Sequence record: MH706966
Length of the DNA stretch: 54,655 nt
DNA from: Enterobacteria phage mEp021
Strand: one strand, 5' to 3'
Part shown: positions 1-54,655 of the stretch, one piece after another
How positions within the stretch are numbered: position 1 is the stretch's first letter
Layout of the letters: each line of letters opens with the position of its first letter
Notes under the pieces: model-generated
What the model was told of the DNA's origin: nothing
Seen by the model: only the letters and a program-made list of their open reading frames with translations
The model's database searches: none
Program-made: the position numbers and the translations under genes

Positions 1-149
1 TCCAGACAGTAACGATTCGTAGTGTTTAGTTGCGTTCAGACTGGTTAATGGATGATAGAAAATATCATTTAAATTCACTAAGTTACACATCAATCTTCCG
101 CAGATGTGTTTTAATCCGTTCGATGATGTTAATATCCGTTCAGATAAAA

Positions 150-172
150 TTGTGTACCAAATCGTGACCAAA
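150..172. repeat. Candidate attL core: ttgtgtaccaaat-cgt-gaccaaa, matching 54564-54586 at 20 of 23 positions
   Basis: 13-bp exact match plus 7-bp exact match after a 3-nt gap, sited just upstream of the integrase start and just past the last tail-fibre gene. Confidence 0.3.
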
Positions 173-185
173 AAGAGGTGTCATA

Positions 186-1400
186 ATGCTGACGGATACG
201 AAATTACGCGCAATAGCAAACAAGCCATATGACGGCCCGAACGAGATAGCAGATCGCGACGGCTTGTCTGCAAGGGTAAGCCCGAAAGGGAAAATAACTT
301 TCCAGTTCAGGTACAGGTTCAACGGTAAGCCTGTAAGGATGAAGATCGGCGATTACGGCAGCATGACGTTAAAAGATGCACGCTACGCGGTTGCAGAATA
401 CAAAGAGCTATTAGCGAAGGGGAAGAACCCAACTGTTTCAGTAAAGCAAGCGATAAGTTTTGAGCGTGGCAAATTAACGATAAGCGCCATTGTGAGCGAC
501 TATTTATCTCTGCCAAACGTTATTAAGCTGGTTGCATATAATGACGTCAGGAGCGCGCTTAAGCGTCATGTTGTCGATAAATTCGGTGAGTATATTGCCG
601 ATGATGTCAGCACGAAACAATGGATGGATATGTTTGGTGAGATCACTGCGGCGGGCCACGCGGTTACGGCTGGCCTAATACTTAAGCGAATGAAGATTGT
701 TGTGAACAGTGCTATCCGGCGCGGGCTAATGACCAGTACGGCGATAAACAACATCAGGGTTATTGACGTTGGCGAAAATTATGCGGTTGGCGAACGTTAT
801 TTATCATGCGATGAAATAGGCCATTTCTGGCGAACGGTGGATGATTCGCAGATCTACCGTCAGAACAAGATAGCATTAAAGCTATTGTTGCTCACCGGGT
901 GCAGGGTGGGAGAATTGCAGAAAATGCGGAGGGAACACCTCGACCTGGATAACGGTGTGTGGACCGTTCCGGCAGCGGTGGCGAAGACAAGGAGTGAAAT
1001 CAGGCGTGGATTATCTGATCTGTCAATAGAAATGCTCAGGGAGGTATTAGCCTCCCATGAGTATGATTATGTGTTCCCGCCAGTGATTAACGGCGGTAAC
1101 AGGCCAGTAAACGCATCAGTGATAAAAGTAGCTGCAATCTTCGTGCGTAAAAGAATGGGCGGTAAGTCGTGGTCCTGTCACGACCTCCGCCGGACGTGCA
1201 GGACGCACCTGTCAGCCATAGGTGTTCCGGTACATATCGCGGAAAAGATTTTAGGCCACTCACTAAGGGGAATTCTGGCGGTGTACGACAAATATGATTA
1301 TCTTGATGAACAAAAGGATGCGCTAAATAAGTTTGCGGATTATGTATTATCTTTGGCTGACGTCAAACCAATCTCATCAAAGAACCGCATTACATCCTGA
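186..1400 (+). CDS. int: Tyrosine recombinase/integrase, P4-like family
   Basis: 404 aa; N-terminal LTDTKLRA...GLSARVSPKGKITFQFRYRFNGK arm-binding pattern; C-terminal HDLRRT...H and VYDKYDY catalytic region; SD aagagg before the ATG. Confidence 0.9.
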   Translation: MLTDTKLRAIANKPYDGPNEIADRDGLSARVSPKGKITFQFRYRFNGKPVRMKIGDYGSMTLKDARYAVAEYKELLAKGKNPTVSVKQAISFERGKLTISAIVSDYLSLPNVIKLVAYNDVRSALKRHVVDKFGEYIADDVSTKQWMDMFGEITAAGHAVTAGLILKRMKIVVNSAIRRGLMTSTAINNIRVIDVGENYAVGERYLSCDEIGHFWRTVDDSQIYRQNKIALKLLLLTGCRVGELQKMRREHLDLDNGVWTVPAAVAKTRSEIRRGLSDLSIEMLREVLASHEYDYVFPPVINGGNRPVNASVIKVAAIFVRKRMGGKSWSCHDLRRTCRTHLSAIGVPVHIAEKILGHSLRGILAVYDKYDYLDEQKDALNKFADYVLSLADVKPISSKNRITS

Positions 1401-1570
1401 TAGCGATACATGACGCCACGCCCGGTCCCCAACACATCAACCGGGTCCGGGAATGGAGTTCCGTTTTCCTCCCACTTTTTACGCCATGAATAAAACGTTC
1501 CCCTGCTAATTCCGCCCAGCATACGGCAGATGGCAGGGCGACTAAGAAGAATTGTTGCCGTCTTATCCAT
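1340..1570 (-). CDS. AlpA-like excisionase / small DNA-binding regulator
   Basis: 76 aa; LSRPAICRMLGGISRGTFYSWRKK HTH pattern typical of AlpA/Xis partners of P4-like integrases; 3' end overlaps the int 3' end convergently. Confidence 0.6.
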   Translation of the reverse strand: MDKTATILLSRPAICRMLGGISRGTFYSWRKKWEENGTPFPDPVDVLGTGRGVMYRYQDVMRFFDEIGLTSAKDNT

Positions 1571-1573
1571 TAT

Positions 1574-2227
1574 TTACCCCCCCGTGTATTCAACGTGTGC
1601 GATACAGCCATCAATAATTGCTTGTGCCATGTTGCGATAATCGCACGAAAAATCATTGTCATGGTTAAAGTCAATCTCTTTTGCCGCGTCTTCACCAATC
1701 ACCTTAGTAGCCAGCGCAAACGCAATTTGTGACAGTGCTTTTTCTTTTGGATCTATCCATCTGCGATATTTAAACCCATTCCATCTGGCTGTTTCTTCGT
1801 GTTTACCATCCTTTCTAACAAAGATCCCTAACTCATCGCCAGTAAAAATATATTTAGCTACGCAGTACATAGGGGCAAATTCCCCTGGGTAAAATTCTAG
1901 CCATACATTTAACGGCGGTCTTTCTCCTGGCTGCCATTCCTCGACTTTCTGCTTATCGCAATCATGGCGCTCATCTTCGATTAATTCATCAATGATTTCA
2001 CTTTCTTTATTCATGCCGTCATCATCCTTATTCGATAAATCATCGTATTTTTCAAATTTCCAGCCTGAAGCCATAGCCGAATAAGTGCTGCCATTGTCAG
2101 CACGGATACCTAATAAATAGTATGTTCCGAAATTATATTCTGTGCGGCATGTTGCCACCTCAAACGATGGGTAACACTCAGGGTTAGCGCGATGACTAAT
2201 CACGCCAATTGCTTTAAGTTTATTCAT
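1574..2227 (-). CDS. Hypothetical protein (217 aa)
   Basis: Long ORF with SD gaggat upstream; no recognisable motif. Confidence 0.5.
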   Translation of the reverse strand: MNKLKAIGVISHRANPECYPSFEVATCRTEYNFGTYYLLGIRADNGSTYSAMASGWKFEKYDDLSNKDDDGMNKESEIIDELIEDERHDCDKQKVEEWQPGERPPLNVWLEFYPGEFAPMYCVAKYIFTGDELGIFVRKDGKHEETARWNGFKYRRWIDPKEKALSQIAFALATKVIGEDAAKEIDFNHDNDFSCDYRNMAQAIIDGCIAHVEYTGG

Positions 2228-2241
2228 TTGCTTATCCTCAA

Positions 2242-2403
2242 TTACGCCACAGCTACATTGTCAACTTTGATAAAATATTCAGGGTGATTTTCTATTTCGT
2301 GCTGAAAGTGAGCGTGACATAATCGCCAATCACGCGCCTGGTTGTGAAAGTAATAAACGTATTCGCCATCAACCTTATACAAAATGCCTGTAGGTTTAGC
2401 CAT
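2242..2403 (-). CDS. Hypothetical small protein (53 aa)
   Basis: Fills the gap between NinB and the 217-aa ORF; below the 60-aa cut-off of the ORF track; weak SD. Confidence 0.3.
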   Translation of the reverse strand: MAKPTGILYKVDGEYVYYFHNQARDWRLCHAHFQHEIENHPEYFIKVDNVAVA

Positions 2404-2417
2404 GTAATAACTAACCA

Positions 2418-2849
2418 TTATTGCCCCCAGCGTTTTATAAATTCCTCGTTCAACTTAGTGTCACCAGACCATTGAACATTATGTTCAGCGCCGAACGAGT
2501 AGATCAGTTCGATTAGTTCGCTAAATTCTGCTTTACTCATCCGGCTGGTTGACGTACCCAGCACAACAAAACCTGATTTATCCAGGTTAGGGACAACGCC
2601 ATATTTCTTAAGTCCGGCAGTAAATACCGCCTTCCAGTCTTCCGGCGACAGCTTTTTTCCGTACCAATTAACCTGATCGCTAATGTCGGTTAACAGCGCC
2701 CATAAAAGGCTATTTTGACTAAGCGAGCGGGTTTTCTCCTGGATGGTAATTATCAGCGGGCTTTTGCTATCAGACTGGATCTCTCTTATCTGCCTGATAG
2801 CGTTTTCTTTTACGGCGTCGTTTACTATTTCAAATCTAATTTGCCTCAT
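2418..2849 (-). CDS. ninB: NinB-like recombination protein
   Basis: 143 aa; resemblance to the lambda NinB (Orf) family as recalled; sits in a nin-like context next to a methyltransferase. Confidence 0.65.
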   Translation of the reverse strand: MRQIRFEIVNDAVKENAIRQIREIQSDSKSPLIITIQEKTRSLSQNSLLWALLTDISDQVNWYGKKLSPEDWKAVFTAGLKKYGVVPNLDKSGFVVLGTSTSRMSKAEFSELIELIYSFGAEHNVQWSGDTKLNEEFIKRWGQ

Positions 2850-3573
2850 GGTTAGATAACGCCTCGTTTATTCTATTTGATGCAATTTCGAAATATTTTT
2901 CATCCTTTTCTATGCCGATAAAACGTCGGTTAGTATTAATGCAGGCAACGCCTGTAGTTCCGCTGCCCATAGTAAAATCGAGAACCGTTTCCCCTTCGTT
3001 AGTGTATGTCTTAATTAGGTATTCCATCAGTGCGACAGGCTTTTGTGTTGGGTGTACCTTGCCTTTCTGGTTTGCGTTACTTATCTCTATAATGCTTTTA
3101 GGGTGCTTATCCTTATAAGTCCTTAAATCACCATAATTAATTATGCGGTTTGCCTCCCCAGCAGAATATGTTTTACCCGTCCTTTCCTTTTGCGGAGTTT
3201 TTATTGGGTAATATTTGACAGCGCCTTTAGAAAAAACAACAACATCCTCATGCACCCTATAAGGTTGCCATTTGAGGACTTGCATGTTACCGCCTTTCTT
3301 CTTGTCCCATACCCAGCAATATTTAAACATGCTTATGTTGCTTGCAATTAGTGTTGTAGTGAACGGCTGACTTGCAGTCATCACAATGGCGCAATTCGGC
3401 TTAACTATGCGCTTTAATTGCTCCCACATTGGATTAAGAGGAATGACGGAATCCCATTTGCAGGCCGTTGTGCCGTAAGGCGGATCAGCCATTACCATAT
3501 CAACGCTACCGCCTGGGATAGAGTTCATGACCTCCAGACAATCACCCAACAATAATGTAACATCTTTATTCAT
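2836..3573 (-). CDS. DNA methyltransferase, N6-adenine or N4-cytosine type
   Basis: 245 aa; DPPY catalytic motif (MADPPYGT) near the N-terminus and AdoMet motif FTMGSGTTGVA near the C-terminus (motif IV before motif I). Confidence 0.75.
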   Translation of the reverse strand: MNKDVTLLLGDCLEVMNSIPGGSVDMVMADPPYGTTACKWDSVIPLNPMWEQLKRIVKPNCAIVMTASQPFTTTLIASNISMFKYCWVWDKKKGGNMQVLKWQPYRVHEDVVVFSKGAVKYYPIKTPQKERTGKTYSAGEANRIINYGDLRTYKDKHPKSIIEISNANQKGKVHPTQKPVALMEYLIKTYTNEGETVLDFTMGSGTTGVACINTNRRFIGIEKDEKYFEIASNRINEALSNHEAN

Positions 3574-3582
3574 TATGTTGCC

Positions 3583-3780
3583 TCATGATACACCGTTACT
3601 ATTTTTCCACTGTGACCGCGCATACATGATCGCCCACAGAGAAATAAGCCTTGAGCTAGACATATAATCGTTTTTGAGTTTTTTCATATCAATAATAACA
3701 GGACTATCAGGATCGTCACCTCGCATGTATTCCGCAATCGTGCTCAAGTCTTCCACGGTCAAATCTAATTCCCTATTCAT
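3583..3780 (-). CDS. Hypothetical protein (65 aa)
   Basis: ORF in a tightly packed leftward operon. Confidence 0.35.
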   Translation of the reverse strand: MNRELDLTVEDLSTIAEYMRGDDPDSPVIIDMKKLKNDYMSSSRLISLWAIMYARSQWKNSNGVS

Positions 3781-3789
3781 GGTCGCCCC

Positions 3790-3996
3790 TTACACAATCC
3801 GCATTGTGTTTCGTAATTCACCGCGCAACGCCTGCAAAGCGTAATGAATCGGCACAAAAGCACGGTTAAATTTTACGTGCTTATACTTGCGCATTAGTGG
3901 CGGCGTATAAACCATCGTGCCGCAAGGATCGCATGTGAATTTAAAGTGAGATTCGTCAATAAACGTTTCAACTGAATAAAAAATTACCCGTCTCAT
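3790..3996 (-). CDS. Hypothetical protein (68 aa)
   Basis: ORF in a tightly packed leftward operon; overlaps the upstream gene by 4 nt. Confidence 0.35.
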   Translation of the reverse strand: MRRVIFYSVETFIDESHFKFTCDPCGTMVYTPPLMRKYKHVKFNRAFVPIHYALQALRGELRNTMRIV

Positions 3997-4586
3997 AATT
4001 CCAACCCCGTTTCCACGTTGAGTTTTTCAATCTCAAATACTGGTTTATCAGGAAGCAGCCCGTTATTTTTACGGTATTCGTTCAGGCGGCTGTCAAAGTC
4101 AAACGCCAAATCATTAGCGTGACCGAATCGCCCAGGTTTAAACAGTGAGTAAAAGTTAACCCCGTGCCTATTTGGATCAACGCAAAGCGTTTCATCAATC
4201 ACCATTAGGCGAAGAGTACGAGAAAGATAATTCCACGGGATACCAGTCTCCGCACTAATGTCACGCATACGCTTTTTAACGCTGTAGTCACCAAATAACG
4301 ACGCAACACGCTCACGACGTTCAGCATATAACTGTTTAATACGATAGCCCAGCAGACGGCGGCGGCGTCCAAAACATGTATATACGCGCTCGACGATACC
4401 GTTTTTTATTAAGTGTTTAATTGTCTCAGGAAGTAACCCATCTTTATCATATCCAGCTAATAACCCCGTTTTATTGCGCAACTGGTGCATTGTTGCGATG
4501 CCATCAAGTTCAAGGATATTGATAACTTTTGTTTCAAGTTCAGCGCTCATTGTTTTTAGCCTCGTTTTAAACGCGATAACAGCCAC
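3993..4586 (-). CDS. Hypothetical protein (197 aa) downstream of the helicase
   Basis: Long ORF; no Walker motif seen, so not called as a helicase loader. Confidence 0.5.
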   Translation of the reverse strand: MAVIAFKTRLKTMSAELETKVINILELDGIATMHQLRNKTGLLAGYDKDGLLPETIKHLIKNGIVERVYTCFGRRRRLLGYRIKQLYAERRERVASLFGDYSVKKRMRDISAETGIPWNYLSRTLRLMVIDETLCVDPNRHGVNFYSLFKPGRFGHANDLAFDFDSRLNEYRKNNGLLPDKPVFEIEKLNVETGLEL

Positions 4587-4629
4587 CAGAAAGCGGTAAA
4601 CTTTCCGGTAAGCCGTTTGCTCATATTGA

Positions 4630-6045
4630 TTAAAAAGATGCGTTATTCTGGTTGTTTCGTTGGTTAAATCTGCCTGTGCGGTGATTCATAGACTGAATAC
4701 ACGCAGCAGCCGCGCGTGCCTGGTCGCATGGTAAAATGTTGCCGTTATCATCAAACCGCTGGTAAACAGTGCCAGATTTACCATGACGGTTTTTCGATAC
4801 AATGATTTCCATATATTCGCGGGCTACAGACTGCTCATCGTAATATCCATCGCGGTAAACCATGATGATCCTGTCAGCATCTTGTTCAAGGTTCCCGGAA
4901 TCGCGCAGATCTGAATTGTTAGGACGCTTGTTCGGTCGCTCCTCAACGCGGCGTGACAACTGCGCCAGCGCTAACACTGGAACGCGCAATTCTTTTGCCA
5001 TCATCTTCAACGACCATGACAATTGCCCAACAGCGAGATCATGACGTTCAGCCTTAGCCAGCTTCATCAACCCGATGTAGTCAATCATTACCATACCCAG
5101 GTTAGGATGTTCCTGTTTCATCCGTTCCGTGGTGGCGCGTATTTCCTCAACCGTTAACTGCGACGCGTCAACGATCCACACATCAAGATTAGCAAGTGCG
5201 CTCATACCCTTGCCGACATGCGCCCACCCCTCATCATCAAGTTTTACCGGATTACGCAGGCAGTCTGTTGATAAATTACCAGCGCCAGCTATAGCGCGTT
5301 CAGTCATCTGATCGAGTGACATTTCAAGCGTGAAGAACAAAACGCCAACCCGCTGATCTTTACTGCCAGGGTAAGGGCGCTCAGCGGCAGCGCGGGCAAT
5401 TGTCAGCGCCAACGCAGATTTACCAGACCCAGGGCGTCCAGCTAAAAGCACCAAATCAGTAGCGTTAATGCCTCCCAACATCTCATCGAGTGGATCTATC
5501 CCTGTTTTGATGTTGTCAGAATTAACACCGCATTCCATGCGCTTGCTTAAAACGTCCGTATATTCCTGTACCGCATCACGCAACAGAACAGGAATGATCT
5601 TATCTTTCGTTACCTTTAATTTTGAATACCGGGAATCAAAATCTTTCATCGTCTCTTTGACGACCTCAAGCGTCCCCGTCTCCAGTTTGTAGCGCATATC
5701 GTCGATGAGTTCCAACATCTGCCGCCGCTGGTGCTCTTCACGTAGTAGCTGTGCGTATCCCTTCAGGTTGGCAGCAGACGGGCACGATCTCGCCGTTTGC
5801 ATTAGCGGTACAAAGTTTTCGTTGCCAATCTCATCGCCAACCAATAACGCGTCAATAAGATTCCTGTTTCTGGCTTGCGCCCTGATAATTTCAAACGCAC
5901 GTTTATACAGCGGAATCGTGAACACTTCAGGATCAAGAGTGGCGAGAACATCTTGCGCGTTAGGAGTAAGGCCGCCCAACAGCAGCCCACCGATAACTGA
6001 CGCCTCACGTTCCTGCCGTAGTGAGTTTATTTGCTCAGTTACCAT
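4630..6045 (-). CDS. dnaB: Replicative DNA helicase, DnaB family
   Basis: 471 aa; Walker A GRPGSGKSALALTIA; DnaB-like N-terminal domain and overall pattern. Confidence 0.85.
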   Translation of the reverse strand: MVTEQINSLRQEREASVIGGLLLGGLTPNAQDVLATLDPEVFTIPLYKRAFEIIRAQARNRNLIDALLVGDEIGNENFVPLMQTARSCPSAANLKGYAQLLREEHQRRQMLELIDDMRYKLETGTLEVVKETMKDFDSRYSKLKVTKDKIIPVLLRDAVQEYTDVLSKRMECGVNSDNIKTGIDPLDEMLGGINATDLVLLAGRPGSGKSALALTIARAAAERPYPGSKDQRVGVLFFTLEMSLDQMTERAIAGAGNLSTDCLRNPVKLDDEGWAHVGKGMSALANLDVWIVDASQLTVEEIRATTERMKQEHPNLGMVMIDYIGLMKLAKAERHDLAVGQLSWSLKMMAKELRVPVLALAQLSRRVEERPNKRPNNSDLRDSGNLEQDADRIIMVYRDGYYDEQSVAREYMEIIVSKNRHGKSGTVYQRFDDNGNILPCDQARAAAACIQSMNHRTGRFNQRNNQNNASF

Positions 6046-6079
6046 TATGTTATTACCTCCGGTTTACAAAATGGAAAAT

Positions 6080-6586
6080 TCAGGGTAAAGAAATACCGTG
6101 ATTGCTATGAAAGTTATACATTCTTTCAGCTTCTTTTCTTGCTTTTACGGCATCATCAAATGAGTCACCGTAATAAACGTACATTGTTTTCTTTTTCCCA
6201 TCAGACCCCCTTATACCTATTTGCGCCCGCCATTTATGGGTTTTCTTGTTCCACGTAACGCCAACGCATCCGCTAGTATTACTTGATGGCATTGTTTTGT
6301 TTCTGTTATTCTCCTTCCTTGTCACTATCCTTAAGTTTTCGATTCTATCGTCACCAGGTACATGATTTATGTGATCTATTTCCATTCCATCAGGAATAGG
6401 GCCGTTAAACATTTCCCAGATAATGCGGTGACGCCATGTGCAACAAATACCATTAACGCGTATAGTCCAATATCCGCGATAATGTTTACATCCAGCCACG
6501 CTACCTGCTTTTATTTTGTTATTTGCACGGTTACAAGACCAATATAGAACGCCGTCGCTATATGTAAATAAATCATCCCACATCAT
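6080..6586 (-). CDS. HNH homing endonuclease with AP2-like domain
   Basis: EIDHINHVPGDDRIENLRIVTRKENNRNK HNH motif; start taken at the internal ATGATG (6586) that overlaps the stop of the upstream gene; paralog of 45958-46524. Confidence 0.65.
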   Translation of the reverse strand: MMWDDLFTYSDGVLYWSCNRANNKIKAGSVAGCKHYRGYWTIRVNGICCTWRHRIIWEMFNGPIPDGMEIDHINHVPGDDRIENLRIVTRKENNRNKTMPSSNTSGCVGVTWNKKTHKWRAQIGIRGSDGKKKTMYVYYGDSFDDAVKARKEAERMYNFHSNHGISLP

Positions 6587-7703
6587 GACACCCAACCATT
6601 TCAGGCCTATATACAAAGCGACCAATTTCGCCATAATCAGGGCTGTAAATGATAACCGCCGCGCAACGTTGCGATCTCCAGCCTCCATTAGTTGAATAAG
6701 CGTCTTTTCCCGCTAACGTGCCGTGGTGTTCAACTATGCCTATAGATGATTCTGTTACTGATTTATGGTGCAAATGTCCGACATGGACGTAAACATATTT
6801 CGACTTGCCAAAATCCTCACGCCAGTCAGCTACGCAAGCAGACAATAAATTTTCAGGCTTTTTGATAGTGTGCCCGTGGTGGTAAGCAAGGAATGTTTTT
6901 CCGTACTGTGTGTGGTGGACGATGGCAGGGGACACATCAACCGTCACGCGCGGTTCATCTTCGTAAAAAGCCGCCAGCGCCGCACGTAGCCAGATCATTC
7001 CTGACTGGTCGTGATTGCCGGATAACACCTGGATTTCAACATCCTTATGATTTAATAACATCTTCCCTACCGCCCGCCGGACAGACCGGATCGCTACATA
7101 AACAAGTTTTGCGTAGCGACTATCTTGATCAAGAATGTGCCCGCTTGTTGGTGTCACCGGGACCATACCGTCAGAATGAAGTAGATCGCCACCGAGGAGC
7201 AGTACTGCTTTTTCAGACATAGGAGCAGCGCCAACCGCGTAGTCAAAGAAGTCATTCAACACGCGCTCAGCGATCCCAGTATCGTAGCTCTCACCGCATT
7301 CAGCTTTATGAGCAAGTGCCCCGATATGCAGGTCAAACACCGGATAAAGAGCCAGGCTTTTTTGAAAATCAATTTCCGGCACTGGCACTGCCTCCGCGCG
7401 TGGTATTTCTTCCGTGAATGCGTCGCGGGCGGCTTCCATTAGCCTTTCCATTTCATCGCGATCACGGGCTGTTTTAATCCAGCGCATGACCGTATTACCA
7501 GCCTTATCGACAAGAACAGATTCACCAGTAACGCCAAAACCCGGTGCGCGGCGCGTTGATAATAAACCGCGTTTCGCCAGCTTTGCGCCAAGCCGCTCGA
7601 CGTTGCGTTTTGACATGCCATATTTTTCGGCGATCTGTTTATACGTTAAACCGTTGTTATATTCAGCGATCAATTGCTCATCGCTTATCTTTCTTTGCGA
7701 CAT
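6573..7703 (-). CDS. HTH domain fused to calcineurin-like metallophosphoesterase (Mre11/SbcD or lambda-PPase-like)
   Basis: 376 aa; N-terminal LTYKQIAEKYGMSKRNVERL HTH; phosphoesterase motifs LLGGDLLHSDG, LSGNHDQ, HHGH, HVGHLHH. Confidence 0.6.
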   Translation of the reverse strand: MSQRKISDEQLIAEYNNGLTYKQIAEKYGMSKRNVERLGAKLAKRGLLSTRRAPGFGVTGESVLVDKAGNTVMRWIKTARDRDEMERLMEAARDAFTEEIPRAEAVPVPEIDFQKSLALYPVFDLHIGALAHKAECGESYDTGIAERVLNDFFDYAVGAAPMSEKAVLLLGGDLLHSDGMVPVTPTSGHILDQDSRYAKLVYVAIRSVRRAVGKMLLNHKDVEIQVLSGNHDQSGMIWLRAALAAFYEDEPRVTVDVSPAIVHHTQYGKTFLAYHHGHTIKKPENLLSACVADWREDFGKSKYVYVHVGHLHHKSVTESSIGIVEHHGTLAGKDAYSTNGGWRSQRCAAVIIYSPDYGEIGRFVYRPEMVGCHDVG

Positions 7704-7736
7704 AATGTTACTTCCTCATGTTTACGTTTTGTATAT

Positions 7737-9224
7737 TCATTGGCAGAAAACAATCTCTTTAAATGCTTTTTCTACCATGTCGAATACTTCCGGCCTGTAA
7801 TAGAAAAACTCATTGCTTCCATCAAATTTCACAGGAAAATTGATTTTATAATTACTAAAAGCCTTATGCATCGTGTTTTCTAGTTTATGTATACTTTCGG
7901 TTGGCCCTTCTAACGTTTTCACGACACACAAATCAGGGATTCTAACACCTGCTTTATGTGCGCTTTTTAATATCCGATTTCTTCGCTCGTTCTCCTTAAC
8001 ACTTACGCCGATTTTCATTTGTGTAGGTAATTCCAGATCATCAACCATGATGTAAAGTTTGCCATAATCATAACGAAAGAAACCGTATTTAGCGCATTTT
8101 TGGCAACCCCTACCGCGCTTAAGTTCTCTAGGTCTAACCGACCACTTATGATTACAAACCTTACAGCGGCATGATACTTTTTTATTTACGTTCGTTATTT
8201 CTCCCAGCACTTCAACATCAGGATTAACCTTAGCAATAGCTAAAACATGTTCTTCGTGCGTTATAATCTTCCCAGCACATTTTGGGCAACCCTTCCCGCG
8301 TTTAAGGTTGCTAGGAGTAACCGACCACTTATGATTACAAACCTTACAGCGGCATGATACTTTTTTATCTACGTTCGTTATTTCTCCCAGCACTTCAACA
8401 TCAGGATTAACCTTAGCAATAGCTAAAACATGTTCTTCGTGCGTTATAATCTTCCCAGCACATTTTGGGCAACCCTTACCGCGCTTAAGGTGGTTAGGTC
8501 TAACTGACCATTCATGATCACAAACCTTGCAGCGGCATAATACTTTTTTGTCGCCACCTGTAATTTCACCCAGCACTTCAACATCAGGATTAACCTTCGC
8601 AATGGCAGCAATTTGTTTATAATGTGATAGTCTTAGTTTTTGTGCAATTTTCACACATTTACATTTCGGGCAACCGCTCCCGTGTTTAAGGGCGTCAGGC
8701 GTAGCCGACCATACACGATCACAAATCTTGCAGCGGCATAATACTTTTGTTCTGCTATTAACAATTTTCCCCAGCACTTCAACATCAGGATTAATTCTTG
8801 AGATGGCGGCGATCTGTTCTTCGTGTGATAATCTTTTTGGCCCTTGCTTTAACATTGCGCATTTCGGGCAACCATTCCCGCGTTTAAGGTTGCTAGGAGT
8901 AACCGACCACTCATGATCACAAACCTTGCAGCGGCATAATACTTTTGTGCTGTTATTTATTATTTCCCCCAACACTTCAACATCAGGATTAATTTTAGCA
9001 ATAGCCGCAATTTGTTCTTCGTGGGATAGCCTTGCGTTCCCAGCGCATTTTGGGCAACCTTTACCGTGTTTAAGGTTGCTAGGAGTAACCGACCATTCAT
9101 GATCACAAACCTTGCAGCGGCATAATACTTTTTCCCGGCTTCCAGTAATTTCTCCCATCACTTCAACATCAGGATTAACTTTCGCAATAGCTGCAACCTG
9201 TTCTTCGTGTGTTAGCTTGCACAT
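7737..9224 (-). CDS. Protein with six tandem Zn-ribbon modules and a C-terminal GIY-YIG-like (T5orf172-type) domain
   Basis: 495 aa; six ~55-aa repeats HEEQVAAIAKVNPDVEVLGEI...C.C..C.H.W...P..L..G.GCPKC; C-terminal GKLYIMVDD...KIGVS...RRNRIL pattern; repeats 5 and 6 are near-identical at DNA level. Confidence 0.55.
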   Translation of the reverse strand: MCKLTHEEQVAAIAKVNPDVEVMGEITGSREKVLCRCKVCDHEWSVTPSNLKHGKGCPKCAGNARLSHEEQIAAIAKINPDVEVLGEIINNSTKVLCRCKVCDHEWSVTPSNLKRGNGCPKCAMLKQGPKRLSHEEQIAAISRINPDVEVLGKIVNSRTKVLCRCKICDRVWSATPDALKHGSGCPKCKCVKIAQKLRLSHYKQIAAIAKVNPDVEVLGEITGGDKKVLCRCKVCDHEWSVRPNHLKRGKGCPKCAGKIITHEEHVLAIAKVNPDVEVLGEITNVDKKVSCRCKVCNHKWSVTPSNLKRGKGCPKCAGKIITHEEHVLAIAKVNPDVEVLGEITNVNKKVSCRCKVCNHKWSVRPRELKRGRGCQKCAKYGFFRYDYGKLYIMVDDLELPTQMKIGVSVKENERRNRILKSAHKAGVRIPDLCVVKTLEGPTESIHKLENTMHKAFSNYKINFPVKFDGSNEFFYYRPEVFDMVEKAFKEIVFCQ

Positions 9225-9365
9225 CGTTTCAACTCCTTAAAACGCCTCAGACACTCTACAACGCAAAAACACACCGCGTAATCCACTTGTAATGGTGCAG
9301 TGTCTTTTTTGCGCCAGAATCGCAATCAGGTGGCTAATTTTTTGATTTACAGACTGGTATGAAGG

Positions 9366-9467
9366 TTATGGATTTACTAGAAGGAACAAGCCGCCGAACA
9401 AAGCGACGTTAACAGCGATTGCAGCGGCGATGGCAAAAGCCAGGGCGAAAACGTGTTTACCGTCCAT
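9366..9467 (-). CDS. Small hydrophobic peptide (33 aa, single predicted TM helix)
   Basis: MDGKHVFALAFAIAAAIAVNVALFGGLFLLVNP; SD agagagga upstream; below the ORF-track cut-off. Confidence 0.35.
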   Translation of the reverse strand: MDGKHVFALAFAIAAAIAVNVALFGGLFLLVNP

Positions 9468-9600
9468 TTTAAAATCCTCTCTAAAACGCTCTCTAACGAG
9501 CTAAACCGCTAAAGGTATGCAAGTGTAGCACCCAATGCTTTTTAGCTCGCTTATGGGCTTGTTTTGTTGGTAATTTTTGATTTTTGCGTATTGTGGTTGG

Positions 9601-10608
9601 TCAAATAGCGCCTGCGCGTGTATCGCGTAGCGTTTTTGGTTTAAGCAGGAAATCAAGTGTCGCAGTGAAGCCATTGCCGAAGTAAAAGTCTGAAGCCGTG
9701 TTTTTAAACGCCTCAAAGTAAGCAATAAAGCCAGTGATGCTTTTGTCTTTCAGGTAGTCAGTGAACGCATAGATCTTGCGTTCAAGATCCCGATCCAGTT
9801 CAGCAGGTGGCAACAGGCCATCAAACGTGCTGTTAAATGCTTCCACTACGTCGGCAGCGTTTGCAGTGACTGACAGTTTGCTCCATTGTTCAGCATCAGC
9901 CAGATACCCATCGAATTTAGTTACCCGGCAAATGTTAACAGGCTTAGGCACTCCACCACGGCCACGCCATTGCGTTAAAGCCCACTCAATCACTAATGTG
10001 ATCTCACCCTCCGTATACGCTTTGCGTGTTTTTGTTTCTGTCAGTAGTTCTACGAATGGCTTTGCATCACGACATTTGCATCCTGCCTTGTCGTTGTAGA
10101 AGGACAGGCAACGCAATGCCGCCAGATTAACCTCCCGATCTTCTTCGCTGATAGACTCGTCTTTTTCCAATACACGAAGTGTATTGTTTTTAATGTTCTC
10201 TTTACTGGTTATATATGACTGATTAGGGTTGCTCTCTGCCACTACCCCCGGTTGCTTTGTGCCACTACCCTGGTTGCTCTCTGCCACTACCCCCGGTTGC
10301 TTTGTGCCACTACCTGACAGTGAAGGTAAAACGATTACATAGAAATTGCTCGTTTGTTCTTTCCCTCCTATTAAATATCGAGGCTGTTTTAGTAATAAAC
10401 CTTTTTTGCAAAGAGCCTCGATTGCTCTCATTGCCGTACTTTTGTTTATTTCGCATTGCTTTGCTATGTGCTGGTAAGAAGGGTAGCACTCTCCGTTATC
10501 GTTAGCGTTATCAGCCAACTTTAACAGCACAAGTTTGTGCATTGGGTTGCCGACTTCAGTATGAAAGACTTCAACCATTAGCCGCATACTCATAAGCATT
10601 AACCTCAT
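9601..10608 (-). CDS. Replication initiator, phage O-like
   Basis: N-terminal winged-HTH pattern KLVLLKLADNANDNGECYPSYQHIAKQCEINKSTAMRAIEALCKKGLL; iterons embedded in the coding sequence; true start probably the internal ATG at 10593 with a gaggt SD. Confidence 0.7.
   Translation of the reverse strand: MRLMLMSMRLMVEVFHTEVGNPMHKLVLLKLADNANDNGECYPSYQHIAKQCEINKSTAMRAIEALCKKGLLLKQPRYLIGGKEQTSNFYVIVLPSLSGSGTKQPGVVAESNQGSGTKQPGVVAESNPNQSYITSKENIKNNTLRVLEKDESISEEDREVNLAALRCLSFYNDKAGCKCRDAKPFVELLTETKTRKAYTEGEITLVIEWALTQWRGRGGVPKPVNICRVTKFDGYLADAEQWSKLSVTANAADVVEAFNSTFDGLLPPAELDRDLERKIYAFTDYLKDKSITGFIAYFEAFKNTASDFYFGNGFTATLDFLLKPKTLRDTRAGAI
10227..10314. repeat. Four tandem ~22-bp iterons (ggttgctYtSTgccactaccc), candidate replication origin
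   Basis: Direct repeats at 10227-10249, 10250-10271, 10272-10294, 10295-10314, inside the O-like gene (encoding SGTKQPGVVAESN twice). Confidence 0.6.
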
Positions 10609-10614
10609 GACGAA

Positions 10615-10860
10615 CTAAAACATTAACTGATAAACACAGAAGAAGCCTGGAAGCTGGCTAATCAGGCCGCTTCTTTTCAGTTGATGCAGTGCAGAGATAG
10701 TGTCACGTAACGAAATTTCGCACATTTCCGCGATCTCTTCCGGAGTTACTTCGCTTTTGCCGTTGCATCCGGCCTTTGTTGCCAGTGCAATTAAGATAAG
10801 TTTTTGCACATGATCATTGTTATTCAGGCGAATATCAAAAGCCTTGCGAACGTAATACAT
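10615..10860 (-). CDS. Small winged-helix DNA-binding protein, first gene of the leftward operon (Cro-like by position)
   Basis: 81 aa; KLILIALATKAGCNGKSEVTPEEIAEMCEISLRDTISALHQLKRSGLI resembles the N-terminal domain of the O-like protein; divergent from cI; SD aggaga. Confidence 0.45.
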   Translation of the reverse strand: MYYVRKAFDIRLNNNDHVQKLILIALATKAGCNGKSEVTPEEIAEMCEISLRDTISALHQLKRSGLISQLPGFFCVYQLMF

Positions 10861-11166
10861 GTTTCTTTCTCCTATGGTTAGAGTGAACGCGCGGGCGGGT
10901 ATCCAATTAGCATTAGATAGCAGTGACTGACCGCTGAACAGATCCCGCCGTTGCGTGATATTTGTTTTTCGCTTCGCAGCGACACCGGATTTTTAAAGAG
11001 CTTTTAAGGTATGTACCTTTTGTGCTTTCCCTTATCTTTTTTCTTGCATCATTGCAACTATGGCCTTACCTTGTCAGCAAGTTTACAGAATGGAGCTTTA
11101 AGATCAAGGCTTGAAAAATACGTTTTGTGACTTGCATCAAAATTTTTTAGGTTATAGGGTAGCGAT
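10861..11166. promoter_or_regulatory. Divergent promoter/operator region between the Cro-like gene and cI
   Basis: 306-bp non-coding spacer with a 14-bp palindrome aaggtatgtacctt (11007-11020), an inverted repeat ttgcatcattgcaa (11044-11057) and a second cttgcatca (11129-11137). Individual operators not assigned. Confidence 0.5.
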
Positions 11167-11814
11167 ATGAAAACAAAATGGTATGACTTAGCAAAACAAC
11201 TCATGCGGGCGCAGGGCATGAGCCAGGATTCATTGGCTGATCTTATGGGGATCACAAAAGGCGGCCTTTCTCACTGGCTGAACGGTAGACGTGAGCCAAA
11301 TCTTGAAGATATTGCGCGTATCATGCGGGCGCTTGGGCGTCGGCAGTTCACTGTCACACATGATGGAATGGTCATTGATGATTCTGTTTCTAACACGTTG
11401 CCGGGAGCGCCGCCGCGTGATTTAGGTAGTTACCCGGTTGTTGACTGGAAGGATGTAGTAAACAATATGGAAGATGCAAGGCGATCAACATTACCACACG
11501 TTACGACTAGCGTTATTTGTTCAGATGATAGTTATTGGCTGGTAGCTAAAGGCGAATCAATGAACGCGCCGCAAGGATTGAGTATACCAGCGGGGACGAT
11601 GATACTTGTCGATCCGCACGCGCCAGCTATTGACGGCAAACTGGTTATAGCCCAATTGGAGGAGGGGCAGGTACCGACGTTTAAACAGTTGATTATTGAT
11701 GGAGGTCAAAGACTTTTGCGTTCGCTCAATCCGCTGTATCCGCCAATCCCTATGAATCCAGAATCAAAAATTATAGGCGTGGTGGTTGATGCGAAGATCG
11801 TAAACCTGCCATAA
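11167..11814 (+). CDS. cI: CI-type repressor (HTH plus S24 LexA-like peptidase domain)
   Basis: 215 aa; N-terminal HTH QDSLADLMGITKGGLSHWLNGRREP; C-terminal AKGESM...DGKLVIAQL S24 autocleavage pattern. Confidence 0.85.
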   Translation: MKTKWYDLAKQLMRAQGMSQDSLADLMGITKGGLSHWLNGRREPNLEDIARIMRALGRRQFTVTHDGMVIDDSVSNTLPGAPPRDLGSYPVVDWKDVVNNMEDARRSTLPHVTTSVICSDDSYWLVAKGESMNAPQGLSIPAGTMILVDPHAPAIDGKLVIAQLEEGQVPTFKQLIIDGGQRLLRSLNPLYPPIPMNPESKIIGVVVDAKIVNLP

Positions 11815-11818
11815 ACAT

Positions 11819-11845
11819 TAGCCGCCGGATGGCGGCTTTTCTTTG
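11819..11845 (+). terminator. Rho-independent terminator after cI
   Basis: Hairpin gccgcc-ggat-ggcggc followed by ttttctttg. Confidence 0.7.
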
Positions 11846-12223
11846 CCGTAAAAACACCAAAACGTAAACAGAAAACATGTTTTATCATTTAAATATCAAT
11901 GAGATAGAAAATTTTTTAAAAAAGTATACAAAATGGATTGACTCTGTATATCACGGGGCGTATATTGCGAATCAAAGGAAGGAGGCAGGAAACAAAAAAG
12001 CACCTTCCAGGCACTTTAAAAAATCAGGCTTAACACCTTGTCAACCGTGGAGTAACTCCCCGATGGGGGACCGAAAGCGGCACTGATAACAAGGCGCATG
12101 GGGTGTTTAAAGCGTTACACCCCCCACGAAACCGCACGCAAGGCGACGAGTCAGCTTGCTTGGAGTGAGCAAGGTCACACCGGAAACGGCGATGATTGCG
12201 GGATTAGTTGAAAGATGTTAAGC

Positions 12224-12261
12224 CGCTCATTAACAATCTGGTCAGCCGCTGGAAGTGCGGC
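12224..12261 (+). promoter_or_regulatory. nutL-like site: boxA-like cgctcattaacaa plus boxB-like hairpin gccgc-tggaagt-gcggc
   Basis: Matches the boxA consensus cgctctttaacaa at 11 of 13 positions; hairpin 8 nt downstream; lies just upstream of the N-like gene. Confidence 0.45.
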
Positions 12262-12317
12262 AATTAACGAAGATGATTTTTTATTAAGTATCATCAAGGA
12301 TATAAGGAGATCAGATC

Positions 12318-12608
12318 ATGACAGTTACAATCATGTATGGCAAATGTGACAGTAAACTGAATGCCAGGGAACGCAGAAGAATAAAAAGAGAAAACGAAAG
12401 AAAATCATCACCTGCAATTAATAAAACGGACAATGTGGATAAAGCCATTCGCTTTGCAAACGAGGAAAGATGCAAACCCAATGGCATTAAAGAACGTCGC
12501 AAAGGAGCGGTAAAATGGTATACGGAAAATGAAAGCGGCAACTACTACCACGCAACGCAACCACGCCAGTTAGGGGAAAAACCCCTTGATAAAGTCCGCT
12601 ACCATTAA
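12318..12608 (+). CDS. N-like transcription antiterminator (arginine-rich motif protein)
   Basis: 96 aa; N-terminus MTVTIMYGKCDSKLNARERRRIKRENERK resembles the P22 gene 24 / lambda N arginine-rich RNA-binding motif as recalled; SD aaggaga. Confidence 0.55.
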   Translation: MTVTIMYGKCDSKLNARERRRIKRENERKSSPAINKTDNVDKAIRFANEERCKPNGIKERRKGAVKWYTENESGNYYHATQPRQLGEKPLDKVRYH

Positions 12609-12638
12609 TACAAAATGTAAATAATCGGAGGTGACATT

Positions 12639-12761
12639 ATGGTTATCGAGGCGCTCAAATTCAAACTTGCGGTAGCGGAAATGCTTCATGATGCCGAAAT
12701 GTGGAGCGCCGCGAATAAAGCCTTATACGTAGTGTTAACAGCGAAGGAGATCAAAGAGTGA
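12639..12761 (+). CDS. Hypothetical small protein (40 aa)
   Basis: Strong SD ggaggtga; stop overlaps the erf start. Confidence 0.35.
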   Translation: MVIEALKFKLAVAEMLHDAEMWSAANKALYVVLTAKEIKE

Positions 12762-13399
12762 AAACAGAGTTACACAAAAAGCTGTGGACGATTCAACAAA
12801 CGTTGAATGCGCCGAAAAATCAGCGTAATAATTTCGGTGGGTACAATTACAGGTCGGCGGAGGATATTTTAGAGGCGGTTAAGCCACTGCTTCAAAATAT
12901 CACGCTGACTGTTAGCGATGAAATCGTCCTGATCGGCAATCGCTATTATGTGAAGGCCACAGCTACGCTAAGCGACGGTGAAGATGAAATTGCGGTAACT
13001 GCTTACGCCAGGGAAGAAGAAAGCAAGAAGGGAATGGACGCAAGCCAGTTAACTGGCGCGACATCAAGTTATGCGCGGAAATACGCGTTGAACGGATTGT
13101 TCTGTATTGATGATGCGCGAGATCCTGATACTGACGCATACGCGAAGCAGACTGGCCAGCAGCCTCGCCAGCAGAAAAACACACCAAAACAACAACCACA
13201 GCAGCAGAAAGCGCCGCCAAATCCTGACGAGGTGTTAGCGCGTTTCTGTGATGCAGCAGCGAAAGCGCCTGACGCTAACAAGTTGCGCGAGATATTCGGG
13301 AAGTGCTGGAAGCTACTTCCTAAAGATTCAGAACAGCAACAGAAAGCTAAAGACGTTTATGATATTCGCTTAAAAGAGCTTAACGGGGAGATCGGTTAA
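12758..13399 (+). CDS. erf: Erf-family single-strand annealing protein
   Basis: 213 aa; N-terminus LNAPKNQRNNFGGYNYRSAEDILEAVKPLL resembles P22 Erf as recalled; GTG start with SD gaaggaga. Confidence 0.75.
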   Translation: MKTELHKKLWTIQQTLNAPKNQRNNFGGYNYRSAEDILEAVKPLLQNITLTVSDEIVLIGNRYYVKATATLSDGEDEIAVTAYAREEESKKGMDASQLTGATSSYARKYALNGLFCIDDARDPDTDAYAKQTGQQPRQQKNTPKQQPQQQKAPPNPDEVLARFCDAAAKAPDANKLREIFGKCWKLLPKDSEQQQKAKDVYDIRLKELNGEIG

Positions 13400-13809
13400 T
13401 GAGCTTAAATTCAATTACGCTTGGCGGTAACGTTGGGAATGATTGCGAAACGAGATTTACATCAAACGGGAAAGCAATCGGTAGTTTCTCACTTGCTGTA
13501 CAACAAGGTTACGGTGATAACAAACGTGCAATGTGGGTAACGTGTTTAATATTAGGTGATAGAGCAACAAAATTAGCCGAACATATTAGGAAGGGGGATC
13601 ACCTGGTTGTAAGTGGTCGGTTGGATGTTAGGGATTGGGAAGGGCAGGACGGAAGAAAAAACAAATCAGTTGAGGTTATCGTGTCAGATATTGAATTTAT
13701 GAGCGGAAATAAACGCAGCGACCAAAACCAAAACAGACAACGCGAACAGCAACAACAATATAACCAGGATAACGGCGGGCAGGACTGCGACCAAGATATC
13801 CCATTTTAG
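13399..13809 (+). CDS. ssb: Single-stranded DNA-binding protein
   Basis: 136 aa; OB-fold pattern, glutamine-rich linker and C-terminal acidic tail ending DIPF. Confidence 0.85.
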   Translation: MSLNSITLGGNVGNDCETRFTSNGKAIGSFSLAVQQGYGDNKRAMWVTCLILGDRATKLAEHIRKGDHLVVSGRLDVRDWEGQDGRKNKSVEVIVSDIEFMSGNKRSDQNQNRQREQQQQYNQDNGGQDCDQDIPF

Positions 13810-13838
13810 CGAATATAATCAATTAGTTAGGTGTTATT

Positions 13839-14363
13839 ATGAGTAATGCCGAACCATTGAAAATATGTTGTACTTGCGGGGCACTATTGCCCCTTTCTTG
13901 TTTTCATAACGATAAGGGCAAGAAAGACGGCAAATCATGTAGATGTAAAGAGTGCGCCAAAAAAGCCACTAGAGAATGGAGTGAAGCGAATAAAGAAAGA
14001 AAAAAGAAAAATGATAGCGAATACGCAAAAACAGATAAAGCCAAAAAGAAAAGGGAAGAATACAGAAAATCGCAAAGAGGTAAAGAGATCGCGGCTGAAT
14101 CAAGAAAAAAATGGAATGAGAAAAACCCTAAAAAATACCACGCCCAAGTGATGGCACATAACGCTATCCGCGACGGCAAATTAATTAAACAACCTTGCGA
14201 AGTATGCGGCAGAGATGACCGCGTACACGCGCACCATTGCGATTATGATAAGCCGCTCGATGTTATGTGGCTTTGCCCGATATGCCATCGAGAGTGGCAC
14301 AACGAACACGGTGAAGGAGCTAATGCACACGACGAGGTATTAAGTGGTGAGCGAATATCTTAA
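13839..14363 (+). CDS. Zinc-binding protein with HNH-like C-terminal motif and lysine-rich centre
   Basis: 174 aa; CCTCG...C.C.EC then HAHHCDYDKPLDVMWLCPICHREWH. Confidence 0.5.
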   Translation: MSNAEPLKICCTCGALLPLSCFHNDKGKKDGKSCRCKECAKKATREWSEANKERKKKNDSEYAKTDKAKKKREEYRKSQRGKEIAAESRKKWNEKNPKKYHAQVMAHNAIRDGKLIKQPCEVCGRDDRVHAHHCDYDKPLDVMWLCPICHREWHNEHGEGANAHDEVLSGERIS

Positions 14364-14628
14364 AGCACCGCCACCGCCACCGCGAACAAAAGAACAAGTA
14401 TTAAAAGAAGCCCGTGATCATATCGATCATGGGCTTTTTTTATGCGGAACGGCGGCGGATCGAATGGCGAAAAGATTTAGTGACCTGTACGCAAAACAAA
14501 TATGGTTCGACAACTGGCAGGCAAGTTTTTACCCACTGCAAAGAAAACCGGATATGCATTGGCCTGAATATGTCGATCCACGTATGCGCAAATATCGCGG
14601 GCGTATGGGCCAGGTTATTAACGATTAA
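14344..14628 (+). CDS. Hypothetical protein (94 aa)
   Basis: ORF in the rightward early operon. Confidence 0.4.
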   Translation: MVSEYLKAPPPPPRTKEQVLKEARDHIDHGLFLCGTAADRMAKRFSDLYAKQIWFDNWQASFYPLQRKPDMHWPEYVDPRMRKYRGRMGQVIND

Positions 14629-14642
14629 TGAGGTATTAAATC

Positions 14643-14867
14643 ATGATCGAAGATAAAGAAGTTGACGTAGAAATTCCTGACAGCGCTGATGAGCTTATCA
14701 CTTTCGGCGGCGGCCTGTATGAGTTCGATACATCGGCTGGGTGGGTTGATAAGTGGCCTCAGCCTACTCGCCAGGAATTAATTAACCGCAAATCATTCGG
14801 CGAAGATGCAGAACGCCTTGCTAATAACAAGTGGCTTAACAAGTTCATTGCGGAGGGTGATAAATGA
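14643..14867 (+). CDS. Hypothetical acidic protein (74 aa)
   Basis: ORF with SD; D/E-rich. Confidence 0.45.
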   Translation: MIEDKEVDVEIPDSADELITFGGGLYEFDTSAGWVDKWPQPTRQELINRKSFGEDAERLANNKWLNKFIAEGDK

Positions 14868-14977
14868 ACCTTGCAAAAATTGCCGCATTGCTTGCGGCTT
14901 TGTCTATCGCTGTGCTGTATCTCAGCGTATCGCTTTATATAACGGTAGCGATCATTAAACTCATTGCTAACATGTGA
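14864..14977 (+). CDS. Small membrane peptide (37 aa)
   Basis: MNLAKIAALLAALSIAVLYLSVSLYITVAIIKLIANM; ATGA overlap with the upstream stop; SD ggaggg. Confidence 0.45.
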   Translation: MNLAKIAALLAALSIAVLYLSVSLYITVAIIKLIANM

Positions 14978-14985
14978 GGTTAATC

Positions 14986-15105
14986 ATGAAAGTCGGTAAG
15001 GATATTGTGACGGTCGCGTTTTGCATTATTTGCTTCCTATTTGTGGTTGTGTTTTGTGGCGGATTTGCAGCGCTGGTTAGCTTTATTTTCAGGGGATTGT
15101 TGTGA
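14986..15105 (+). CDS. Small membrane peptide (39 aa)
   Basis: MKVGKDIVTVAFCIICFLFVVVFCGGFAALVSFIFRGLL; SD tgaggt; overlaps the next gene start. Confidence 0.45.
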   Translation: MKVGKDIVTVAFCIICFLFVVVFCGGFAALVSFIFRGLL

Positions 15106-15377
15106 TGAAAACATGGGATGCAAAGACTGGTGATCTTGTTGTATTGCCTGAATATCGTGATGACCCTGGCCTGGTTGTACTGAATAAGATGTATAACGAT
15201 CTAGATCGCCCGCTAGTGGTTAAATACCTGGACGGAACAATCATAGAACCGCGCTACTTTGATGATATTGAACTGAAGGCCCGCAACGTTCGCGTTAAGC
15301 CGTTCCGGGCTTATGTTGAGGACCACTGGCGGAAATTGTTCGCCGGACTGAATGGGATGTACGGCGTATGGCTATAA
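15102..15377 (+). CDS. Hypothetical protein (91 aa)
   Basis: ORF in a tightly packed operon. Confidence 0.45.
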   Translation: MMKTWDAKTGDLVVLPEYRDDPGLVVLNKMYNDLDRPLVVKYLDGTIIEPRYFDDIELKARNVRVKPFRAYVEDHWRKLFAGLNGMYGVWL

Positions 15378-15559
15378 AGGAAGTAAAGGTCAAAGACCTG
15401 AAAGGCGGTGAGCGATTAAAGGCGTGGTGGGGTCGCGAGTTTACAGCCGCTGCCTTCATGATCATGCAGGGCGGGGAGGTCGTTATATACGATGAAGACC
15501 TGAAGGAAGTCGGCAGGTGGCATCTTGAGCAATATATCGAGGTGTTAGATGAAAATTAA
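15368..15559 (+). CDS. Hypothetical protein (63 aa)
   Basis: ORF in a tightly packed operon. Confidence 0.4.
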   Translation: MAIKEVKVKDLKGGERLKAWWGREFTAAAFMIMQGGEVVIYDEDLKEVGRWHLEQYIEVLDEN

Positions 15560-15881
15560 ATTCCATAAAGGTTATGATTCGGTCACTAACAAGTTATCGC
15601 TATTTATTGAGTTCGAGCGCCGGATCGTGGTTGTTCCTTATTCTCGGCGCTTTAATGATGCGGCAGGGCGGCGGCAATTCGCGTTAGACATGTTGTTACG
15701 TGGCTGCGGCCTTATGCGCCCGCTATCTGATTTGAAACGGATGATGCCGGGATCGTTCGGTCAGATTGATGAAATAGAAATAAGCCCGGAAGAACTGAAG
15801 CGGGAGCGTGATTTATTCCTTTCAAGCGAAGGAAACCCGTTTAATTCAGAAACAGAAATGAAATGGCATCACCCACTATAA
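15549..15881 (+). CDS. Hypothetical protein (110 aa)
   Basis: ORF in a tightly packed operon. Confidence 0.45.
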   Translation: MKIKFHKGYDSVTNKLSLFIEFERRIVVVPYSRRFNDAAGRRQFALDMLLRGCGLMRPLSDLKRMMPGSFGQIDEIEISPEELKRERDLFLSSEGNPFNSETEMKWHHPL

Positions 15882-15894
15882 AAGGATAAATATC

Positions 15895-16515
15895 ATGAAC
15901 GACATTAAAACAGCTTATTCACTAGGCAGCGATGGCATGTTAATCACTCGCTACACTGAAGACGCAAGTTTTCATGAAGTGGAAACGAAGGATTATCACG
16001 AAGTATTAAAAGATATGGAAGCTGGCGCGTATGACGCAGATTTGAATCTGGCTTTACAGATTGTTGATATTATGATGGACGCGTCGATCCGCGATTATGT
16101 GTCTTTAAACGCTGAAGAAAAAACGGCTGTGGCTCGTTATGTCTTCTGCCTAACTTTCGTGAAACGAATGGAAGAGGAATATGGGCGCGTGCCAGTGCCG
16201 GAAGAAATTGACCCGCTGGCGTTCGGAAGCGCTGTTATTTTCCCGTTAGATGAAAATCATACTGGTAGCGTTGCGCTGCATTCTATGCGCGGCGTAATGA
16301 AATGCATCTTTGAGGCTAAAGCGCTACAGAAGTGCATTGATGAAGGGCATGACGAAGAAGACGTAAAAGCGATCATGCCGTTGTTTTATGGCGAAATGGT
16401 TGGGAACAACATGCGCGCAAATGATTTAGGTGTGCAGGCTGCCATAACTGTACTTAACGAAGCGCGGAAAATGTCGCAGCCAATGCCGGAACCTGAAAAA
16501 CGTGTACTGCATTAA
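15895..16515 (+). CDS. Hypothetical acidic protein (206 aa)
   Basis: Long ORF with SD; markedly D/E-rich. Confidence 0.5.
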   Translation: MNDIKTAYSLGSDGMLITRYTEDASFHEVETKDYHEVLKDMEAGAYDADLNLALQIVDIMMDASIRDYVSLNAEEKTAVARYVFCLTFVKRMEEEYGRVPVPEEIDPLAFGSAVIFPLDENHTGSVALHSMRGVMKCIFEAKALQKCIDEGHDEEDVKAIMPLFYGEMVGNNMRANDLGVQAAITVLNEARKMSQPMPEPEKRVLH

Positions 16516-16614
16516 CATCGTGATTGCGATCACATAAATATACATTTTGTGTTGTGATCGCATATCCGTTTTGTAAACTGAAATCAAAAGGTTTACGGCA
16601 CGGAGGAAAACAAG

Positions 16615-16833
16615 ATGGCAAGCGAATTAATGCTTTATTGTGTTGAAGGTGGCGTGGGACATGATGCCTACGTCGCCGGGAAAAGCTATCCAGCAGATGA
16701 AGTGCTTTCTAATATGCACTTCCGGGAAAATGAAAACCAGGTGTCTGTGTGGAAGCGATGCGTTGATGGCATTGAGGTAGTTAGCCTCGAAAGATATTTG
16801 GGTAAATTTGACTACGCATTGATCGAGGCTTAA
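16615..16833 (+). CDS. Hypothetical protein (72 aa)
   Basis: SD cggagg upstream. Confidence 0.45.
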   Translation: MASELMLYCVEGGVGHDAYVAGKSYPADEVLSNMHFRENENQVSVWKRCVDGIEVVSLERYLGKFDYALIEA

Positions 16834-16931
16834 CTATGGACGAAACATTGCTATTCATGTGCATTTGCTGGGGTTTTATTGCCTTATGCCTGTTTATCAG
16901 GTGGTTTATTGAATACCATATGAGGTGATAT

Positions 16932-17126
16932 ATGGAACAGAAAACTGATTATAGAATACCTGACAACCTGAAGTTAGTTGGCATTGGTTTTGGTTGTCGT
17001 TTTGTATCTGACGCAAACGGGGCGATTTATTTAGTGCGCATCATTGATGGCGTTCAACATATAAGAAGGCTAGGACTTTACATCAAAGCATTTAGAAGAG
17101 GTTATTTGAAAACTCATGAAATTTAA
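16932..17126 (+). CDS. Hypothetical protein (64 aa)
   Basis: ORF with SD gaggtga. Confidence 0.4.
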   Translation: MEQKTDYRIPDNLKLVGIGFGCRFVSDANGAIYLVRIIDGVQHIRRLGLYIKAFRRGYLKTHEI

Positions 17127-17319
17127 ACAGTATAAAGAATGGAAGATTCCAGAAGAAGCGACAAAGGCAGCGCCCGGAATTTTTTCGGGCGTTTATTTTT
17201 ATATGGGCGGTAAATGGTATTTCGGCAGCAGGCCGGATCACTATTATCAAGAATTATGCAAATCTCACACATGGGACATTAATGAACGCGTGCAAGGCGG
17301 TGTAATAGACGAGGTTTAA
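17116..17319 (+). CDS. Hypothetical protein (67 aa)
   Basis: ORF overlapping its neighbours by a few nt. Confidence 0.4.
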   Translation: MKFKQYKEWKIPEEATKAAPGIFSGVYFYMGGKWYFGSRPDHYYQELCKSHTWDINERVQGGVIDEV

Positions 17320-17320
17320 A

Positions 17321-17557
17321 ATGATTAATGGTTTTTTAAGCTGGTTAAGAGTGTGGTTTTTTGCCACGCTTTTCGTTTTTTTGGCGTTCAGCGGTGTCAT
17401 TGTCATATTTACGCTGGCGATGATGTTCATTACATGGTCAGTACCTGAATTTAACAATCTTGGAAGTATTTTTGCTGTCGCCCGCGCCATGTTTGCTTGT
17501 AGCGCATTTGTTGGTTTTTGTTGGAGTGTTTCGCCTGATTGGGATGATGAATGGTGA
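17321..17557 (+). CDS. Small membrane protein (78 aa, two predicted TM helices)
   Basis: Hydrophobic segments FFATLFVFLAFSGVIVIFTLAMMFI and FACSAFVGFCW. Confidence 0.45.
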   Translation: MINGFLSWLRVWFFATLFVFLAFSGVIVIFTLAMMFITWSVPEFNNLGSIFAVARAMFACSAFVGFCWSVSPDWDDEW

Positions 17558-17561
17558 TCCT

Positions 17562-17795
17562 ATGGCCTTGTTCAATATGTCAGAACTGCAATTCAACGCC
17601 GTAAAAGCTGCCGCCCGCGCTGCACTTTCTGCTTGCAAAGCGGAGGTAGAGAAAAACGGCTACAGCGATAAAGCCACGCGGCTGATATTAGAAAAGCATT
17701 ATCGCAAGGTCGCCCCACTAATCAGCATTGAGCGCTTTGTGTGGTTGGTGGGGTATTTAAACAACCGTTGGGGGACGGAACAAGATTATTTCTAA
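17562..17795 (+). CDS. Hypothetical protein (77 aa)
   Basis: Internal ATG start chosen to avoid overlap with the upstream membrane-protein ORF. Confidence 0.4.
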   Translation: MALFNMSELQFNAVKAAARAALSACKAEVEKNGYSDKATRLILEKHYRKVAPLISIERFVWLVGYLNNRWGTEQDYF

Positions 17796-17804
17796 GGGGG
17801 CGTA

Positions 17805-18344
17805 ATGAAAAATGATTTTGGAGGCAGCCACACTCCTAAGGAAATTAAAGATCTATGGCAGACGCCTAAACCAGTTTTCAGAGGAATGGACCGCGAATTT
17901 GAATTTGTCGCTGACGTGGCGGCAAACAAGGAAAATGCGCTAGTTCCTCGGTATATAACCGAAGAAATGGACACGTTGCATTATCCGTGGGGAGCTGTGG
18001 CAATGCCTGGTGAGTATGTCTGGCTTAATCCGCCATATTCTAAACCGGGGCCATTCGTTGAGAAGGCGGCATTAGAACATCAACGAAATCACATTGGCTG
18101 TGTAATGCTGTTGCCCGCTGACATTTCTGTTAGCTGGTTTATGAACGGCGTGGATACGGCAAACGAATGCCGATTAATCACGCGCGGGCGGCTGGCGTTT
18201 ATCAATGCTGCGACTGGTAAGCCAGTAAGCGGAAACAATAAAGGGAGCTTGTTTTTGATCTGGCATCCACGGTGCAGACATGAATGTATTTTTACACACA
18301 TAACACGTAAAGAGCTATACGCAAGAGGTGCAGATAATGACTAG
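17805..18344 (+). CDS. dam: Phage-type DNA N6-adenine methyltransferase (Dam-like)
   Basis: 179 aa; WQTPKPVF...DVAANKENALVPRYIT...WLNPPYS pattern of the phage Dam family; SD aaggggg. Confidence 0.75.
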   Translation: MKNDFGGSHTPKEIKDLWQTPKPVFRGMDREFEFVADVAANKENALVPRYITEEMDTLHYPWGAVAMPGEYVWLNPPYSKPGPFVEKAALEHQRNHIGCVMLLPADISVSWFMNGVDTANECRLITRGRLAFINAATGKPVSGNNKGSLFLIWHPRCRHECIFTHITRKELYARGADND

Positions 18345-18834
18345 TGCAGCAGATTTACTACGAATCGCAGCGGAAACAATTGAGCAAAGAGGTAAACAAA
18401 ACGGCTACGACAGAAAAGAGGAAAAATCAGCGCCAAAAATAGCCACTATATACAACGCTAAGAAGGGCGCAAATTTAACCCCACTTGATGTATGGGATCT
18501 GATGATTTGTCTTAAGGAGGCGCGTTTAGAGGCTATTTTGGTTAATGGCAGCGATCCCACTGACACTTTGGTTGACCTAATCAGCTACAGCGCACTAAAA
18601 GCTGAGCAAATATTGAATGATCTGGATGAAGAGTTAAAGAAAAATCAGTTCACTGCCGCCAATATTAATGATGGAATAATAAATGACGCAGCAATAACAA
18701 GCTGTAAGGGATTGCCGCCTTCAATGCTTAAACCTCAGTGTGGCTGTATTTCAAATCGGCTTGATTTGAGTTTTGACAGATCTGAAGCTATTCGCGACAA
18801 GAGGTATGACCCAAATGAAAAAGGTGACAATTGA
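18337..18834 (+). CDS. Hypothetical protein (about 165 aa)
   Basis: ORF with SD aagagg; no motif recognised. Confidence 0.45.
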   Translation: MTSAADLLRIAAETIEQRGKQNGYDRKEEKSAPKIATIYNAKKGANLTPLDVWDLMICLKEARLEAILVNGSDPTDTLVDLISYSALKAEQILNDLDEELKKNQFTAANINDGIINDAAITSCKGLPPSMLKPQCGCISNRLDLSFDRSEAIRDKRYDPNEKGDN

Positions 18835-19318
18835 CAGGTTATTGGCCTGCGTTTATGTCGCCGTTTTCGTGATCATCAACCTAATTGTTAACCATTGCGG
18901 CCCGTGGGTGATTCCTATCACTACGGTAGCCGCTGTGTGTGTCAATATGATGATCCGCGACTTCCTGTTATATGACGGCGGTATCAAGTGGTCGGCGACA
19001 ACATGCGCCGCCGCTGGCGCAATCACTGTGCTGATAAATTACGACGCCGGAATGGTAGCGATCGCGTCATTTGTTGCGGTTGTTTCCGGTGCACTTATTT
19101 CTGGCGGCGTTTACCGGGTTTTACCTGGTGACTTTGATTCAAAACGATGGCCTGCAAATATAGCGTCAGCAATAGGCGATGCGTTGATTTTCCCTACGCT
19201 ATCGTTTATGGCATTCATGCCGGAAATATCAGCAATGCAATTCATATCCAAAATGGCGGCGGTAACGGTGATCACTATCATCATGCGCCGCTATTTTACG
19301 TTTGAGGGTAGAAAATGA
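18806..19318 (+). CDS. Multi-pass membrane protein (possibly VUT/YhhQ-like transporter; start uncertain)
   Basis: Four or five hydrophobic segments; loose resemblance to YhhQ-type proteins from memory only. Confidence 0.4.
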   Translation: MTQMKKVTIDRLLACVYVAVFVIINLIVNHCGPWVIPITTVAAVCVNMMIRDFLLYDGGIKWSATTCAAAGAITVLINYDAGMVAIASFVAVVSGALISGGVYRVLPGDFDSKRWPANIASAIGDALIFPTLSFMAFMPEISAMQFISKMAAVTVITIIMRRYFTFEGRK

Positions 19319-20073
19319 GCAGGGGTAAACATTGGTTTAATAATTGGCTTAGAAATTGGGTCGTTTGGTCGTTGTACGACGGCAGCGGGTACGCCGTCAA
19401 AGATTGGGCGGAAGCAGGATATAAGTGCTATTGCTTCAACTATGACGGCGCAAATCACGGCGATTATGAAGGCGTTAAAATCATTCATCCAAATATTGAA
19501 TACGTTAACGTATGGATTGACAGTCACTTCCTGGTGATGTTCTCGCCTGAACTGTCAGTTTACCCAGATCCTGATATTATCCTGGGCTTCCCGCCGTGCG
19601 ACGATCTCGCCGTGTCTGGCGCTCGCTGGTTCGCTGATAAACGGAAAAAAGATCCTGACTTCCAGGTGAAGGCGGCGAATAGCGCAAAACTGGTAGAAAA
19701 ACTGGCGGATATGCACAACGTGCCGTGGATGGTGGAAAATCCGGTGGGAGCACTGTCAACGCTATGGCGCAAACCTGATTTTATTTTCAACCCTTGCGCT
19801 TACGGTGGCTACCTGCCGGAAGACGACAAACATCCTGCTTTCCCTGATGTTTACCCTGCGCGCGACGCGTATACAAAGAAAACTTGCATATGGTGCGGCA
19901 ACGGATTCAAACAGCCGCTTTTTAGACCTGTAGATCTTAACTCTGGCGATAACCCTGGGTGGGCGAAAACAGGAGGCAGGACGAAACGAACAAAGATGAT
20001 ACGCTCACTAACTCCGCGCGGCTTTGCCCGTGCTGTATTCATGGCTAACCATGACCGCGTTTTACCGGACTGA
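19315..20073 (+). CDS. Small DNA C5-cytosine methyltransferase-like protein
   Basis: 252 aa; LYDGSGY (motif I-like), GFPPCDDLAVSG (PC motif, with PCD rather than PCQ), MVENPVG (ENV motif). Confidence 0.45.
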   Translation: MSRGKHWFNNWLRNWVVWSLYDGSGYAVKDWAEAGYKCYCFNYDGANHGDYEGVKIIHPNIEYVNVWIDSHFLVMFSPELSVYPDPDIILGFPPCDDLAVSGARWFADKRKKDPDFQVKAANSAKLVEKLADMHNVPWMVENPVGALSTLWRKPDFIFNPCAYGGYLPEDDKHPAFPDVYPARDAYTKKTCIWCGNGFKQPLFRPVDLNSGDNPGWAKTGGRTKRTKMIRSLTPRGFARAVFMANHDRVLPD

Positions 20074-20170
20074 AATTTACAAAATGGCGTCATTGCGTGA
20101 TGTGGATCACATAATGGCGCTATTCACCTTGTTCTGATGTATCCATTTTGTATACTTCAAACAAGCAAAA

Positions 20171-20183
20171 TGCTCTTTAAAAA
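20171..20183 (+). promoter_or_regulatory. Second boxA-like element (tgctctttaaaaa)
   Basis: 12 of 13 match to the boxA consensus tgctctttaacaa; intergenic, upstream of the nin-like genes and Q; no clear boxB hairpin. Confidence 0.3.
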
Positions 20184-20232
20184 TCCGGCAGCGCTGAAAT
20201 GCGTAGAAATCACCTGAAAAGGAGAGAGCATT

Positions 20233-20409
20233 ATGCCTTTTAATAATTACCAATGGCATGACGACTATGAACGAGAAAGCGTCATGCGTGCAATGTGCAA
20301 TGTATGCAGCACGAAGAAAGGAGACTGCAACGAGTGCAACGAATGTTTAGATCATTGGCTAAGGGCCGGACACGCCGAAAGGCTGAACGAAACAGAAAAT
20401 CAAAAATAA
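20233..20409 (+). CDS. Small Cys-rich protein (58 aa), possibly NinF-like
   Basis: Strong SD aaaaggagagag; CNVCSTKKGDCNECNEC; same size and position as lambda NinF; below the ORF-track cut-off. Confidence 0.45.
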   Translation: MPFNNYQWHDDYERESVMRAMCNVCSTKKGDCNECNECLDHWLRAGHAERLNETENQK

Positions 20410-20423
20410 TCGGGGTGATTTTT

Positions 20424-21029
20424 ATGCAGAACCCTAAAAAACCAATACGACGCCGTTGCAAATGCTGCGGCGTTTTTTTTGAGCCTAAATATCACAATCA
20501 AACGTGGTGCAGTGATGAATGTCTGGAAGAACTGAAGTTTGACCAGCTATGCCGCGACCGAGAAAAGGCTATGAAGGCTATGGAACGGAAGAAACGCCGC
20601 GACAGCCAGCGTGAGGAACGCAACCGGAAACGTAAACAGTTAAATCCGCGCAGCTACTGGATTAAACAGGCGCAAAACGTGTTTAACGCATATATTCGCG
20701 AACGTGACGCAGGACAGCCGTGTATATCTTGCGGGACTTATTATTACGAACAATGCGGCGCTGATGCTGGACACTGGCGCACAGTAGCGGCAGCCGGACA
20801 CCTTCGCTTTAACGAGGATAACGTAAACCTACAATGCCGACATTGCAATCAGGTATTAGACGGCAATGTAGAGTTATACAGAATAAATTTAATAAAAAAA
20901 ATAGGATTAGAAAGGGTGGAGGCATTAGAAAATAATAACGAGACTCACAAATGGACGATAGAAGAATGTAAGGAAATCATAAAAGTCTATCAGGCTAAAT
21001 TGGACGCCTTAAGGAGAAAGGCGGCATGA
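20424..21029 (+). CDS. ninG: NinG/Rap-family recombination protein
   Basis: RSYWIKQAQNVFNAYIRERD...PCISCGT...AGHWRT...LRFNEDNVNLQCRHCNQ...WTIEECKEI closely parallels lambda NinG as recalled; start at the internal ATG with SD cggggtga. Confidence 0.85.
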   Translation: MQNPKKPIRRRCKCCGVFFEPKYHNQTWCSDECLEELKFDQLCRDREKAMKAMERKKRRDSQREERNRKRKQLNPRSYWIKQAQNVFNAYIRERDAGQPCISCGTYYYEQCGADAGHWRTVAAAGHLRFNEDNVNLQCRHCNQVLDGNVELYRINLIKKIGLERVEALENNNETHKWTIEECKEIIKVYQAKLDALRRKAA

Positions 21030-21433
21030 ATGAATATTCTTTTAGCCTGCCTTACCCGCCATCGAACAATCGCTATTACCGACATTCTCGCGGTTTTCAC
21101 TATATTAGCAAAGTGGGGAAGGAATACAGGGAACAAGTAAGAGACATCATCGAGCTATTAAATTTAAACATCAACCTATCTTGCCGACTGGCAATAACTA
21201 TTCATGCCGCGCCGCCTGATAACCGGATCAGAGATCTGGATAATATCCCAAAATGCCTTTTTGATAGCCTTACTTACGCCGGATTCTGGACCGACGACGG
21301 ACAAATCGATTCTATAAAAATTGTTCGCTGCCGGAAGGTGAAAGGCGGGCGATTGTTTATTAAGGTGCGCGAGCGCGGCGACCTGTTACCGGATATTGGC
21401 GAATACGAAACTAATATATGGGGTGAGAAATGA
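21026..21433 (+). CDS. rusA: RusA-family Holliday junction resolvase
   Basis: 135 aa; LPYPPSNNRYYR N-terminal signature and conserved acidic residues. Confidence 0.8.
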   Translation: MNEYSFSLPYPPSNNRYYRHSRGFHYISKVGKEYREQVRDIIELLNLNINLSCRLAITIHAAPPDNRIRDLDNIPKCLFDSLTYAGFWTDDGQIDSIKIVRCRKVKGGRLFIKVRERGDLLPDIGEYETNIWGEK

Positions 21434-21612
21434 AAAACGAAATTAAAGATCTGCAAATAGATATTCAGCGCGACGAGCTTGATTTAGCTACAGTCAGGCA
21501 AATCCAGGCTTTCCACATGAGAGAATTGCTTGCGCTGAAAGAGCTTGAAAGAAAGTTGGTCCAGTCAATATCTGATCGCAAAAGACTGGTTGCGCGTTAC
21601 GGGGGTAAATAA
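21430..21612 (+). CDS. Hypothetical small protein (60 aa)
   Basis: ORF between rusA and Q. Confidence 0.35.
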   Translation: MKNEIKDLQIDIQRDELDLATVRQIQAFHMRELLALKELERKLVQSISDRKRLVARYGGK

Positions 21613-22334
21613 TGAATTTGGAATCTATTCTTAAATTCCATTTCCCAAAGTCACCGCGTTTGTCAGATGAAAGCCGTGGAACATCACCTGATGCACTTAA
21701 TACTACTGATGCACTAACCGCCGCAGGTATGGCGCAATCTCGCGTAGAGCTTGGATATAGCGCTTTTTTAGGGAAGATGGAACTATCACAAGCCGAAAAA
21801 CATAAGGCCGTAGTTTTGCTTATAGAGCGTTTAAAGGCTATGGCAAAAGATTATAAATACGTTATGGAACTGGACGAGGCACAACGCAATGATCTCATTA
21901 TTCTTGTTGCCGTTTTTGCGTTTCGGGATTATTGCCAGAGTGCCGCGACGGAAAAAACTTGCATGGAGTGCGGCGGATATAAATTTACGTTTGACGAATA
22001 CGGTGAAAAACACCTTTGTAAAAAATGCAAGGGGCATGGGACAGTTCGCAATCATTGTAAACAATGCAAGGGCCGTGGCGAAGTACCGGACAAAGCAGCC
22101 AGCGAAGCGACGGAAATGCCAGTATTCAAAACGTGCCAGCATTGCGGCGGGCGCGGTTACTCGCGTTTCCCAGTAGATCTTGTTCGGCAGGCGGTTAATC
22201 AGCTTGTTTTCCCTGTAAGCCGATCAACATGGTGGAAGAAATACAGGGTTTTCTATGAAGACGCCATAGTGGAGCTATTCAAAGAAGAATCTCGCGCGGA
22301 AAGCGAAATCAAACGAGTGACACGGGGTGAATAA
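21612..22334 (+). CDS. Q: Late-gene antiterminator Q (lambda Q family)
   Basis: 240 aa; N-terminus LESILKFHFPKSPRLSDESRG...AAGMAQS and Zn-finger CxxC...CxxC region parallel lambda Q as recalled. Confidence 0.7.
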   Translation: MNLESILKFHFPKSPRLSDESRGTSPDALNTTDALTAAGMAQSRVELGYSAFLGKMELSQAEKHKAVVLLIERLKAMAKDYKYVMELDEAQRNDLIILVAVFAFRDYCQSAATEKTCMECGGYKFTFDEYGEKHLCKKCKGHGTVRNHCKQCKGRGEVPDKAASEATEMPVFKTCQHCGGRGYSRFPVDLVRQAVNQLVFPVSRSTWWKKYRVFYEDAIVELFKEESRAESEIKRVTRGE

Positions 22335-22564
22335 TGGAGCTAAAAATCTGGCAGGCTATCGACGTTGTTGATAATGAATTGTCTATGTTCGCCACTAACG
22401 GGAAACGCGTTGTGATCGCTACATGGACTCGTAACCATGATGATATTGCTTTTCGTCGCGCGGCGGCGGAATTGCTTTTCTCTGATGGCGGCTACACGAT
22501 GAACATCGACCAGCTTGCAAGAATGAAAGATGAAAAACTGGTTGATAGCTACACAACTGCTTAA
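22334..22564 (+). CDS. Hypothetical protein (76 aa)
   Basis: ORF directly after Q. Confidence 0.4.
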   Translation: MELKIWQAIDVVDNELSMFATNGKRVVIATWTRNHDDIAFRRAAAELLFSDGGYTMNIDQLARMKDEKLVDSYTTA

Positions 22565-22574
22565 CGGGGTGAAT

Positions 22575-22808
22575 ATGCGTATCTATGAACACAAGCGGGA
22601 TAAAACCCGCTTTTTTGTTCGTGCTGGAGTGGCGTACCAGTATCACGAATGCGGTTACATTGAGGCGCTTGCTTACGATCTGGACTTCGAGCAAGAAAAG
22701 GAATGGTTCGATTTTAAAATTTACCGGAAGCGCAAACCAACGCGCGACGAGCGACACGCTATCCGTGACTTTTTAATCAGCATTGAACGTTGGGAGACAG
22801 AGGAATGA
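22575..22808 (+). CDS. Hypothetical protein (77 aa)
   Basis: Internal ATG with SD acggggtga. Confidence 0.4.
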   Translation: MRIYEHKRDKTRFFVRAGVAYQYHECGYIEALAYDLDFEQEKEWFDFKIYRKRKPTRDERHAIRDFLISIERWETEE

Positions 22809-23032
22809 AGGTAAAATTCTTGCACGATCACGGTTATCCGTCATTGAAACAGGTTGTTGGTAAGGTCGTTGATGTCGTTCATAGCGATGATGTCACTTGC
22901 ATGATTAACGGTGCTGATCTAATTGCCGCTGGTGCTGATGACCATTACATAAATCCAGCGTGGTCGTATACGTTTAGCCTGGGCGACTTCGTTGGCGACA
23001 AGGGGCGCGGGCTGGAAGTGGTCGAGGGTTAA
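22805..23032 (+). CDS. Hypothetical protein (75 aa)
   Basis: ATGA overlap with the upstream stop. Confidence 0.4.
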   Translation: MKVKFLHDHGYPSLKQVVGKVVDVVHSDDVTCMINGADLIAAGADDHYINPAWSYTFSLGDFVGDKGRGLEVVEG

Positions 23033-23036
23033 CATC

Positions 23037-23285
23037 ATGGACGTTTACGAAGATCTATACCTCCAGACAAACACCAACACTTTTTATTTTCTTAAAAACG
23101 GCGTCGTGTATCGCAGTGACGACGGGGTGATAATGAAAGAGTGGTTATTTAAGCGTGAAGACCTACTCGACGATCTGGTTTTTGCCGGTGTATTTCGTAA
23201 ACGTCCGGCTAACCTGGAAGAAGAAATGTTGATTGAGGTTATTAAAAATGAAAATCAGGGTAAGTTATTTCCGGGCGAAAGATAA
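23037..23285 (+). CDS. Hypothetical protein (82 aa)
   Basis: SD gaggg 8 nt upstream. Confidence 0.4.
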   Translation: MDVYEDLYLQTNTNTFYFLKNGVVYRSDDGVIMKEWLFKREDLLDDLVFAGVFRKRPANLEEEMLIEVIKNENQGKLFPGER

Positions 23286-23499
23286 GGCAACAGGAAAGCA
23301 GGTGGCGATCCTGGTTAACGAGGCGCAGTACATGTTTGTCCTTCAGCCGTGGTGTATGGCTGACTATAGCAGTGATTATCGCCGTCATGCTGCGCGGAGT
23401 GCGGTAGGGATGAAGGGATGGCAACCGCGCGACATGGAAAACTATTGTGAATGGAAATTAGTAGCAAAATACACGGTCGATTATAAAGGGGTTTTCTGA
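23248..23499 (+). CDS. Hypothetical protein (83 aa)
   Basis: SD gaggt upstream. Confidence 0.4.
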   Translation: MKIRVSYFRAKDKATGKQVAILVNEAQYMFVLQPWCMADYSSDYRRHAARSAVGMKGWQPRDMENYCEWKLVAKYTVDYKGVF

Positions 23500-23571
23500 T
23501 TAATGTCACTTTCCTGGACGATGCGCGAAACAGGGGCCAAATGGCCCCATTAAACCAGAAGGGGTGGGATC

Positions 23572-23871
23572 ATGAAAAGCGATAAATTCATTGCGTGCTG
23601 TTTTGTCGAAGTTCCTAATGATGATGTTTTCTACAATTATGAATTTAAAGACAGTTGGGGCGGATCTCATGTTGTAGTTGGCAAGCGCGGCGACTGGTTA
23701 TATATCACTGATGGTGACAGGATCTTCACTAAAAACCAGTTGTTAAGAATAAAGGCAGAAAATAATGAAATACCAGTTGGTAATATGGGGATTATGAACT
23801 ACCACGCCTGCCTATGTTTAAAGCAAGATGCGGTAAATAAAGCGCGTAGCTTACCTGGTGCGGAGTTTTAA
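23572..23871 (+). CDS. Hypothetical protein (99 aa)
   Basis: SD aaggggtggga upstream. Confidence 0.45.
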   Translation: MKSDKFIACCFVEVPNDDVFYNYEFKDSWGGSHVVVGKRGDWLYITDGDRIFTKNQLLRIKAENNEIPVGNMGIMNYHACLCLKQDAVNKARSLPGAEF

Positions 23872-23873
23872 TT

Positions 23874-24047
23874 ATGGTTGTGTTCAGGCTATGGCGCGGT
23901 GTTAGTCGTACCGATGGCACGTACAGCCGCGTGATTGAAGATGTAAATCGTGGGCGTTTTTATGAACTGGCATACAATGAGGGAATGGGAAATACATATT
24001 TTGATGAATCTATCCATATGTGGCGGAAGATGGCTGGTGAAGGTTAG
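23874..24047 (+). CDS. Hypothetical small protein (57 aa)
   Basis: Read by eye; below the ORF-track cut-off. Confidence 0.3.
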   Translation: MVVFRLWRGVSRTDGTYSRVIEDVNRGRFYELAYNEGMGNTYFDESIHMWRKMAGEG

Positions 24048-24053
24048 CGACCT

Positions 24054-24230
24054 ATGAACGAGATTGAAGACGGTATCTATTTACACAAGGTATTTAACAT
24101 CACCTATTTACTTAGAGGTGAATCGGTGATGATAAGACCTGATGATGATCCGTATTGGGAATCAAGCGACATGGATCGGTGGCATATGCAAACATTACTA
24201 AATAATGGCCTGATATATAGAAAGCCGTAA
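24054..24230 (+). CDS. Hypothetical small protein (58 aa)
   Basis: Read by eye; below the ORF-track cut-off. Confidence 0.3.
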   Translation: MNEIEDGIYLHKVFNITYLLRGESVMIRPDDDPYWESSDMDRWHMQTLLNNGLIYRKP

Positions 24231-24295
24231 AGCCGTATTTGTAGAGCGTAAACAAACAGATTAAAATATTACCTAACAATGCGAAATTGTAATTA

Positions 24296-24322
24296 CCCGG
24301 CCCCGCGCCGGGTTTTTGCTTT
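24296..24322 (+). terminator. Rho-independent terminator immediately upstream of the lysis cassette (tR'-like by position)
   Basis: Hairpin cccgg-ccccgcg-ccggg followed by tttttgctttg; the holin SD and ATG follow within 20 nt. Confidence 0.6.
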
Positions 24323-24337
24323 GTTGGAGGTAAATCT

Positions 24338-24538
24338 ATGTTCGACAGAATACGGGAGGCGTGTGCGTATGTGACTGGGGCCGTAACTGCTTTTTTCGGC
24401 GCTATAACCATCAATGACGTCGCTGTTTTCGTTGGTATCTTATCAACCATAGGCACATTTGCCGTTAATTATTACTTCAAATCACAGGAGAACAAGCGGG
24501 CGCAAGAGGAACACGACGCGCGAATGGGGAATAAGTAA
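24338..24538 (+). CDS. Holin, pinholin-like (two TM segments)
   Basis: 66 aa; hydrophobic segments and a charged C-terminus; directly upstream of a SAR endolysin. Confidence 0.6.
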   Translation: MFDRIREACAYVTGAVTAFFGAITINDVAVFVGILSTIGTFAVNYYFKSQENKRAQEEHDARMGNK

Positions 24539-25030
24539 ATGATTAGCCAATCGCTGAAAAACAAGATTGTTGCGGCGGCGGCTGGTGGGGCGATCGCTAT
24601 TGCGGCGGTGATGATTAAGCCATTAGAGGGCGTGGAATACGATCCTTATCGTGATGTTGTTGGCGTATGGACTGTTTGCTACGGTCACACCGGAAAAGAC
24701 ATCATGCTTGGGAAGACTTACACGCAATCAGAATGCGATGCTTTGTTGAACAAAGATCTACATAAGACCGCAAAAGCGATTGACCCATATATCAAAGTCG
24801 AAATATCAGATTTTACCCGCGCTGCACTTTATTCATTCGCCTATAACGTAGGCGCAACCAACTTCAAAACATCAACCTTATTAAAGCTACTCAATGACGG
24901 CAAGAAATCAGAGGCGTGCGCACAGCTTAAGCGCTGGGTATACGCTGGCGGTAAGAAGTGGCAAGGCCTGGTTAACCGCCGCGAGGTTGAATATGCCGTT
25001 TGCGAATGGGGTGAGAAATGGACAAGGTGA
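24539..25030 (+). CDS. SAR endolysin (GH24 lysozyme with N-terminal signal-anchor-release segment)
   Basis: 163 aa; N-terminal weakly hydrophobic [15 protein letters not shown]; catalytic region [22 protein letters not shown]. Confidence 0.85.
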
Positions 25031-25488
25031 AGACGTTAATCATCGCCGTTGTTGTTTGCATTATTGCCGGACTGATCGCCGTAACGTGTTATTACCAGGG
25101 TGAAACGGCAAGGTTACAGGAAGAAGTCACGGTGACGAAAGGCGCACTGAAGACAGCAAGTAACACTATTCAGCAGATGAAGGAGCGAAACGCCGAACTG
25201 TCAAAACTTGATAAGAGGTATCACGATGAGATTAAAGCTATCAGATCTGACATTGCCGATCTGCGCACTGGCATTGATAACGGTACTATCAGGCTGCGCG
25301 TCAACGCCGTGCCAATGCGAACAGACAGTAATACCGGAACCTCCAGCCGCATTGATGGAGCCACCTGCGAACCTACTGCCGACGCTAAATCGGCTTATCT
25401 ATCCCTCAGAGAACAACTAAAAATAAAAGACGCACAGATCACTGGCCTACAGGACTACATCAAAACGCAGTGCTTACGCAAAGAATAA
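25018..25488 (+). CDS. Rz: i-spanin Rz
   Basis: 156 aa; N-terminal TM segment then coiled-coil periplasmic domain; position after the endolysin. Confidence 0.65.
25226..25420 (+). CDS. Rz1: o-spanin Rz1, embedded in the +1 frame of Rz
   Basis: Lipobox LSGC after a signal peptide; proline-rich mature part; SD aagagg 7 nt upstream of the ATG. Confidence 0.6.
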   Translation: MRLKLSDLTLPICALALITVLSGCASTPCQCEQTVIPEPPAALMEPPANLLPTLNRLIYPSENN

Positions 25489-25824
25489 CAGCGCGTGGAC
25501 GTGTCGCCGTTTCCGCCAGCCAGCCATAACCGGGCCAATCCTTCCCGCGAGCGACGGCAGAAATTCAAAAACACGTAATACCGGATCAACAGTCCCATTA
25601 ACAGGTCAGGCGCTACCTGGGTAGAAGAAAGCGTCATTACTCACCTGCCATGCGTAGGACGAGCGCCCGGATCTGTTTATCAGAGATGTTAAGCAGGTCC
25701 AGATTTATAAAATTCTGGAAACGGTACTCATGCAGCGCCGTTTTCAGTGTTTTATAGCTGTTTTCACTCCCTGCGGTGTCCAGTTTTGCGGGGGTTATAT
25801 TTTTCAGGATAGAGGAATATTCTG

Positions 25825-26409
25825 ATGGCTAAGGGTAAAGGCATTAAGTTGCCTCAATTCAAAGTTCCGCTCTTTGAGCATACAACAGTTTTCTTCTGCC
25901 CGACCCGCGACATGTTTTATGAATTTTGCGAAAGGGCCGGAATACCAATCGAACCTGATTTCGAACTGGCAGGAGGATTAACGCTTACTTGTACTGGTGA
26001 GAAAGGCGGTAATTTCTATGTGATCGCAGTATTCGACAATGAGTTAGGTACGCTGGTACACGAATGCGCTCACACTACATTCCACGTTCTAAGCGATGTA
26101 GGTGTCGTGGCAACCACTGATCCAACTCATCCGGCAAACGAGACATATGCTTACATGGTAGGCCGTATCTTTGACGCATTCTTCCCAATCCTGGCAGAGT
26201 CAAACGAAGCACAGATTGCAGCAATGCAGGCGGCTGAAGTTGTCGAGAAGGCATTAGATCAGGCAGAAAAGGCGACTGATGCAGCAGAGCAAGCAGTAAA
26301 ACAGGCAGAGGAACCGAAAGAAGAGAAAAAACCAGTTAAGAAAGGCAAACGTAAGCCTAAAGCAAAAGAGGCGCTTGTGCCGCGTGTTATGAGATTTAAA
26401 CGGGGGTGA
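25825..26409 (+). CDS. Zincin-like HExxH protein with lysine-rich basic C-terminal tail
   Basis: 194 aa; LVHECAHTTFH; C-terminal KEEKKPVKKGKRKPKAKEA; SD agagga. Confidence 0.5.
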   Translation: MAKGKGIKLPQFKVPLFEHTTVFFCPTRDMFYEFCERAGIPIEPDFELAGGLTLTCTGEKGGNFYVIAVFDNELGTLVHECAHTTFHVLSDVGVVATTDPTHPANETYAYMVGRIFDAFFPILAESNEAQIAAMQAAEVVEKALDQAEKATDAAEQAVKQAEEPKEEKKPVKKGKRKPKAKEALVPRVMRFKRG

Positions 26410-26411
26410 TT

Positions 26412-26486
26412 ATGATTGACCCGCTCATTATCCTTTCTGCCTGTGTCGCTGTATGGCTGGCGATCATGATATTCATCGAAAGCTGA
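26412..26486 (+). CDS. Mini-ORF 1 of a tandem array: 24-aa single-TM peptide
   Basis: MIDPLIILSACVAVWLAIMIFIES; SD cgggggtga directly upstream. Confidence 0.4.
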   Translation: MIDPLIILSACVAVWLAIMIFIES

Positions 26487-26496
26487 AGGTGTTCAC

Positions 26497-26577
26497 ATGA
26501 ACGCATACGAAATGCTATTGCTGGTGGCTGTAGTTGTAGTCATTGCCGTTGATTTCTATCGAGGGTTTAAAAGATGA
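26497..26577 (+). CDS. Mini-ORF 2: 26-aa single-TM peptide
   Basis: MNAYEMLLLVAVVVVIAVDFYRGFKR; SD aaggtg 5 nt upstream. Confidence 0.4.
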   Translation: MNAYEMLLLVAVVVVIAVDFYRGFKR

Positions 26578-26645
26578 AAGAAGCAGACTTCTTTTGCATG
26601 ATTGTAGTGATCGTCATCATTGCGGTGATTTTAAACCTTAGTTGA
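26574..26645 (+). CDS. Mini-ORF 3: 23-aa single-TM peptide
   Basis: MKEADFFCMIVVIVIIAVILNLS; ATGA overlap with mini-ORF 2; SD gaggg. Confidence 0.4.
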   Translation: MKEADFFCMIVVIVIIAVILNLS

Positions 26646-26662
26646 ATCGCAGGGGGTTGAAA

Positions 26663-26731
26663 ATGAAATGGCTTGATTTCTTTTTCCTGATTGTTGCGAT
26701 TGTTCTAACCATGACCGCGCTTGCTCAATAG
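26663..26731 (+). CDS. Mini-ORF 4: 22-aa single-TM peptide
   Basis: MKWLDFFFLIVAIVLTMTALAQ; SD aggggg 6 nt upstream. Confidence 0.4.
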   Translation: MKWLDFFFLIVAIVLTMTALAQ

Positions 26732-26800
26732 GTTATGGCTTGGACGCGCATTTTATGCGCTTCCTAAACTTAGTAAGCCAAAGAAAGAGAATGGCAAACA

Positions 26801-26884
26801 ATGAAATATCTATCCAGTTGGTTTGGTGTATCAATATACTTCGCAACATTAATCGAGTGTTTATATATAGTGAATAAATTTTAA
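26801..26884 (+). CDS. Mini-ORF 5: 27-aa hydrophobic peptide (start less certain)
   Basis: MKYLSSWFGVSIYFATLIECLYIVNKF; weaker purine-rich SD (aaagaga) about 10 nt upstream. Confidence 0.3.
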   Translation: MKYLSSWFGVSIYFATLIECLYIVNKF

Positions 26885-26894
26885 GAGGTGAATT

Positions 26895-27380
26895 ATGGCC
26901 CGCACTAAAAAGGCAAAGGCTGACGATAAAAAGACAGCCGCAAAAAGGGTGGGCCGTCCGCATGGTTATACCGAAGAAAAGGCATTAGAGATCTGTGAGC
27001 TGGTGGCGGACGGTCAAAGTATTAACAAGATTTCGAAGATGCCTGATATGCCTGCGCGTTCAACAATCCTTAAATGGTTCAGAGACGTGCCAGAGTTCTC
27101 GGACATGTACATACGCGCGAAGGAGATCGGTTTTGAGGTATTGGCTGATGAGATCATAGATATAGCAGATGCAGCGGAGAACATTGATAAAGACGAATGC
27201 CGCCGCCATCAACTGATGATTGAAACGCGTAAATGGCTATTGGCAAAACTGCAACCGCGTAAATATGGTGAACGCGTCACGCAGGAAATCGTTGGTAACA
27301 GGGAGGAAGCACCCGTCCAGGTAGAAGTCACGAAAGAAGAGATCGCCCGCATCGTCCAGGAAGTAGAAGACGAGGTGTGA
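26895..27380 (+). CDS. Terminase small subunit
   Basis: 161 aa; HTH-like N-terminal domain, position immediately upstream of the large subunit; SD aagaggtga. Confidence 0.6.
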   Translation: MARTKKAKADDKKTAAKRVGRPHGYTEEKALEICELVADGQSINKISKMPDMPARSTILKWFRDVPEFSDMYIRAKEIGFEVLADEIIDIADAAENIDKDECRRHQLMIETRKWLLAKLQPRKYGERVTQEIVGNREEAPVQVEVTKEEIARIVQEVEDEV

Positions 27381-27382
27381 TT

Positions 27383-28861
27383 ATGTTGACAATCAAAGAA
27401 CGAGTTATTCAGTCCAAATGTGAAAACGATGGCCTGTTTTTCAATCGCTATTTCTATAAACAAGCGAATGGAACGAAGATGTTAATCTCAGGCCATCATT
27501 TAGCTATCCGTGATGCACTACAACGCGTTATTAATGGTGAGATAACCCGCCTCATCATTAACATTCCCCCAGGGTACGGTAAAACCATGATCGCAACTAT
27601 CAACATGATGGCGCGGTCCCTCGCAATAAATCCCCGCACAAGATTCCTTCACGTTTCCTATTCCAACAACCTGGCGCTACTCAATTCCTCTACTGTAAGA
27701 AACATGATCTGTACGCCTGAATATCAGGCAATGTGGCCCATGAAGATCCGCAACGATGCAAACTCCAAATCGATGTGGTGGACCGAATACGGTGGCGGCG
27801 TGTATGCAACGTCATCACTTGGTCAGGTGACTGGGTTCCGTGCGGGGTACATGGAATCAGGATTTAACGGCGCGTTAATCATCGACGACCCATTAAAACC
27901 CGCTGACGCTTACTCTGACGTGGTGAGAAAGCAGGTAAACACCAACTATAACGACACACTTGCTTCACGTCTGGCAGTGCAAACAACGCCTGTTATCGTC
28001 ATCATGCAGCGCATCCACTACGATGATTTGTCCGGCTACCTGCTACGCGGTGGGAGCGGTGAAAAGTGGTATCACCTTAACCTGCCAGTGAAGATCGACA
28101 ACAGCATCGACTACTGGGATCTGTACCCTGAAAACGAGTTCGCCATCCCTATCGCTCACAACCTGCCAGATGGCTGGCTATGGCCTAAAAAGCACAATGA
28201 CAACCACGAAGCAGGACTGAAGGCACACAGAAGGTCATTCGAGGCCCAGTACATGCAGCGCCCGCGTAAATTCGACGAAGAGGGTGCATTGTGGACTGAA
28301 GCGATGATAACCGCCGCGCACCGGATGCAGATAACGCAGGAGAAAATTCGCACTGTGATAGCCATCGACCCGGCGACAACGTCATCTGATGAATCAGACG
28401 AAACAGGGATCGTGGCGTGTTCCGCTTATGGTGGCGGTAAGAATGCTCAGTATTCTGTTGATGGCGACTACTCAGGCCGCATGTCTCCTAACGACTGGGC
28501 GCAAGCCTCAATGAACGCCTACAACATCCATGAAGCTGACGCGATAGTTATCGAAACAAACCAGGGCGGCGAAATGGCAGAGGCCACGCTACGCAATGCA
28601 GGATTTAAAGGCCGCATTGTTAAGGTGCACGCAAGTAAAGGTAAATTCGCCCGCGCCGAACCAATATCAGCACTATATGCACAGGGCAGAGTAGCCCACA
28701 CTGGCAGCCTGTACACGCTGGAAAATCAAATGATGGAATACGTGCCAGCTACCGCTAAAAAATCCCCTGACCGTATGGACGCTATGGTGTGGGGCATCAC
28801 TGAACTAAGCCAACCACAGGCAATGGGCCTCATGTTACCGAAGCGCCTGCGCGGATTTTAA
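27383..28861 (+). CDS. Terminase large subunit
   Basis: Walker A-like INIPPGYGKT ATPase motif and C-terminal nuclease-like region; start set at ATG 27383 overlapping the terS stop. Confidence 0.85.
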   Translation: MLTIKERVIQSKCENDGLFFNRYFYKQANGTKMLISGHHLAIRDALQRVINGEITRLIINIPPGYGKTMIATINMMARSLAINPRTRFLHVSYSNNLALLNSSTVRNMICTPEYQAMWPMKIRNDANSKSMWWTEYGGGVYATSSLGQVTGFRAGYMESGFNGALIIDDPLKPADAYSDVVRKQVNTNYNDTLASRLAVQTTPVIVIMQRIHYDDLSGYLLRGGSGEKWYHLNLPVKIDNSIDYWDLYPENEFAIPIAHNLPDGWLWPKKHNDNHEAGLKAHRRSFEAQYMQRPRKFDEEGALWTEAMITAAHRMQITQEKIRTVIAIDPATTSSDESDETGIVACSAYGGGKNAQYSVDGDYSGRMSPNDWAQASMNAYNIHEADAIVIETNQGGEMAEATLRNAGFKGRIVKVHASKGKFARAEPISALYAQGRVAHTGSLYTLENQMMEYVPATAKKSPDRMDAMVWGITELSQPQAMGLMLPKRLRGF

Positions 28862-28918
28862 AATCTGCCTCACAATCACCCGCAAGTTTTTCTATTTTTC
28901 GCGTAGCAACGCGTAAAC

Positions 28919-30310
28919 ATGTATTCAGGAGTAAACATTATATTGCGTTTATTAGATTTGGCGGTTAATGCTGCCTTGTCACAACGTCAGGCGGCCTATG
29001 CCCGCTATGCAGCCGCCAACCCATTCACTATGGGGATAGATGCCAAACGAGATACTGCATGGAGTGAATACGGATTCAAGGAAGAAATCACGTATGACGA
29101 CCTGTACAAACTGTATAGACGCGGTGGTATTGCTCACGGTGCTATTGAGAAAATCATCACGACTTGCTGGCGCACCAGGCCAACGATGATCGAGGGAACA
29201 GAAGACGAGAAAGCGGAAACGGAAACACCCTGGGAAAGAGACATCAAGAAACAGTTTGATAACAGATTTTGGCGCACCATTGCCGAATGTGACCGCCGCC
29301 GCCTCATTGGTCGTTATGCTGGCCTGTTGATTCATGTCAGAGATAGCAAGCCGTGGGATCAGCCAGTGACAAAAGGCGTGGGTATTGCCAAATTTACCCC
29401 GGTATGGGCTGGCGCTCTCACACCGAAGGAGTTCGAAGAAGACCCTAACAGTGAAAACTATGGCCTGCCTACATGGTGGGAATACAAAGAGCGCATAAAC
29501 AGCAAGACCATTGCCAGAAAGATCCACCCTGACCGCATATTTATCTTTGGTGACTATTCTGATGATGCCATCGCCTTCCTTGAACCGTCCTATAACGCCT
29601 TTGTGTCACTTGAGAAAGTGGAAGGCGGTAGCGGTGAATCATTCCTGAAAAACGCTGCCCGCCAGTTAGCTATCTCGTTCGATAAAGAGATTGACTTCCG
29701 CTCCCTTGCTGCAACATACGGATGCGACGTCACAGAGCTACGCGAAAGATTCAATGAGGCTGCGGCTGAAATGAATAAGGGTAACGATGTGATGATGGCA
29801 TTACAGGGGGCGACAGTAAGCCCGCTGGTGACTGCCGTATCTGACCCGTCGGCAACCTATGACGTCAACCTGCAAACCGCCGCCGCTGGTATTGATATTC
29901 CAACCCGCATCCTGGTTGGGAACCAGCAGGGGGAACGCGCATCAACCGAAGACCTCCGCTACTTCAACAGTCGCTGCATGACCCGCAGGGAGGAAATCGG
30001 GGGTGAGCTTGAAGATCTGTTTCGCAAGATGGCAGATCTCCGCCTTATCAGTATGCCAGTCGATGTATCAGTTTTATGGGACGACCTGAACGCCATGACC
30101 AAAGCCGAACTACTGGAAGCGGCATACAAAATGGCACAAATCAATCAGGCTTGTCTGGCTACTGGTGAAGAAATATTTAGCGGTGATGAGATCCGCGAGG
30201 CTGCCGGATACGATGGCCCTGCCAGTGTAGTAGAAACGGAAGAGGAAAACGATGATGAAGGTGAAGAAGATAATCAGGCGAATACCTCCAGCCGCGATAA
30301 TGCCATCTAA
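28919..30310 (+). CDS. Portal protein (start uncertain)
   Basis: 463 aa; position after the terminase, acidic C-terminus; no SD at the annotated ATG, which lies inside a conserved 31-bp element. Confidence 0.65.
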   Translation: MYSGVNIILRLLDLAVNAALSQRQAAYARYAAANPFTMGIDAKRDTAWSEYGFKEEITYDDLYKLYRRGGIAHGAIEKIITTCWRTRPTMIEGTEDEKAETETPWERDIKKQFDNRFWRTIAECDRRRLIGRYAGLLIHVRDSKPWDQPVTKGVGIAKFTPVWAGALTPKEFEEDPNSENYGLPTWWEYKERINSKTIARKIHPDRIFIFGDYSDDAIAFLEPSYNAFVSLEKVEGGSGESFLKNAARQLAISFDKEIDFRSLAATYGCDVTELRERFNEAAAEMNKGNDVMMALQGATVSPLVTAVSDPSATYDVNLQTAAAGIDIPTRILVGNQQGERASTEDLRYFNSRCMTRREEIGGELEDLFRKMADLRLISMPVDVSVLWDDLNAMTKAELLEAAYKMAQINQACLATGEEIFSGDEIREAAGYDGPASVVETEEENDDEGEEDNQANTSSRDNAI

Positions 30311-31196
30311 CACAGAAGACCCTACCATGACAGGGAAGTTAAGGTCAGGCGCTATCAAGCGTTTTAAAGCCTGCCTTAAGAAAGTGGCGGATCCATATAT
30401 TGCCATACTGGACAGAATGCAATACAGCCTTGCTGTTAATAAGAAATACACCTTTCAGATCTACATTGACGAATTACATGACTTACTGGAAGACGCCAGC
30501 GACATGATTGATGAGATATTCGAGTTAACAGACCCGGAAAACTTCTGGTTCTGGCAAGAATATGTGAAGGTGGCATATCAACGCGGCACTTCTCAGGAAT
30601 ATGCCAACCTCGCTAATCAGTCAGTCACATATTCCAGGGCTTATCCTGAAGTGTCAGCGGTATTAACCAGCCAGACCTATCGCACGCGTCTTGCCCTGGT
30701 CCGTACCCGTGTATTTGAAGAGATGCGCGGGCTGACGGCACAGATCAAGAAGGATATGGCCCGCCGATTAACTGAAGGCATGGCCCGTGGTTTAAACCCG
30801 CTTGAAATAGCGCGTACATTGCAGCAGGAAACGCAATTACCGCTATACAGGTGCAAACGTATTGCCCGTACTGAAATATGCACAGCGTTACGCACAGCGC
30901 GTATGGATGAGGCAGAAGCGGCGACGGAAGAGCTTAACTTGCGCACTATGCAAATGCACATTTCGGCATTGTCACCGACTACCAGGCTATCACACGCACA
31001 GCGACACGGGAAAACATACACCATAGAAGAGCAGCGCGAATGGTGGAGTAGATCCCCTAATTCAATTAACTGCAAATGTAGCACTATTACCGTGATGGTT
31101 GATGAGTCTGGTAATATATTAAACAAACGAATATTAGATCGGGCGCAAGAAAACTATAAGGTTGCGCACGCTAAATATGGCGAAGATTGGGAGTAA
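30300..31196 (+). CDS. Head morphogenesis / minor head protein (Mu F / SPP1 gp7-like)
   Basis: Position after portal; start ambiguous between 30252 and 30300. Confidence 0.5.
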   Translation: MPSNTEDPTMTGKLRSGAIKRFKACLKKVADPYIAILDRMQYSLAVNKKYTFQIYIDELHDLLEDASDMIDEIFELTDPENFWFWQEYVKVAYQRGTSQEYANLANQSVTYSRAYPEVSAVLTSQTYRTRLALVRTRVFEEMRGLTAQIKKDMARRLTEGMARGLNPLEIARTLQQETQLPLYRCKRIARTEICTALRTARMDEAEAATEELNLRTMQMHISALSPTTRLSHAQRHGKTYTIEEQREWWSRSPNSINCKCSTITVMVDESGNILNKRILDRAQENYKVAHAKYGEDWE

Positions 31197-32473
31197 TAAC
31201 CGTGAGTAAAGAATTAATTCAGGTTAATACCAAATTAACCGCTAATACCATCCGCCGGGAAACGTATAACGGGCGTGAGCATATTGTTGTTCCGTCTTAT
31301 ACGTTACCCTTCAATATCGTTATGAATCGTGAATATTACCCGGAAGCTGAAATTATCGCTAATTATCAATCTCTGGAAGGCACGCTCGCACCGCTGGGTC
31401 ATCCTACGGTTGACGGTGAATTTGTTTCCGCATTTAGCCCGGAAGGTCTGAATATTGGCTTTTGTGGGGCATGGAACAGAAATGTTGAATTACGCGGCAA
31501 TCGTGTTTATGTGGAAAAATGGGTTGATGTTGAAACAGCCAGCCATTCAGAACAGGGCCGAGAATTATTAAGCCGAATTGAAGCGCTGGAAAAAGGCGAA
31601 AGCAAAGATCCGATCTGGTCATCCGTAGCCGTATATCGTCAGCGTATGCCAGCTACCGAAGAAATGAAAGCCCAGGGTGCTGACAGCGTTGTCAAAATTA
31701 TGTCGATTGACCATGATGCTATCTTACTGCATGAACCGCCAGCCGCATCGCCAGAACAGGGCGTTGGCCTGATGGTTAACACTGACCAGGCGAAGCCGTT
31801 AATGGCGGTGGCAATGAAAGAAAACAGCTATCGCACGCTTGAAAGACAATTGGAAGAAGCTGCGCGTGAACTGTTCCACGATGCAGATTATGTCTATGTT
31901 GTGGACTTCACAGATAAAGAAGTGACGATTGCCACTAATACCGAAAGTGCTCAAGTTTGCACATATGAAAAACAGGCTGATAAAATTATCTCTGATAATG
32001 GCGAGCTTGCAACCAATGAGGAAAGCAAATCCTGGTTTACGCAGTTCGCCGAACACCTTTCTAATCTTTTCTCCCTGAATGAAAAAATAAAGGCCAATAA
32101 ATCGGAGGACGATCCCATGCCTTTGACCAAAGAAGAACGCGCCGAACTGGTAAAAGAAATTAACGAAGGTTTAGCCGCTAATATCGCTAATGCAGTAGCA
32201 GAGGCATTAAAACCAGTACAGGCAAGCGTTGAAGAATTACAGACCAACCAGAAAGCGATTAAAGAAGAGATCGCAGCAAACGCAAATAAAGAAGTAGCAG
32301 AAAAACGCGCCGCAGTAGCAAAAGTTCACGGCGAAATTGTTGCTAACGCTTTAAGCGGTGAAGCGTTAGAAGCAATGTTTAAATCCCTGGGTAAAGCAGC
32401 ACCAATGGCAGCAAACTCAGCCGCTGGTGGAAATAAACCTGCCACCCCTGACATTAACAACTATTTCGCATAA
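31187..32473 (+). CDS. Scaffold-like head protein with coiled-coil C-terminus
   Basis: 428 aa; alanine/lysine/glutamate-rich helical C-terminal half; position before the capsid genes; possible GTG start at 31202. Confidence 0.45.
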   Translation: MGVITVSKELIQVNTKLTANTIRRETYNGREHIVVPSYTLPFNIVMNREYYPEAEIIANYQSLEGTLAPLGHPTVDGEFVSAFSPEGLNIGFCGAWNRNVELRGNRVYVEKWVDVETASHSEQGRELLSRIEALEKGESKDPIWSSVAVYRQRMPATEEMKAQGADSVVKIMSIDHDAILLHEPPAASPEQGVGLMVNTDQAKPLMAVAMKENSYRTLERQLEEAARELFHDADYVYVVDFTDKEVTIATNTESAQVCTYEKQADKIISDNGELATNEESKSWFTQFAEHLSNLFSLNEKIKANKSEDDPMPLTKEERAELVKEINEGLAANIANAVAEALKPVQASVEELQTNQKAIKEEIAANANKEVAEKRAAVAKVHGEIVANALSGEALEAMFKSLGKAAPMAANSAAGGNKPATPDINNYFA

Positions 32474-32484
32474 GAGGTGAAATT

Positions 32485-32886
32485 ATGGCCCGTTTTCGTC
32501 GTGTAAATATTGACGGTAAATCCGTTACTGAAACCGCAGTATCTGCCGCAGCACTTAAGCCTGGCACCCCGGTAAAAATGGCGTCTGGTAAATTCGCTGC
32601 CGCAACTGATACCACAGGACGTATTTATGTTGTTAATCCGGCATACCATGAAGGTTTAGGCATTGAAGATGCGATCCCGGTTGGTCATTCCGTGGTTGCT
32701 GACTACGCAGAAGAAGGACGCGAATTTGCAATTCTGCTTCCTGAAGGTACTTACACCAAAGACGCTGCCATCACCATCGGTGAAGGTGGGTTCAAATTGG
32801 TAGCATCTGATGAACCGGTTTTCGCTTTCTGCCAGGAAACTGTAACCCTTGAAGCGGCTGATTTTGTACGTGTCCGCGTTGCATAA
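32485..32886 (+). CDS. Head accessory protein (possible decoration or cement protein)
   Basis: 133 aa; strong SD; sits between the scaffold and the major capsid gene. Confidence 0.4.
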   Translation: MARFRRVNIDGKSVTETAVSAAALKPGTPVKMASGKFAAATDTTGRIYVVNPAYHEGLGIEDAIPVGHSVVADYAEEGREFAILLPEGTYTKDAAITIGEGGFKLVASDEPVFAFCQETVTLEAADFVRVRVA

Positions 32887-32905
32887 TAATAAGAGGTGAA
32901 AAACT

Positions 32906-33958
32906 ATGTTGTTTAATAAACACAACCTTGCTACCAACAGCCGCATTCGTGCTCAGTGGGATCACCTTTGGGCGCAGCGCAACATGTTCAATGATCGTGA
33001 CGGCGCTCTTATTGCCGCAAATATGGCAAACATGACCGCTGACATCCTGGCATGTAATGCCGTTGGCGGCTTCGATCAGGAATTCTGGAAAGCTATCGAT
33101 AACCAGATTATCGAAATGAGCACCGAAGAGACTGGCATCGAAATTGTAAACGACCTGATGGCTGTTCAAACCGTATTACCAATCGGTAAAACCGAGAAAA
33201 TGTACAGCGTATCCGGTGATATTAACGATGAAGTTGTCGTTAGTATTGATGGTCAAGCGCCACACGGCTTTGATCACACCGAATACGGTAGCGATGGCGA
33301 CCCGATCCCGATGTTCACAGCGGGTTACGGTGTCAACTGGCGTCATTCCGAAGGTCTGAAAACTGCGGGTATTGACCTTGCACTGGATAGCCAGCGCCTG
33401 AAACTGCAAAAATTCAACAAAGCCCGCGTTGATTATTACCTTAACGGTAACGCAAAAATCAACGTCAACGGTAAACCGGGCCAGGGTATTAAAAATCACC
33501 GTAATACCCAACAGCTGGTAATGACCTCCGAAGACCTCACCACTGACGGATTTGACGATCTCATCAAATTCTTCACCACTGGTGCATTCGGTGTAATGGC
33601 CCGCAATAACCGTGTTGATCAGTATGACATCATGTGGGTGTCCCCTGAAATTATGGCTAACATGGCGGCGCCGCACATTGCTAACGGTACTGTTGTTGGT
33701 ACTGTACTGAATATCGTTAAACCGTTCATTCCGGTTAAAGAAATCCGTCAGACCTTTGCACTGAAAGGCAACGAGTTCATTGCTTACCAACGCCGTCGCA
33801 ACGTCATTACCCCGCTGGTTGGTATGACCACTGGTGTTGTCCCAATGCCGCGCTTTATGCCTACCGATAACTACAACTTCAAAATCATGTCTGCCGAAGG
33901 CTTACAAATCACCTGCGACATGCTGGGCCGTTCCGGTGTTGTTTACGGTCACAAATAA
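32906..33958 (+). CDS. Major capsid protein
   Basis: 350 aa; strong SD; position; followed by a strong terminator, as expected for a highly expressed gene. Confidence 0.55.
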   Translation: MLFNKHNLATNSRIRAQWDHLWAQRNMFNDRDGALIAANMANMTADILACNAVGGFDQEFWKAIDNQIIEMSTEETGIEIVNDLMAVQTVLPIGKTEKMYSVSGDINDEVVVSIDGQAPHGFDHTEYGSDGDPIPMFTAGYGVNWRHSEGLKTAGIDLALDSQRLKLQKFNKARVDYYLNGNAKINVNGKPGQGIKNHRNTQQLVMTSEDLTTDGFDDLIKFFTTGAFGVMARNNRVDQYDIMWVSPEIMANMAAPHIANGTVVGTVLNIVKPFIPVKEIRQTFALKGNEFIAYQRRRNVITPLVGMTTGVVPMPRFMPTDNYNFKIMSAEGLQITCDMLGRSGVVYGHK

Positions 33959-33977
33959 TTTCCTTATTTCCTGTAAC

Positions 33978-34008
33978 TCCCCGGCGCAATGCCGGGGATT
34001 TTTTTTGT
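33978..34008 (+). terminator. Rho-independent terminator after the major capsid gene
   Basis: Hairpin tccccggc-gcaat-gccgggga followed by a T-run of 9. Confidence 0.75.
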
Positions 34009-34024
34009 ATGTGGAGCAAACAAA

Positions 34025-34411
34025 ATGGTCACTACAGAACAGGCGCGGGAATATCTTGAAAGCCAGGGTATTGACCTGCCAGACATTATCTTATCCTTGC
34101 TGGTGGAGCAGGCAAACAGCGTTAACGAATGCCTTGATGCCAACTATCCGGCCTCCACTGCAACATTAATTCAACTTTATCTGATTGGCCTGTCAGGACT
34201 AACCCAGGCTAACAAATACGTTTCCTCGCAGACTGGTCCGAACGGTGCAAGCCAGTCATACCGCTATGTCGATTTTAATAAAAAATGGAAGGCGGCCTAT
34301 TCGTTGCTTTATTCCCTGGACAAACATCACTGTACAGCAGAACTAATTCCACCAGATCCAGAAAACACCGCGCACGCCGGGCTGTGGATAGGTAAAAGCG
34401 GGAGGATGTAA
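34025..34411 (+). CDS. Head-tail joining / head completion protein (by position)
   Basis: Start at the internal ATG downstream of the terminator. Confidence 0.4.
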   Translation: MVTTEQAREYLESQGIDLPDIILSLLVEQANSVNECLDANYPASTATLIQLYLIGLSGLTQANKYVSSQTGPNGASQSYRYVDFNKKWKAAYSLLYSLDKHHCTAELIPPDPENTAHAGLWIGKSGRM

Positions 34412-34413
34412 CA

Positions 34414-34599
34414 ATGTGGAATGACCTGACATTACCGAATCCGTTATTACCGAAACCGTTTACCCGCGTATGGGTGCAGACTGATACCGGGAGGCAGGTG
34501 GCGGCATATCTTAATGACGCTGGCGAATGGGTGATTCTATGCCCGCGCGTGGCGAAAACCCATCCGAAAATCATCAAATGGAGTTGCGGATATGAGTAA
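34414..34599 (+). CDS. Hypothetical structural protein (61 aa)
   Basis: ORF in a packed structural operon. Confidence 0.35.
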   Translation: MWNDLTLPNPLLPKPFTRVWVQTDTGRQVAAYLNDAGEWVILCPRVAKTHPKIIKWSCGYE

Positions 34600-34960
34600 G
34601 ATCGCGAGATTCAGCTATAAGGCATTAGCCACCATTTACCCCGTGACGCGTGACGACTGGACAAACTCCGACGTATACGGAACGCCATACCTGATTGATT
34701 GTGCATGGGAACGCACTGACGGAACCGCAACAGACGCAAACGGGAATGAGGTTAGCAACACAATAACCGTATATACCGAACTGCTTCACAAGATGCAGCC
34801 AGTACAGCGCCCGGAAAAAGGGTGGATGCTTGCCACTGGTGACACTACTGCTATTGCTGACCCGCTGGCGGCTGGGGCCAACTTTATAACCGGGATCGTT
34901 GAATGGGACATGAGCATGTTTAACGACACGCCGGACTATAAGATCGTCACAGGAGGTTAA
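34592..34960 (+). CDS. Head-tail connector protein (by position)
   Basis: 122 aa; packed operon. Confidence 0.4.
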   Translation: MSKIARFSYKALATIYPVTRDDWTNSDVYGTPYLIDCAWERTDGTATDANGNEVSNTITVYTELLHKMQPVQRPEKGWMLATGDTTAIADPLAAGANFITGIVEWDMSMFNDTPDYKIVTGG

Positions 34961-34962
34961 TT

Positions 34963-35403
34963 ATGCCTATTAGGGGCGTCAAACGTGTCAGGGAGCGATT
35001 AAAGCAGGAGCTAAAGGAAATCACAGATAAGAAAACTTATGAGGTGTTATGGCGAGTAGGGATGCTGGCTGGTGGCTTCGCAGCGAACATGACCCCAGTT
35101 GACACGGGTTTTTTAATTAACAGTCAATTTCAGTATATAGGTAACACGGCGGAGGGTATGCAATTACGACTGGGGTATACGGCCCGTTACGCTGAATGGG
35201 TGCATGACATGCCGGGTAAATTAAAAGGCCAGCCGCGTAAACATTTCGGCAAAACCAGAGAAGGCGTAGAATTTGGCGGCGGTACTGGTAAGGGTAATTA
35301 TTGGGACCCAAACGCGGAGCCGGAATTTTTGCGTAATGCATTTGAAGATCCAAACAACGCTGACGATATTTATAAAACGATTATAGAAGGTTACAAAACA
35401 TGA
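34963..35403 (+). CDS. Head-tail connector / tail completion protein (by position)
   Basis: 146 aa; packed operon. Confidence 0.4.
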   Translation: MPIRGVKRVRERLKQELKEITDKKTYEVLWRVGMLAGGFAANMTPVDTGFLINSQFQYIGNTAEGMQLRLGYTARYAEWVHDMPGKLKGQPRKHFGKTREGVEFGGGTGKGNYWDPNAEPEFLRNAFEDPNNADDIYKTIIEGYKT

Positions 35404-35786
35404 AACGCAGCGAGGTTTACGACGAAATAAGGGATTGGATTAAATCCCACGGGTACGACGAAGGTTATATTTTGCAGGCCCGTTTCTGGAATGAGCGATC
35501 CAATTCGAATAACAGCAGATATATTGTCATACAGCAAAACGGCGGAGCGGCGGGAGAAGAGGCGATAACCCGCGACTATTTCCGCATCCTGGTTATTTCG
35601 GCGCGTAATGACGCAAATATCAGTGAAGTGGAAGATCTCGCCGATGCAATACGGCAAAGTATGATAACAGAGTATAAAACTGATAAAATTACATACATGA
35701 AGCCAGTAGGCGCTATTCCTGCAATGCAGACAAGAGAAGGGCGCTTTATTTTTACCGTAGCTTTTCAAACCATCATATCAAGATAA
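35400..35786 (+). CDS. Tail completion protein (by position)
   Basis: 128 aa; packed operon. Confidence 0.4.
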   Translation: MKRSEVYDEIRDWIKSHGYDEGYILQARFWNERSNSNNSRYIVIQQNGGAAGEEAITRDYFRILVISARNDANISEVEDLADAIRQSMITEYKTDKITYMKPVGAIPAMQTREGRFIFTVAFQTIISR

Positions 35787-35799
35787 GAGGTAACTAAAC

Positions 35800-36276
35800 A
35801 TGTCTCAGACTTGTGATAAAGGTTCGTTCTTAGGCCGCGACGTTGCCGTATTTTACGCTATCGCTTGCCCTAATGCGAAACCTGAAGAAAGCGCTTATAA
35901 AGCGTTAGGCATGATGCGTGGCAAATCTCTTTCCGTAGAATGGGAAACCGCAGACGCCACCGCTGATAAATCAGCAGACTACACCAAAGAATCACTGGTA
36001 ACTTACAAATCTGTTGCCTTCTCAGGTGACGGCGTATCACGCACCGAAGAGATCTACAATCAGAAAGCACTTAAACGCCACGTTATTAACCCTGGCGAAA
36101 CAACTGGTGCGCAGCCTTACGTCTGGTTGAAACTCGTTTCCCCGCTCGACGTAACAGAAGGCCCGTTTCTTTGCACCTCCTTTAAAGAAGAGGATCCGCA
36201 CGACGATGTGTCCACTTGGTCCATTGAATGCGAAAGCGCTGGCAAAGTCACGGTAGGTGACGTTCCGTCAGTGTAA
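35800..36276 (+). CDS. Major tail protein (by position and size)
   Basis: 158 aa; strong SD; followed by a terminator hairpin. Confidence 0.45.
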   Translation: MSQTCDKGSFLGRDVAVFYAIACPNAKPEESAYKALGMMRGKSLSVEWETADATADKSADYTKESLVTYKSVAFSGDGVSRTEEIYNQKALKRHVINPGETTGAQPYVWLKLVSPLDVTEGPFLCTSFKEEDPHDDVSTWSIECESAGKVTVGDVPSV

Positions 36277-36293
36277 CAATAAATATTAACATC

Positions 36294-36320
36294 GGGGCCA
36301 TTTGGCCCCTTTATTTTTTA
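36294..36320 (+). terminator. Rho-independent terminator after the major tail gene
   Basis: Hairpin ggggcc-attt-ggcccc followed by tttatttttta. Confidence 0.7.
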
Positions 36321-36331
36321 TGGTGACAGTT

Positions 36332-37012
36332 ATGATTCATGTTCGAACCGGACAATTTGCGGTCGTTGTTGATGGCAGACGTTACGAGTTCAACCCATGC
36401 TTTGCTGCAATGGCTAAGATCGGCAGTGACAGGGAACTGGTTGAATATTTCGCAACTGTGCACGGTGGCAAATACCCACAGCGTTTGCCAACGGATCCAG
36501 ACCTCCGCAATCGCATTATGGCGCGTTGTTATGGTGAGTTAGTGCAAACGTCCATCCACGTCCTGAAATGTTGCTCAGAATGCGAAATAGGCCAGTTATT
36601 GGGCGAATGCAGCTTTACTCCTTCGGGTAAGTTGAGACTGAAACCTGGGTTGATGCCCACCAGCGACGTTATCACACTGGCGCAACACTGCATGTATCAC
36701 GGTTTGATTGGTGACGGACCAGATGAGGACACTGGCGAGGAGCAGGAAGGAGACTATAAACAGACGTTTGACATCCTTGAATACGTTTACTCCGCTGTTG
36801 CTCACCTGGGATTGTCTGAATCTGAAGCATGGGGCATGACAATGACCGGATACAGGGCCGCTGTACGCGCTAAAACGCCACCAGACGAAAGAAACGAGAA
36901 ACGTAAGCCAAACGTTCATATAAATAAACGTGATTATGATGAGCAAATGGAGGCAGCTAAAAGGGTGCTGGAATTGATGAAAAAACGCGAGCAAGAAAAA
37001 GCCCGGGGTTAG
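36332..37012 (+). CDS. Tail assembly chaperone (G/GT-like by position)
   Basis: Position between the major tail gene and the tape measure gene; start moved downstream of the terminator. Confidence 0.4.
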   Translation: MIHVRTGQFAVVVDGRRYEFNPCFAAMAKIGSDRELVEYFATVHGGKYPQRLPTDPDLRNRIMARCYGELVQTSIHVLKCCSECEIGQLLGECSFTPSGKLRLKPGLMPTSDVITLAQHCMYHGLIGDGPDEDTGEEQEGDYKQTFDILEYVYSAVAHLGLSESEAWGMTMTGYRAAVRAKTPPDERNEKRKPNVHINKRDYDEQMEAAKRVLELMKKREQEKARG

Positions 37013-37052
37013 CCGGGCGTTATATGTCGATGATGCTTTTTGATGGTGCCAA

Positions 37053-37469
37053 TTATCTGAACCTTGCTATTTCAATTCTGCCGTTGCCCAAGTCAATGAT
37101 GGCATGATTTTTTATACCCGCGCCGCCTTCGTTAAATATTCTTTCAGCAAATGCGGCTTTATCAGCGTTACACTCATTGGCTATTCTGTTTCTTATTTCA
37201 TCGTTGCCTTCGAATACGACGCCTACAGCAGCCTCCTTCACAAGTCCCCAGTTAAACCATCTTGCGTAAACCGGTTTACCTTCGAAATGATCGTCAATTG
37301 CTTTATAAAAAACCTTGATAGCTGCGGGTTCCTTCTTGAAGATTTTGTGGTATTCGGCAACATTATTAGCTACATCATCGCAGTTTATATTCATCACATC
37401 GTTTGCGTTGGCGTTGAATGCTAAACCTACCATTACCGCCATCACTGCCGCTTTGATTAGCCGTTTCAT
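37053..37469 (-). CDS. Secreted/periplasmic protein of unknown function (moron)
   Basis: 138 aa; N-terminal signal peptide MKRLIKAAVMAVMVGLAFNANA; two Cys; opposite strand to the tail genes; SD gggggtgggg. Confidence 0.55.
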   Translation of the reverse strand: MKRLIKAAVMAVMVGLAFNANANDVMNINCDDVANNVAEYHKIFKKEPAAIKVFYKAIDDHFEGKPVYARWFNWGLVKEAAVGVVFEGNDEIRNRIANECNADKAAFAERIFNEGGAGIKNHAIIDLGNGRIEIARFR

Positions 37470-37482
37470 ACCCCACCCCCGC

Positions 37483-37569
37483 TTATTTTTTGTTTTTAAG
37501 TGCCTTCAGCATTTCTTCGATAAAGTCGGCATAGTGCTCATGCTCGTTGGGTCGGTAGTAGTTTTTCAT
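37483..37569 (-). CDS. Small hydrophilic protein (28 aa), first gene of a two-gene moron operon
   Basis: MKNYYRPNEHEHYADFIEEMLKALKNKK; SD aagagga 7 nt upstream. Confidence 0.35.
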   Translation of the reverse strand: MKNYYRPNEHEHYADFIEEMLKALKNKK

Positions 37570-37725
37570 TTTCTTATCCTCTTTGCTTCCTCCGGTTAAT
37601 CCGACCTTCTAAATCCCTTTACTCTATCCCTTTCCTTTAGCCTCTTTATACAAAATGTATTCGTTGAAGTGAAGCCATTTTGTATAAAATAGAGATCAGT
37701 ATCACACTTTTTACGAGGTTAAATC

Positions 37726-40071
37726 ATGTCCACCAGTTTAGGTACAATTTATTACGAAGTTGATGCAAAAACTGGTCAACTTCTAGTCGCTCAGAGACAG
37801 GCGGATCAGGCTTTTGACAGTATCGAGCGTGGCGCAAAACGCGCTGACCGCCAGGTTAACACGCTTAAAACTTCAATCAAAGCACTATCCAGGGTTATAC
37901 ATCTGCTACTTGCTGCGGAGGCTGTGCGCCAGTTTATTGACATGGCGGAGCAAGCAAAAATGCTTCGTGTCAAAATTAAAATGCTCACAGGTGACGCAGA
38001 GGCCGCAGGACGTGTTTTTGACGGCCTGAAAAAAATATCAAAGGAAACCGGGCAAAGCCTTAAAGACACTGGCGAATTGTGGCAAGGCCTGGCTATTTCA
38101 CTAAAGAATACTTCCGCTACGGAAGGCCAATTGCTCAACCTGGTTGGCACTATTCAGAAGATGGGGGCGTTAGGAGGCGCGTCAGCGGAACAGATGTCTA
38201 ATTCTATGCGCCAGTTCCGCCAGTCTATAGACGGCGGCGTGCTGCGTGCTGAAGAGTTTAACAGCCTGTTAGAGAACACGCCGACCATCGTACAGACAAT
38301 GGCCCGCCATATGGGGTTGTCAATGGGCCAGTTCCGCGCCGAAATGCTGGACGGCAAGATCACGGCTGAAAGGATGGTTAACGCGATTCAGGCAGCTACA
38401 CAGGAAACAAACGAGAAGTTTGCACAGTTGCCGCGCACGTCCGGCAAGGCTATCAATGAGCTTAAAGTTGAGGTGATGGGGCTTGTCGAACAACTTGACG
38501 ATCTTTTCGGCATATCAGATGGCGTTGTATCAGCTATCGACTTAATAACTGGCGGCGTTGAGGGATTAGGTAAAGGCGCTAAATTCGCCGCAACCTGTTT
38601 TAATACACTCAAAACGGCTGGCAGTGAGTTCATAGACATGTTTGACGACGTGGCTGTTAAGGCTGGCGAGGTGGCGGAAGAAATCATTAGAATGGTAACG
38701 CCAATCAAGGCGCTAATGGATGGCTACAAATGGATGAAGGAGATTGTAGGAAAGCAAACAGAAGAATATAACACCAATTATGAGAAGAAATACGGTAAAA
38801 GACTTGGTAAGGGAATGCAATTTTGGGATGATTGGCAGGCCGTACTTAACCAAACAAAAGAAAACAAGGGAACCGACACCGCTGACGACGGCAAGATCAC
38901 CGGATTCGAGCCACCAGTAGATAAGCCAGGAAAACCGAAAAAAGGAAAAAAAGACAAGAAATCTGAAGCTGATCGGCTTGGTGATGAAGGTATAAAAGTG
39001 TCCGACCAGTACAACAAGGACGCCGCCGCTATGCGCAAAGCATTAGAGAACGGCAAGGCCATTGATGCTGCATTCGCCCAGGGCAAAATCACCCTCCTTG
39101 AGTACAAGGCCGCGCAAAAGGGGATAGGCAAGGAACTGAAGGACGAATTGGCACAAATCCCGGTGGAAGAATTGCAAGATAAATGGGCGCACATAGTAAG
39201 CCCAATGGATCAGCTTAAGGGCGAAATTGACCCAATCAAACAGGCGCAGAATGAGTGGGCTGTCAGAAAACAAATGCTATTAGACCTGGGAGCTACAGAA
39301 GCGCAACAGAGACAGGCGCAGTTAGAATATGAGCAACAGATCAGGGATCTGAAGTGGGAGCAATGGCAGGCGCAAAGCGACACAAACAGCCTGATTGGTG
39401 CTTGTGTTAGCGGCCTCAAGGGTGGCATGGGTAATGCGCTTACTGGCCTGTTAAACGGTACTCAATCATTAAGCGAGGTTTTTGCCAACCTGGGAAGCAG
39501 CATACTTAACACCGTAGGCAATAAACTTTCGGAAATAGCCGCTAACTGGATAGCAGATCAATTGATGATGGAAACGCAAAGCAAGGCTACACAGGCAAGT
39601 ACAGCGGCTGGCGCTGTGGCAGCGCAGGGCGAGATTGCTGCGGCAGCGGCCCCGGCAGCGGCTGCGACGGCGGCATCAACTGGCGGTAGCTGGGCGGCGG
39701 CTGGTGCTGCGGCGCTTTCTGCTATCATGTCGCTGGCAACGTCAATTTTTGGCGGCGGTCGTTATAATGGTGGTTCTGTGAATGGTGGCAGTCTGTATCG
39801 CGTAGGGGAACACGGAATACCGGAGCTATTCCAGACGAGCAACGGGCGTCAGTATATGATTCCTGGGGAAAATGGCAGGGTTATTCCTGGCCGCGATCTT
39901 TTCAGTGGTGGCAGCATCAGTATGCCTGTTAACATTACCGTTCAGACCACAAACGGGTTTAGCGAAGAGGACAGTCGCAGATTGCAAGACGCCATGAAAC
40001 GCGTTGCAATGGGAGTAATTAAAGAGCAAAGTTCAAGGCCCGGAGGTCTTATCCAACCACGAAGAAAATAA
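37726..40071 (+). CDS. Tail tape measure protein
   Basis: 781 aa; helical N-terminal two-thirds, glycine/alanine-rich segment, position in the tail module; SD gaggt. Confidence 0.85.
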   Translation: MSTSLGTIYYEVDAKTGQLLVAQRQADQAFDSIERGAKRADRQVNTLKTSIKALSRVIHLLLAAEAVRQFIDMAEQAKMLRVKIKMLTGDAEAAGRVFDGLKKISKETGQSLKDTGELWQGLAISLKNTSATEGQLLNLVGTIQKMGALGGASAEQMSNSMRQFRQSIDGGVLRAEEFNSLLENTPTIVQTMARHMGLSMGQFRAEMLDGKITAERMVNAIQAATQETNEKFAQLPRTSGKAINELKVEVMGLVEQLDDLFGISDGVVSAIDLITGGVEGLGKGAKFAATCFNTLKTAGSEFIDMFDDVAVKAGEVAEEIIRMVTPIKALMDGYKWMKEIVGKQTEEYNTNYEKKYGKRLGKGMQFWDDWQAVLNQTKENKGTDTADDGKITGFEPPVDKPGKPKKGKKDKKSEADRLGDEGIKVSDQYNKDAAAMRKALENGKAIDAAFAQGKITLLEYKAAQKGIGKELKDELAQIPVEELQDKWAHIVSPMDQLKGEIDPIKQAQNEWAVRKQMLLDLGATEAQQRQAQLEYEQQIRDLKWEQWQAQSDTNSLIGACVSGLKGGMGNALTGLLNGTQSLSEVFANLGSSILNTVGNKLSEIAANWIADQLMMETQSKATQASTAAGAVAAQGEIAAAAAPAAAATAASTGGSWAAAGAAALSAIMSLATSIFGGGRYNGGSVNGGSLYRVGEHGIPELFQTSNGRQYMIPGENGRVIPGRDLFSGGSISMPVNITVQTTNGFSEEDSRRLQDAMKRVAMGVIKEQSSRPGGLIQPRRK

Positions 40072-40126
40072 TTTATTGATTTAATCTTACGCCCGCAAGA
40101 TAATGACGTATCCTTGCGGGCTTTGC

Positions 40127-41461
40127 TTACGCGGCTTTTATAATTTCTTTATACTTATCTTCCACCATGTTAAAAACCTCTGGTCTGTAGTAGAAAAATT
40201 CGCAACTACCATCAAATTTTACTGGGAAGTTAATTTTGTAATTATTAAGGGTTTTGTGTATCGCGCCTTCTAGTTCATAGATATTTTGTGTCGGACCTTC
40301 TAATGTTTTTACGATATGCAAATCAGGAATCGTTACACCCGCTTTATGTGCGCTACTTAGTATTCTATTTCTTCGTTCGTTTTCCTTAACACTTACCCCT
40401 ACTTTCATTAGCGTTGGTACTTCCAGATCGTCAACCATGATATAAAGTTTGCCGCGTTCGTAGGATAAAAAACCCTTTTTAGCACATTTAGAACAGCCGC
40501 TACCTTCCTTAAGTTTTTGCGGCGTGGTTCGCCACTTATAACCACACACTTTACATAAACACGATACTTTGTTTTTATTCCCTGTTATTTTACCTACCAC
40601 TTTGATATTAGGGTTGATGTTGGCAATGGCTTTTACTTGCTCATCATGTGATATTCTTCGTGCTTGCGATCCTTTTCGTTTCGCACACTTCGGGCAACCA
40701 GTACCTTTTTTAAGGCTGGCTGGAGTAGTTAACCACTCATGACTGCAAGACTTACAGCGGCATAACGTTCTCGTAGTATTGTTAATAATTTTTTCTAATA
40801 CCTCAACGCTAGGACTGGTTTTCGCAATAACTGCAATTTGTTCTTCATGTGATAGTTTGGTGTGTCCGCTACATTTCGGGCAGCCAGTACCATGCTTGAT
40901 GTTGTTGGGAGTTGCTGGCCATTCATGATTGCAAATCTTACATTTGCATAATACTTTTTTTAAACTCGCAGATTAAAAGGGGTTTTATTCAATATTGCTG
41001 TTAACCTTCGCAATAGCTGCAACTTGTTCTTCATGCGTTAATCTTCTATCTGCGCATTTTGGGCAACCTTGCCCGATTTTAAGTGTTTCAGGTCTAGCCA
41101 ACCATTCATGATCACAAACTTTGCAATGGCATAATACCTTTGTTTTATTATTAATAATTACCCCTAACACCTTAATATCAGGATTAACTTTAGCAATAAT
41201 TGCAACCTGTTCTTCGTGTGGTAATGCCCGTTTTTGTGCTCTTTTTAACGCCGCACATTTAGGGCAACCAACACCGCGCTTAAGATCAGCAGGTCTACCA
41301 AACCATTCGTGATTACAAGTTTTGCAGCAGCATGATACTTTTTCCATATTCCCGGTAATTACCCCTATCACCTCGATATTGGGGTTAACTTTTGCAATAG
41401 CGGCAACTTGTTCTTCGTGTGTTAATTTTTTTGTCATAATACCGCTCCTACAATCTTCCAT
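40127..41461 (-). pseudogene. Disrupted paralog of the Zn-ribbon/GIY-YIG-like gene at 7737-9224
   Basis: A single reading frame of about 445 codons carries about five Zn-ribbon modules and an intact C-terminal GIY-YIG-like domain but is interrupted by two in-frame TAA stops (+ strand 40985-40987 and 40973-40975). Confidence 0.55.
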
Positions 41462-41547
41462 TCCGTCCTACATAACTCCTGCCGAACATTACCAACCAGA
41501 TGCTCCAGATCTCCCGCCATGTGTATTTCTCATTCTTCATACCCGCC

Positions 41548-41802
41548 TCACTTATGAGCGCCTTTTACGCCACATAACTTGTTATAAAAATGGTGCTCAA
41601 CGATTAACCAAACCCTCAGATCTTCACTGAACAGCCGCCAATCAGGATTAATGTCAAACTTCCAGCCATAACCATCGCGTAACTTTTTGGGGTTGGCCTC
41701 TTTCTTCAGGAAAGCATTTAATAAGGCTTTTCCCTTTTTGATGATCCGGTCCTGTGCGTTTTTCTGTGCTTTCAGGTTTTTACCAATCGCCACCAATTTC
41801 AT
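41548..41802 (-). CDS. Small protein (84 aa), possibly RelE/YafQ-like toxin fold
   Basis: Lysine-rich N-terminal helices then GYGWKFDINPDWRLFSEDLRVWLIVEHHFYNKL, loosely resembling the YafQ PDW-L-Y pattern from memory; SD gcggggtgg. Confidence 0.3.
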   Translation of the reverse strand: MKLVAIGKNLKAQKNAQDRIIKKGKALLNAFLKKEANPKKLRDGYGWKFDINPDWRLFSEDLRVWLIVEHHFYNKLCGVKGAHK

Positions 41803-41820
41803 AATCCACCCCGCAATCAA

Positions 41821-41976
41821 TTAGTTGACCACTTTCAGGAAGAAATCACAGTATTCATCTTCTTTTGCATTCATCATGAACTGACCGTATTTGAATGCGT
41901 CATCAAAGCCTTTTACAATCGCCACTTCCACCTGTTCGAATGCGTTGTTCAGCATTACCACTACATAGCGTTTCAT
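41821..41976 (-). CDS. Small protein (51 aa), upstream partner of the 84-aa gene
   Basis: MKRYVVVMLNNAFEQVEVAIVKGFDDAFKYGQFMMNAKEDEYCDFFLKVVN; strong SD aaaggagggg 4 nt upstream of the ATG. Confidence 0.4.
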   Translation of the reverse strand: MKRYVVVMLNNAFEQVEVAIVKGFDDAFKYGQFMMNAKEDEYCDFFLKVVN

Positions 41977-42146
41977 GATGCCCCTCCTTTGTTGGTACTG
42001 CTTTCTCTTCTTGCCTCCTATATACATCTTGTTACGTCATGTGTGAAGCCATTTTGTAAACTGGGTATAATTCTTGTGACGAAGTTCTCATTTTTCGCGT
42101 AGAAGCGCGTAAAGATGTATGCAATATGTAACTTATAGGGGGAATC

Positions 42147-42500
42147 ATGCCTGAAGTTTTCAGATGGACGCCGCAAAGAAGCTACAGCGTGACCAGGGAA
42201 CCAAATGTGTCGGTCGTTAAACTTGGTGATGGTTATGAACAGCGCCAGGCTAAAGGGATTAACACGTTGCTTGATAGCTACACCCTGGTTTTTAAAGGCA
42301 GTAGCGCAGGATGCGGTGATAGTGGGAACGTGGCGATCCAGGCAGAAGCATTCTTGAGGGCGCGCGGCGCTGTCGAGGCTTTTTACTGGTCGCCGTCTAT
42401 GGATGGTGTGCAAAGGCTTTTTGTTTGCCGTAGCTGGAGTATGACAAAGGACGGGCCTGTATACACGCTAAACGCAACATTTGAGCAAGTTGTCAGTTAG
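42147..42500 (+). CDS. M: Minor tail protein M
   Basis: 117 aa; size and position as lambda gpM, immediately before gpL-like; SD taggggga. Confidence 0.65.
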   Translation: MPEVFRWTPQRSYSVTREPNVSVVKLGDGYEQRQAKGINTLLDSYTLVFKGSSAGCGDSGNVAIQAEAFLRARGAVEAFYWSPSMDGVQRLFVCRSWSMTKDGPVYTLNATFEQVVS

Positions 42501-42697
42501 TGGGGGTTAATATGTACGGGACTTGTGTAGTGGACAAAACTGACGCTTTTACATTGTTTGACGACTACGAGATCAACGACCTTACTGTAAAGGCTGACAA
42601 TGGCGATACATGGTATCTTCATGATGTTGGTGATGGTTATGTGGGATGCAGATCCAGAGAAGGCAAGGAGGTTTTATTTTTGGTTGATGGCGTATAA
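42500..42697 (+). CDS. Hypothetical protein (65 aa)
   Basis: ORF overlapping the gpM stop. Confidence 0.35.
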   Translation: MGVNMYGTCVVDKTDAFTLFDDYEINDLTVKADNGDTWYLHDVGDGYVGCRSREGKEVLFLVDGV

Positions 42698-42876
42698 TAA
42701 CAACCCCGCTTCGCGCGGGGTTTTCTTGTCAGTAGTTAATGTACATCAAACTCATTGGGTGAGCGTGCGCCATATTATTGGCTATCGCCGCCCAGTCCCA
42801 ATCGGCAGCATGAACGCCAAATACTATCAGTCCCATTATTATTAGCGCCAAAACTTCTATTTTCATAATCTGTCAC

Positions 42877-43191
42877 CTATAAGTTATCACGCAGGTAATT
42901 AACGCCCTTATCAGTGACGAATGAATGGTTTACCTGGTTTTCATCCGTCATGATGATGAATAACTTTTCCTGTAGGTATTTCGCTTTCGGGTACAGTGTT
43001 AAACAGACCTGGTACAGTATCCCGCGCTCAATCAGCAAATCAATAAATTCGTGCTCATGATAACCGATAAGGCGGGCGGCCTGTTTCAACGTGTACACAT
43101 AGTCACCGTGATTACGCCGTGCCATGATTTTATTCTCACATATCAAAAAATAGCATGTCAGGTATAAAAGTATCGCCGCAAGAATTTCCAT
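42877..43191 (-). CDS. Hypothetical protein, possible HTH DNA-binding protein (start ambiguous)
   Basis: YTLKQAARLIGYHEHEFIDLLIERGIL HTH-like segment; alternative start at 43125. Confidence 0.4.
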   Translation of the reverse strand: MEILAAILLYLTCYFLICENKIMARRNHGDYVYTLKQAARLIGYHEHEFIDLLIERGILYQVCLTLYPKAKYLQEKLFIIMTDENQVNHSFVTDKGVNYLRDNL

Positions 43192-43369
43192 ATCCTTTTA
43201 CCGTACTACCATCAATATCAATCACTGTGAGCGGCACAAAATTTAAACAGTCATCGACAGTGAAACGGCTGCCAGAAGGTGTAATGAATAATGGGTATCT
43301 ATTTTTTATATTAAAATCATCATTTTTGTTAGATGTAACAACGAGTTTGATAACACCTATCATCTTCAT
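43136..43369 (-). CDS. Hypothetical protein (77 aa)
   Basis: ORF in the opposite-strand island. Confidence 0.35.
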   Translation of the reverse strand: MKMIGVIKLVVTSNKNDDFNIKNRYPLFITPSGSRFTVDDCLNFVPLTVIDIDGSTVKGYGNSCGDTFIPDMLFFDM

Positions 43370-43384
43370 ATATCGGCCTACACT

Positions 43385-43738
43385 TTATTTGCCATTAAAA
43401 CAGCCCAGGTTATCTATGCAGAAGTCTTTTGCCGCTTTTTCGTATTCGCGTTTTGCTTCCGGATCGTCAGCTGGAAAACCTTTTGCGTGTATTTCTCCAG
43501 GGCAAGATTGATCCATAGAATCAGCAAATTCAACATTGACGTTAAAGTTAATATCTTTCGGGTTCATCTCTTCCACCTTATCCGGTACTTGGACCGGAGT
43601 AATATCAAAATCACGATAGTTAAACCCACAGCGAAGTAATTCACGACCTTCATCACGCGCCGCAGCATATGTGTCAAATAGGCCCATGCGTTCCCATCCG
43701 CATTTATTAGTAAACACGTCTAAACTGTATTTTTGCAT
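43385..43738 (-). CDS. Hypothetical protein (117 aa)
   Basis: ORF in the opposite-strand island. Confidence 0.45.
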   Translation of the reverse strand: MQKYSLDVFTNKCGWERMGLFDTYAAARDEGRELLRCGFNYRDFDITPVQVPDKVEEMNPKDINFNVNVEFADSMDQSCPGEIHAKGFPADDPEAKREYEKAAKDFCIDNLGCFNGK

Positions 43739-43750
43739 TTTGTTAACCTC

Positions 43751-43981
43751 TCATTTGACGGGTTCGATCTCGTACCCCAAAACGCGTTCGTCTTCAGCAA
43801 GTAAAAGCGCGTCAACCAGCGCATCGCCTTCATCTTTATACAGGGCCACAAGCATTTCCCTGCCATCAGCCAGGAACACCGTCAACCTCCACACCTTATC
43901 ATCCATCGCACACCTCCGCGCCATTTTGTTAACCCTGCTTCCTTTTGAGTACAATATACATATTGTAAAAAGCGCTATCAA
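43751..43981 (-). CDS. Hypothetical protein (57-76 aa)
   Basis: First gene of the opposite-strand island; acidic. Confidence 0.35.
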   Translation of the reverse strand: MIALFTICILYSKGSRVNKMARRCAMDDKVWRLTVFLADGREMLVALYKDEGDALVDALLLAEDERVLGYEIEPVK

Positions 43982-44033
43982 CCGTTTTGGTATGATTTAG
44001 CGTGACGTAGATCACAAATTGCAAGGTGATAAA

Positions 44034-44738
44034 ATGCGCAGCATACCTACAGAAATGATTATTGATTCCGTGGATGCCGGAGTCGGCGCGGTAATTGACT
44101 TGTTTGAATTAGACCTCACGCCCCTGGGTGGCGAGGTTATCCGCTTCCATTCCGGCGCGAATGGCTATTACGGCCCGGTTATCTGGAAGGGGGTGGCCTA
44201 CAACAGCTACCCAATCGAGGCGACTGGCTTCGAAATGAAAAACGAAGGCGTTTACTCACGCCCACAAATGGTAGTAGCCAACATCGGCGGGCTAATCACC
44301 GGGATGAATAACGATTTTAACGACCTGCGAGGAATGAAGGTTACGCGCCGCCAGGTGGAGGTAAAATACCTGGACGCCGTTAATTTCCCCAACGGCAACC
44401 CGGATGCAGATCCATCTATTGAGGCTGTGTCTTTTTACGTCGTTGAAGCGATGAGTGAAGAAACAGCCGACCAGGTGCAATATGAACTGTCAACGCCAAT
44501 TGATGCTGATAAGGCGGTTATCCCTGGGCGCACAATTCTCGCTGACGTTTGCCAGTGGCAATATCGCGGCGACGGTTGCGGATACAGTGGCGGCCCTGTA
44601 GCTACAGATAAAGACGAATCGACCAGCGATCCAAAACTGGATAGATGCAGCCACCGCCTGAGCGGTTGCCGTTTGCGTTTTCCGCGCCCCAACCCGTTAC
44701 CAATTTCCTGTTTCCCGGGATCAAGCAAGGTGGGTTGA
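44034..44738 (+). CDS. L: Minor tail protein L
   Basis: Closely parallels lambda gpL as recalled, including the C-terminal Cys cluster CQWQYRGDGCGYSG...CSHRLSGC; SD aaggtg. Confidence 0.85.
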   Translation: MRSIPTEMIIDSVDAGVGAVIDLFELDLTPLGGEVIRFHSGANGYYGPVIWKGVAYNSYPIEATGFEMKNEGVYSRPQMVVANIGGLITGMNNDFNDLRGMKVTRRQVEVKYLDAVNFPNGNPDADPSIEAVSFYVVEAMSEETADQVQYELSTPIDADKAVIPGRTILADVCQWQYRGDGCGYSGGPVATDKDESTSDPKLDRCSHRLSGCRLRFPRPNPLPISCFPGSSKVG

Positions 44739-44740
44739 TT

Positions 44741-45472
44741 ATGGCGCTTGAAGATAAAATGATTCGCTATGCCGCAGCACACCCGGAAGAGGAGGTGTGC
44801 GGGCTGGTGATAGATAACGATTATTTTTACCCGTGCTTAAACGTGTCTGAAACGCCGCACAACAGCTTTAAAATATCGCCTGACGATTATATCAAAGCTG
44901 ACGAATTAGGCGTTATAACCGCCGTTTTTCACTCCCATACTGACAATTCGTTGATATTGTCAGCACGGGATCGACAACAGCAGGTTATTTCCGGCCTGCC
45001 GTGGTATTTGTGTTCCGGCGGCAGGGTTAGAAAGTTCCGCCCGGTGGCGCACCTGTTGGGCCGTAAATTTGAACACGGTAAAACAGATTGTTACTCGCTT
45101 TTCCGTGACGCATATCACCTATGCGGCGTGGATCTGCCCGACTTTGAGCGCCACGATGGGTGGTGGCTGCGTGGGGAAAACCTGTACATAAAAAACCTGC
45201 CATTGAACGGGTTTTTCATGGTTGACGCGCAAAGCATTCAGCCAGGTGATGTGATTATTCGCCAGCCTTTTAAAGGCGCTGACCCATGTCACGCGATGAT
45301 TTACCTGGGCGATAACACCGTTTTGCATCATGACAATGCCGGACTGTTAAGCCGCCGCGAGCAAATGCGGCCAGCTTATGTTAGGCAAACGCATTCAATA
45401 TGGAGATCTGACAAATGCTCAAATTTAGATTTACGGGCAATCTTCGAAGATATTACGGCAAGGTGTGTTTAA
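44741..45472 (+). CDS. K: Tail assembly protein K (JAB/MPN plus NlpC/P60-like domains)
   Basis: Closely parallels lambda gpK as recalled (EEVCGLV, HSH, FEHGKTDCYSLFRDAYHL). Confidence 0.85.
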   Translation: MALEDKMIRYAAAHPEEEVCGLVIDNDYFYPCLNVSETPHNSFKISPDDYIKADELGVITAVFHSHTDNSLILSARDRQQQVISGLPWYLCSGGRVRKFRPVAHLLGRKFEHGKTDCYSLFRDAYHLCGVDLPDFERHDGWWLRGENLYIKNLPLNGFFMVDAQSIQPGDVIIRQPFKGADPCHAMIYLGDNTVLHHDNAGLLSRREQMRPAYVRQTHSIWRSDKCSNLDLRAIFEDITARCV

Positions 45473-45945
45473 ACGTTGATACGCCAGCGCAGGGACTTCG
45501 CTTATTGACCGCACAGAATCAGGAGTTCAAGAAGGCTTTTTTAAACACCCCATTGCGCTTGCGAATTGCCGGAAAAGATTACGACGAAAAGACCGCACCC
45601 GCAGCGGTTAACAGTAAATACCAGGATGGTACTACCGTCATTGTTGCGCCAGTGGTGGAAGGCGGTATTGCAGGGATTGGCGTTGTAGGCTGGATTTTGA
45701 TCGGTGTTTCGGTTGTTAGCGTTGCGTTCTCAAGAGTTGTGTCACGCAACATGAAGATAAAAACATCAGCAGAAAGCGCACAAGATAACACCATATCTAA
45801 CAACACATACACCAGCGTTGAAAACAAGGTTGGCCAGGGTAGACCAGTGCCGATCCTGTTGGGTGAAATGAAAATAGGTTCAAACGTCGGATCGTTAGGC
45901 ATAGACACAAGTAATAACAAAGACGCCTTAGACGTTGTAAGTTAA
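45415..45945 (+). CDS. I: Tail assembly protein I
   Basis: 176 aa; N-terminal ubiquitin-like region and C-terminal glycine-rich hydrophobic segment as in lambda gpI; overlaps the gpK end. Confidence 0.7.
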   Translation: MLKFRFTGNLRRYYGKVCLNVDTPAQGLRLLTAQNQEFKKAFLNTPLRLRIAGKDYDEKTAPAAVNSKYQDGTTVIVAPVVEGGIAGIGVVGWILIGVSVVSVAFSRVVSRNMKIKTSAESAQDNTISNNTYTSVENKVGQGRPVPILLGEMKIGSNVGSLGIDTSNNKDALDVVS

Positions 45946-45957
45946 TAGGGGGTTACA

Positions 45958-46524
45958 GTGAACTGGTCTGAATTGTTTGTTTATGATGAAGATTCTCCTT
46001 CATGTTTAAGGTGGAAAGTCACCGCTAACAGCAGAACGGCGAGGACTGGCGATGCGGCAGGAAAAATAGTAGCGGCAAAAAGCGGCAATAAGTACTGGAA
46101 AATCACATGGAAGGGCCGTCGCTATTATGCTCACCGGATTGTTTACGAATTATGCAGTGGCAGAAAATTAAAACGCAGTGAGATCATCGATCACATTGAT
46201 GGTAATGGGCTTAATAATAAATTCAATAACATACGCGTAACAGATAAAAAAGGTAACGCCAGAAATATGACCATAGGTCGCGCGACAAGGGAGAGCGGAT
46301 TGCCATTTGGGATATGTTGGCACGCAGAAGGGAGATCTATTAGAGCACGTATCACCGCTGATAACGACAAAAGAGTTAGTAAATCATTTAGCGTTATAGC
46401 GTGCGGTGGACTTGAAATGGCTATTAATGCCGCCGTCGCGTGGCGGTCATTCATGATTGAAGAGCTAAATAAAGCTGGCGCAGGATACACGAAATTACAC
46501 GAAACAGGGGGTTTATATGTCTAG
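45958..46524 (+). CDS. HNH homing endonuclease with AP2-like domain, inserted between I and J
   Basis: 188 aa; SEIIDHIDGNGLNNKFNNIRVTDKKGNARN HNH motif; GTG start with SD aggggg; paralog of 6080-6586. Confidence 0.7.
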   Translation: MNWSELFVYDEDSPSCLRWKVTANSRTARTGDAAGKIVAAKSGNKYWKITWKGRRYYAHRIVYELCSGRKLKRSEIIDHIDGNGLNNKFNNIRVTDKKGNARNMTIGRATRESGLPFGICWHAEGRSIRARITADNDKRVSKSFSVIACGGLEMAINAAVAWRSFMIEELNKAGAGYTKLHETGGLYV

Positions 46525-49500
46525 TGGCGGCGGTAAAGCAAAAACGCCAACTTTGCTTAATGATAATTTGTTTCATAAACAATTTTATCGGGTTTTAGAT
46601 ATTCTAAGTGAAGGACCAATTTTTGGAGTAGTTAACCAAACAGCGCCATTAAACAGCGTAATGCTTAATGACACGCCTATCACTGACGCAAGCGGAAACA
46701 CATCAGTCCCTGGCGTTAGCTTAGCGTGGCGTAATGGTACGGCTGACCAGTCACCAATCAACGGCTTCAACGCTATTGAGTCAACCGTTATTGTCAACGC
46801 AAAAGTAACTCACGACACACCAATAATCAGGACCATTTCAGATCCCAACGTTAACCGCGTAAGGCTGAATCTTGGCGTTGACTCTTTGGTAAGGTCAGAT
46901 GACAAGGGCAATCAATACAATACATCCGTTATGTTGATGGTTGATGTCAAACCTTCATCGTCATCAACGTGGTCACTGGTTAAAGATATTACTATTGGCC
47001 CAGGCAAACAAAGCGGTGAGTATCTAGAAGCCCACATTATCAACGCGCCGGATGAAAAACCGTTTGATATTCGCGTTCGTCGCGTAACGCCAGACAGCAC
47101 GGGAGATCTTCTTCACAATGATACCAGGTGGAGCAGTTACAGCGAGATAATCGATGATAATTTGTCTTATCCCCATACCGCTGTTGCTGGCGCGGTAATT
47201 GACCACGATCAGTATACTGATACGCCTACCCGCACCTATCATCTGCGTGGGCTGATTGTTGATGTTCCTGATAACTACGACCCGGAAACGCGCACGTATT
47301 CAGGATTATGGCTTGGTGGCTTTAAAAAGGCGTATACCAATAACCCTGCATGGCTTTTCCGGTATCTGGTTAAAAATGAACGTTTCGGGCTTGCCCGTCA
47401 TGCTGGTTACATTGATGTTGACGACGGCGCATTATATACGCTTTCTCAATACTGCGACCAGTTGGTTAGCGACGGATACGGCGGCTTTGAACCTCGCATG
47501 ACGCTTAATGCTTACATCACGGAGCAAATGAGCGCACGCGACTTACTTGATAACATTGCAGGCATGTTCCGTGGTATCGCGTTATGGGACGGGCAACGCC
47601 TTACCGTGATGATTGATGCACCACAAGATCCGATCGCCACCATTACAAATGCAAACGTCGTTGATGGCGCGTTTACTCGTTCAAGTATTGCCCGCGCAGA
47701 ATCTTACAACGCCGTGATTGTGTCATGGACTGACCCAGAAAACGGCTGGGAGCAATCAAAAGAATACGTGGCAGATGATGAATTGATCGCCCGCGACGGT
47801 TATAACGAAACAACGCTAGAGGCGTTCGGTTGCACGTCACGCGGGCAAGCGTACCGCGCTGGCAAATGGCTGATAGAAACGGCAAAACGCGAGCCATCAA
47901 AATTCACGTTTAAAATGGCCCGTGACGCAATTCACTTCACCCCCGGGGATATTATCGAGATACTCGACAATAACCGCGCTGGCGCTCGTTTAGGCGGCCG
48001 CATCGTGGCGAACAGTGGGAAGGTGATAACGGTAGACAAGGTTGATTCTGAATATATCGCGGCTGGTGACACTATCAGTTTACTTGATAGTGATGGCAAG
48101 TTTAAAAAACACCAGATCACCGGAGTTAACGGAAACAACATCACCCTTGCAACCGCCCCCGCATGGATTCGTAACGGGACCGTATTCGCTGTGTCAACTG
48201 AAGCGGCAAAACCTGTTCTGTGTCGAATTATCAGCGTAGCAGAAACAGAAAATAACAGCGTGTACACCATCGAGGCAGCACAACATGACCCACACAAACA
48301 GGCTGTAGTTGATGAAGGCGCAATCTTCGAGGTAAACAACGACACGCTTAATCACTTCCGCGTGCCGAACATTGAAAATCTGAAGGTGTTAAACGTTGGT
48401 TCTGAAACTGTTCAATGTCGCGCTACATGGGAAACACAGACGACAACGCATCGCCTGACCTTTGAAATACGCGTATATAACGCCGAAGGCCGCGTGGTGG
48501 CAGCTTATGAAACAACGAATTACCGCTATGATTTTTATGGCCTCGATGCTGGCAGCTACACACTTGGTATTCGCGGTCGTAATGACACTGGCATGAAGGG
48601 GGCGGAAAGTATTGTTGACCTGGTTATTGGCGCGCCAGCGGCCCCAATTGGAGTTAATTGGGTTCCCGGCGTTTTCCAGGCAACAGTATACCCGATCAGC
48701 AAAACAACACTGACAACTGATACAGCATACGAGTTCTATTTCTCAGGTGAAAATCAGATCACTGACCCATCAAAAGTAACAACTTTGGCGCAGTTTACCG
48801 GGCGCGGCTATCAGTGGACTTTTGGCGGAATGAACACGGGCCATACCTATTACGTTTATGTCCGCACACGTAACGCTTTTGGTGTGTCAGATTTCGTTGA
48901 GTCATCAGGAAAACCAACTGAAAACTTCGATGAAATTAGCGACTACGTCACCAAAGACGTGATTAACTCAGAACAGTTTAAAGGGATGATTAGCGACATT
49001 AAAGATCTTGGCGACCGCGCCGACCTTATCGAAAGCGCTACAAATGACCTTAAAACTGCTACCGACAACCTCAAAACTGCAACTGATAACCTGACAAACA
49101 TCACTGACGATTTAATGGTTGACACTGACAACCTGACAAACATCACTGACGAATTGAGGACTGATACGGACGGCTTAATCACAGAAACAGGGGCCATAAA
49201 AGCTGATACGGACACACTGAAAAAACAAACGGAAGATCTTTATAAAAAGGTTGGGGAAAACGCCGATGATATTGGACAGCATGAGGCAAGAATAGATTCA
49301 CTGGAGGTATCTAGCGAAAAAGTTGGCAGTGAACTTGCGCAAGCAAAAGCAAGCCTGCAAAACGCGTCATTGGCGCTTATCAATAACTCACTTGCACAGA
49401 CTAACACTCGCGTAACTCTTACCGCTCAGTATAAGAAAGGCAGGACAGAGACGAAGGCTGAAATTGACCGTATTGACAACGTTATTGCTGAAGAGAAAAA

Positions 49501-51700
49501 GGCAACGGCTGAATCACTGGAAACCATCACGGCAGAAATGAACACGATGGATTCTAACCTTAAAGGTCAGATCTCAAGCGTGGAACGCGCAGTGGCTGAC
49601 GAGGCCAGCGCACGCGCAGAAGCCATTAACGGTGTGAACGCATCAATAAGCAATCTAGACAAGAAAACAGACGCCAGCATCAATAGACTTGATCAAGCTA
49701 TTGCAGACGAAACGAACGCCCGCACACAGGCAGTCAGTGACGTTAACGCGAGTATCTCATCGCTAGACAAGAAAACTGACGCCAGCGTTAAACGCTTGGA
49801 TCAAGCAATTGCAGACGAAACCAGTGCAAGAACTGAAGCTATCAGCGGCGTGAACGCATCAATTTCCACTCTTGATAGCAAGGTAACAAGCAATGTAACG
49901 CGCATAGATAAAGCTATTGCAGACGAAACGAAGGCACGCACTGACGCAATCAGCGGCGTTAATGCAAGTATTAGCACACTCGAAGGCAACACCAATTCAG
50001 AAGTGAAACGCCTTGATCAAGCAATAGCTGACGAGACTAGTGCCCGCACACAGGCTATCAGCGGTGTAAATGCTTCGATAAGCAATCTTGAAAGCAAAAC
50101 TGACGCGAGCGTTTCCCGTCTTGATAAAGCAATATCAGATGAAACGCAGGCAAGAAGTGCCGCAATAACAGAGGTTAAAGCTGATTTGTCAACGCTCGAA
50201 AATAGCACAAACGCCAGCGTTAAACGCCTTGATCAGGCGATTGCCGACGAATCAAGCGCACGCGCTGAAGCAATATCGGGCATCAACGCAGAGATTGGCA
50301 ACATTGAAAATAATGTTGACAAAAACAGCGATGATATAAATCAGACAAAAGCAAGCCTGCAAAACGCGTCTATCGCGCTTATTAACAACTCAATCGCTCA
50401 AACAAACACGCGTGTTACGCTTACGGCCCAATACAAGAAAGGCCGCAAAGAAACCAACGCGCAAATTGACCGTATTGACAATGTTATCGCTGAAGAGAAA
50501 AAGGCTACAGCGGAAGCGGTTAGCGTGGTAAAAGCATCGATCACGGATCTTGATAAGAAGACTGACGCGAGTGTTTCCCGTCTCGACAAGGCTATCGCAG
50601 ACGAAACAAGCGCACGCAGCGAGGCTATTAGCGGAGTAAATGCCTCAGTGTCAGCGCTAGACAAGAAAACGGATTCAAACATAAGCCGTCTTGATAAAGC
50701 CATTGCAGATGAGACAAGCGCAAGAACTGAAGCTATCAGTGGAGTGAATGCAAGTATTATCACTCTTGAAAGCAACACTGAATCTGAAGTTGGCAGGCTG
50801 GATCAGGCAATTGCCGACGAATCAAGTGCCCGCGCCCAGGCTATAAGCGGAGTGAACGCATCAATTTCCACTCTTGATAGTAAGGTGACAAGTAACGTAA
50901 CCCGTATTGATAAGGCTATTGCAGACGAAACGAAGGCACGCACTGACGCGATAAGTAGCCTTAATTCATCGCTTACCAGTACGATTAATTCGAAAGTGTC
51001 TGAAGTATCAACGGCACTTTCTACGCATGAAGCATCAAGCGCTGAAAAATTTAGCCAGATCTCTGCGTCTTTCGAATCTGTAAACTCAAGTATTACAGAA
51101 TGGTCACAATCTATGGCAACGGCTGACGAGGCATTGTCAACCAAAATTGATCAGTTAACAGTAACCGTTAACGGTAACAAAACGGCGATCGAGACGACAT
51201 CGAATGCGCTAACCGATTTCAAGGGTAACGTTGATGCGTCATATTCAATCAAGCTCGCCACCGATAACAACGGCATGAAGTACGCGACAGGTATGTCGCT
51301 TGGCCTGACTGGTAACGGCACAAACTTTCAATCGCAGTGTATTTTCCTCGTTGACCGCTTCGTGTTAATGACCTCAGCAAACGGCACATATACAACACCT
51401 TTCTATGTCACCAATGGTGCGATGTATGTGAAAGAAGCGTTTATTAAAGACGGATCGATCGATACTGCAAAAATAGCGCAGCAAATCCAGTCAACTGTAT
51501 TTGTTCAAGACTCAAAAGGTTGGATGATTAACAAAGATGGATGGGCGCAATTCAACGAAGTTACTGTAAGGGGTAACGTCATTGTTAAAGGCAATCAAAA
51601 TTTCGATGTACGCAATAGTGACGGACGGGTAATTATTAACAATAATGGCATTACAGTAAATCTTCCTAGTGGTGGTAAAATTATTATCGGTGTTTGGTAA
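46517..51700 (+). CDS. J: Central tail fibre / host specificity protein J, expanded by internal repeats
   Basis: 1727 aa; N-terminal about 800 aa parallels lambda J as recalled; about 13 copies of a 33-aa repeat in the centre; lambda-J-like distal region retained. Confidence 0.9.
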   Translation: MSSGGGKAKTPTLLNDNLFHKQFYRVLDILSEGPIFGVVNQTAPLNSVMLNDTPITDASGNTSVPGVSLAWRNGTADQSPINGFNAIESTVIVNAKVTHDTPIIRTISDPNVNRVRLNLGVDSLVRSDDKGNQYNTSVMLMVDVKPSSSSTWSLVKDITIGPGKQSGEYLEAHIINAPDEKPFDIRVRRVTPDSTGDLLHNDTRWSSYSEIIDDNLSYPHTAVAGAVIDHDQYTDTPTRTYHLRGLIVDVPDNYDPETRTYSGLWLGGFKKAYTNNPAWLFRYLVKNERFGLARHAGYIDVDDGALYTLSQYCDQLVSDGYGGFEPRMTLNAYITEQMSARDLLDNIAGMFRGIALWDGQRLTVMIDAPQDPIATITNANVVDGAFTRSSIARAESYNAVIVSWTDPENGWEQSKEYVADDELIARDGYNETTLEAFGCTSRGQAYRAGKWLIETAKREPSKFTFKMARDAIHFTPGDIIEILDNNRAGARLGGRIVANSGKVITVDKVDSEYIAAGDTISLLDSDGKFKKHQITGVNGNNITLATAPAWIRNGTVFAVSTEAAKPVLCRIISVAETENNSVYTIEAAQHDPHKQAVVDEGAIFEVNNDTLNHFRVPNIENLKVLNVGSETVQCRATWETQTTTHRLTFEIRVYNAEGRVVAAYETTNYRYDFYGLDAGSYTLGIRGRNDTGMKGAESIVDLVIGAPAAPIGVNWVPGVFQATVYPISKTTLTTDTAYEFYFSGENQITDPSKVTTLAQFTGRGYQWTFGGMNTGHTYYVYVRTRNAFGVSDFVESSGKPTENFDEISDYVTKDVINSEQFKGMISDIKDLGDRADLIESATNDLKTATDNLKTATDNLTNITDDLMVDTDNLTNITDELRTDTDGLITETGAIKADTDTLKKQTEDLYKKVGENADDIGQHEARIDSLEVSSEKVGSELAQAKASLQNASLALINNSLAQTNTRVTLTAQYKKGRTETKAEIDRIDNVIAEEKKATAESLETITAEMNTMDSNLKGQISSVERAVADEASARAEAINGVNASISNLDKKTDASINRLDQAIADETNARTQAVSDVNASISSLDKKTDASVKRLDQAIADETSARTEAISGVNASISTLDSKVTSNVTRIDKAIADETKARTDAISGVNASISTLEGNTNSEVKRLDQAIADETSARTQAISGVNASISNLESKTDASVSRLDKAISDETQARSAAITEVKADLSTLENSTNASVKRLDQAIADESSARAEAISGINAEIGNIENNVDKNSDDINQTKASLQNASIALINNSIAQTNTRVTLTAQYKKGRKETNAQIDRIDNVIAEEKKATAEAVSVVKASITDLDKKTDASVSRLDKAIADETSARSEAISGVNASVSALDKKTDSNISRLDKAIADETSARTEAISGVNASIITLESNTESEVGRLDQAIADESSARAQAISGVNASISTLDSKVTSNVTRIDKAIADETKARTDAISSLNSSLTSTINSKVSEVSTALSTHEASSAEKFSQISASFESVNSSITEWSQSMATADEALSTKIDQLTVTVNGNKTAIETTSNALTDFKGNVDASYSIKLATDNNGMKYATGMSLGLTGNGTNFQSQCIFLVDRFVLMTSANGTYTTPFYVTNGAMYVKEAFIKDGSIDTAKIAQQIQSTVFVQDSKGWMINKDGWAQFNEVTVRGNVIVKGNQNFDVRNSDGRVIINNNGITVNLPSGGKIIIGVW
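49560..50960 (+). repeat. Coding tandem repeats within J (about 99-bp units) plus a roughly 1-kb segmental duplication
   Basis: Repeat unit ...DASVxRLDxAIADETSARTEAISGVNASISxLDxKT...; the linker gcaagcctgcaaaacgcgtc... occurs at about 49345 and again at about 50350. Confidence 0.8.
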
Positions 51701-51740
51701 CCACTGTTGCCCCGCCAAATGGTTGGGGCAACTAATTTTA

Positions 51741-52685
51741 TTAATAAATTACTGGCAAATAAGGAAGATTCATACCTATACAGAAATCCGGCCTGTTACC
51801 TATTTCATACCTGACAATCCTTGATCCTGTTCCGCTTTTCACCTGCCCGTTGTACATCATAATGCCTTTGTATCTTAGTTCCTTGTATGCTGATATAGCT
51901 CTAGTATTAAAGCCGCATCTCAATATTGGGAAGAACGCGTCACCTATTGTCTGGTAACTATTCGATAACGCTATAAATCCCTTAACAACCAATGGCCTTT
52001 GTTTTGTTGAAAACACGCATTGATTATTTTTATTAATGATGGTTATTCCGTCGCCAGGTGATGGCGGTGATTTGCTAAAAATAGCCAAATTCATCGTTAC
52101 CGATCCATATGTGTCACCAGTTGCAGAAGTGTTTGTGTTTGTACAGATCAATTTATTGTTTCCGTCAAACTCAACTGAAACACCGCTATTGCTCCAGTTA
52201 CCGAAAGGAACACCGGCAACTGGCATAGTGTAAGAACCATTAAAGCTAACACTCCCAACCCATAAACATGACATCAATGTATCGTTAGTCGTTATCGATG
52301 CAAAATCTGTGCTATCTGCAACTAATATACCCTCACCAGTAGACGCCTTTGCTATCTCAAACACGCTACCGCTAAAATTAGTGATCCTATCAGAATATGC
52401 GTTCTCACCACTAATTGAAATCCTTGCCGTGCCACCAGAAGCACTAAAGCCTGATATAAAATATGTTTCAACACCCCTGTCAAGCTCAAACGCGTAAGCG
52501 CCTACCTTTGGGATTAGAAACTTATCGCCGCCAGTTAAATCCTTTATGGAAAAACTTTGCGAAAACCCAGCATTTTGAATATTGAAATCTCCAGCGTGTG
52601 AGAACGCACGCAACCCGCTTGTTATTTCCATTGCAGGGCGTCCGTCATTCAGCCCAATATATATACCCGCCCCCATTAGTACCAC
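51741..52685 (-). CDS. Hypothetical Gly/Ser/Thr/Asn-rich protein (314 aa), opposite strand after J
   Basis: Long ORF; beta-rich composition; no motif recognised. Confidence 0.5.
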   Translation of the reverse strand: MVLMGAGIYIGLNDGRPAMEITSGLRAFSHAGDFNIQNAGFSQSFSIKDLTGGDKFLIPKVGAYAFELDRGVETYFISGFSASGGTARISISGENAYSDRITNFSGSVFEIAKASTGEGILVADSTDFASITTNDTLMSCLWVGSVSFNGSYTMPVAGVPFGNWSNSGVSVEFDGNNKLICTNTNTSATGDTYGSVTMNLAIFSKSPPSPGDGITIINKNNQCVFSTKQRPLVVKGFIALSNSYQTIGDAFFPILRCGFNTRAISAYKELRYKGIMMYNGQVKSGTGSRIVRYEIGNRPDFCIGMNLPYLPVIY

Positions 52686-52894
52686 TCCTTACTTCCGCAA
52701 TCTCTAGTCTTGCCACTATGACCATCAGTGCCATCATAAACGCGACAGATCTCACCGGACGGAACCTTAGCCCCGTCAACCCATCTTTCATAGCAGACAC
52801 CGTATGCGCTAGTTGCACAATGGCCGTTGTGTCGATTAGTGTCAGCGCAACCAACCAGAATAGCCGCAACAGCGATAATTGTTACCATTTTCAT
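52676..52894 (-). CDS. Small Cys-rich lipoprotein (72 aa), moron
   Basis: MKMVTIIAVAAILVGCADTN... signal peptide with lipobox LVGC; six Cys; SD ggggtg. Confidence 0.55.
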   Translation of the reverse strand: MKMVTIIAVAAILVGCADTNRHNGHCATSAYGVCYERWVDGAKVPSGEICRVYDGTDGHSGKTRDCGSKEWY

Positions 52895-53028
52895 TAGTAC
52901 ACCCCACTCAGATTGTGTGTATTTGTTGCTTTGTTTATTATAATATACATTTTGTATAAGCATAAAATGCAACATAGATCACAAAATGGTAGAATTATTC
53001 CGTTAATTAACATAATGGAGTCATTGCG

Positions 53029-54378
53029 ATGATTTACACAACTGGAACAATTGCCATCAATGGCAACACTGTTACAGGCACGGGTACAAACTTTTCCGCG
53101 CCGCTTTCTCTCATTCGTGTAGGTTGCACGCTCATTACCATCGGCAATCCGGTGCAGATCTTTACCATCACAGAAAGGCCCAGCGGTACTGAACTGTCAG
53201 TAACGCCAGCGGCTAACCCTGCGATCCCCGCCGGAACAAAATTTAGCATTCTGCTTTCTGACTCGATCTCAGTAGATGGTCTTGCTCAGGACGTAGCTGA
53301 AACGCTGCGTTACTACCAGGGTAAGGAAACTGAAATTGCAGAAGCAATTGAATTTTTCCATGAATTTGATTTCAATGCACTTACAACGCTGGCTAACCAG
53401 GTTCACACTGATTCAGCGCAAGTAAGCGCAGATAAAGCGATAGTTCAGCAATATAAAACAGATTCCGAATCAGCCAAATCAGCAGCAGAAGCTGCAAAAG
53501 GTCAGGCGGTGTTAGCTCAAACCGCCGCAGAGACAGCTAATACCAACGCGCAAGCCGCCAGCACTGCAGCGCAGGGATTTTGCGATCGGGCCGAAGAATG
53601 GGCGCAAAGCGTAAACCCCGACAACCTGCTAACTAAAGCCGGCAACCTGGCAGGGTTGACAGATAAATCGGCGGCGAGGTCCAATCTTGGGGTTGGAGAT
53701 AATAGTTTAGTTAAGTTAGGTGCGCTGCACCTGAATGGTGGTGAGTCATTAGTGTTAAGGGGCGCAGAGTCTAACGAGTTAAGGTTGTCAAACTCTTTAT
53801 ACGGGGCTGATAGCTGGGTTGGGATGACGATGCATAAGTGGTACGAGGATTGGACGCGGGCTGGCTTGGTAAGGGGAGGTGGTACCAAATTATCAGACTA
53901 CCGCATCCATGTGTGGAAAGATGGTATATCTGATGCTTTATTCCGATTTTTGCCCGACCAAAGGCTTATTAGCGGCAACAGTGACAACCCGGCGGTTAAC
54001 GAGTTCCAGAAAGCGCCGCTATCGGACCGCGACCATAAAAAAGAAATCCAATACACGGACGGCGAGGAAAGCTACAACCGCGTTCGCCAATGGCTTCCGG
54101 TAATGTTTAAGTATAAAGAGTCGGATGTACAGCGATACGGCCTTATCGCGCAGGACCTGGTAAGGATTGACCCGGAATACGTGCATTTGCTGCCGGGCTA
54201 CGCCATCTATGAGGACGTCAAGGGGGTGGACGAGGAAGGGAACGAGGTAGTAGTAGACCGGAAGGAGATCGGGTATACAGACGATGTGCTGTCTCTAGAC
54301 AGTAATGTGCTGTTGATGGATCTGTGTGCCGCCTTCGTTCATCTGTTGCATAAAGTGGAGAAGCTGGAAGGTAAGTAA
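53029..54378 (+). CDS. Side tail fibre protein with C-terminal intramolecular-chaperone (S74-like) domain
   Basis: 449 aa; N-terminal MIYTTGTIAINGNTVTGTGTNF; Ala/Gln-rich coiled-coil centre; C-terminal ...YGLIAQDL... segment typical of autoproteolytic chaperone domains. Confidence 0.7.
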   Translation: MIYTTGTIAINGNTVTGTGTNFSAPLSLIRVGCTLITIGNPVQIFTITERPSGTELSVTPAANPAIPAGTKFSILLSDSISVDGLAQDVAETLRYYQGKETEIAEAIEFFHEFDFNALTTLANQVHTDSAQVSADKAIVQQYKTDSESAKSAAEAAKGQAVLAQTAAETANTNAQAASTAAQGFCDRAEEWAQSVNPDNLLTKAGNLAGLTDKSAARSNLGVGDNSLVKLGALHLNGGESLVLRGAESNELRLSNSLYGADSWVGMTMHKWYEDWTRAGLVRGGGTKLSDYRIHVWKDGISDALFRFLPDQRLISGNSDNPAVNEFQKAPLSDRDHKKEIQYTDGEESYNRVRQWLPVMFKYKESDVQRYGLIAQDLVRIDPEYVHLLPGYAIYEDVKGVDEEGNEVVVDRKEIGYTDDVLSLDSNVLLMDLCAAFVHLLHKVEKLEGK

Positions 54379-54384
54379 GGAAAA

Positions 54385-54411
54385 GGGGCCATACGGCCCC
54401 TTCTTTAGTTT
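54385..54411 (+). terminator. Rho-independent terminator after the tail fibre gene
   Basis: Hairpin ggggcc-atac-ggcccc followed by ttctttagttt. Confidence 0.7.
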
Positions 54412-54536
54412 GAGTTTTCCCAGCCCATTTTACGCCGCACCAACGAGATTTCGTAGTATTCCTTGCCTTCTACCTCCACCAACGGCCAATCGTTAATAAT
54501 CACGTATATCTCCGCTATACCTCAATCACGCCGCGC

Positions 54537-54566
54537 GAAACGAGGCTAACGCCTCGTTTCTTTTTG
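54537..54566 (+). terminator. Terminator-like hairpin immediately before the candidate attR core
   Basis: aaacgaggc-taac-gcctcgttt followed by ctttttgtg. Confidence 0.5.
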
Positions 54567-54586
54567 TGTACCAAATAGAGACCAAA
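54564..54586. repeat. Candidate attR core: ttgtgtaccaaat-aga-gaccaaa
   Basis: 20 of 23 match to 150-172. Confidence 0.3.
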
Positions 54587-54655
54587 TATCCAAAACAAAA
54601 AGCAAAAGCACTGTAACATACTGTTTTATAAATGATTATTCACAACACTAATCAT

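Follow-up and report, generated by a model that had tools for sequence, protein, structure and literature searches.

In phage mEp021 the Q-dependent late switch is probably physically split, with the Q gene lying apart from its target module, which would stand directly before the holin gene, and with the eight small genes in between (o1 to o8) expressed early. This is an unusual layout of a lambda-type late switch and not a new mechanism. Our analysis covered the window, that is, the whole stretch of 54,655 nucleotides, which is 99.9% identical to phage mEp515, a member of the mEpimmI group that infects E. coli. In human faecal samples mEpimmI phages have been reported to be as common as lambdoid phages (PMC11893012). 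Distances, motifs and gene content were taken from 50 Q-anchored loci of relatives, and diversity from 48 Q-anchored loci that were chosen without motif bias and comprise 42 unique sequences. Prophages were sought in 5426 complete E. coli genomes, in 35 of which both Q and the module are present. The features are listed in Table 1.

Table 1. Features of the Q-to-lysis region and its upstream context in the window
Feature	Position	Strand	Description or basis
boxA-like TGCTCTTTAAAAA at nutR2 position	20171..20183	+	sequence and pattern match
Q antiterminator gene, lambda-Q family	21612..22334	+	240 aa; PF03589 (Antitermination protein Q), E=1e-29
o1, core gene	22334..22564	+	76 aa; phrog_38280, function unknown; coding signal 132/165/622
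o2, core gene	22575..22808	+	phrog_30442; coding signal 47/31/544
Intrinsic-terminator-like hairpin in o2 codons 7-15	22593..22618	+	AAGCGGG-ATAAAA-CCCGCTT plus TTTTTGTT; scan
o3, core gene	22805..23032	+	75 aa (80 as longest ORF); SH3-like small beta-barrel
o4, core gene	23037..23285	+	82 aa (97 as longest ORF); without family match
o5, core gene	23248..23499	+	83 aa (88 as longest ORF); phrog_38609
o5-o6 gap, recombination junction	23500..23571	+	72 nt; junction mapping
o6, variable gene	23572..23871	+	99 aa
o7, variable gene	23874..24047	+	57 aa; phrog_32200
o8, variable gene	24054..24230	+	58 aa; phrog_15318
Candidate PR' -35 hexamer TTGTAG	24239..24244	+	3/6 consensus match
Candidate Q-binding element, 17-nt spacer AAACAAAYRGAT	24245..24261	+	conservation
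Candidate PR' -10 hexamer TAAAAT	24262..24267	+	5/6 match; invariant across the 50 Q-anchored loci
Candidate sigma70-dependent pause element AACAAT	24275..24280	+	predicted +1 to +6; invariant
tR'-like intrinsic terminator	24295..24322	+	predicted +21 to about +48; terminator T9 in mEp515 record
Holin Shine-Dalgarno GGAGG	24326..24330	+	sequence
Holin, first late gene	24338..24538	+	66 aa; PF16080, E=6.7e-15
Endolysin	24539..25030	+	163 aa; PHROG 7, E=4e-66
Rz-like i-spanin	25018..25488	+	nested ORFs; homologous MagusPhagus gene annotated Rz-like spanin
Rz1 lipoprotein, embedded in Rz	25208..25420	+	lipobox LSGC

The Q protein is a member of the lambda-Q family, whose proteins have an HTH body and a zinc-ribbon arm, and is homologous to lambda Q (PDB 7UBM, E=3e-39), which it matches in two segments, residues 1-113 and 148-238, with an extra CXXC...CXXC insertion between them at residues of about 114-147. 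Five of the six GenBank records still list the gene as hypothetical. Just 5' of the genes ninG-rusA-orf60-Q lies the boxA-like nutR2. nutR2 has been placed 3' of the methyltransferase gene (PMC11893012), which is taken from its translation to be 19315-20073. A nutR2 before ninG-rusA-Q would agree with early antiterminated transcription that passes through Q and then the small genes, including the candidate terminator in o2.

Eight co-oriented, tightly packed ORFs of 57-99 aa lie between Q and the holin. The sequence-only reading had described them as genes, and each of the eight is indeed a coding gene: in comparisons with relatives, substitutions pile up at codon position 3 (in o3 they number 151/64/690 at positions 1/2/3), and almost every homologous copy is intact. 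Each gene has its own Shine-Dalgarno sequence, and stops and starts overlap or nearly abut, so that the genes form a chain; the ATG of o1 overlaps the stop codon of Q (TAATG) and o4 and o5 overlap by 38 nt. One gap inside the block, that between o5 and o6, measures 72 nt, the others 10 nt or less. At this junction most relatives hold 0.3-1.5 kb of extra genes, and the gap contains a hairpin, GGGGCC-AAAT-GGCCCC at 23533-23548, that folds with no T run after it. For o2 we took the ATG in agreement with its PHROG profile, which gives 77 aa; the longest ORF has 92 aa. None of the eight proteins gave a match in Pfam, NCBIfam or PADLOC, their PHROGs labels read 'unknown function', and in profile searches none matches a Nin family. 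In large databases o3 found only short hypothetical proteins and two long repeat proteins (forkhead and sushi), the latter matches being regarded as spurious, and the AF2 model of o6 was of low confidence (pLDDT 62) and too poor for a structure search.

In its layout the gap of 107 nt that precedes the holin matches a lambda-type PR'-qut-tR' module. A search of 24100-24295, as the sequence-only reading had proposed, was run and gave a -10 hexamer followed, after 7 nt, by AACAAT at a lambda-like spacing. The terminator that had been placed directly before the holin was also borne out: its stem, ACCCGGC/GCCGGGT at 24295-24313, has seven pairs, six of them G-C, around a loop of 5 and is followed by TTTTTGCTTTG, the fold is stable (-18.1 kcal/mol, z=-2.8), and ARNold had independently annotated a terminator in the mEp515 record. 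From its end to the holin ATG there are 16 nt, in line with the spacing given in the sequence-only reading. At the -35 position TTGTAG, TTGTGG or TTGTAT is found in 38 of the 50 relatives and TCGCGC, with no obvious substitute, in the other 12; no association was found among relatives between this variant and the Q allele (240 vs 242 aa). Since the -35 matches the consensus at only three of six positions, the site was not listed by a standard promoter scan. Within the spacer AAACAA and GAT do not vary among 31 unique sequences, and diversity over 24250-24267 is 0.04. The QBE of phi80 is likewise annotated between -35 and -10, and the position matching its core is variable among the relatives. 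A 5' hairpin considered in the predicted RNA (ACAAT/ATTGT) was rejected, a T/C/G polymorphism at 24287 breaking its pairing without compensation, and no tRNAs were found.

We propose that a sigma70 promoter (TTGTAG, 17 nt, TAAAAT), a probable QBE in its spacer, the AACAAT pause and the terminator together make up the target module of Q. Without Q, polymerase starting near 24275 would terminate after about 46-48 nt; Q would modify the complex at the pause, which would then read through into the holin, endolysin, Rz/Rz1 and morphogenesis genes. A point against the module is its tight spacing: the start of the terminator stem at about +21 falls inside the zone of +17 to +28, in which Q-modified complexes of lambda are still scrunched on the pause element; by our own count from the sequence the P22 stem starts near +30. 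Since o1 to o8 lie 5' of the proposed promoter, in one chain with Q, they would be transcribed with Q from the early rightward operon, and they most likely belong to an early, N-like-antiterminated unit. The polymerase that transcribes them would have been modified by the N-like Gp17 at nutR2, and the terminator embedded in o2 would stop unmodified polymerase within the block. The eight genes may thus be regarded as a nin-region-like, hypervariable delayed-early accessory block extending beyond Q. The sequence-only reading had offered two alternatives, and on the comparative sequence evidence the first of them is favoured, a promoter just 5' of the terminator with the eight genes left in the early unit.

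In a relaxed scan for a -10 and pause element from the start of Q to the holin, exactly one site was found, at 24262. The composite of a -10 with AACNNT is not rare (10 in the window on both strands against 9.5 expected), so the motif was not used as evidence alone, and for the relaxed pattern about 0.7 chance matches would be expected in the 2.7-kb interval by our own estimate from uniform base composition. The case for the module is therefore made by its position, the chance of a match within 60 nt before the terminator being about 0.015, and by its conservation. Pairwise diversity of the module is 0.058 (48 loci, 42 unique), which is on par with codon positions 1 and 2, as against a synonymous-site diversity of 0.163 in the holin and 0.225 in the endolysin. 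The sequence just 5' of the module has a diversity of 0.248. Within the terminator the stem arms have a diversity of 0.007 and the loop of 0.224. These values indicate that the noncoding module is under purifying selection across the family; linkage to the holin could be a partial cause of its conservation. The module behaves as a unit of its own: it is joined to at least four different upstream genes, o8 being the final gene 5' of it in most but not all relatives, and to two different holin 5' ends. No phage record outside the family contains it.

The distance from Q to the holin ranges from 2003 to 6801 nt among the relatives (median 5379, n=50), the window having the shortest. Q and the module are separated by 1.9 kb in the window and by as much as 6.7 kb in relatives, the number of intervening genes being 8 to about 27, and the two are adjacent in none of the 50 viral loci and none of the 35 E. 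coli prophages.

The 24295 hairpin might instead simply close the early operon, with the conserved DNA upstream of it serving as a holin mRNA leader or protein-binding site and with the Q promoter located elsewhere, or with N-like read-through into the lysis genes. We consider this unlikely, but there are several observations with which it would agree. The -35 is weak, and missing from the 12 relatives mentioned above; the only match in Rfam, covering 24234-24325, was to the terminator-containing rnk leader, and it was below threshold (26.5 bits vs a 55-bit cut-off); and the -10 plus AACNNT composite, common by chance across the window, has a further match at 25708, between Rz and the next ORF. 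On reading, however, the 25708 site has no convincing terminator hairpin or -35, and it lies 3' of the lysis genes, whose own expression has to be late. A bare terminator also needs no stretch of about 45 conserved upstream nucleotides with an invariant TAAAAT and CTAACAATGCGAAA. With a strong terminator only 16 nt ahead of the first late gene, some means of antitermination is required, and a lambda-family Q is encoded.

The second alternative of the sequence-only reading, that the small genes are late-expressed cargo, would place a Q-dependent promoter at or just past the end of Q and would have the Q-modified polymerase pass the terminators at both 22593 and 24295. It draws on the canonical cassette, in which PR' adjoins Q, as also in lambda and the Stx phages, and on a promoter-like site at 22348-22375 (CTGGCA, 16 nt, GATAAT), the sole promoter near Q in a hexamer scan, with TATGTT and two terminator-like hairpins (22451 and 22593) after it. 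Conservation of the 22593 hairpin is strong. It is identical in 37 of the 42 unique relatives and changed in one by a compensatory, fully synonymous double substitution, its third-position diversity is 0.03 vs a mean of 0.21, and none of 200 shuffles was as stable (z=-3.56). The hairpin at 22451-22471 was rejected as a terminator, being not conserved and having a fold z of -1.4. The 22348-22375 site was rejected as well: the T of its -10 is lost in roughly 14 of the 42 unique relatives by hand count, and its third-position diversity of 0.19-0.27 is average, with no sign of synonymous constraint. No extra constraint near Q was seen among relatives, in every one of which the following ATG overlaps the Q stop and leaves no intergenic space. 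At least four unrelated kinds of gene are found next to Q, o1 and o2 sitting 1-2 kb from Q in most relatives, so that the Q-abutting sequence differs among viable phages. mEp515, the near-identical twin of the window, forms plaques, so no essential promoter can lie in Q-proximal DNA that mEp515 lacks. No conserved promoter, pause or terminator module was found between Q and o1, the whole stretch from Q to o8 has no match to the relaxed PR' pattern of the lambda family, and the sole module follows o8, its conserved -10 and AACAAT being left unexplained by late expression of the block. We therefore think late cargo very improbable.

It is also conceivable that there is no dedicated late promoter and that sigma70 re-engages TAAAAT or AACAAT in trans, Q being loaded on early polymerase at a promoter-less qut site. 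The 12 relatives without any -35 would fit this, and early transcription must arrive at the site, since the block stands immediately 5' of it in the same orientation. However, the -10 and pause element are found at the promoter-to-pause spacing of lambda PR', lambda-type Q loading has been described only for promoter-proximal, sigma-containing complexes, and an N-like-modified polymerase is expected to resist pausing; there is very little likelihood, in our view, that the site works in this way. That the small genes are morons, cassettes that bring their own promoters and terminators and are expressed autonomously in the prophage, has scarcely any probability: the gene content of the block is hypervariable, terminator-like hairpins lie within it and an 11/12 consensus promoter match was found on the minus strand (23509-23480), but the genes are tightly chained with their own Shine-Dalgarno sequences, no conserved plus-strand promoter was found within the block among the 42 unique relatives, and the minus-strand match was rejected, as it straddles the recombination junction and lacks its -35 in most relatives.

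Linkage of Q and its target is usually assumed to hold regulator and site together during mosaic recombination. A phage group in which the most variable part of the genome, with 2-7 kb, stands between Q and its probable target would be a natural exception to this. For annotators of mEpimmI genomes the split switch offers a concrete place for PR', qut and tR'. One may speculate further that the space between Q and qut, with its 2-6.8 kb and 8 to about 27 genes, serves mEpimmI phages as a dedicated zone for the accretion of delayed-early host-takeover or anti-defence genes, gated by the o2 terminator. A constitutive PR' RNA of about 47 nt would on this view have a regulatory role in lysogens, like the small RNA StxS of Stx phages. 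We regard this extension as unlikely.

In the canonical cassette the Q gene is adjoined by PR', with QBE, SDPE and terminator in order; in lambda the QBE lies between -35 and -10. For the lambda-Q family a -10-like pause element, AACGAT, at +1 to +6, with a pause at +16, has been established experimentally. Among 11 diverse phages of this family, seven have exactly one -10/pause site, 28-66 nt past Q, and four lack one after Q. The pause hexamer is AACGAT in lambda, P22 and Stx2, AACGCT in phi80 and Edno5, AACAGT in ES18 and AACACT in Eho49. lambda, P22 and the Stx2 phage have TAAATT, 6 nt and AACGAT, as against 7 nt and AACAAT here, and the initial transcribed sequence here resembles those of Edno5 and ES18 (AACnnT..GAAAT). 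The sequence-only reading had stated that in lambda the late promoter and its terminator follow Q within about 200 bp, which is roughly right: the -10 of PR' starts 66 nt past the Q stop, and by our own reading of the lambda sequence the end of tR' is about 270 nt past Q.

The mEp021 arrangement is like that of lambda and P22 in its homologous Q, in the order of candidate promoter, candidate pause element and terminator, in a near-identical -10-to-pause spacing and in the lysis genes that come next. It differs in that the Q gene is not adjacent to the module, the terminator ends so close to the holin ATG, Q has a second CXXC...CXXC pair and the -35 is weak or absent. The predicted terminated RNA of about 46-48 nt compares with roughly 190 nt in lambda and about 63 nt in P22 by our own counts. 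As in the lambda nin region, small mosaic genes of which little has been characterised are tightly chained in what would be the rightward early operon, with internal terminators that are putative here. An N-type antiterminated polymerase would be their sole transcriber, and homologs of NinG and RusA lie just 5' of Q. Unlike the nin region, which lies between P and Q, the block here is 3' of Q and has no Nin family match.

The Q family is common to mEp021 and at least some Stx phages, which also carry kilobases of accessory genes between Q and the lysis cassette. A short by-product RNA of PR'-tR', StxS, is described in one report on them (PMC7547250). As with lambda 6S RNA and StxS, a constitutive PR' stopped at tR' would give a short RNA of hairpin and U tail, but the RNA predicted here would measure about 47 nt and have a conserved single-stranded stretch of 20 nt at its 5' end. 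In the Stx phages, as described in PMC6266700 and PMC7547250, PR' lies directly 3' of Q and the cargo is 3' of tR', late and Q-controlled. With the module placed after the cargo the predicted timing is the opposite, so that the genes between Q and the lysis cassette, late in Stx phages, would be early in mEp021.

The product of the gene in the Q position matches Pfam PF03589 (E=1e-29), and lambda Q (PDB 7UBM) aligns with it at E=3e-39 in two blocks, one on either side of an insertion. The insertion comprises 34 residues and carries a second CXXC...CXXC pair; there are four CXXCXGXG-like motifs in all, and the DnaJ_CXXCXGXG match is below threshold. The window and its relatives belong to the mEpimmI phages, temperate, Nus-dependent coliphages from human faeces, for which the N-like antiterminator Gp17 and three nut sites have been characterised and a 'Q-lambda-like' protein mentioned; the late promoter is not mapped in that work (PMC11893012). 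Our comparison set consisted of 45 viral contigs, anchored on Q rather than on the motif, and six GenBank phages. Over 21400-24600 the Escherichia phage mEp515 is 99.9% identical to the window, and mEp010, mEp013, mEp044, mEp554 and MagusPhagus are 86-92% identical, in pieces. Q is labelled 'hypothetical protein' in the five mEp records PP180001-PP180005 (our loci L001-L003, L005 and L006), as is the holin in four of them; mEp044 has no annotated CDS at the holin position, and among the six GenBank phages MagusPhagus is the only record naming both.

Eight co-oriented ORFs, o1 to o8, follow Q (76, 77, 75, 82, 83, 99, 57 and 58 aa, from the start codons that fit PHROG profiles). In every one substitutions relative to the relatives are massed at codon position 3, and homologous copies are nearly all intact; these are real genes. 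The stop codon of Q and the ATG of o1 overlap (TAATG), o2 and o3 overlap by 4 nt and o4 and o5 by 38 nt, and the remaining gaps are 2-10 nt, except for 72 nt between o5 and o6 and 107 nt before the holin. Q and the eight genes are thus linked in the manner of an operon. All relatives have o1-o5, while o6-o8 are not constant; the o5/o6 gap is a junction into which, in most relatives, another 0.3-1.5 kb of genes is inserted. A GC-rich hairpin without a T run accompanies o6. Antisense to o5 is a sigma70 promoter match, whose -35 sits past a recombination junction and is missing in most relatives; this match is probably fortuitous or lineage-specific. Pfam, NCBIfam and PADLOC gave no match for any of the eight, their PHROG families are of unknown function, and the structure model of o6 is of poor quality. 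Homologs of o3, 41-43% identical, occur in about 119 records of virulent rV5-like (Vequintavirinae) phages, some labelled Campylobacter phages, and o3 is predicted to fold into an SH3-like barrel. We speculate that the eight genes have roles in host takeover or anti-defence, which would fit their small size, early placement and mosaicism.

Features of the Q-to-holin region and its surroundings (plus strand unless stated)
Feature	Position	Sequence or remark
Second boxA-core match	10994-11001, minus strand	may be nutL
boxA-like sequence and hairpin	20171-20205	TGCTCTTTAAAAA at 20171; A-rich loop
Q	21612-22334	
Inverted repeat in Q	21899-21930	GCAATGATCTC/GGGATTATTGC
Insertion in Q	21953-22054	residues ~114-147
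SD/start junctions GGGGTGA(N2-4)ATG	21420-21432, 21597-21611, 22324-22336, 22566-22577, 23557-23571	starts of orf60, Q, o1, o2, o6
Promoter-like site in o1	22348-22375	two hairpins 3' of it
First hairpin 3' of this site	22451	
Second hairpin, in o2	22593-22612 + T6 (to 22618)	codons 7-15
o3	22805-23032	
Antisense promoter match	23480-23509, minus strand	GTGACA, 18 nt, TATAAT (11/12)
o5/o6 gap	23500-23571	
GC-rich hairpin	23533-23548	
Candidate -35	24239-24244	TTGTAG
Spacer, candidate Q-binding element	between -35 and -10	17 nt, carries AAACAAAC
Candidate -10	24262-24267	TAAAAT, then ATTACCT
Candidate pause element	24275-24280	AACAAT, then GCGAAATTGTAATT
Terminator hairpin	24295-24313 + T run	
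Gene-poor runs	25489-25824, 26410-26894	
TAAAAT, 6 nt, AACGGT	25708	

The gap before the holin contains an array resembling the lambda late promoter PR'. In lambda the order is TTGACT, 17 nt, TAAATT, TGACTC, AACGAT, whereas the window has TTGTAG, 17 nt, TAAAAT, ATTACCT, AACAAT. The lambda AACGAT, at +1 to +6, is an experimentally defined -10-like element on which sigma70 makes the polymerase pause at +16, letting Q load. When the region 3' of Q was scanned for a -10, 5-8 nt and AACNNT in eleven diverse lambda-Q-family phages, seven (lambda, P22, phi80, ES18, Eho49, Edno5 and an Stx2 phage) had exactly one such site, 28-66 nt after Q, and on inspection of the sequence a terminator hairpin is evident 3' of it in most of them. 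In the Q-to-holin stretch of the window the same scan gives one site, at 24262, and the first predicted transcribed bases resemble those of Edno5 and ES18 (AACnnT..GAAAT). A stricter version of the motif has 10 occurrences in the window, counting both strands, where 9.5 are expected. The motif alone is not rare; the significance of this site lies in its position and its evolution. The -35 is a poor match (3/6). At 12 of 50 loci (L004, L048, L051, L056, L076, L081, L082, L085, L087 and others) the 30 nt upstream of TAAAAT carry another allele of the -35 region (CCATAATCGCGCATAAAAAACAAAT), in which TCGCGC replaces the -35 and there is no -35 match; across the 50 loci the -35 variant shows no link to the Q allele, the TCGCGC type occurring with both. 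The terminator (folding energy -18.1 kcal/mol) is among the three best on the plus strand within 10.5-30 kb, and 3' of it are the lysis genes, holin (PF16080), endolysin and Rz/Rz1. A 194-aa ORF in the interval from the lysis cassette to a small terminase-like gene has on each side an unusually long run with no convincing gene; the first run holds another match to the promoter motif, at which no terminator is visible in the sequence.

Q and the holin are separated by between 2003 nt, the minimum, in the window and mEp515, and 6801 nt, with a median of 5379. Between AAACAAA and the holin ATG, the module of candidate promoter, pause element and terminator hardly varies. It follows four or more different genes and precedes two versions of the holin 5' end, behaving as an independent conserved unit. 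Its pairwise diversity (0.058) is comparable to that of codon positions 1 and 2 in neighbouring genes; the values are 0.163 and 0.225 at synonymous positions, 0.248 just upstream of the module, and 0.007 in the hairpin arms against 0.224 in the loop, a pattern that points to purifying selection. No copy outside the family was found among phage records. Q and the module are both present in 35 of 5426 complete E. coli genomes, adjacent in none of the 35, and the split layout is consistent over about 85 family members.

An alternative is that the Q-dependent promoter lies near Q, where a promoter-like site within o1, with two hairpins 3' of it, came up in a hexamer scan. However, a T of its -10 is C in many of 42 unique relatives (about 14 by count), and third-position diversity there is ordinary (0.19-0.27). 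Because relatives have at least four unrelated types of gene joined to the Q stop, no fixed noncoding element can adjoin Q, and mEp515 forms plaques although it lacks the Q-proximal genes of its relatives. The SD/start repeats could have brought about the deletion by which o1 came to lie straight after Q in the mEp515 lineage. The first hairpin is not conserved among relatives. The second is identical in 37 of the 42 unique sequences, one relative has a compensatory double change in it (CGG becoming CGC, matched by ACC becoming ACG, both synonymous), diversity at third positions falls to 0.03 (mean 0.21), and the structure folds with z=-3.56. The o2 coding sequence doubles as a conserved RNA structure, whose strong conservation shows it to be functional, yet there is no promoter 5' of it; we read it as a putative operon-internal terminator passable only by antiterminated polymerase. 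Synonymous diversity also drops sharply, to 0.03, inside Q at an overlapping inverted repeat, the fold of which is not significant (z=-1.8).

Q, the eight small ORFs and the terminator before the holin all lie where the sequence-only reading had placed them, and the -10 that it proposed to look for upstream of the terminator (24100-24295) is present as TAAAAT. With a conserved module before the holin and no conserved promoter beside Q, its first alternative, a Q-dependent promoter just upstream of the terminator with the eight genes in the early unit, is probably correct. The most likely mechanism that we infer for the late switch starts at nutR2, whose published position (PMC11893012) coincides with that of the boxA-like sequence just upstream of ninG-rusA-orf60-Q; a small hairpin comes after this boxA-like sequence. 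Early rightward transcription modified there by Gp17 would cross ninG, rusA, Q and the small genes, overriding the o2 terminator. A separate promoter before the holin would start near 24275 and its polymerase pause on AACAAT; the transcript would end at 24320-24322, as an RNA of about 46-48 nt, unless Q, bound at the spacer, had associated with the polymerase and allowed it to reach the lysis and morphogenesis genes. With late transcription starting 3' of the block and early read-through from nutR2, the eight genes would therefore be a nin-like delayed-early accessory block reaching past Q. Two weak points of this model are the poor -35, replaced by TCGCGC at 12 of 50 loci, and the closeness of the terminator, which starts only about 21 nt into the predicted transcript; in lambda, Q complexes in that zone are still in a scrunched state at the pause element. 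We consider it likely that these phages use the known lambda Q mechanism in an unusual layout, in which a hypervariable early-gene block stands between the Q gene and the site at which Q acts.

Follow-up and report, generated by a model that had tools for sequence, protein, structure and literature searches.

A variable cassette of tiny genes for predicted single-helix membrane peptides upstream of the DNA-packaging genes of coliphage mEp515

Introduction

Very small membrane proteins that act by binding a larger membrane protein have been described in both phages and bacteria. Among phages, PfsE of Pseudomonas phage Pf4 is an inner-membrane protein that binds PilC and gives superinfection exclusion (PMC8764522), while Iap of phage D3 acts on the Wzy/Wzz machinery, inhibiting Wzy-alpha (PMC4815439, citing Taylor 2013). 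Both are very small, predicted inner-membrane proteins with no enzymatic domain; each is a single gene with a known target, expressed from a prophage or a chronic infection. Bacterial regulators of the AcrZ, KdpF, MgtR/MgtS, CydX and YohP class are single-pass peptides of 20-50 aa that bind larger membrane proteins; they are chromosomal, single, usually encoded next to or co-regulated with their target, and too short for co-translational targeting. MgtR is cited as an example in PMC11188072. The toxins of type I toxin-antitoxin systems (Ibs, Ldr, ShoB, Hok, TisB) are extremely hydrophobic single helices of about 18-50 aa, some of which occur as tandem repeats on the E. coli chromosome (PMC8309996, PMC2887945). 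They are stand-alone units, each with its own promoter, an antisense or nearby sRNA antitoxin, and tightly repressed translation. Holins, antiholins and other lysis accessory membrane proteins are small phage membrane proteins encoded next to the lysis genes and made late; holins are generally 60 aa or longer with a charged cytoplasmic tail and belong to recognised families. Finally, Fesenko et al. showed that many unannotated ORFs of 15-70 codons in Enterobacteriaceae are under purifying selection and encode hydrophobic, potentially transmembrane microproteins, often co-directional with their neighbours (PMC11188072).

A preliminary description, made from sequence alone, of the temperate E. 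coli phage mEp515 reported five short same-strand ORFs encoding hydrophobic single-helix peptides in the apparent gap before the DNA-packaging genes, proposed that they are genuine, translated mini-genes with no assignable phage function, and listed lysis modulators, toxic membrane peptides and superinfection-exclusion factors as candidates. Here, we examined this locus within the whole 54,655-nucleotide stretch of DNA (hereafter, the window) and in 64 related loci.

Results

To determine whether the five ORFs were present as described, we first re-examined the + strand between the two flanking genes. The upstream anchor (25825-26409, + strand) encodes a 194-aa HExxH ('zincin-like') protein that matches phrog_1365, a family of unknown function, and precedes the cassette in 63 of 64 loci. 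HExxH and NETY are invariant out to the P22-like homologues ST64T orf-129 and HK620 hkcC, and one public record labels a 59%-identical relative 'PolyVal metallopeptidase'. An acceptable AF2 model of the protein (pLDDT 78) had no Foldseek match in the PDB below E = 0.1, and no PDB sequence match was significant either (best E = 1.1). The downstream anchor (26895-27380, + strand) is the Sf6-type small terminase subunit gene, terS (PF20901, E = 2.8e-37; phrog_1482, terminase small subunit), which has its own Shine-Dalgarno (SD) site, GAGGTGA, 4 nt after the stop of the last micro-gene.

All five ORFs were found on the + strand where they had been placed, in positions 26412-26884. The first, A1 (26412-26486, 24 aa, MIDPLIILSACVAVWLAIMIFIES), starts 2 nt after the stop of the upstream gene, and its SD, GGGGGTGA (26402-26409), overlaps the TGA stop codon of that gene (26407-26409). 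The same junction (aaacgggggtgatt or aaacgaggctgatt, then ATG) precedes the first unit in all relatives, and the conserved start is ATG 26412 rather than GTG 26406. A1 is present in 63 of 64 loci as 25 nucleotide alleles, with a pN/pS of 0.26, variable sites by codon position of 8:4:16 and a Kyte-Doolittle 15-residue maximum (KD15) of 2.81. B (26497-26577, 26 aa, MNAYEMLLLVAVVVVIAVDFYRGFKR; SD AAGGTG at 26486-26491) is present in 61 loci as 30 alleles (pN/pS 0.25, variable sites 5:5:16, KD15 3.06) and has an acidic N-tail and a basic C-tail. J (26574-26645, 23 aa, MKEADFFCMIVVIVIIAVILNLS; SD GAGGG at 26561-26565) overlaps the stop of B as ATGA (26574-26577); it occurs in 25 loci, and is thus an accessory unit, as 13 alleles (pN/pS 0.23, KD15 3.66). 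C (26663-26731, 22 aa, MKWLDFFFLIVAIVLTMTALAQ; SD AGGGGG at 26651-26656) is present in 60 loci as 28 alleles with a pN/pS of 0.12, and is the only one of the five annotated in GenBank in the right frame, with a TTG extension (mEp515_66). The last unit, P (26801-26884, 27 aa, MKYLSSWFGVSIYFATLIECLYIVNKF), has only a weak SD-like run and is covered by GenBank CDS mEp515_67 in a different frame. P occurs in 6 loci and is an alternative allele of unit D, found in 58, both always as the last unit before terS; D and P are homologous as proteins (z = 8.5), with pN/pS of 0.04 and 0.25, respectively.

Between C and P lies a 69-nt spacer (26732-26800) devoid of hydrophobic ORFs, occupying the position where relatives carry units I/K, F, L and N. 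It contains a GCGCAT-TTT-ATGCGC hairpin whose fold is not significant (z = -1.4). This motif was present in 9 of the fetched loci, one of which (L001) is the GenBank record of the window phage itself; those with a scored unit order go from C straight to the last unit.

To determine whether such a cluster might arise by chance, 3000 dinucleotide-preserving shuffles of 26410-26894 were scored for hydrophobic ORFs of 20 aa or more on this strand, yielding a mean of 0.27 and a maximum of 3, against 5 observed. In the whole window, only 11 of 299 ATG ORFs of 20-50 aa in six frames reached a KD15 of 2.5 or more, and four of those are in the cassette. In the 64 related loci, the density was 8.7 per kb inside the cassette against 0.068 per kb in 336 kb of flanks, while phage lambda has 3 in 48.5 kb and no cluster. 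The observation of the preliminary description is thus confirmed, and the locus proved larger than it had reported.

One correction concerns its statement that the five peptides are paralogous, which holds only in part. Comparisons among families revealed superfamilies {J,L,W,C,F}, {G,G2,U,Q}, {D,P}, {I,K} and {B,O} with z of 4-11; J is related to C, L and W (z 4.7-6.9), and M1, D5 and F6 are invariant across J, L, W, C and F. Of the five window units, however, only the pair C-J is significant (z = 4.7), A1, B and P sharing the architecture without significant sequence similarity to the others, so that whether the cassette is a single tandem gene family is left undecided. A 13-unit array from a relative showed no meaningful internal DNA repeats, indicating that the units are not recent tandem duplications.

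In the 64 relatives, the gap before terS ranges from 318 to 1154 bp and is filled with 3-13 such ORFs. These fall into at least 24 families, kept in one fixed order and giving 46 different combinations. The ORFs cover 89% of the gap with a median spacing of 4 nt, overlaps of -4 and -8 nt being the commonest spacings. Whole units are gained or lost exactly at start codons, by recombination between the similar 5' ends of neighbouring units; the indel of units E+H, for instance, is precise, with both ends at ATGAA. The peptides stay almost unchanged where the flanking gene has dropped to 59% identity. Unit M, which the window lacks, occurs as a single, mostly unannotated ORF in about 90 genomes of virulent rV5-like Vequintavirus phages, in a different gene neighbourhood, at 95-96% nucleotide identity to the array alleles of two of the related loci (L034 and L035), so units move as stand-alone micro-genes. 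In contrast, more distant relatives with Sf6-type terS at 51% identity or less have no such gap or array, and P22-like phages that carry the upstream gene next to their lysis cassettes have no array either.

Loss of the reading frames in related phages had been put forward in advance as an outcome that would overturn the mini-gene reading. Instead, the frames are under purifying selection: pooled pN/pS was 0.206 in the called frame against 1.11 and 1.46 in shifted frames, variable sites by codon position were 114:75:231 (chi-square p = 3.6e-21), and all 17 testable families had pN/pS of 0.04-0.39. Minus-strand and shifted-frame ORFs were neither hydrophobic nor constrained. A second such outcome, that the region be a pac or cos site whose G-runs only mimic SD sequences, was not borne out either, in that synonymous sites vary freely (pS 0.27), whole units come and go, the gap length varies, and the G-runs sit at proper SD distance from conserved ATGs, with a mean SD pairing energy of -5.1 against -2.2 kcal/mol for other ATGs in the same arrays (p = 1e-35). 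The interpretation as genuine mini-genes of no assignable function is thus supported, although ribosome footprints, the third point named, were not examined, and none of the candidate functions was confirmed or excluded.

With regard to membrane character, KD15 values were 1.9-3.7 on the + strand only, and each micro-gene encodes one hydrophobic helix consisting of a short, usually acidic N-tail, a core of 13-18 Ile/Val/Leu-rich residues and, in most cases, a neutral or basic C-tail. Asp or Glu was found in residues 2-7 of 20 of 25 families, and together with the mostly neutral or basic C-tails this predicts, by the positive-inside rule, N-out, C-in insertion. Resemblance to Pf3-coat-like peptides, considered only as a works-like comparison, is not settled by these features, since B, A2, E, N and O have basic C-tails but those of J, C, F, I and K are neutral and A1 ends in Glu-Ser; topology itself was not measured. 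Variable residues did not cluster on one helix face (mean R 0.29 against 0.30 expected), which gives no support for a specific binding face, although this test has little power.

Searches for known families returned nothing for the window peptides in PHROGs, Pfam, NCBIfam (E <= 10 for Pfam and NCBIfam) or PADLOC, and PDB sequence searches with A1, B and P were likewise negative. An exact look-up in a collection of 15 billion proteins found none of six peptides of 22-27 aa; only four longer units from relatives were present, three of them unnamed or 'hypothetical'. Searches for remote homologues of unit N and of an A2-family profile against 1.84 billion proteins found only the same E. coli phage clade. 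Unit N (47 aa, with a long hydrophobic core and a basic tail), absent from the window, gave a weak hit to a holin PHROG (phrog_920, E = 0.04). No Rfam family was found at E <= 1 within 26412-26884. Promoter-like and terminator-like sites in 24300-27500 were at or below the shuffle expectation (4 against 4.8, and 2 against 3.3), none bracketed the cassette, and minus-strand promoter-like sites were at chance level.

Discussion

What the analysis establishes is that 26412-26884 is a polycistronic cassette of five real micro-genes (A1, B, J, C and P), running from the stop codon of a HExxH protein gene to the SD of an Sf6-type small terminase gene, and that it is the short form of a hypervariable, ordered and selected locus found in every relative examined, at least one unit of which is shared with unrelated virulent phages. 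What these peptides do is inferred. We propose, with a probability of about 0.4, that they are made with the late proteins from the lysis-packaging transcript and, being too short to be targeted co-translationally, insert after release into the inner membrane, N-terminus out, where they would act as a modular set of small transmembrane binders, each modulating a membrane protein or process of the host or of a competing phage (host takeover, counter-defence or exclusion), in the way single phage peptides such as PfsE and Iap work. In this view, they would not be lysis-essential, structural or packaging elements. Consistent with an accessory and modular nature, mEp515 is viable with 5 units and phage MagusPhagus with 12, the same holin allele (WP_001530132.1) accompanies very different arrays, and the occurrence of unit M in rV5-like phages speaks for independence from the lysis and packaging genes of mEp515. 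The HExxH motif of the upstream gene and the 'PolyVal metallopeptidase' label of one relative suggest a conflict-type neighbourhood. On the other hand, there are no expression, localisation or phenotype data of any kind and no target is known, and late timing is inferred only from gene order, shared strand, and promoter and terminator scans that did not exceed chance. The locus also sits directly after the lysis cassette, the classical place for lysis accessory genes, and four positions (A1, B, C and D/P) are nearly universal, which fits a conserved phage function better than an arms race. The T-rich composition of the region (34% T; 56% T at codon position 2) further makes hydrophobic ORFs easy to generate, and part of the diversity could therefore be low-specificity peptides.

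The main alternative, which we consider less likely, is that the peptides accumulate in the inner membrane late in infection and tune or trigger holin firing, or permeabilise or depolarise the membrane themselves in the manner of viroporins or type I toxins, the number of units setting lysis timing. The cassette lies about 0.9 kb downstream of the holin-lysozyme-Rz/Rz1 cassette, on the same strand and with no convincing terminator between them, the peptides are as short and hydrophobic as Ibs or ShoB-type toxins, and the weak holin hit of unit N and the near-universal positions would fit this view. Control of lysis timing was not assayed here; however, the phage already has a canonical 66-aa holin (PF16080) directly before the lysozyme gene, and one allele of it pairs with many different arrays. 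Furthermore, generic membrane damage would require neither at least 24 families each under its own purifying selection nor a fixed order, unit M is kept as a lone gene in virulent phages, and P22-like phages lack an array.

It is also possible, but doubtful, that the cassette is translated without the peptides having much or any specific function, acting instead as a relay of coupled translation that keeps ribosomes on the late mRNA between the HExxH gene and terS, prevents Rho-dependent polarity and sets terS translation, while T-rich sequence keeps spawning and losing hydrophobic mini-ORFs, making the locus a nursery for new genes. The chain of stops and starts is indeed unbroken from the upstream gene to terS, a survey of Enterobacteriaceae attributes the hydrophobicity of intergenic micro-ORFs largely to AT-rich composition (PMC11188072), and the absence of DNA-level repeats inside a 13-unit array means that many units may have arisen independently. 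In contrast, amino-acid sequences are conserved within families, divergent alleles (D against P, I against K) keep protein similarity (z above 8), and N-terminal motifs such as M-x-x-x-D-F are invariant across five families. A relay would not need 13 units when 3-5 suffice, and unit M is conserved in another phage family where no such relay to terS exists.

About equally unlikely is that the units, possibly together with the HExxH gene, are lysogenic-conversion genes (morons) transcribed from the prophage and protecting the lysogen, for example by blocking DNA entry of superinfecting phages at the inner membrane or by giving immunity to membrane-active toxins. The site between the lysis genes and terS is a classical moron site in lambdoid phages (bor in lambda), the phage group is common as gut prophages (34 of 5426 complete E. 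coli genomes by megablast), and PfsE offers a precedent. No promoter or terminator bracketing the cassette was found in the consensus scan, which does not decide the matter since a weak or non-sigma-70 promoter is not excluded. Yet the ORFs are translationally chained to the neighbouring late-strand genes, exclusion in this phage group has been assigned experimentally to the repressor and an Lpp lipoprotein (PMC11893012), and unit M also lives in strictly virulent phages.

A pac site or terminase-binding repeats, or simply chance ORFs in spacer DNA, although suggested by the position immediately upstream of a headful-type terS and a somewhat AT-rich composition (GC 0.39-0.42), are effectively refuted by the codon-position pattern, the presence or absence of whole units, the variable gap length, the lack of internal DNA repeats, the shuffles, and the absence of such a gap in distant phages with Sf6-type terS.

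A more far-reaching reading, which the data do not rule out but which we regard as less likely than not, is that the locus is a previously unrecognised kind of phage accessory system, an ordered, recombining 'library' of transmembrane micropeptide genes whose units are mobile micro-cassettes exchanged even between temperate siphoviruses and virulent rV5-like myoviruses. Each unit would neutralise or hijack a different membrane protein, such as the membrane effectors of abortive-infection or defence systems that fire when late proteins appear, or the entry machinery used by competing phages, and the unit set would then determine which hosts and competitors a phage can handle.

Whatever its function, the locus is missed almost completely by gene callers and databases: four of the five window genes are unannotated or called in the wrong frame in GenBank, and PGAP leaves most of the gap unannotated in prophages. 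It is nevertheless one of the most variable parts of a phage group reported as prevalent in the human gut, and shares one unit with a large family of virulent coliphages now used as model and therapeutic phages. If the units are specific transmembrane binders, the cassette would be a natural source of minimal peptides that switch membrane proteins on or off, and a new axis of phage host range or counter-defence; even if the function turns out to be lysis tuning, it would be an unusually clear case of micro-gene birth, shuffling and horizontal transfer. The system is easy to work with, as mEp515 grows on E. coli K-12 and its cassette is only 473 bp.

With respect to described systems, the present ORFs are of the class catalogued by Fesenko et al. 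and may be in that catalogue. That paper does not mention prophages or tandem cassettes ('prophage' and 'tandem' each occur 0 times), and the ordered, recombining multi-gene locus and its sharing between phage families are described neither there nor in the paper defining this phage group (PMC11893012); literature searches for phage tandem micropeptide cassettes found none. Compared to holins, none of the five peptides hits a holin family, and the phage has its own holin; holin membership was therefore rejected. Compared to type I toxins, the peptides share small size, extreme hydrophobicity, a single helix and occurrence in tandem, but the ORFs have strong SDs and are translationally coupled within a phage operon, show no antitoxin RNA family, no promoter signal above chance and no sequence-family match, and their synonymous sites are unconstrained, although an undescribed sRNA is not excluded. 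Membership in type I toxin-antitoxin systems was rejected on the lack of an antitoxin and the coupled translation. Compared to the bacterial small membrane-protein regulators, the cassette is viral, multi-copy and hypervariable, and no membrane-protein gene lies beside it. PfsE and Iap provide the mode of action that we infer for the cassette units; their sequences were not directly compared with the units, and no Pfam or PHROG family links them. Whereas each of these two is a single gene with a known target, the locus described here consists of 3-13 chained genes from at least 24 families, with no known target and probably late expression.

The locus and its five micro-ORFs

The interval of interest lies in a phage late region. 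A 521-base query spanning it was 100% identical to Escherichia phage mEp515 (PP180003.1) and 84-90% identical to five other phages, namely mEp010, mEp013, mEp044, mEp554 and MagusPhagus; it also matched prophages in 34 of 5426 complete E. coli genomes. These are the 'mEpimmI' phages, described as Nus-dependent, non-lambdoid temperate phages prevalent in the gut (PMC11893012). The window is 54655 bases long whereas the GenBank record of mEp515 is 53673, coordinates near the finding being offset by 700; the source of the extra 982 bases was not examined. Genes on the + strand are ordered as follows: holin, lysozyme (24539-25030), Rz (25018-25488) with an embedded Rz1, a 194-aa protein with an HExxH motif (25825-26409), the interval in question, terS (26895-27380; Sf6 type, PF20901, E = 2.8e-37), terL and portal. 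The ORF embedded in Rz (25208-25420, + strand), which has a lipobox (…LSGC…) in the +1 frame of Rz and looks like the Rz1 o-spanin, is annotated neither in the phage record nor in the RefSeq prophages. RefSeq/PGAP names the gene after terL 'anti-CBASS protein Acb1 family protein' in prophage loci L007 to L018 (e.g., L007 5206-5666). The equivalent gene, however, carries Pfam Phage_portal_3 (PF06381) in the related loci L070 and L071 and is annotated as portal protein in MagusPhagus, such that the Acb1 label is likely a misannotation.

To determine whether the tandem hydrophobic mini-ORFs of the preliminary description were present, we re-examined the interval and found all five exactly as described: A1 (26412-26486, 24 aa), B (26497-26577, 26 aa), J (26574-26645, 23 aa), C (26663-26731, 22 aa) and P (26801-26884, 27 aa). 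The four Shine-Dalgarno (SD)-like G-runs and the ATGA overlap between B and J are present, and A1 starts 2 nt after the stop of the upstream gene. This arrangement is far beyond chance, as dinucleotide-preserving shuffles of the interval yielded 0.27 such ORFs on average, and at most 3 in 3000 trials, against 5 observed. Only 11 of the 299 ATG ORFs of 20-50 aa in the whole window are this hydrophobic, four of which lie here. Three more small hydrophobic ORFs (14864-14977, 14986-15105 and 16836-16928, + strand; 37, 39 and 30 aa; Kyte-Doolittle 15-residue maxima of 2.6-3.3), the conservation of which was not checked, lie among tightly packed small genes elsewhere in the genome, the first two being adjacent. 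The observation is confirmed and considerably extended.

The deposited annotation misses most of these ORFs. The GenBank record, annotated with PHANOTATE, calls only C in the right frame and places two other CDSs in frames that are not conserved, mEp515_65 (26543-26641) overlapping B and J, and mEp515_67 (26755-26877) overlapping P; A1, B, J and P are not annotated at all. PGAP leaves the gap largely empty in prophages, although it sometimes calls an N-terminally extended unit H of 67 aa that overlaps unit E (L008 2597-2800 and L011 2565-2768, in two of the related loci). Between C and P lies a 69-nt spacer (26732-26800) with a perfect 6-bp palindrome (GCGCAT-TTT-ATGCGC), the predicted fold of which is not significant (z = -1.4). 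The motif occurs in 9 of the fetched loci, including the GenBank copy of this phage, and in L007 and L011 the stretch is in frame with unit D as an N-terminal extension (MRFLNS...).

Related phages carry ordered arrays of variable content

To establish how widely this arrangement is shared, 17 annotated relatives and 46 IMG/VR contigs found through terS were retrieved, to which two more divergent prophages were later added. In every one, the gap between the HExxH gene and terS (318-1154 bp) is tiled on the + strand by 3-13 ATG mini-ORFs of 20-47 aa with one hydrophobic helix, whereas ORFs on the minus strand are not hydrophobic. Clustering of the 582 ORFs yielded at least 24 families, the order of which is fixed: [M/Q/U/T/G]-A2-[O/S]-A1-E-R-H-B-J-C-[I or K]-F-[L or W]-N-[D or P]. 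Presence varies, giving 46 different unit combinations in 64 loci; A1, B, C and the terminal D/P are nearly universal while the rest are accessory, and the A1-B-J-C-P array of the window is close to the minimal set. Some relatives carry an extra small soluble ORF (43-47 aa, acidic or charged, not hydrophobic) between the last cassette unit and terS (L017 3125-3268 and L070 4873-5004).

The mini-ORFs cover 89% of the gap with a median distance of 4 nt from a stop to the next start, overlaps of 4 nt (ATGA) and 8 nt being the commonest arrangements. Predicted SD pairing is much stronger at the called starts than at other ATGs in the same DNA (-5.1 against -2.2 kcal/mol, p = 1e-35). The density of hydrophobic mini-ORFs is 8.7 per kb in the arrays against 0.068 per kb in 336 kb of flanking phage DNA, and lambda has no such cluster.

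The reading frames are under purifying selection

It had been put forward at the outset that the mini-gene reading would fail if related phages kept the DNA but not the frames. We found that they keep the frames. Over 17 families and 64 loci, pooled pN/pS is 0.206 in the called frame and 1.11 and 1.46 in the two shifted frames, with every family lying between 0.04 and 0.39. Variable sites fall 114:75:231 on codon positions 1, 2 and 3 (chi-square p = 3.6e-21), and synonymous divergence is substantial (pS 0.27), so that the pattern is not merely due to a lack of time to diverge. Alternative alleles at one position, D against P and I against K, have diverged heavily in DNA yet remain clearly similar as proteins (z above 8), and a prophage whose flanking HExxH protein is only 59% identical still carries nearly identical peptides. 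Although translation itself was not measured, we conclude that the five ORFs are real protein-coding genes, and the interpretation given in the preliminary description, that of small membrane-peptide genes with no assignable phage function, is supported.

Units are gained and lost as whole genes

A 13-unit array was found to have no meaningful internal DNA repeats, indicating that the units are not recent tandem duplicates. At the protein level, the units form superfamilies: {J,L,W,C,F}, which share invariant M1, D5 and F6, and {G,G2,U,Q}, {D,P}, {I,K} and {B,O}. Among the five units of the window only C and J are demonstrably related, and their earlier designation as paralogous is thus only partly right. 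Gains and losses are unit-precise. Relative to E. coli strain 190 and to mEp013, mEp515 lacks E+H (179 bp), and both breakpoints fall at the ATGAA that begins E and B; arrays without J likewise join B to C through the same TTTAAAA-ATGA junction. Occasional loss of a stop codon fuses neighboring units in frame into two-helix proteins, A2+A1 (60 aa) in one array locus, whose identity was not recorded, and A2+O (55 aa) in a public protein (P0132), which is a possible route from micro-genes to larger membrane proteins.

Most telling is unit M (MIASILTF..., 29 aa), which sits at the first position in 14 arrays but is absent from the window. It occurs as a single ORF, not annotated in most records, in about 90 virulent rV5-like Vequintavirus genomes, including FV3, V18, APECc02 and several BASEL phages. 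The 29-codon ORF (MIASILTFMGGVAVGFIICLFIVIMSMRG in FV3) lies at 2001-2090 of the MiataMamis locus (L073), and at 1201-1290 of the FV3 (L074) and Pr121LW (L075) loci. The alleles in L034 and L035, two of the temperate-phage arrays, are 95-96% identical in DNA to the FV3 copy. In both settings the sequence CGAGGCTGA precedes the M start codon and also forms its last three codons. The units therefore behave as mobile, stand-alone micro-genes.

Features of the peptides and of the surrounding genes

Each peptide has a polar N-tail of 2-9 residues, with Asp or Glu in residues 2-7 in 20 of 25 families, followed by an uninterrupted apolar core (13-18 residues in the five units of the window, up to 30 in unit N) and a neutral or basic C-tail. 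By the positive-inside rule this predicts a single-pass peptide with the N-terminus outside, like a miniature Pf3 coat protein, although J, C, F, I and K have neutral tails and A1 ends in Glu-Ser, and the topology itself was not tested. At 22-27 residues, the peptides would leave the ribosome before they could be recognized co-translationally, from which we infer that insertion must occur after release. No family in PHROGs, Pfam, NCBIfam or PADLOC matched, nor did any PDB sequence for the three window peptides tested. The short peptides are absent from a collection of 15 billion proteins, and searches with the longer units found only this E. coli phage clade.

The protein encoded upstream of the cassette has HExxH and NETY motifs that are invariant out to its P22-like homologues, ST64T orf-129 and HK620 hkcC, and one public record labels a relative a 'PolyVal metallopeptidase'. 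An AF2 model (pLDDT 78) found no PDB match, and the designation 'zincin-like' thus rests on the motif alone. P22-like phages have this gene but no array, and distant phages with Sf6-type terS have no comparable gap. The cassette is therefore specific to the mEpimmI clade, apart from unit M.

Promoter-like and terminator-like sites across 24300-27500 were at or below shuffle expectation, and Rfam found nothing in the cassette; late co-expression with the lysis and packaging genes is an inference from strand and contiguity. The 340-bp gap between Rz and the HExxH gene holds a 60-aa minus-strand ORF (25455-25637) with a strong SD (AGGTGA), at the same place as an annotated minus-strand CDS of mEp013, and an inverted repeat with 19-nt arms (25706-25756; 84% complementary) that could be a terminator or an operator. 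HNH endonuclease genes are inserted at different points of this region in individual phages, between the HExxH gene and the cassette in mEp013 (L002 2016-2501) and between lysozyme and Rz in L071 (2752-3273), which points to homing-type mobile elements in the late operon.

Possible functions of the cassette

What the analysis shows is a conserved, tightly coupled, hypervariable cassette of genes for single-helix hydrophobic micropeptides; what the peptides do is a matter of inference. In our preferred reading, to which we assign a probability of about 0.4, the peptides insert into the inner membrane late in infection, where they would act as a modular set of small transmembrane binders, each modulating a host or competitor membrane protein or process (host takeover, counter-defense or exclusion). 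This inference is based on the findings that units are individually dispensable and shuffled between phages, that each family is nevertheless under its own purifying selection, that the same holin allele goes with very different arrays, and that unit M is kept alone in virulent phages, in a different gene neighborhood. Furthermore, single phage peptides of this size are known to act this way, PfsE on PilC (PMC8764522) and Iap on Wzy-alpha (PMC4815439). Against this reading, there is no target and there are no expression data, variable residues do not cluster on one helix face, four positions are nearly universal, and the locus sits next to the lysis genes. The function was not resolved here, but the 473-bp cassette lies in a K-12 phage in which it is directly testable.

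Of the alternatives, peptides that set lysis timing or permeabilize the membrane are the strongest, albeit doubtful. A translation relay in which the peptides themselves have little specific function, helped by the T-rich composition (PMC11188072), appears unlikely, as do, to a very similar degree, conversion or exclusion genes expressed from the prophage. A pac site, named beforehand as a reading that would overturn the coding one, and chance are both effectively excluded by the codon-position pattern and the shuffles.

Comparison with known systems

The peptides resemble type I toxins in size and hydrophobicity but fail the defining features of these toxins that could be examined, in that there is no antitoxin RNA signal, translation is coupled rather than repressed, and there is no family match. 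They are not holins, because a canonical holin is present and no family matches the five window peptides; whether they control the timing of lysis was not tested. They belong to the broad class of conserved hydrophobic micro-ORFs catalogued in Enterobacteriaceae (PMC11188072). Neither that work nor the paper defining this phage group (PMC11893012) describes a tandem cassette, and none was found in our searches of the literature. Small phage membrane proteins and accessory gene clusters are already known, whereas the chained, ordered, recombining micro-gene array and its exchange between phage families are new.

Follow-up and report, generated by a model that had tools for sequence, protein, structure and literature searches.

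A short leader box with two CGCGTAR repeats, invariant before the portal and gpM genes of mEpimmI-type Escherichia coli phages

Introduction

The late promoters and Cox boxes of phage P2 are also carried by the satellite P4, and the Cox boxes consist of direct repeats spaced by about one helical turn. The RfaH ops/JUMPstart element is a box of ~40 bp, conserved as sequence, which is found just 5′ of genes in operon leaders, is orientation-dependent and contains GTAGC. The stoperators of mycobacteriophage L5 are asymmetric protein-binding sites located in fixed orientation inside transcription units.

The DNA analysed here (the window: all 54,655 nts of record MH706966, Enterobacteria phage mEp021) is that of an mEpimmI-type E. 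coli phage. These phages, common in the human gut, date as a described group from 2025 only; the study in question deals with the repressor, the N-like antiterminator and the nut sites, of which mEp021 has three, and mentions no promoters, operators or late-region signals (PMC11893012). An earlier note on the window had pointed out a conserved 31-bp element, found at the portal start and again 5′ of gpM.

As in P2/P4, this box is a short conserved cis-element which precedes several morphogenetic blocks and recurs in the operon of a satellite-looking element. Unlike the P2 late promoters, it lacks a TGT-N12-ACA dyad and is not followed by a recognisable core promoter and, again unlike P2, the late genes of this phage are driven by a Q-lambda type antiterminator. 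Similarly to the nut sites of lambda and mEp021, it could form a small hairpin with a GC stem and a U-purine-rich loop in a transcribed leader, and the phage boxB is similar in style. However, it lies in the late region, lacks boxA, has a gpM-type loop which is not GNRA-like, shows no covariation, and its hairpin is broken in island variants. The window encodes a clear Q-lambda homologue and GCGTAAACA is common to the box and the PR′ spacer, as could be expected of a lambda-type PR′ Q-binding/pause site, but copy 1 has neither a promoter nor a pause element. In contrast to ops/JUMPstart, the defining GGCGGTAG is absent and GTAGC is common to the portal type only. In contrast to the L5 stoperators, there are two copies only, they do not resemble the operator candidates of the immunity region, and nothing links them to a repressor.

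Results

Two copies of one box in the window

The two 31-mers, ATTTTTCGCGTAGCAACGCGTAAACATGTAT (copy 1) and ATTTTTCGCGTAGAAGCGCGTAAAGATGTAT (copy 2), both lie on the + strand and are identical at 28/31 positions (Table 1). As the earlier note had it, each contains two CGCGTA blocks (28900-28905 and 28910-28915 in copy 1, 42096-42101 and 42106-42111 in copy 2). With a degenerate 31-mer (up to 3 mismatches), copies 1 and 2 were the only matches in the window, and 0/100 dinucleotide-preserving shuffles contained a 31-mer match. Local alignment corrected the length of 31 bp: the true similarity covers ~53 nts (28890-28942 versus 42085-42137) with three 1-nt indels, and stops where relatives have the portal start codon. 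The blocks are laid out as direct repeats, CGCGTAG at 28900/42096 and CGCGTAA at 28910/42106, invariant and separated by a free spacer. Their distance, 10 bp, is one helical turn; a T5 tract is present on one side and an A3 tract on the other. Copy 2 ends 26 nts 5′ of the gpM ATG.

Table 1. Features at and around the two copies of the box (window positions)
Feature	Position	Strand	Remarks
Terminase large subunit gene	27377..28861	+	ends 32 nt before copy 1
Element copy 1, portal type	28894..28924	+	core ATTTTTCGCGTAG-CAA-CGCGTAAA at 28894-28917; invariant in 46 distinct sequences except spacer and few singletons
Portal ribosome-binding region	28927..28945	+	SD AGGAG 28927-28931; relatives' start codon position 28940-28942 (ATA); in-frame TTG 28943-28945
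Portal gene (PF06381)	28943..30310	+	start most likely TTG 28943; ATG 28919 in frame, no SD
Promoter-like module, 5′ of copy 2	42049..42071	+	13-mer CCATTTTGTAAAC (TTTTG plus TAAACT); invariant TATAAT 42066-42071
CRP-like palindrome TGTGAcgaagtTCTCA	42075..42090	+	abuts element; half-sites conserved, 6-nt spacer free
Element copy 2, gpM type	42090..42120	+	core ATTTTTCGCGTAG-AAG-CGCGTAAA at 42090-42113; invariant in 33 distinct sequences except spacer
gpM-like minor tail protein gene (PF05939)	42147..42500	+	SD GGGGG at 42138-42142
65-aa ORF (42500-42697), then bidirectional intrinsic terminator (42702-42722)	42500..42722	+	closes short gpM unit

The box is invariant among related phages

Four collections were searched: IMG/VR, GenBank phages, 5,426 complete E. 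coli genomes and metagenomes. About 50 related phages and prophages, with sequences mutually 85-100% identical, had exactly two copies each, which precede portal and gpM respectively; 914 kb of related loci, searched with up to 4 mismatches allowed, contained no third one. The 21 core positions of ATTTTTCGCGTAG-nnn-CGCGTAAA were letter-perfect and the only free positions within the core were the 3 bases between the repeats, while the adjacent intergenic flanks carried many variants. Spacer variants cross sites, with a portal-type spacer at gpM in L046 and a gpM-type spacer at portal in L054 and L096, which suggests that the two copies are equivalent. The element is real and under strong purifying selection; its copy number and its orientation do not vary. 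Chance similarity, or a recent and still drifting duplication, has nothing but the short match length in its favour; it is refuted already by the absence of matches in shuffles and by the independent conservation of both copies across ~50 phages, and we give it practically no credence.

The idea of a real conserved element was borne out, and it precedes two late-gene units: it is invariant in ~50 relatives with varying flanks, and recurs in a third, unrelated gene context (see below). As to absence from relatives with the same genes, which the earlier note took for a refutation, the outcome was divided: every close relative has the element, and Enterobacter and Klebsiella prophages with a 60%-identical portal gene, examined for covariation, do not. 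A protein scan of representative genomes for distant relatives yielded nothing, and flank-anchored DNA scans revealed no variant cores. A loosened pattern gave chance matches only in representative genomes and, in metagenomes, the same four sequence types and no others.

Portal gene start and surroundings of copy 1

Copy 1 overlaps ATG 28919, at which the mechanical ORF 28919-30310 begins, and no SD is found upstream, as pointed out before. The doubt cast on this start was justified since all relatives have an ATG 21 nts downstream, with AGGAG 8 nts before it. Similarly, NCBI PGAP starts the portal gene at the downstream position, and the N-termini of portal homologues at 60% identity align from there. 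The main start of portal is not the ATG contained in copy 1, which has no SD; relatives start at the equivalent of 28940. At this codon the window reads ATA, inside an odd 10-nt patch which may be an assembly error, and its portal start is most likely the following in-frame TTG.

The terminase module is swapped among relatives, with the junction at ...AAAATCTG, just 5′ of the element. A packaging (pac) site was rejected by reasoning: the box persists in relatives whose terminase has been swapped, and packaging would have no use for a second copy at a distance of 13 kb.

The gpM unit and surroundings of copy 2

In the promoter-like module 5′ of copy 2 no −35 hexamer passed the scan. Judging from the layout of this module, copy 2 would sit around +12 in a leader of ~68 nts. 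The CRP-like palindrome that abuts the element has a counterpart before gpL (44001-44016). Variable reverse-strand cassettes end just 5′ of copy 2, which in L069 is directly followed by an inserted HNH endonuclease gene.

Two other roles were discarded. As promoter of the reverse-strand cassette by gpM, the box is surpassed by a better candidate on its left (TTCACA-17-TATATA at 42047-42019), and a reverse promoter at copy 1 would drive antisense terminase RNA, the target of which is not conserved. As to a small ORF, the ATG in copy 2 opens 7 codons only and is not conserved (GATATAT, GGTGTAT).

Copies in islands

A 36-nt copy of the box, 94% identical, was found in a satellite-like 10.5-kb eutB/eutA island encoding TerS and tape-measure homologues 38-53% identical to the phage proteins. 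It lies in the gap after an AlpA-like gene, and its flanking genes have no homologue in the phage. In a second island, 7_33_46A, CGC is changed to CAC in both direct repeats together (one lineage). A search for a helper phage with the CAC variant found none. This island has no proteins in common with the phage, so its box copy may have decayed. Other related islands with TerS and tape-measure homologues have no element, which is thus not required for that lifestyle.

These locations bear on another explanation, that of a conserved junction at points of module exchange, including homing endonuclease insertion points, with no regulatory role of its own. The box is indeed found exactly at mosaic junctions (swapped terminase before copy 1, variable reverse-strand cassettes before copy 2), HNH genes are present after copy 2 in L069 and at the equivalent spot in two islands, and spacer variants swap between copies. 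However, use in recombination cannot explain 21 letter-perfect core positions beside drifting intergenic bases, nor 94% box identity between the phage and an island whose proteins diverge far more, and recombination between direct copies 13 kb apart would delete head and tail genes. We consider such a linker quite improbable.

Comparison with known signal classes

The box is not a sigma-70 promoter, a terminator, a Q-binding site, an ops site or an Rfam family, and it is probably not a nut site. Sigma-70 promoter scans (-35/-10, 16-18 bp spacer, both strands) detected none at either copy; the best − strand candidate found by hand, TTTACG-17-TAGAAA in copy 1, reads TGAGAA at the same position in copy 2. 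Neither copy appeared in the intrinsic terminator scan: on the + strand the T-run comes before the hairpin, and on the − strand it is an A-run that follows it. A Q-binding element was rejected, as the PR′ spacer of relatives whose boxes are identical reads CGAAAAC and lacks GCGTAAAC, and copy 1 has no promoter; the sharing of the 9-mer GCGTAAACA is thus window-specific and coincidental. A search for boxA (CGCTCTTTA-like) gave no match in the vicinity of the two copies; TTCTATTTTT and TTCTCATTTTT, which adjoin them, are only weakly boxA-like. Of the loops compared with the boxB type, GNRA is matched by GCAA, GCGA and GAAA but not by GAAG, GAAT, GAGG or GCTA; all phages have the stem, with no covariation, and it is broken in islands. 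The RfaH ops sequence GGCGGTAGnnTG was not found on the non-template strand of either copy, with only GTAGC in copy 1 and GTAGA in copy 2. Rfam covariance models gave no match over the whole window at gathering threshold, and the permissive matches (E 0.07 and 1.9) were to coronavirus UTR models and are meaningless. Finally, none of the host motifs for CpxR, PhoP, OmpR, NagC, PurR and TyrR seemed to fit the box closely enough to be proposed.

A late promoter of the P2 kind, at which a late activator bound to the box would start transcription just downstream, agrees with the place of the box directly before two morphogenetic blocks and a satellite-like operon with TerS and tape-measure homologues; by analogy, direct repeats 10 bp apart may also recall lambda CII or P2 Cox sites. 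But no −10-like TAnnnT is found at the same distance in all three contexts, promoter scans were empty, and the 15-31 nts between box and SD are too few for a core promoter and a leader. Moreover, the phage has a complete Q/PR′/tR′ late system, and a promoter-like TATAAT is already present 20 nts 5′ of copy 2. An activator-dependent promoter thus appears to us hardly probable.

Hairpin or sequence recognition

The box might instead be an RNA operator, an mRNA hairpin UUU-CGCG(U)-loop-(A)CGCG-U-AAA just before the ribosome-binding site, whose bound protein would set translation, stability or antitermination; in one version it would be a nut-like site for the N-like protein of the phage, Gp17. 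Same-strand orientation and an intercistronic or 5′-leader position in all three contexts agree with this, as do conservation of the stem with its T-run/A-run extension and a loop with a conserved 5′ half and a free 3′ half, typical of protein-bound hairpin loops. The phage boxB hairpins (12246-12262, about 20190, about 10975) resemble it in their GC stems of 4-5 bp and in their U-purine-rich loops (UGGAAGU, for example, versus UAGAAG in the box), and the RNA of copy 2 folds at −13.6 kcal/mol (z = −2.6 versus shuffles).

However, copy 1 (z = 0) and both island versions (−0.5 and +0.7) fold no better than shuffles, and the hairpin is destroyed in 7_33_46A. No pair out of 8 was changed on both sides, every departure being an unpaired cell, although the high identity of the phage sequences gives this missing covariation little weight. 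Stem substitutions (5/5) break pairing, with C-A, A-C or C-U mismatches and never G-U. Furthermore, there is no adjoining boxA, gpM-type loops are not GNRA-like, Rfam gave no match, and the island operon has no + strand intrinsic terminators that would need antitermination. We hold the RNA operator for possible, yet unlikely.

The RNA-processing site evoked in the earlier note found no echo: nothing points there, the hairpin having no covariation support and copy 1 a folding z of 0. Its term ‘half-sites’, which implies a dyad, is also to be replaced. TAG is invariant and its mirror-image next three bases are free; conservation is asymmetric and two direct repeats fit better.

A putative factor recognising the repeats

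The reading we prefer, tentatively and at somewhat less than an even chance, is that of a box read as sequence: two CGCGTAR repeats one helical turn apart, bound by a putative factor which would control the downstream gene block. The two 31-mers would then be copies of one ~45-nt cis-acting leader box of the mEpimmI group of E. coli phages. The box is always co-oriented with the gene behind it and lies inside transcribed DNA, 15-31 nts 5′ of the ribosome-binding site, in three contexts: the terminase-portal intercistronic gap, the leader of the short gpM unit, and the gap after the AlpA-like gene in the satellite-like island. A sequence-specific factor, most simply a phage- or host-made DNA-binding protein, would bind the repeats in tandem and, once bound, would set RNA polymerase entry or the expression level of the downstream morphogenetic block. 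Protein binding, a DNA rather than an RNA target and the direction of the effect are what we infer. The layout, two like-oriented repeats 10 bp apart, is that of tandem protein sites of the CII, Cox, Xis or OmpR kind. Recognition as sequence is favoured by the pair-breaking stem substitutions, by the invariant TAG opposite three free bases, and by the joint CGC-to-CAC change of both repeats in 7_33_46A.

Some observations count against recognition as sequence. The fixed orientation in transcribed leaders fits an RNA-level signal equally well, copy 2 has its folding z of −2.6, and the CGC-to-CAC change represents a single lineage.

A single regulator is common to the phage and the box-bearing island, an HTH protein of 76/78 aa (window gene 1343-1570). 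Its homologue in the box-bearing island is 53% identical, and none was found in islands without the exact box. This Xis-like protein was rejected as the binding factor: it follows the integrase type, and it is only ~45% identical among phages with identical boxes, which makes it a poor candidate. In unrelated phages of Proteus and Salmonella, its gene overlaps that of the integrase. No CGCGTA repeats were found at the attachment-site arms.

Discussion

This analysis corrects the portal gene start and flags a candidate sequence error at the portal start codon of the window. The box itself is a small, concrete target for mutagenesis and pull-down. That it stands letter-perfect where two late-gene units are entered, and is used again by a probable satellite, suggests that the Q antiterminator is not the only layer of late-gene control. 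In a bolder and doubtful version, the box would be the site of a second, Q-independent late-gene regulator for the head block (portal onward) and the gpM unit, and the eutB/eutA island would have copied it so that its TerS/tape-measure operon switches on with the helper. If true, this would reveal a regulatory code common to helper and satellite in a group of phages first described in 2025.

A conserved box before the portal and gpM genes

The pair of similar 31-mers described in the earlier note was recovered by direct reading: the two sites agree at 28 of 31 positions and both lie on the + strand (see the table). A degenerate form of the 31-mer, allowing up to three mismatches, matched only these two sites in the window and none in 100 dinucleotide-preserving shuffles. 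By local alignment the similarity is longer than first reported, about 53 nt with three single-base indels, and it stops where relatives have the portal start codon. The conserved sequence of about 45 nt, hereafter the box, allows two drawings: a hairpin, UUU-CGCGU / ACGCG-U-AAA, and a pair of direct CGCGTAR repeats spaced 10 bp apart.

The window, a temperate E. coli phage, shares about 91% identity with mEp010, mEp013, mEp044, mEp515, mEp554 and MagusPhagus, and belongs to the mEpimmI group described in PMC11893012; the box is not described in this one paper on the group. A search in related phages, as had been proposed, found two copies in each of six GenBank relatives, with no annotated feature beneath the matches. 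Exact-pattern scanning of IMG/VR returned 90 stretches on about 50 contigs, nearly all carrying one portal-type and one gpM-type copy, together with three unrelated chance matches, and a loosened pattern, run on metagenomes, retrieved no sequence types other than these. The box occurs in 51 of 5,426 complete E. coli genomes, at two places in the median genome (UMNK88, with a single place in the scan, has the gpM copy too on inspection). No third copy was present in 914 kb of related DNA. On the phage side the box is restricted to the mEpimmI group: in Enterobacter and Klebsiella prophages whose portal proteins are 60% identical, the terminase is different and the gap is short and lacks the box.

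In alignments of the portal type (46 distinct sequences) and the gpM type (33 distinct sequences), ATTTTTCGCGTAG-nnn-CGCGTAAA was invariant except for a single T-to-C change and the three bases of the spacer, while the intergenic bases around this core had many variable positions. Spacer variants are exchanged between the portal and gpM sites (related loci L046, L054 and L096), suggesting that the two copies are functionally equivalent.

Genomic setting

The terminase large subunit gene (end 28861) and the portal gene are separated by 78 nt, and copy 1 lies in this gap; the promoter scan found no promoter-like sequence upstream of the copy. Copy 2 falls between gpM and a divergently oriented reverse-strand cassette, in a gap of 119 nt. 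gpM and an ORF of 65 aa form a short unit that ends in a bidirectional terminator; a second reverse-strand cassette stands between this unit and gpL. The tail cluster is thereby split into tape measure, cassette, gpM, cassette and gpL. That the box is a module-boundary sequence seems to us improbable. In one related phage (L069) a free-standing HNH endonuclease gene directly follows the gpM-type box, at about 56–530 nt past it. The Q homologue and a complete PR′-like late promoter region, with the AACAAT element and tR′, are all kept in relatives.

Features of the window
Feature	Position	Remark
Box copy 1, 31-mer	28894-28924	similarity 28890-28942
Box copy 2, 31-mer	42090-42120	similarity 42085-42137
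Lambda Q antiterminator homologue	21612-22334	clear homologue; extra CxxCxGxG zinc-ribbon insert
Late promoter (PR′-like) -35	24239-24244	
Late promoter (PR′-like) -10	24262-24267	TAAAAT
Pause-like element	24275-24280	AACAAT
tR′ terminator	24296-24317	immediately ahead of holin gene
Extra boxA-like CGCTCATTA	26422, 53129	late region
Intrinsic terminator	about 33965-33995	strong; right behind major capsid gene, within late operon
Reverse-strand cassette 1	40127-42027	endonuclease-like repeats, homologous to 183-bp tandem repeats of ORF 7737-9224
gpM	42147-42500	
Bidirectional terminator	42702-42722	
Reverse-strand cassette 2	42877-43924	
TATAAT	42066-42071	invariant
Mini-ORF ATGTAA	42126-42131	start-stop; near-invariant in gpM-type leaders; 16 nt ahead of gpM start
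13-mer family CCATTTTGTAAAC	6062, 11081, 11924, 16566, 20075, 20143, 37675, 42049, 43921	
CRP-like palindromes	16519, 20096, 42075, 44001, 11126, 12164 (and 37691)	
Tandem repeat, 43 bp	10227-10314	perfect; close to immunity region
Tail fibre gene repeats	49575-50970	twelve, 108 bp

The portal start

The doubt cast earlier on the annotated portal start at 28919 proved justified. This ATG, inside the box, has no SD, and all relatives have AGGAG after the box, then 8 nt and an ATG, at which NCBI prophage annotation starts the portal gene and at which portal homologues of 60–96% identity begin (MPSNLE..., MTDKLT... or MNKNLT...). ATG 28919 is in frame and conserved, with one replacement by GTG, and may give rise to a minor longer portal isoform. 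Only in the window is position 28940 occupied by ATA, with loss of the SD-linked start codon. This codon falls in a 10-nt patch at 28942-28951 (ATA TTG CGT TTA in the window versus ATG CCA TCC AAT) where the window departs from all relatives, the 96%-identical protein cluster included. Since the assembly of mEp021, the group prototype, was built on SOLiD reads and edited by hand (PMC11893012), the patch may be an assembly error; if it is not, the portal start of the window is likely TTG 28943.

Known signals and the mode of recognition

The proposal that the element serves late-gene control stands in its general form: the element is real and the idea reasonable, while its mechanism stays at the level of candidates. 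Promoter scans showed no fit to a sigma-70 promoter on either strand, and we hold it unlikely that the box is a promoter dependent on an activator. Neither strand fits an intrinsic terminator. A Q-binding element was rejected, as the 9-mer common to the box and the PR′ spacer of the window is absent in relatives having identical boxes. A nut site is unlikely too: a boxA search found none near, and loops of the gpM type do not resemble GNRA; in style, the box hairpin resembles the boxB hairpins of the phage itself. The defining sequence of an ops site is missing, and Rfam gave no match to a known RNA family.

A pair count in twelve representative sequences found no compensatory changes in the hairpin, every departure leaving an unpaired cell. 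The five stem-position substitutions all break pairs without G-U wobble: T-to-C in the related locus L102, G-to-A in the KSC9 island, and three in the 7_33_46A island (G-to-A twice, G-to-T once), where CGC is changed to CAC in parallel in both repeats. Conservation of the box is also asymmetric, TAG being invariant and the mirror-image three bases free, which argues against a symmetric dyad. Taken together, these features favour recognition by sequence, and we tentatively predict that the box is a protein-binding site; in the simplest form, a protein would bind the two tandem repeats along one DNA face. Because these points are few and the sequences closely related, an RNA operator is still a serious rival, if a rather unlikely one. 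Copy 2 folds somewhat better than shuffled RNA (z = -2.6), unlike copy 1 and the versions in the islands. The fixed orientation of the box, 15–31 nt ahead of the ribosome-binding site, fits an RNA operator and a sequence-read site equally.

Promoter-like module upstream of copy 2

The invariant TATAAT precedes copy 2 by about 20 nt, and copy 2 would thus begin at about +12 of a leader of about 68 nt. Ahead of TATAAT stands the 13-mer CCATTTTGTAAAC, whose family consists of TTTTG plus a -10-like hexamer (21 sites versus 5 expected). Its positions are promoter-like and include the presumed PL, the interior of the early operons and the region ahead of the tape-measure, gpM and gpL genes. The family may represent either a class of promoters specific to the phage or an asymmetric operator. 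Between TATAAT and copy 2 lies a CRP-like palindrome, TGTGA-N6-TCTCA, with a twin before gpL; palindromes of the form GTGA-N6-TCAC number 7 in the window versus 1.9 expected. The distance from palindrome to 13-mer is exactly 47 nt at both 16519/16566 and 20096/20143. At gpM and gpL the palindrome is just downstream of the -10, and relative to the divergent reverse-cassette promoters the palindromes would centre near -62 and -70.

The box in eutB/eutA islands

A lone 36-nt copy, 94% identical (TTCTATTTTTCGCGTAGCAACGCATAAACAAGTATT), is present in eleven E. coli genomes; it belongs to an island of 10.5 kb that has inserted between eutB and eutA and adjoins the intZ integrase. On one side of this copy is an AlpA/Xis-like HTH gene and on the other an ORF of 103 aa, neither with homologues in the window. 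The genes that follow downstream are unknown ORFs, a homologue of the Sf6-type small terminase with 38% identity to that of the phage, and a 726-aa tape-measure homologue whose ends are 50–53% identical to the phage protein. An HTH protein of 76/78 aa is the only regulator that the island with the box has in common with the phage. It was rejected as the box-binding factor: its gene overlaps the integrase gene, it varies with integrase type, is about 45% identical among phages with identical boxes and also adjoins integrases in unrelated phages, features that mark it as a predicted excisionase.

Other islands differ. A related one, of the NRZ105822 type, encodes TerS, tape-measure and gp10 homologues, yet the box is absent; the 7_33_46A type has a variant box, TTTCACGTAGCGTCACTTAAAC, and no proteins common with the phage. 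HNH endonuclease genes occupy the equivalent spot in two islands without the box (L137, 1058-1453; L140, 749-1144). Three loci at the eutB/eutA (intZ, CPZ-55) site, L135 (the KSC9 island, NZ_CP018323.1, 144.5–155 kb), L181 and L182, encode Sf6-type TerS, tape-measure and HK97-gp10-like homologues of mEpimmI proteins; a literature search found no paper tying CPZ-55 to satellites. With its TerS and tape-measure homologues, and the box as the only stretch above 90% nucleotide identity to the phage, the box-bearing island looks like a satellite of the mEpimmI group. These three islands are probably phage satellites carrying a tape-measure gene. The island box appears to be a discrete unit that was either retained or acquired as such.

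Follow-up and report, generated by a model that had tools for sequence, protein, structure and literature searches.

In the temperate coliphage mEp021, two genes on the strand opposite to the tail operon were found between the DUF6246 and tape measure genes, and these very probably form an autonomous moron-like cassette with real genes and an exported product. Judged from related loci, the interval is a fixed promoter/terminator socket in which interchangeable exported cargo is joined at the signal peptide. The demonstration of this arrangement is new, as is the recognition of a conserved and largely unannotated 27–29-aa gene and of a promoter module that appears to be common to two antisense islands of the genome. 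The full explanation put forward here, a self-contained moron in a fixed socket that would protect the lysogen at the envelope, is given about an even chance of being right.

The window, i.e. the whole stretch of DNA that was analysed, is the complete genome of mEp021 (54,655 bp). This phage is the archetype of the ‘mEpimmI’ group, the members of which are reported to equal lambdoid phages in frequency in a human faecal collection (PMC11893012). The closest sequenced relatives of mEp021 are mEp010, mEp044, mEp554, mEp515, mEp013 and MagusPhagus; mEp010 is 93% identical to it across the cassette region. The genes of the region are as follows.

35800–36276, tail tube gene (Pfam Phage_tail_2).
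36302–37012, DUF6246/phrog_791 gene, which occupies the tail-chaperone position.
37053–37469, minus strand, gene for a 138-aa protein (mEp021_63; assigned from the ORF), with signal-peptide codons 1–22 at 37469–37404.
37483–37569, minus strand, gene for a 28-aa protein (pep28), MKNYYRPNEHEHYADFIEEMLKALKNKK (assigned from the ORF and pN/pS).
37726–40071, tape measure gene (Pfam TMP_3, 2e-51).

A preliminary description of this DNA had placed a pair of minus-strand genes between a tail chaperone gene and the tape measure gene. The tape measure assignment stands on the Pfam match. The name ‘tail chaperone’ is a positional call only, since no overlapping frameshift ORF or extension was seen at the DUF6246 gene.

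Both minus-strand ORFs, of 138 and 28 aa, were confirmed with the coordinates listed above, and substitution patterns among relatives indicate that they are real genes and more than chance. For the 138-aa gene pN/pS is 0.20 in frame (14 nucleotide versions), the mature part alone giving 0.18. Values of 1.35–1.9 are obtained in the other frames, bar the wobble-on-wobble antisense frame, where the value of 0.29 is an expected artefact because the wobble positions coincide. The pooled pN/pS of pep28 is 0.12 in frame (24 distinct nucleotide versions), with 1.0–1.1 in the other same-strand frames and 0.20 in the antisense wobble-matched frame. All of its indels are in frame (NY-Y versus NVNY; C-terminal NKK or NKN versus K).

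The 138-aa protein is identical to the deposited AXN54182.1 (‘hypothetical protein mEp021_63’); its gene goes unmentioned in the mEpimmI paper and the supplements to it. The exact pep28 sequence is absent from a collection of 15 billion proteins, from which it follows that pep28 is missing from the mEp021 annotation, and a tblastn search against phages found it confined to the mEpimmI group. The annotation is corrected here by a conserved 27–29-aa gene that is absent from, or placed on the wrong strand in, the GenBank records.

The clear signal peptide that had been noted in the 138-aa protein was recovered with canonical n-, h- and c-regions. The n-region is MKRLIK (charge +3), the h-region is AAVMAVMVGLAF (12 residues, mean Kyte–Doolittle value 2.48) and the c-region is NANA, in which Ala occupies −3 and −1; NDV comes next. 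The n-region, the h-region and the small residues at −3/−1 are those of a Sec signal cleaved by SPase I. The mature product has 116 aa and is devoid of hydrophobic or transmembrane (TM) segments (maximum 19-residue Kyte–Doolittle value 0.72). The family alignment shows AFNANA to be invariant across 16 homologues; in two variants of the family NANA is duplicated in frame, which is tolerable for a c-region. Two cysteines, C30 and C100, are likewise invariant in the 16 homologues, as would be expected for a periplasmic disulfide. The AlphaFold2 model (mean pLDDT 77.5) has five helices and a C-terminal β-hairpin; the signal peptide is of low confidence and the remainder has pLDDT values of 70–94.

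No match to the 138-aa protein was obtained in Pfam, PHROG, NCBIfam or PADLOC, nor a sequence match in the PDB or a match in BFVD. The defence models of PADLOC-DB gave none at E ≤ 1 for the 138-aa protein, the 28-aa protein and five other cargo proteins, and no sequence or fold relative of the 138-aa protein was found among known exclusion or defence proteins. A word-indexed search of 5.8 billion proteins returned relatives in 17 clusters, all of them from E. coli or Caudoviricetes. All homologues for which the context was looked up occupy this one phage slot; no chromosomal or effector-linked copies of the family were found. An HMM scan of 1.84 billion representatives with the family added only two EF-hand-like repeat proteins (P0018 and P0019; E = 3e-24 and 9e-9). 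These were rejected as relatives at 4–10 bits per repeat, the E-values being misleading because they are summed over up to 16 near-identical repeats. The corresponding loop of the 138-aa protein, DDHFEGKPVYAR, has neither Glu/Asp at position 12 nor a hydrophobic residue at position 8, and the Pfam EF-hand model gave no match to the protein even at E = 10. Distant homology of the family to 116–119-aa cargo with a common signal peptide was also considered and discarded (hhalign probability 0.6%).

The slot was surveyed in 57 IMG/VR loci, fetched with the DUF6246 protein as handle, and in GenBank and RefSeq relatives. In 52 of 52 mEpimmI-type loci the distance from the DUF6246 stop codon to the tape measure start is 650–1320 bp and the interval contains minus-strand genes only. 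Cargo of at least eight kinds was found among these 52 loci, as listed below, with others besides.

137–139-aa family, in 16 loci.
Membrane-protein pair of 35 aa and 100 aa.
116–119-aa signal-peptide family.
203–219-aa VasI/TagO-family lipoprotein (Pfam, 2e-16), followed by a 124-aa lipoprotein, weakly BamE-like, or a 106-aa protein.
165-aa signal-peptide protein.
245-aa lipoprotein.

Most of the cargo proteins bear signal peptides, lipoboxes or TM helices. In one locus (L009) the tape measure protein is 99/98/93% identical to that of mEp021 and the cargo is the membrane pair instead, which points to a recent exchange. In a distant relative (L063) the site is empty and the two tail genes are 24 nt apart, and intermediate relatives carry other accessory genes there, for example those of Arc-like and KilA-N-like proteins. 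The ribosome site, the start codon and most of the signal-peptide codons are common, with substitutions, to unrelated mature domains. Three cargo families have the entire signal-peptide region in common, up to the A-x-A site (AFNANA and variants); the VasI-like lipoproteins share its first half only, and homology to TagO-carrying prophages begins at window position 37436. Conserved edges around swapped mature cargo suggest that the cassette is exchanged by recombination within those edges. No covariation of cargo type with tape measure type was found, and mEp021 and mEp010, which use OmpA and LamB, respectively, as receptors, carry the same 138-aa-family protein; tail-specific or receptor-specific exclusion is therefore not supported.

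The pep28 consensus is MKNVNYRPNEHERYADFIEEMLKALKNKN (27–29 aa), with a nearly invariant core, RYADFIEEMLKALK. The product is hydrophilic, as had been stated beforehand (GRAVY −1.49), and lacks a signal sequence, so that it is presumably cytoplasmic. It occurs in about two thirds of the loci, ahead of five cargo types (the 138-aa family and four others), and the 138-aa family is also found in the absence of pep28, at locus L068. Where pep28 is lacking, the first cargo gene begins about 45 nt past the −10 element. The two genes do adjoin in mEp021, as described previously, but they are not an obligate pair: on this distribution pep28 appears to be an optional first gene, independently distributed and not tied to the 138-aa gene.

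The signals read around the two genes are listed below.

36993–37018, minus strand, intrinsic terminator, GCCCGG-CTAACC-CCGGGC then TTTTTCTT (hairpin 37018–37001 plus T run).
37471–37480, minus strand, G-rich Shine–Dalgarno sequence of the 138-aa gene, GGGGG/GGGG, GGGGGTGGGG (sequence read).
37581–37577, minus strand, Shine–Dalgarno sequence GAGGA, 7 nt ahead of the pep28 start (sequence read).
37570–37638, minus strand, 5′ leader of the cassette mRNA, purine-rich, with about seven GGA motifs (sequence read).
37645–37673, minus strand, putative sigma-70-like core promoter; −35 TTCACT at 37673–37668, 17-nt spacer, −10 TATAAA at 37650–37645.
37646–37687, perfect 12-nt inverted repeat with arms TTATACAAAATG (37646–37657) and CATTTTGTATAA (37676–37687).
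37691–37706, minus strand, candidate CRP-like site TGTGA-N6-TCTCT, with its centre some 61 nt upstream of the mRNA start as inferred.

The two ribosome sites agree with the strong Shine–Dalgarno sequences that the preliminary description had reported for both genes. TTCACT-17-TATAAA is the sole promoter-like site on the minus strand of the intergenic region. It matches the consensus at nine of 12 positions and has been kept in some 40 distinct sequences of relatives; it fails a strict consensus scan owing to the A at position 6 of the −10 element. Its weight as a promoter comes from its position and conservation. The mRNA start is inferred to lie near 37638. The leader of about 70 nt is conserved where loci carry pep28. 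No Rfam match was found for a structured RNA in the leader/pep28 region, and the leader plus pep28 mRNA folds less well than its shuffles (z = +1.99); this RNA would behave as open mRNA and not as a structured RNA. At the other end, the DUF6246 stop codon falls within the terminator hairpin in every related locus, irrespective of cargo. Read on the plus strand the hairpin has a weak tail, which suggests that late transcription can pass.

One arm of the inverted repeat abuts the −35 element and the other overlaps the −10 element. Across the relatives, the 11-nt core of the upstream arm shows no variation, nor does a 10-nt part of the downstream one; the 18 nt that separate the two arms vary. 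The 12-mer has four exact copies in the mEp021 genome, and its 8-nt core, ACAAAATG, occurs 17 times versus 2.3 expected; some of these copies are ribosome-site/start-codon contexts and others lie at promoter-like intergenic sites. The 12-mer stands directly upstream of the −35 element at the early rightward promoter (11924–11966, with ACAAAATGG-ATTGACT-17-TATATT at 11928–11966), which adjoins the gene of a CI-like repressor. The inverted repeat was considered as an operator for this repressor; the assignment was not adopted, as the early promoters have a single copy upstream of −35. In the CRP-like site TGTGAT is invariant in relatives and the right half matches only three of five bases. On the plus strand the region of this site doubles as the tape measure 5′ UTR. 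The CRP-like site and the shared 12-mer are to be taken as leads only.

Two alternatives bear on the genes themselves. It is extremely improbable that the minus-strand ORFs are chance and that the real genes are the plus-strand ORFs annotated in some GenBank records. PHANOTATE/Pharokka annotations of relatives do call small plus-strand ORFs in the interval (mEp010_98, mEp044_93 and CDS0038 of MagusPhagus, with 37104–37424 and 37315–37599 as the window ORFs), but the frame of 37104–37424 gives a pN/pS of 1.60 and that of 37315–37599, an overlapping ORF of 94 aa, gives 2.98 over pep28. Over the 138-aa gene the latter frame gives 0.29, being wobble-matched, and even this exceeds the 0.20 of the true frame. 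The plus-strand ORFs are not conserved across cargo types, and it is the minus-strand ORFs that have ribosome sites, a signal peptide and at least 16 homologues. We regard the small plus-strand ORFs annotated in relatives as probable mis-calls. The other alternative accepts the 138-aa gene and takes the 28-aa ORF as a leader ORF that tunes the downstream exported-protein gene and yields no functional protein itself. The layout would suit such a device: pep28 always comes first among the ORFs, behind an extended leader rich in purines, 13 nt separate its stop codon from the 138-aa start, and five unrelated cargo types follow it in different loci. Pure leader ORFs rarely show strong amino-acid conservation with in-frame indels, however, and pep28 has both (pN/pS 0.12); such conservation speaks for a peptide with a function of its own. 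Since, in addition, a separate ribosome site serves the downstream gene, which occurs without pep28 in many loci, we consider the leader-ORF reading improbable.

A second antisense island is located between the tape measure and minor tail genes. Its promoter shares a 17-nt block with the cassette promoter, and the inverted-repeat 12-mer or its 8-nt core is found there at about 42043–42060. The island encodes a ParE-like toxin preceded by a 68-aa ORF, together with T5orf172 and treble-clef zinc-finger proteins. Toxin–antitoxin-type and conflict-system-type genes normally act from the prophage. Such genes under a common promoter module suggest that the mEp021 cassette is likely to be active in the prophage state.

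In the mechanism proposed for the cassette, host RNA polymerase would start at the sigma-70-like promoter upstream of the tape measure start and proceed against the tail operon. The gene of the 28-aa cytoplasmic protein would be transcribed before that of the 138-aa protein, and transcription would halt at the hairpin in the DUF6246 3′ end. The 138-aa protein would be exported by the Sec pathway and cleaved after NANA, leaving a 13-kDa helical periplasmic protein, probably with one disulfide. Expression would be independent of late transcription and would probably take place from the prophage. The lysogen would be protected at the envelope, the likeliest form being a post-adsorption block of other phages (compare gp15 of HK97).

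These steps differ in strength. Expression of the cassette in the lysogen is rather likely. Against it stands the upstream 12-mer, which recurs at the early rightward promoter, a promoter that has to be off in the lysogenic state. That the cassette serves in phage exclusion is argued by analogy and is tentative: the group already has proven exclusion lipoproteins encoded elsewhere (Lpp021 is gp81), and no known exclusion protein, gp15 included, is related to the 138-aa protein. The suggestion in the preliminary description that the 138-aa protein is a lysogenic-conversion factor is plausible as a reasonable prior.

Two further readings keep the cassette and change its role. The 138-aa protein may be a conversion factor unrelated to phage, guarding against colicins, T6SS effectors or lysozyme-like enzymes or acting as a fitness or virulence factor of the Bor/Lom type. 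The cassette features would be the same in this case as for envelope protection against phages. One alternative cargo is a VasI/TagO-family (T6SS-associated) lipoprotein, immunity proteins are usually small periplasmic proteins or lipoproteins, phages of the mEpimmI type are common in E. coli from the human gut, blood isolates included, and cargo that does not covary with tail or receptor fits a non-phage target. A role of this kind is nevertheless unlikely, as the 138-aa protein has no similarity to immunity, inhibitor or virulence families and its family is confined to one phage slot. Alternatively, the cassette may be an early-lytic unit that is switched on with the early promoters and acts in the periplasm during the lytic cycle, in the manner of T4 Imm and Sp, which exclude secondary infection during that cycle. 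Its promoter layout copies that of the early rightward promoter (ACAAAATGG, −35, 17-nt spacer, −10), a perfect inverted repeat brackets the −35 and −10 elements like an operator, and the arm cores are invariant across this single-immunity group even though the bases between them vary. Against this, the single element at the early promoters is unlike a CI-type operator, and the dyad in the OR region of mEp021, the sole one seen, lacks conservation among four sister phages. In the second antisense island the same promoter module goes with a toxin–antitoxin-like pair, and strong late antisense transcription would collide with tail-gene expression. An early-lytic role is judged improbable on these grounds, and protection of the lysogen by a cassette expressed from the prophage is retained as the working explanation.

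The slot offers a small ready-made set of interchangeable envelope proteins, at least eight in number, under one putative promoter. A wider interpretation takes the DUF6246–tape measure interval as a dedicated expression socket for envelope proteins and the 138-aa protein as the founder of a new class of periplasmic inhibitors; at present this is doubtful. If true, the socket would consist of a dyad-bearing regulated promoter, an optional conserved 28-aa regulatory protein, common ribosome-site and signal-peptide codons that serve as a recombination joint and a terminator embedded in the gene before it, and the 138-aa protein would inhibit phage genome entry or another attack on the envelope.

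Three of the features by which morons are recognized (Juhala/Hendrix) are present at this site. The extra DNA is variably present (at least eight cargo types, with L063 empty), it has a terminator of its own (the minus-strand hairpin then TTTTTCTT, conserved in all loci) and its base composition is distinct, with a G+C fraction of 0.42 compared with 0.49–0.50 in the flanking tail genes and 0.458 in the whole genome. Together with the promoter-like site, the swapped cargo and the correspondence to the slot used in HK97, they support the earlier proposal of an opposite-strand moron, with a protein that is predicted to be exported.

P-FimU and bor and lom of lambda are further cases of accessory envelope proteins that are encoded among the late structural genes and whose expression is presumed to come from the prophage. 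P-FimU of Pseudomonas F10-like phages is a defence gene within the tail cluster, and envelope-altering defensive morons of tail clusters are known in Pseudomonas phages (PMC12952977). P-FimU and bor/lom differ from the 138-aa gene in protein families, hosts and insertion points, and they lack the fixed promoter/terminator socket and the shared signal-peptide codons seen in the mEp021 slot.

Lpp021 and Lpp010 of the mEpimmI phages, Cor, and Llp of phi80 and T5 resemble the 138-aa protein as exported envelope proteins of coliphages, and Lpp021 and Lpp010 come from the same phage group as the mEp021 cassette (PMC11893012). These proteins are lipobox lipoproteins whose genes lie at other genomic positions (the mEp021 one is gp81). 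Unlike Cor, Llp and Lpp021, the 138-aa protein has no lipobox; its sequence ...GLAFNANA, followed by NDV, forms an SPase I site without Cys at +1. Other cargo types in the slot do have lipoboxes.

The closest parallel in position is gene 15 of HK97, the first-named moron, which lies between the chaperone and tape measure genes; its product, made from the prophage, keeps the genomes of superinfecting phages from entering (PMC3594210). Gene 15 (Juhala 2000; Cumby 2012; YebO-like) and the mEp021 cassette have in common the chaperone–tape measure slot, their nature as an add-on absent from relatives, a promoter-like site or terminator of their own and a product located in the envelope. HK97 gp15 is a 62-aa inner-membrane protein and its gene is on the tail-gene strand, whereas the mEp021 cassette is antisense, comprises two genes and has a main product predicted to be cleaved and soluble in the periplasm. 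The single N-terminal TM anchor of the gp15 type is not found in the 138-aa protein, in which an AXA cleavage site follows the hydrophobic segment, and blastp and phmmer searches of gp15 against all slot ORFs gave nothing better than E = 1. A moron in the tail operon at this position is a principle known since HK97, of which mEp021 provides a new example.

The 138-aa protein encoded in the minus-strand cassette is identical to AXN54182.1 (mEp021_63) of mEp021, the archetypal mEpimmI phage, whose entire genome (1-54655) makes up the window. Some of its homologues (P0011, P0012) carry in-frame NA/NANA duplications (NANANA...) in the c-region of the signal peptide. These derive from a GCNAAC repeat and suggest slippage at this repeat, just 5' of the signal-peptide cleavage site.

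The gene in the tail-assembly-chaperone position (36302-37012) encodes a protein of the DUF6246 type, 226-236 aa long; no G/GT-type extension in an overlapping -1 frame is evident for this gene. Its final codons and stop codon are overlapped by the predicted terminator hairpin of the cassette. In more distant IMG/VR relatives (L055-L061 and L065), in which DUF6246 is 37-50% identical, the slot after this gene is occupied by quite different accessory genes in both orientations, including those for Arc/CopG-like ribbon-helix-helix and KilA-N/Bro-like proteins. The hotspot therefore predates the mEpimmI group and extends beyond it.

The conserved 27-29-aa minus-strand gene is missing from the GenBank records of mEp010, mEp044 and MagusPhagus, in which small + strand ORFs are called across the same stretch:

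L001 (mEp010), 4239-4340, +, called ORF
L002 (mEp044), 2640-2819, +, called ORF
L003 (MagusPhagus), 2755-2859, +, called ORF

The pN/pS ratio was 0.12 for the minus-strand gene versus 2.98 for the + strand frame, and these codon-substitution patterns support the minus-strand gene as the probable coding sequence over the + strand ORFs.

A second antisense accessory island lies between the tape measure gene and a minor tail gene.

40127-42146, antisense, second accessory island
41821-42027, antisense, 68-aa ORF preceding the toxin gene
41548-41820, antisense, ParE-like toxin, directly after the 68-aa ORF
40985-41461 and 40127-40600, antisense, two treble-clef zinc-finger/CapR-homology repeat proteins
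near 42065-42020, minus, putative promoter (ACAAAATGG CTTCACA, 17 nt, TATATA)

The 68-aa ORF and the ParE-like toxin look like a toxin-antitoxin pair, and one of the two treble-clef proteins carries a T5orf172 domain. The putative island promoter shares a 17-nt block with the cassette promoter.

The 12-nt motif TTATACAAAATG is present in four exact copies in the mEp021 genome; the core of the motif, ACAAAATG, is found 17 times (2.3 expected). Copies of the motif are located at promoter-like intergenic sites, some as inverted pairs; motif or core sites are at 2375, 11924, 12606, 20075/20144, 37646/37676, 42050 and 52948. One copy immediately precedes the -35 element of the early rightward promoter; another, in reverse, immediately precedes that of the leftward promoter adjoining the CI-like repressor gene (11167-11814). 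The motif differs from a relaxed DnaA box by one mismatch and is also similar to the proximal subsite of an UP element.

The cassette's 5' leader (37570-37640, minus strand) is nearly all purine and contains approximately seven GGA motifs, the final one inside the Shine-Dalgarno sequence. This pattern, kept in every locus with the small ORF, is reminiscent of CsrA-bound leaders.

Follow-up and report, generated by a model that had tools for sequence, protein, structure and literature searches.

The closest described counterparts of the gene studied here are the putative phage homing endonuclease genes reported by Barth, Dunham & Seed 2023 (PMC10448857). Genes of this class combine a T5orf172 domain with repeated CapR-type zinc-finger DNA-binding domains, arranged as 'beads on a string'. 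They cluster beside essential genes, including tape measure genes, and they mark boundaries of genetic exchange (PMC10448857). A second set of published results bears on how the sequence was obtained. In SOLiD sequencing each of four colours stands for four dinucleotides, and a sequence and its complement share the same colour string (PMC4569514). In the example given in the SATRAP paper, ACTAA and TGATT are both encoded as 1230, and a single misread colour leads to a chain of translation errors (PMC4569514). Phage mEp021 was sequenced by AB SOLiD and assembled de novo with Velvet in colour space into 8 contigs, which were translated to bases, 'manually edited to remove errors' and joined by Sanger gap closure (PMC11893012). 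The genomes of its five sister phages were obtained by Illumina sequencing, so that mEp021 is the sole SOLiD member of the group (PMC11893012).

The window analysed here is the 54,655-nt genome of mEp021 (MH706966.1). Between the tape measure gene (37726-40071, plus strand) and gpM (42147-42500, plus strand) it carries a gene on the minus strand, which we refer to as the tail-module gene. In agreement with the initial annotation, translation of the minus strand of region 40127-41461 gave one frame of 445 codons, the only internal stops of which are two TAA codons spaced 12 nt apart (40985-40987 and 40973-40975, plus-strand numbering). The frame as deposited runs from an ATG at 41461 to the stop codon at 40127-40129, and the listing of open reading frames breaks it into a 158-aa ORF (40985-41461) and a 157-aa ORF (40127-40600), separated by 124 codons that are open and contain no ATG, GTG or TTG. 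GenBank likewise splits the gene in two: AXN54185.1 (158 aa), entitled 'putative zinc-ribbon domain-containing protein [Enterobacteria phage mEp021]', and AXN54184.1 (157 aa), entitled 'hypothetical protein mEp021_65', are exact matches to the two ORFs. The gene is not discussed in the paper on the phage group of mEp021 (PMC11893012). Its likely start is the ATG at 41437-41435, which matches the annotation of gene mEp013_88 of phage mEp013; a Shine-Dalgarno sequence, AGGAG (41445-41449), lies seven bases 5' of this ATG. The full coding region would then span 40127-41437 (minus strand), corresponding to 436 codons plus a stop codon, with the two TAA codons as deposited. A simple promoter scan detected no minus-strand promoter for the gene. 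At its other end, a GC-rich hairpin (40091-40121; -18.1 kcal/mol according to ViennaRNA) separates the stop codons of the tape measure gene and the tail-module gene, which converge on it. This hairpin, which is kept in mEp013, may be a bidirectional terminator; it was missed by a simple terminator scan, its loop being too long.

A motif scan identified five CxCxxC…CxxC modules in the tail-module gene, all on the minus strand: module 1 (LTHEEQ…CxCxxC…CxxC) at 41255-41425, module 2 at 41054-41224, module 3 at 40871-41041, module 4 at 40685-40855 and module 5 at 40484-40654. The two stop codons fall in module 3. The modules have diverged to the extent that Tandem Repeats Finder does not see them, and they are recognized by the Pfam models CapR (PF21817; 34.0 and 46.9 bits, cut-off 24.2) and DUF4379 (52.5 and 66.6 bits, cut-off 24.5), which score above their gathering cut-offs on either side of the stops. 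The precomputed Pfam matches on the orthologs include DUF723 (PF05265). The 3' part of the gene matches T5orf172 (PF10544) with 24.1 bits (cut-off 20). Since DUF4379, CapR and T5orf172 thus exceed their gathering cut-offs across the stops, the gene is not a chance reading frame. The C-terminal T5orf172/MUG113 domain (40130-40474, minus strand) comprises 115 residues with a confidently predicted fold (pLDDT 92.4), which is the alpha/beta fold of GIY-YIG nucleases, and PHROGs assigns the protein to the 'endonuclease' families 681 and 559. Residues Y11, K24, G26, R34, E69, H73 and E92 of the domain are invariant among 18 homologs. The second motif of the domain is MK[IV]G, which lacks the Tyr, so that GKLY…MK[IV]G stands where GIY-YIG nucleases have GIY…YIG. 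Identity between this domain and the GIY-YIG nucleases I-TevI (catalytic domain), Slx1, HIGLE and R.Eco29kI is 8-17%. The DNA-binding part differs as well, consisting of a zinc-finger array in the mEp021 gene and of a linker, a zinc finger and a helix-turn-helix in I-TevI. PADLOC matched the tail copy to no defence system, and a search of the PDB by sequence returned only a spurious match to tau.

Judged from its sequence, the tail-module gene is a real and ordinary member of the described T5orf172 class of putative homing endonuclease genes. As in the genes of PMC10448857, a terminal T5orf172 domain is combined with N-terminal 'beads-on-a-string' CxxC…CxxC modules matching CapR and DUF4379, and the gene is free-standing beside essential structural genes, including the tape measure gene. 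Also shared are the variable presence among close relatives, the variable repeat number of homologs and the occurrence of two paralogs in one genome. The host genome differs, being that of a temperate E. coli siphovirus of the mEpimmI group and not of ICP1, T5-like or Vibrio phages, and so does the best Pfam zinc-finger model, which is DUF4379 here whereas the paper names DUF723/DUF4397. By analogy with the family, the five CapR/DUF4379 treble-clef zinc fingers would form an array recognizing an extended DNA target, cleavage of genomes lacking the gene would fall to the C-terminal T5orf172 (GIY-YIG-fold) domain, and repair from a co-infecting copy would spread the gene together with adjoining tail-gene sequence.

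Orthologs of the tail-module gene are intact. Gene mEp013_88, which occupies the same position in mEp013, encodes 436 aa, and the mEp021 coding sequence is colinear, with no indels, with five further orthologs (L020-L024). One of these, E. coli prophage AASAVZ010000008.1 (L020), is colinear with mEp021 37479-43126 at 92.4% identity and contains an intact ORF of 444 aa; L022-L024 are the Illumina-derived Logan contigs SRR27315141, SRR27339741 and SRR26820292. The question raised in the initial annotation of whether related phages have an intact gene at this tail-module position is thereby answered by mEp013 and E. coli prophages. The 90%-identity protein cluster that contains the 158-aa fragment of mEp021 has 19 members; among the 16 listed, the other 15, which originate from E. 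coli prophages and metagenomes, are intact (14 of 436 aa and one of 438 aa).

A T5orf172 gene occupies the interval from the tape measure gene to gpM in several E. coli prophages as well as in mEp021 and mEp013. Phage mEp010 does not have it: homology ends at mEp021 position 40011 and resumes at 41450, with different small genes in between. No match to the tail-module gene was found in mEp044 and mEp554. Endonuclease genes and mosaic exchange seem to concentrate at this junction, in the manner of a hotspot. The G+C content of the gene (38.7%) is below that of the genome (45.8%). Some further features of this region were noted. In mEp515 the corresponding minus-strand accessory block contains an HNH endonuclease gene, mEp515_91 (41328-41834 of that genome), and the tape measure gene of this phage is 3156 nt long, as compared to 2346 nt in mEp021. 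Just upstream of the T5orf172 gene of mEp021 lies a 90-aa gene (41548-41820, minus strand) whose orthologs match Pfam ParE_like (PF24732); the two genes remain neighbours in L020, L022 and L023, which are E. coli prophages, and in Logan contig L021.

The early region of mEp021 contains an intact paralog (7737-9224, minus strand) of 495 aa, with six Zn modules and a T5orf172 domain. Its Pfam matches are the same (DUF4379, CapR and T5orf172, the latter with 22.3 bits against a cut-off of 20). The proteins of the tail copy and the paralog are 60% identical overall and 76% identical (82/108) in the C-terminal domain. The initial annotation had described the tail copy as a paralog of this gene, on the strand opposite to that of the tape measure gene and gpM between which it lies, with about five Zn-ribbon modules and a C-terminal domain of roughly 75% identity, and these statements hold. 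The repeat number is variable among homologs at the early-region position. In mEp515, the closest overall relative, a 247-aa gene (7739-8482 of that genome) with 98% identical flanks was observed in the place of the 495-aa paralog, and homologous matches in related phage contigs range from ~176 to 309 aa, which suggests that the repeat number changes quickly in this family. The published gap-closing primers 8rev and 8fwd map inside the paralog (8550-8860), which means that one SOLiD contig of only ~310 bp lies within the zinc-finger repeats. The count of six modules, the last two of which are nearly identical, depends on Sanger gap closure.

The sequence that contains the two stops sets mEp021 apart from all orthologs compared. 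On the minus strand, positions 40972-40987, which include both TAA codons, read TAAAACCCCTTTTAAT in mEp021 and ATTTTGGGGAAAATTA in L020 and L022-L024, four independent assemblies that agree with each other; the sequence in mEp013 is ATCTTGGGAAAAATTA. The mEp021 16-mer is the complement of the ortholog sequence base by base, and not its reverse complement. Complementarity is 16/16 to L020, L022, L023 and L024, 15/16 to L021 and 14/16 to mEp013, and identity is 0/16 to each of these six. The surrounding sequence is unaffected. Outside the 16-mer, L022-L024 are 97.5% identical to the mEp021 coding sequence, with identical flanks (GAA|…|CTGCGAG), and the alignment with mEp013 has zero indels and breaks down only across the 16 nt just past …AATATTGAA. 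When mEp021 was compared with L022-L024 over 1311 nt, 16 of the 17 complement-type mismatches proved to form the single run 40972-40987. By way of background, 111 kb of mEp021-relative alignments of at least 85% identity contained 1163 complement-type runs of length 1, 53 of length 2, one each of lengths 3 and 4, and none longer than 4, and runs of the same mismatch type were at most 2 long in ten Illumina-versus-Illumina ortholog pairs. Complementing 40972-40987 restores an ORF of 436 aa (…NIEILGKITASLKK…). The repaired protein reads …KVNSNIEILGKITASLKKVLCKC…, in agreement with the module consensus and with the orthologs, and the repaired stretch …KVNSNIEILGKITASLKKVLCKCKICNHEW… fits the module consensus V/I-L/I-G-x-I. 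The closest of the cluster members listed is 96.8% identical to the repaired protein.

Several rearrangements were considered as the origin of the 16-mer. An inversion does not fit, as the reverse complement of the ortholog 16-mer is TAATTTTCCCCAAAAT and mEp021 has TAAAACCCCTTTTAAT; moreover, flipping the mEp021 16-mer gives IKRGF, contrary to the module consensus. Gene conversion from a donor copy was rejected as well: elsewhere in the 54,655-nt genome there is no donor for either the aberrant 16-mer (allowing up to 2 mismatches) or the expected one (up to 3 mismatches). Nor does mis-assembly among the repeated modules or the two paralogs account for it, since at this place the remaining modules have GTGATAGGGGTAATTA, GTGTTAGGGGTAATTA and the like instead of the complement. 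Megablast against E. coli complete genomes found nothing, and a site-specific pattern search gave no match in viral contigs or metagenome contigs. Inversion, gene conversion and template switching all yield reverse complements. A base-wise complement is not the product of any mutational process, but it does arise from SOLiD colour-space decoding.

The sequences of mEp021 and its orthologs were converted to colours. At the site, the colour strings differ only by two isolated changes of value 3, one at each end of the 16-mer (indices 449 and 465 in the colour string of the coding sequence), and the 15 colours between them are unchanged with respect to L020 and L022-L024. SNPs of the ordinary kind at other sites of the gene show up as altered colours to either side of the base or bases exchanged. 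As a real substitution always alters two adjacent colours, an isolated colour change denotes a colour or phase error and not a substitution. As seen from the relatives, the stretch combines a fixed base exchange with two isolated edge colours in a genome assembled in colour space, which is the signature of a SOLiD phase error. The gap-closing primers that could be mapped (Supplementary Table S4 of the mEp021 paper) place the Sanger-checked junctions at ~8.5-8.9, 10.1-10.3, 11.8-12.0, 14.4-14.6, 33.5-34.05, 51.6-51.8 and 52.9-53.06 kb. The site, at ~40.98 kb, falls well within a SOLiD-only contig (~34044-51629); the closest Sanger-closed gap that could be mapped is about 7 kb away.

Together, these comparisons with relatives strongly indicate, with a probability of roughly 0.9, that both in-frame stops are a sequencing or assembly artefact and not biological. 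The initial annotation had mentioned a sequencing error as one alternative, and the complement pattern and the SOLiD assembly favour it. Wrong colours at both edges of the stretch, or anchoring in the wrong phase, would have caused the stretch to be decoded as its exact complement, with bases outside it being decoded correctly. The true mEp021 sequence at 40972-40987 would then be ATTTTGGGGAAAATTA, coding for ILGKI(T) as in the relatives, and the true gene would be an intact 436-aa ORF from the ATG at 41437 to the stop codon at 40127-40129. This resembles what the SATRAP paper (PMC4569514) describes: a wrong colour sets the later bases into a fixed substitution 'phase' until it is corrected, the complement is one of three possible wrong phases, and Velvet uses double encoding followed by translation to bases. 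The mEp021 case differs in that the error is deduced from relatives instead of reads and is confined to one short stretch of 16 nt.

Phase-shifted stretches elsewhere in the genome were also looked for. No second long one, that is, longer than 4 nt, was found in the comparable parts of mEp021 (versus mEp515, mEp013, mEp010 and 18 other loci), and for that reason 40972-40987 would be an isolated error, which counts against the artefact reading. The only other candidate phase errors are short, namely 3 nt at 40792-40794 and 4 nt at 3462-3465. The former (minus strand AAA, module 4) consists of three consecutive A-versus-G differences to L022-L024, two of which are also differences to mEp013, and converts the otherwise invariant Gly of V-L-G-x-I into Glu (VLEKI). 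Its colour string shows two isolated changes of value 2, one flanking the run on each side, and the run may be a second, smaller colour-phase error. Complement-type mismatch runs relative to mEp515 were seen at 3462-3465 (four in a row) and 2972-2976 (four out of five), in alignments that are otherwise 96-99% identical. Both are at the edges of divergent mosaic segments and could be real or further small decoding errors. As a separate observation, one or two single-base indels distinguish nine of the 16 published gap-closing primers from the final genome (8550-8574, 8836-8860, 10081-10105, 10293-10317, 11769-11793, 11967-11990, 33928-33952, 34044-34068 and 54325-54348), and a few others differ by one or two substitutions. 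These mismatches reflect either draft contig errors that were edited later or imperfect text of the supplement.

An artefact could also have arisen by hand, if a short stretch was typed or pasted as its complement during manual correction in Tablet. The published statement on manual editing of the assembly (PMC11893012) is in line with this, as are the primer indels, which imply that the draft was altered after primer design unless the supplement is garbled. We consider this route improbable, though the best placed of the alternatives: complement degeneracy is inherent in colour space, where two wrong colours suffice, which is the simpler cause, and the site is ~7 kb away from the nearest mapped contig end, where edits would be expected. 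Whether colours were wrongly translated to bases or a complement was pasted by a manual slip instead of a reverse complement, the stops are an artefact in both cases.

Homing endonuclease genes cycle through gain, decay and loss. The stops might accordingly be real and the tail copy of mEp021 a selfish endonuclease gene that became a pseudogene very recently, a reading to which we give little credence. It agrees with this cycle, with the presence of the stops in the deposited sequence and with the dispensability of the gene, which is absent at this position in mEp010 and mEp515 and has no match in mEp044 and mEp554. The nature of the lesion argues against it, as inversion, gene conversion and template switching give reverse complements whereas the lesion consists of 16 consecutive A<->T and C<->G exchanges at unchanged length, and the genome holds no donor for it. 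It is, moreover, the single lesion in 436 codons, and the 280 codons that follow the stops are free of any further stop or frameshift. The dN/dS values relative to mEp013 (0.14 on the upstream side of the stops, 0.17 on the downstream side and 0.086 for the T5orf172 domain) do not show the relaxed constraint of a pseudogene, and the other 15 cluster members listed are intact. The initial annotation had proposed a mobile selfish gene of which one copy is decaying. The first part stands, in that there is a second copy, a putative selfish homing endonuclease family and a variable slot; decay is not supported, because the two stops are the only lesion and lie inside an exact base-wise complement of the ortholog sequence.

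It is slightly less probable still that the stops are genuinely present in virion DNA and that the 5' part of the broken endonuclease gene yields a free two-finger CapR-like DNA-binding protein. If true, this would be a snapshot of the DNA-binding domain of a homing endonuclease being freed as a regulator, and it would require some unknown process by which DNA acquires a complement in the same orientation. Least credible of all are functional stops, in a gene that is split in a regulated way or else is read through or bypassed, so that a stand-alone two-finger CapR-like DNA-binding protein is made alongside a separate nuclease part: GenBank does annotate two genes, and the initial annotation had allowed for this, but no in-frame ATG, GTG or TTG occurs for 124 codons past the second stop, in no relative do the halves form separate genes (the other 15 cluster members listed being single ORFs), so that a split gene fails the test set in the initial annotation, and the complement pattern is irrelevant to recoding and fully explained by the sequencing chemistry.

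With the stops read as an artefact, the finding is of little biological interest in itself and is a useful correction to the public record. The deposited mEp021 sequence (MH706966.1; phage described in PMC11893012) very probably contains a colour-space error of 16 nt, as a result of which a single 436-aa gene is annotated as two, AXN54185.1 and AXN54184.1, and counts of pangenome, core genes and pseudogenes that refer to mEp021 inherit this split. The check can be used on other SOLiD-era genomes by converting sequences to colours and seeking isolated single-colour differences; where an old SOLiD assembly shows a run of mismatches that all obey the same base exchange, above all complementation, this points to a decoding error and not to biology. 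As to the gene itself, it adds an example from an E. coli temperate phage to the class of T5orf172 zinc-finger endonucleases, and it identifies the interval from the tape measure gene to gpM as an endonuclease-gene hotspot of the mEpimmI group.
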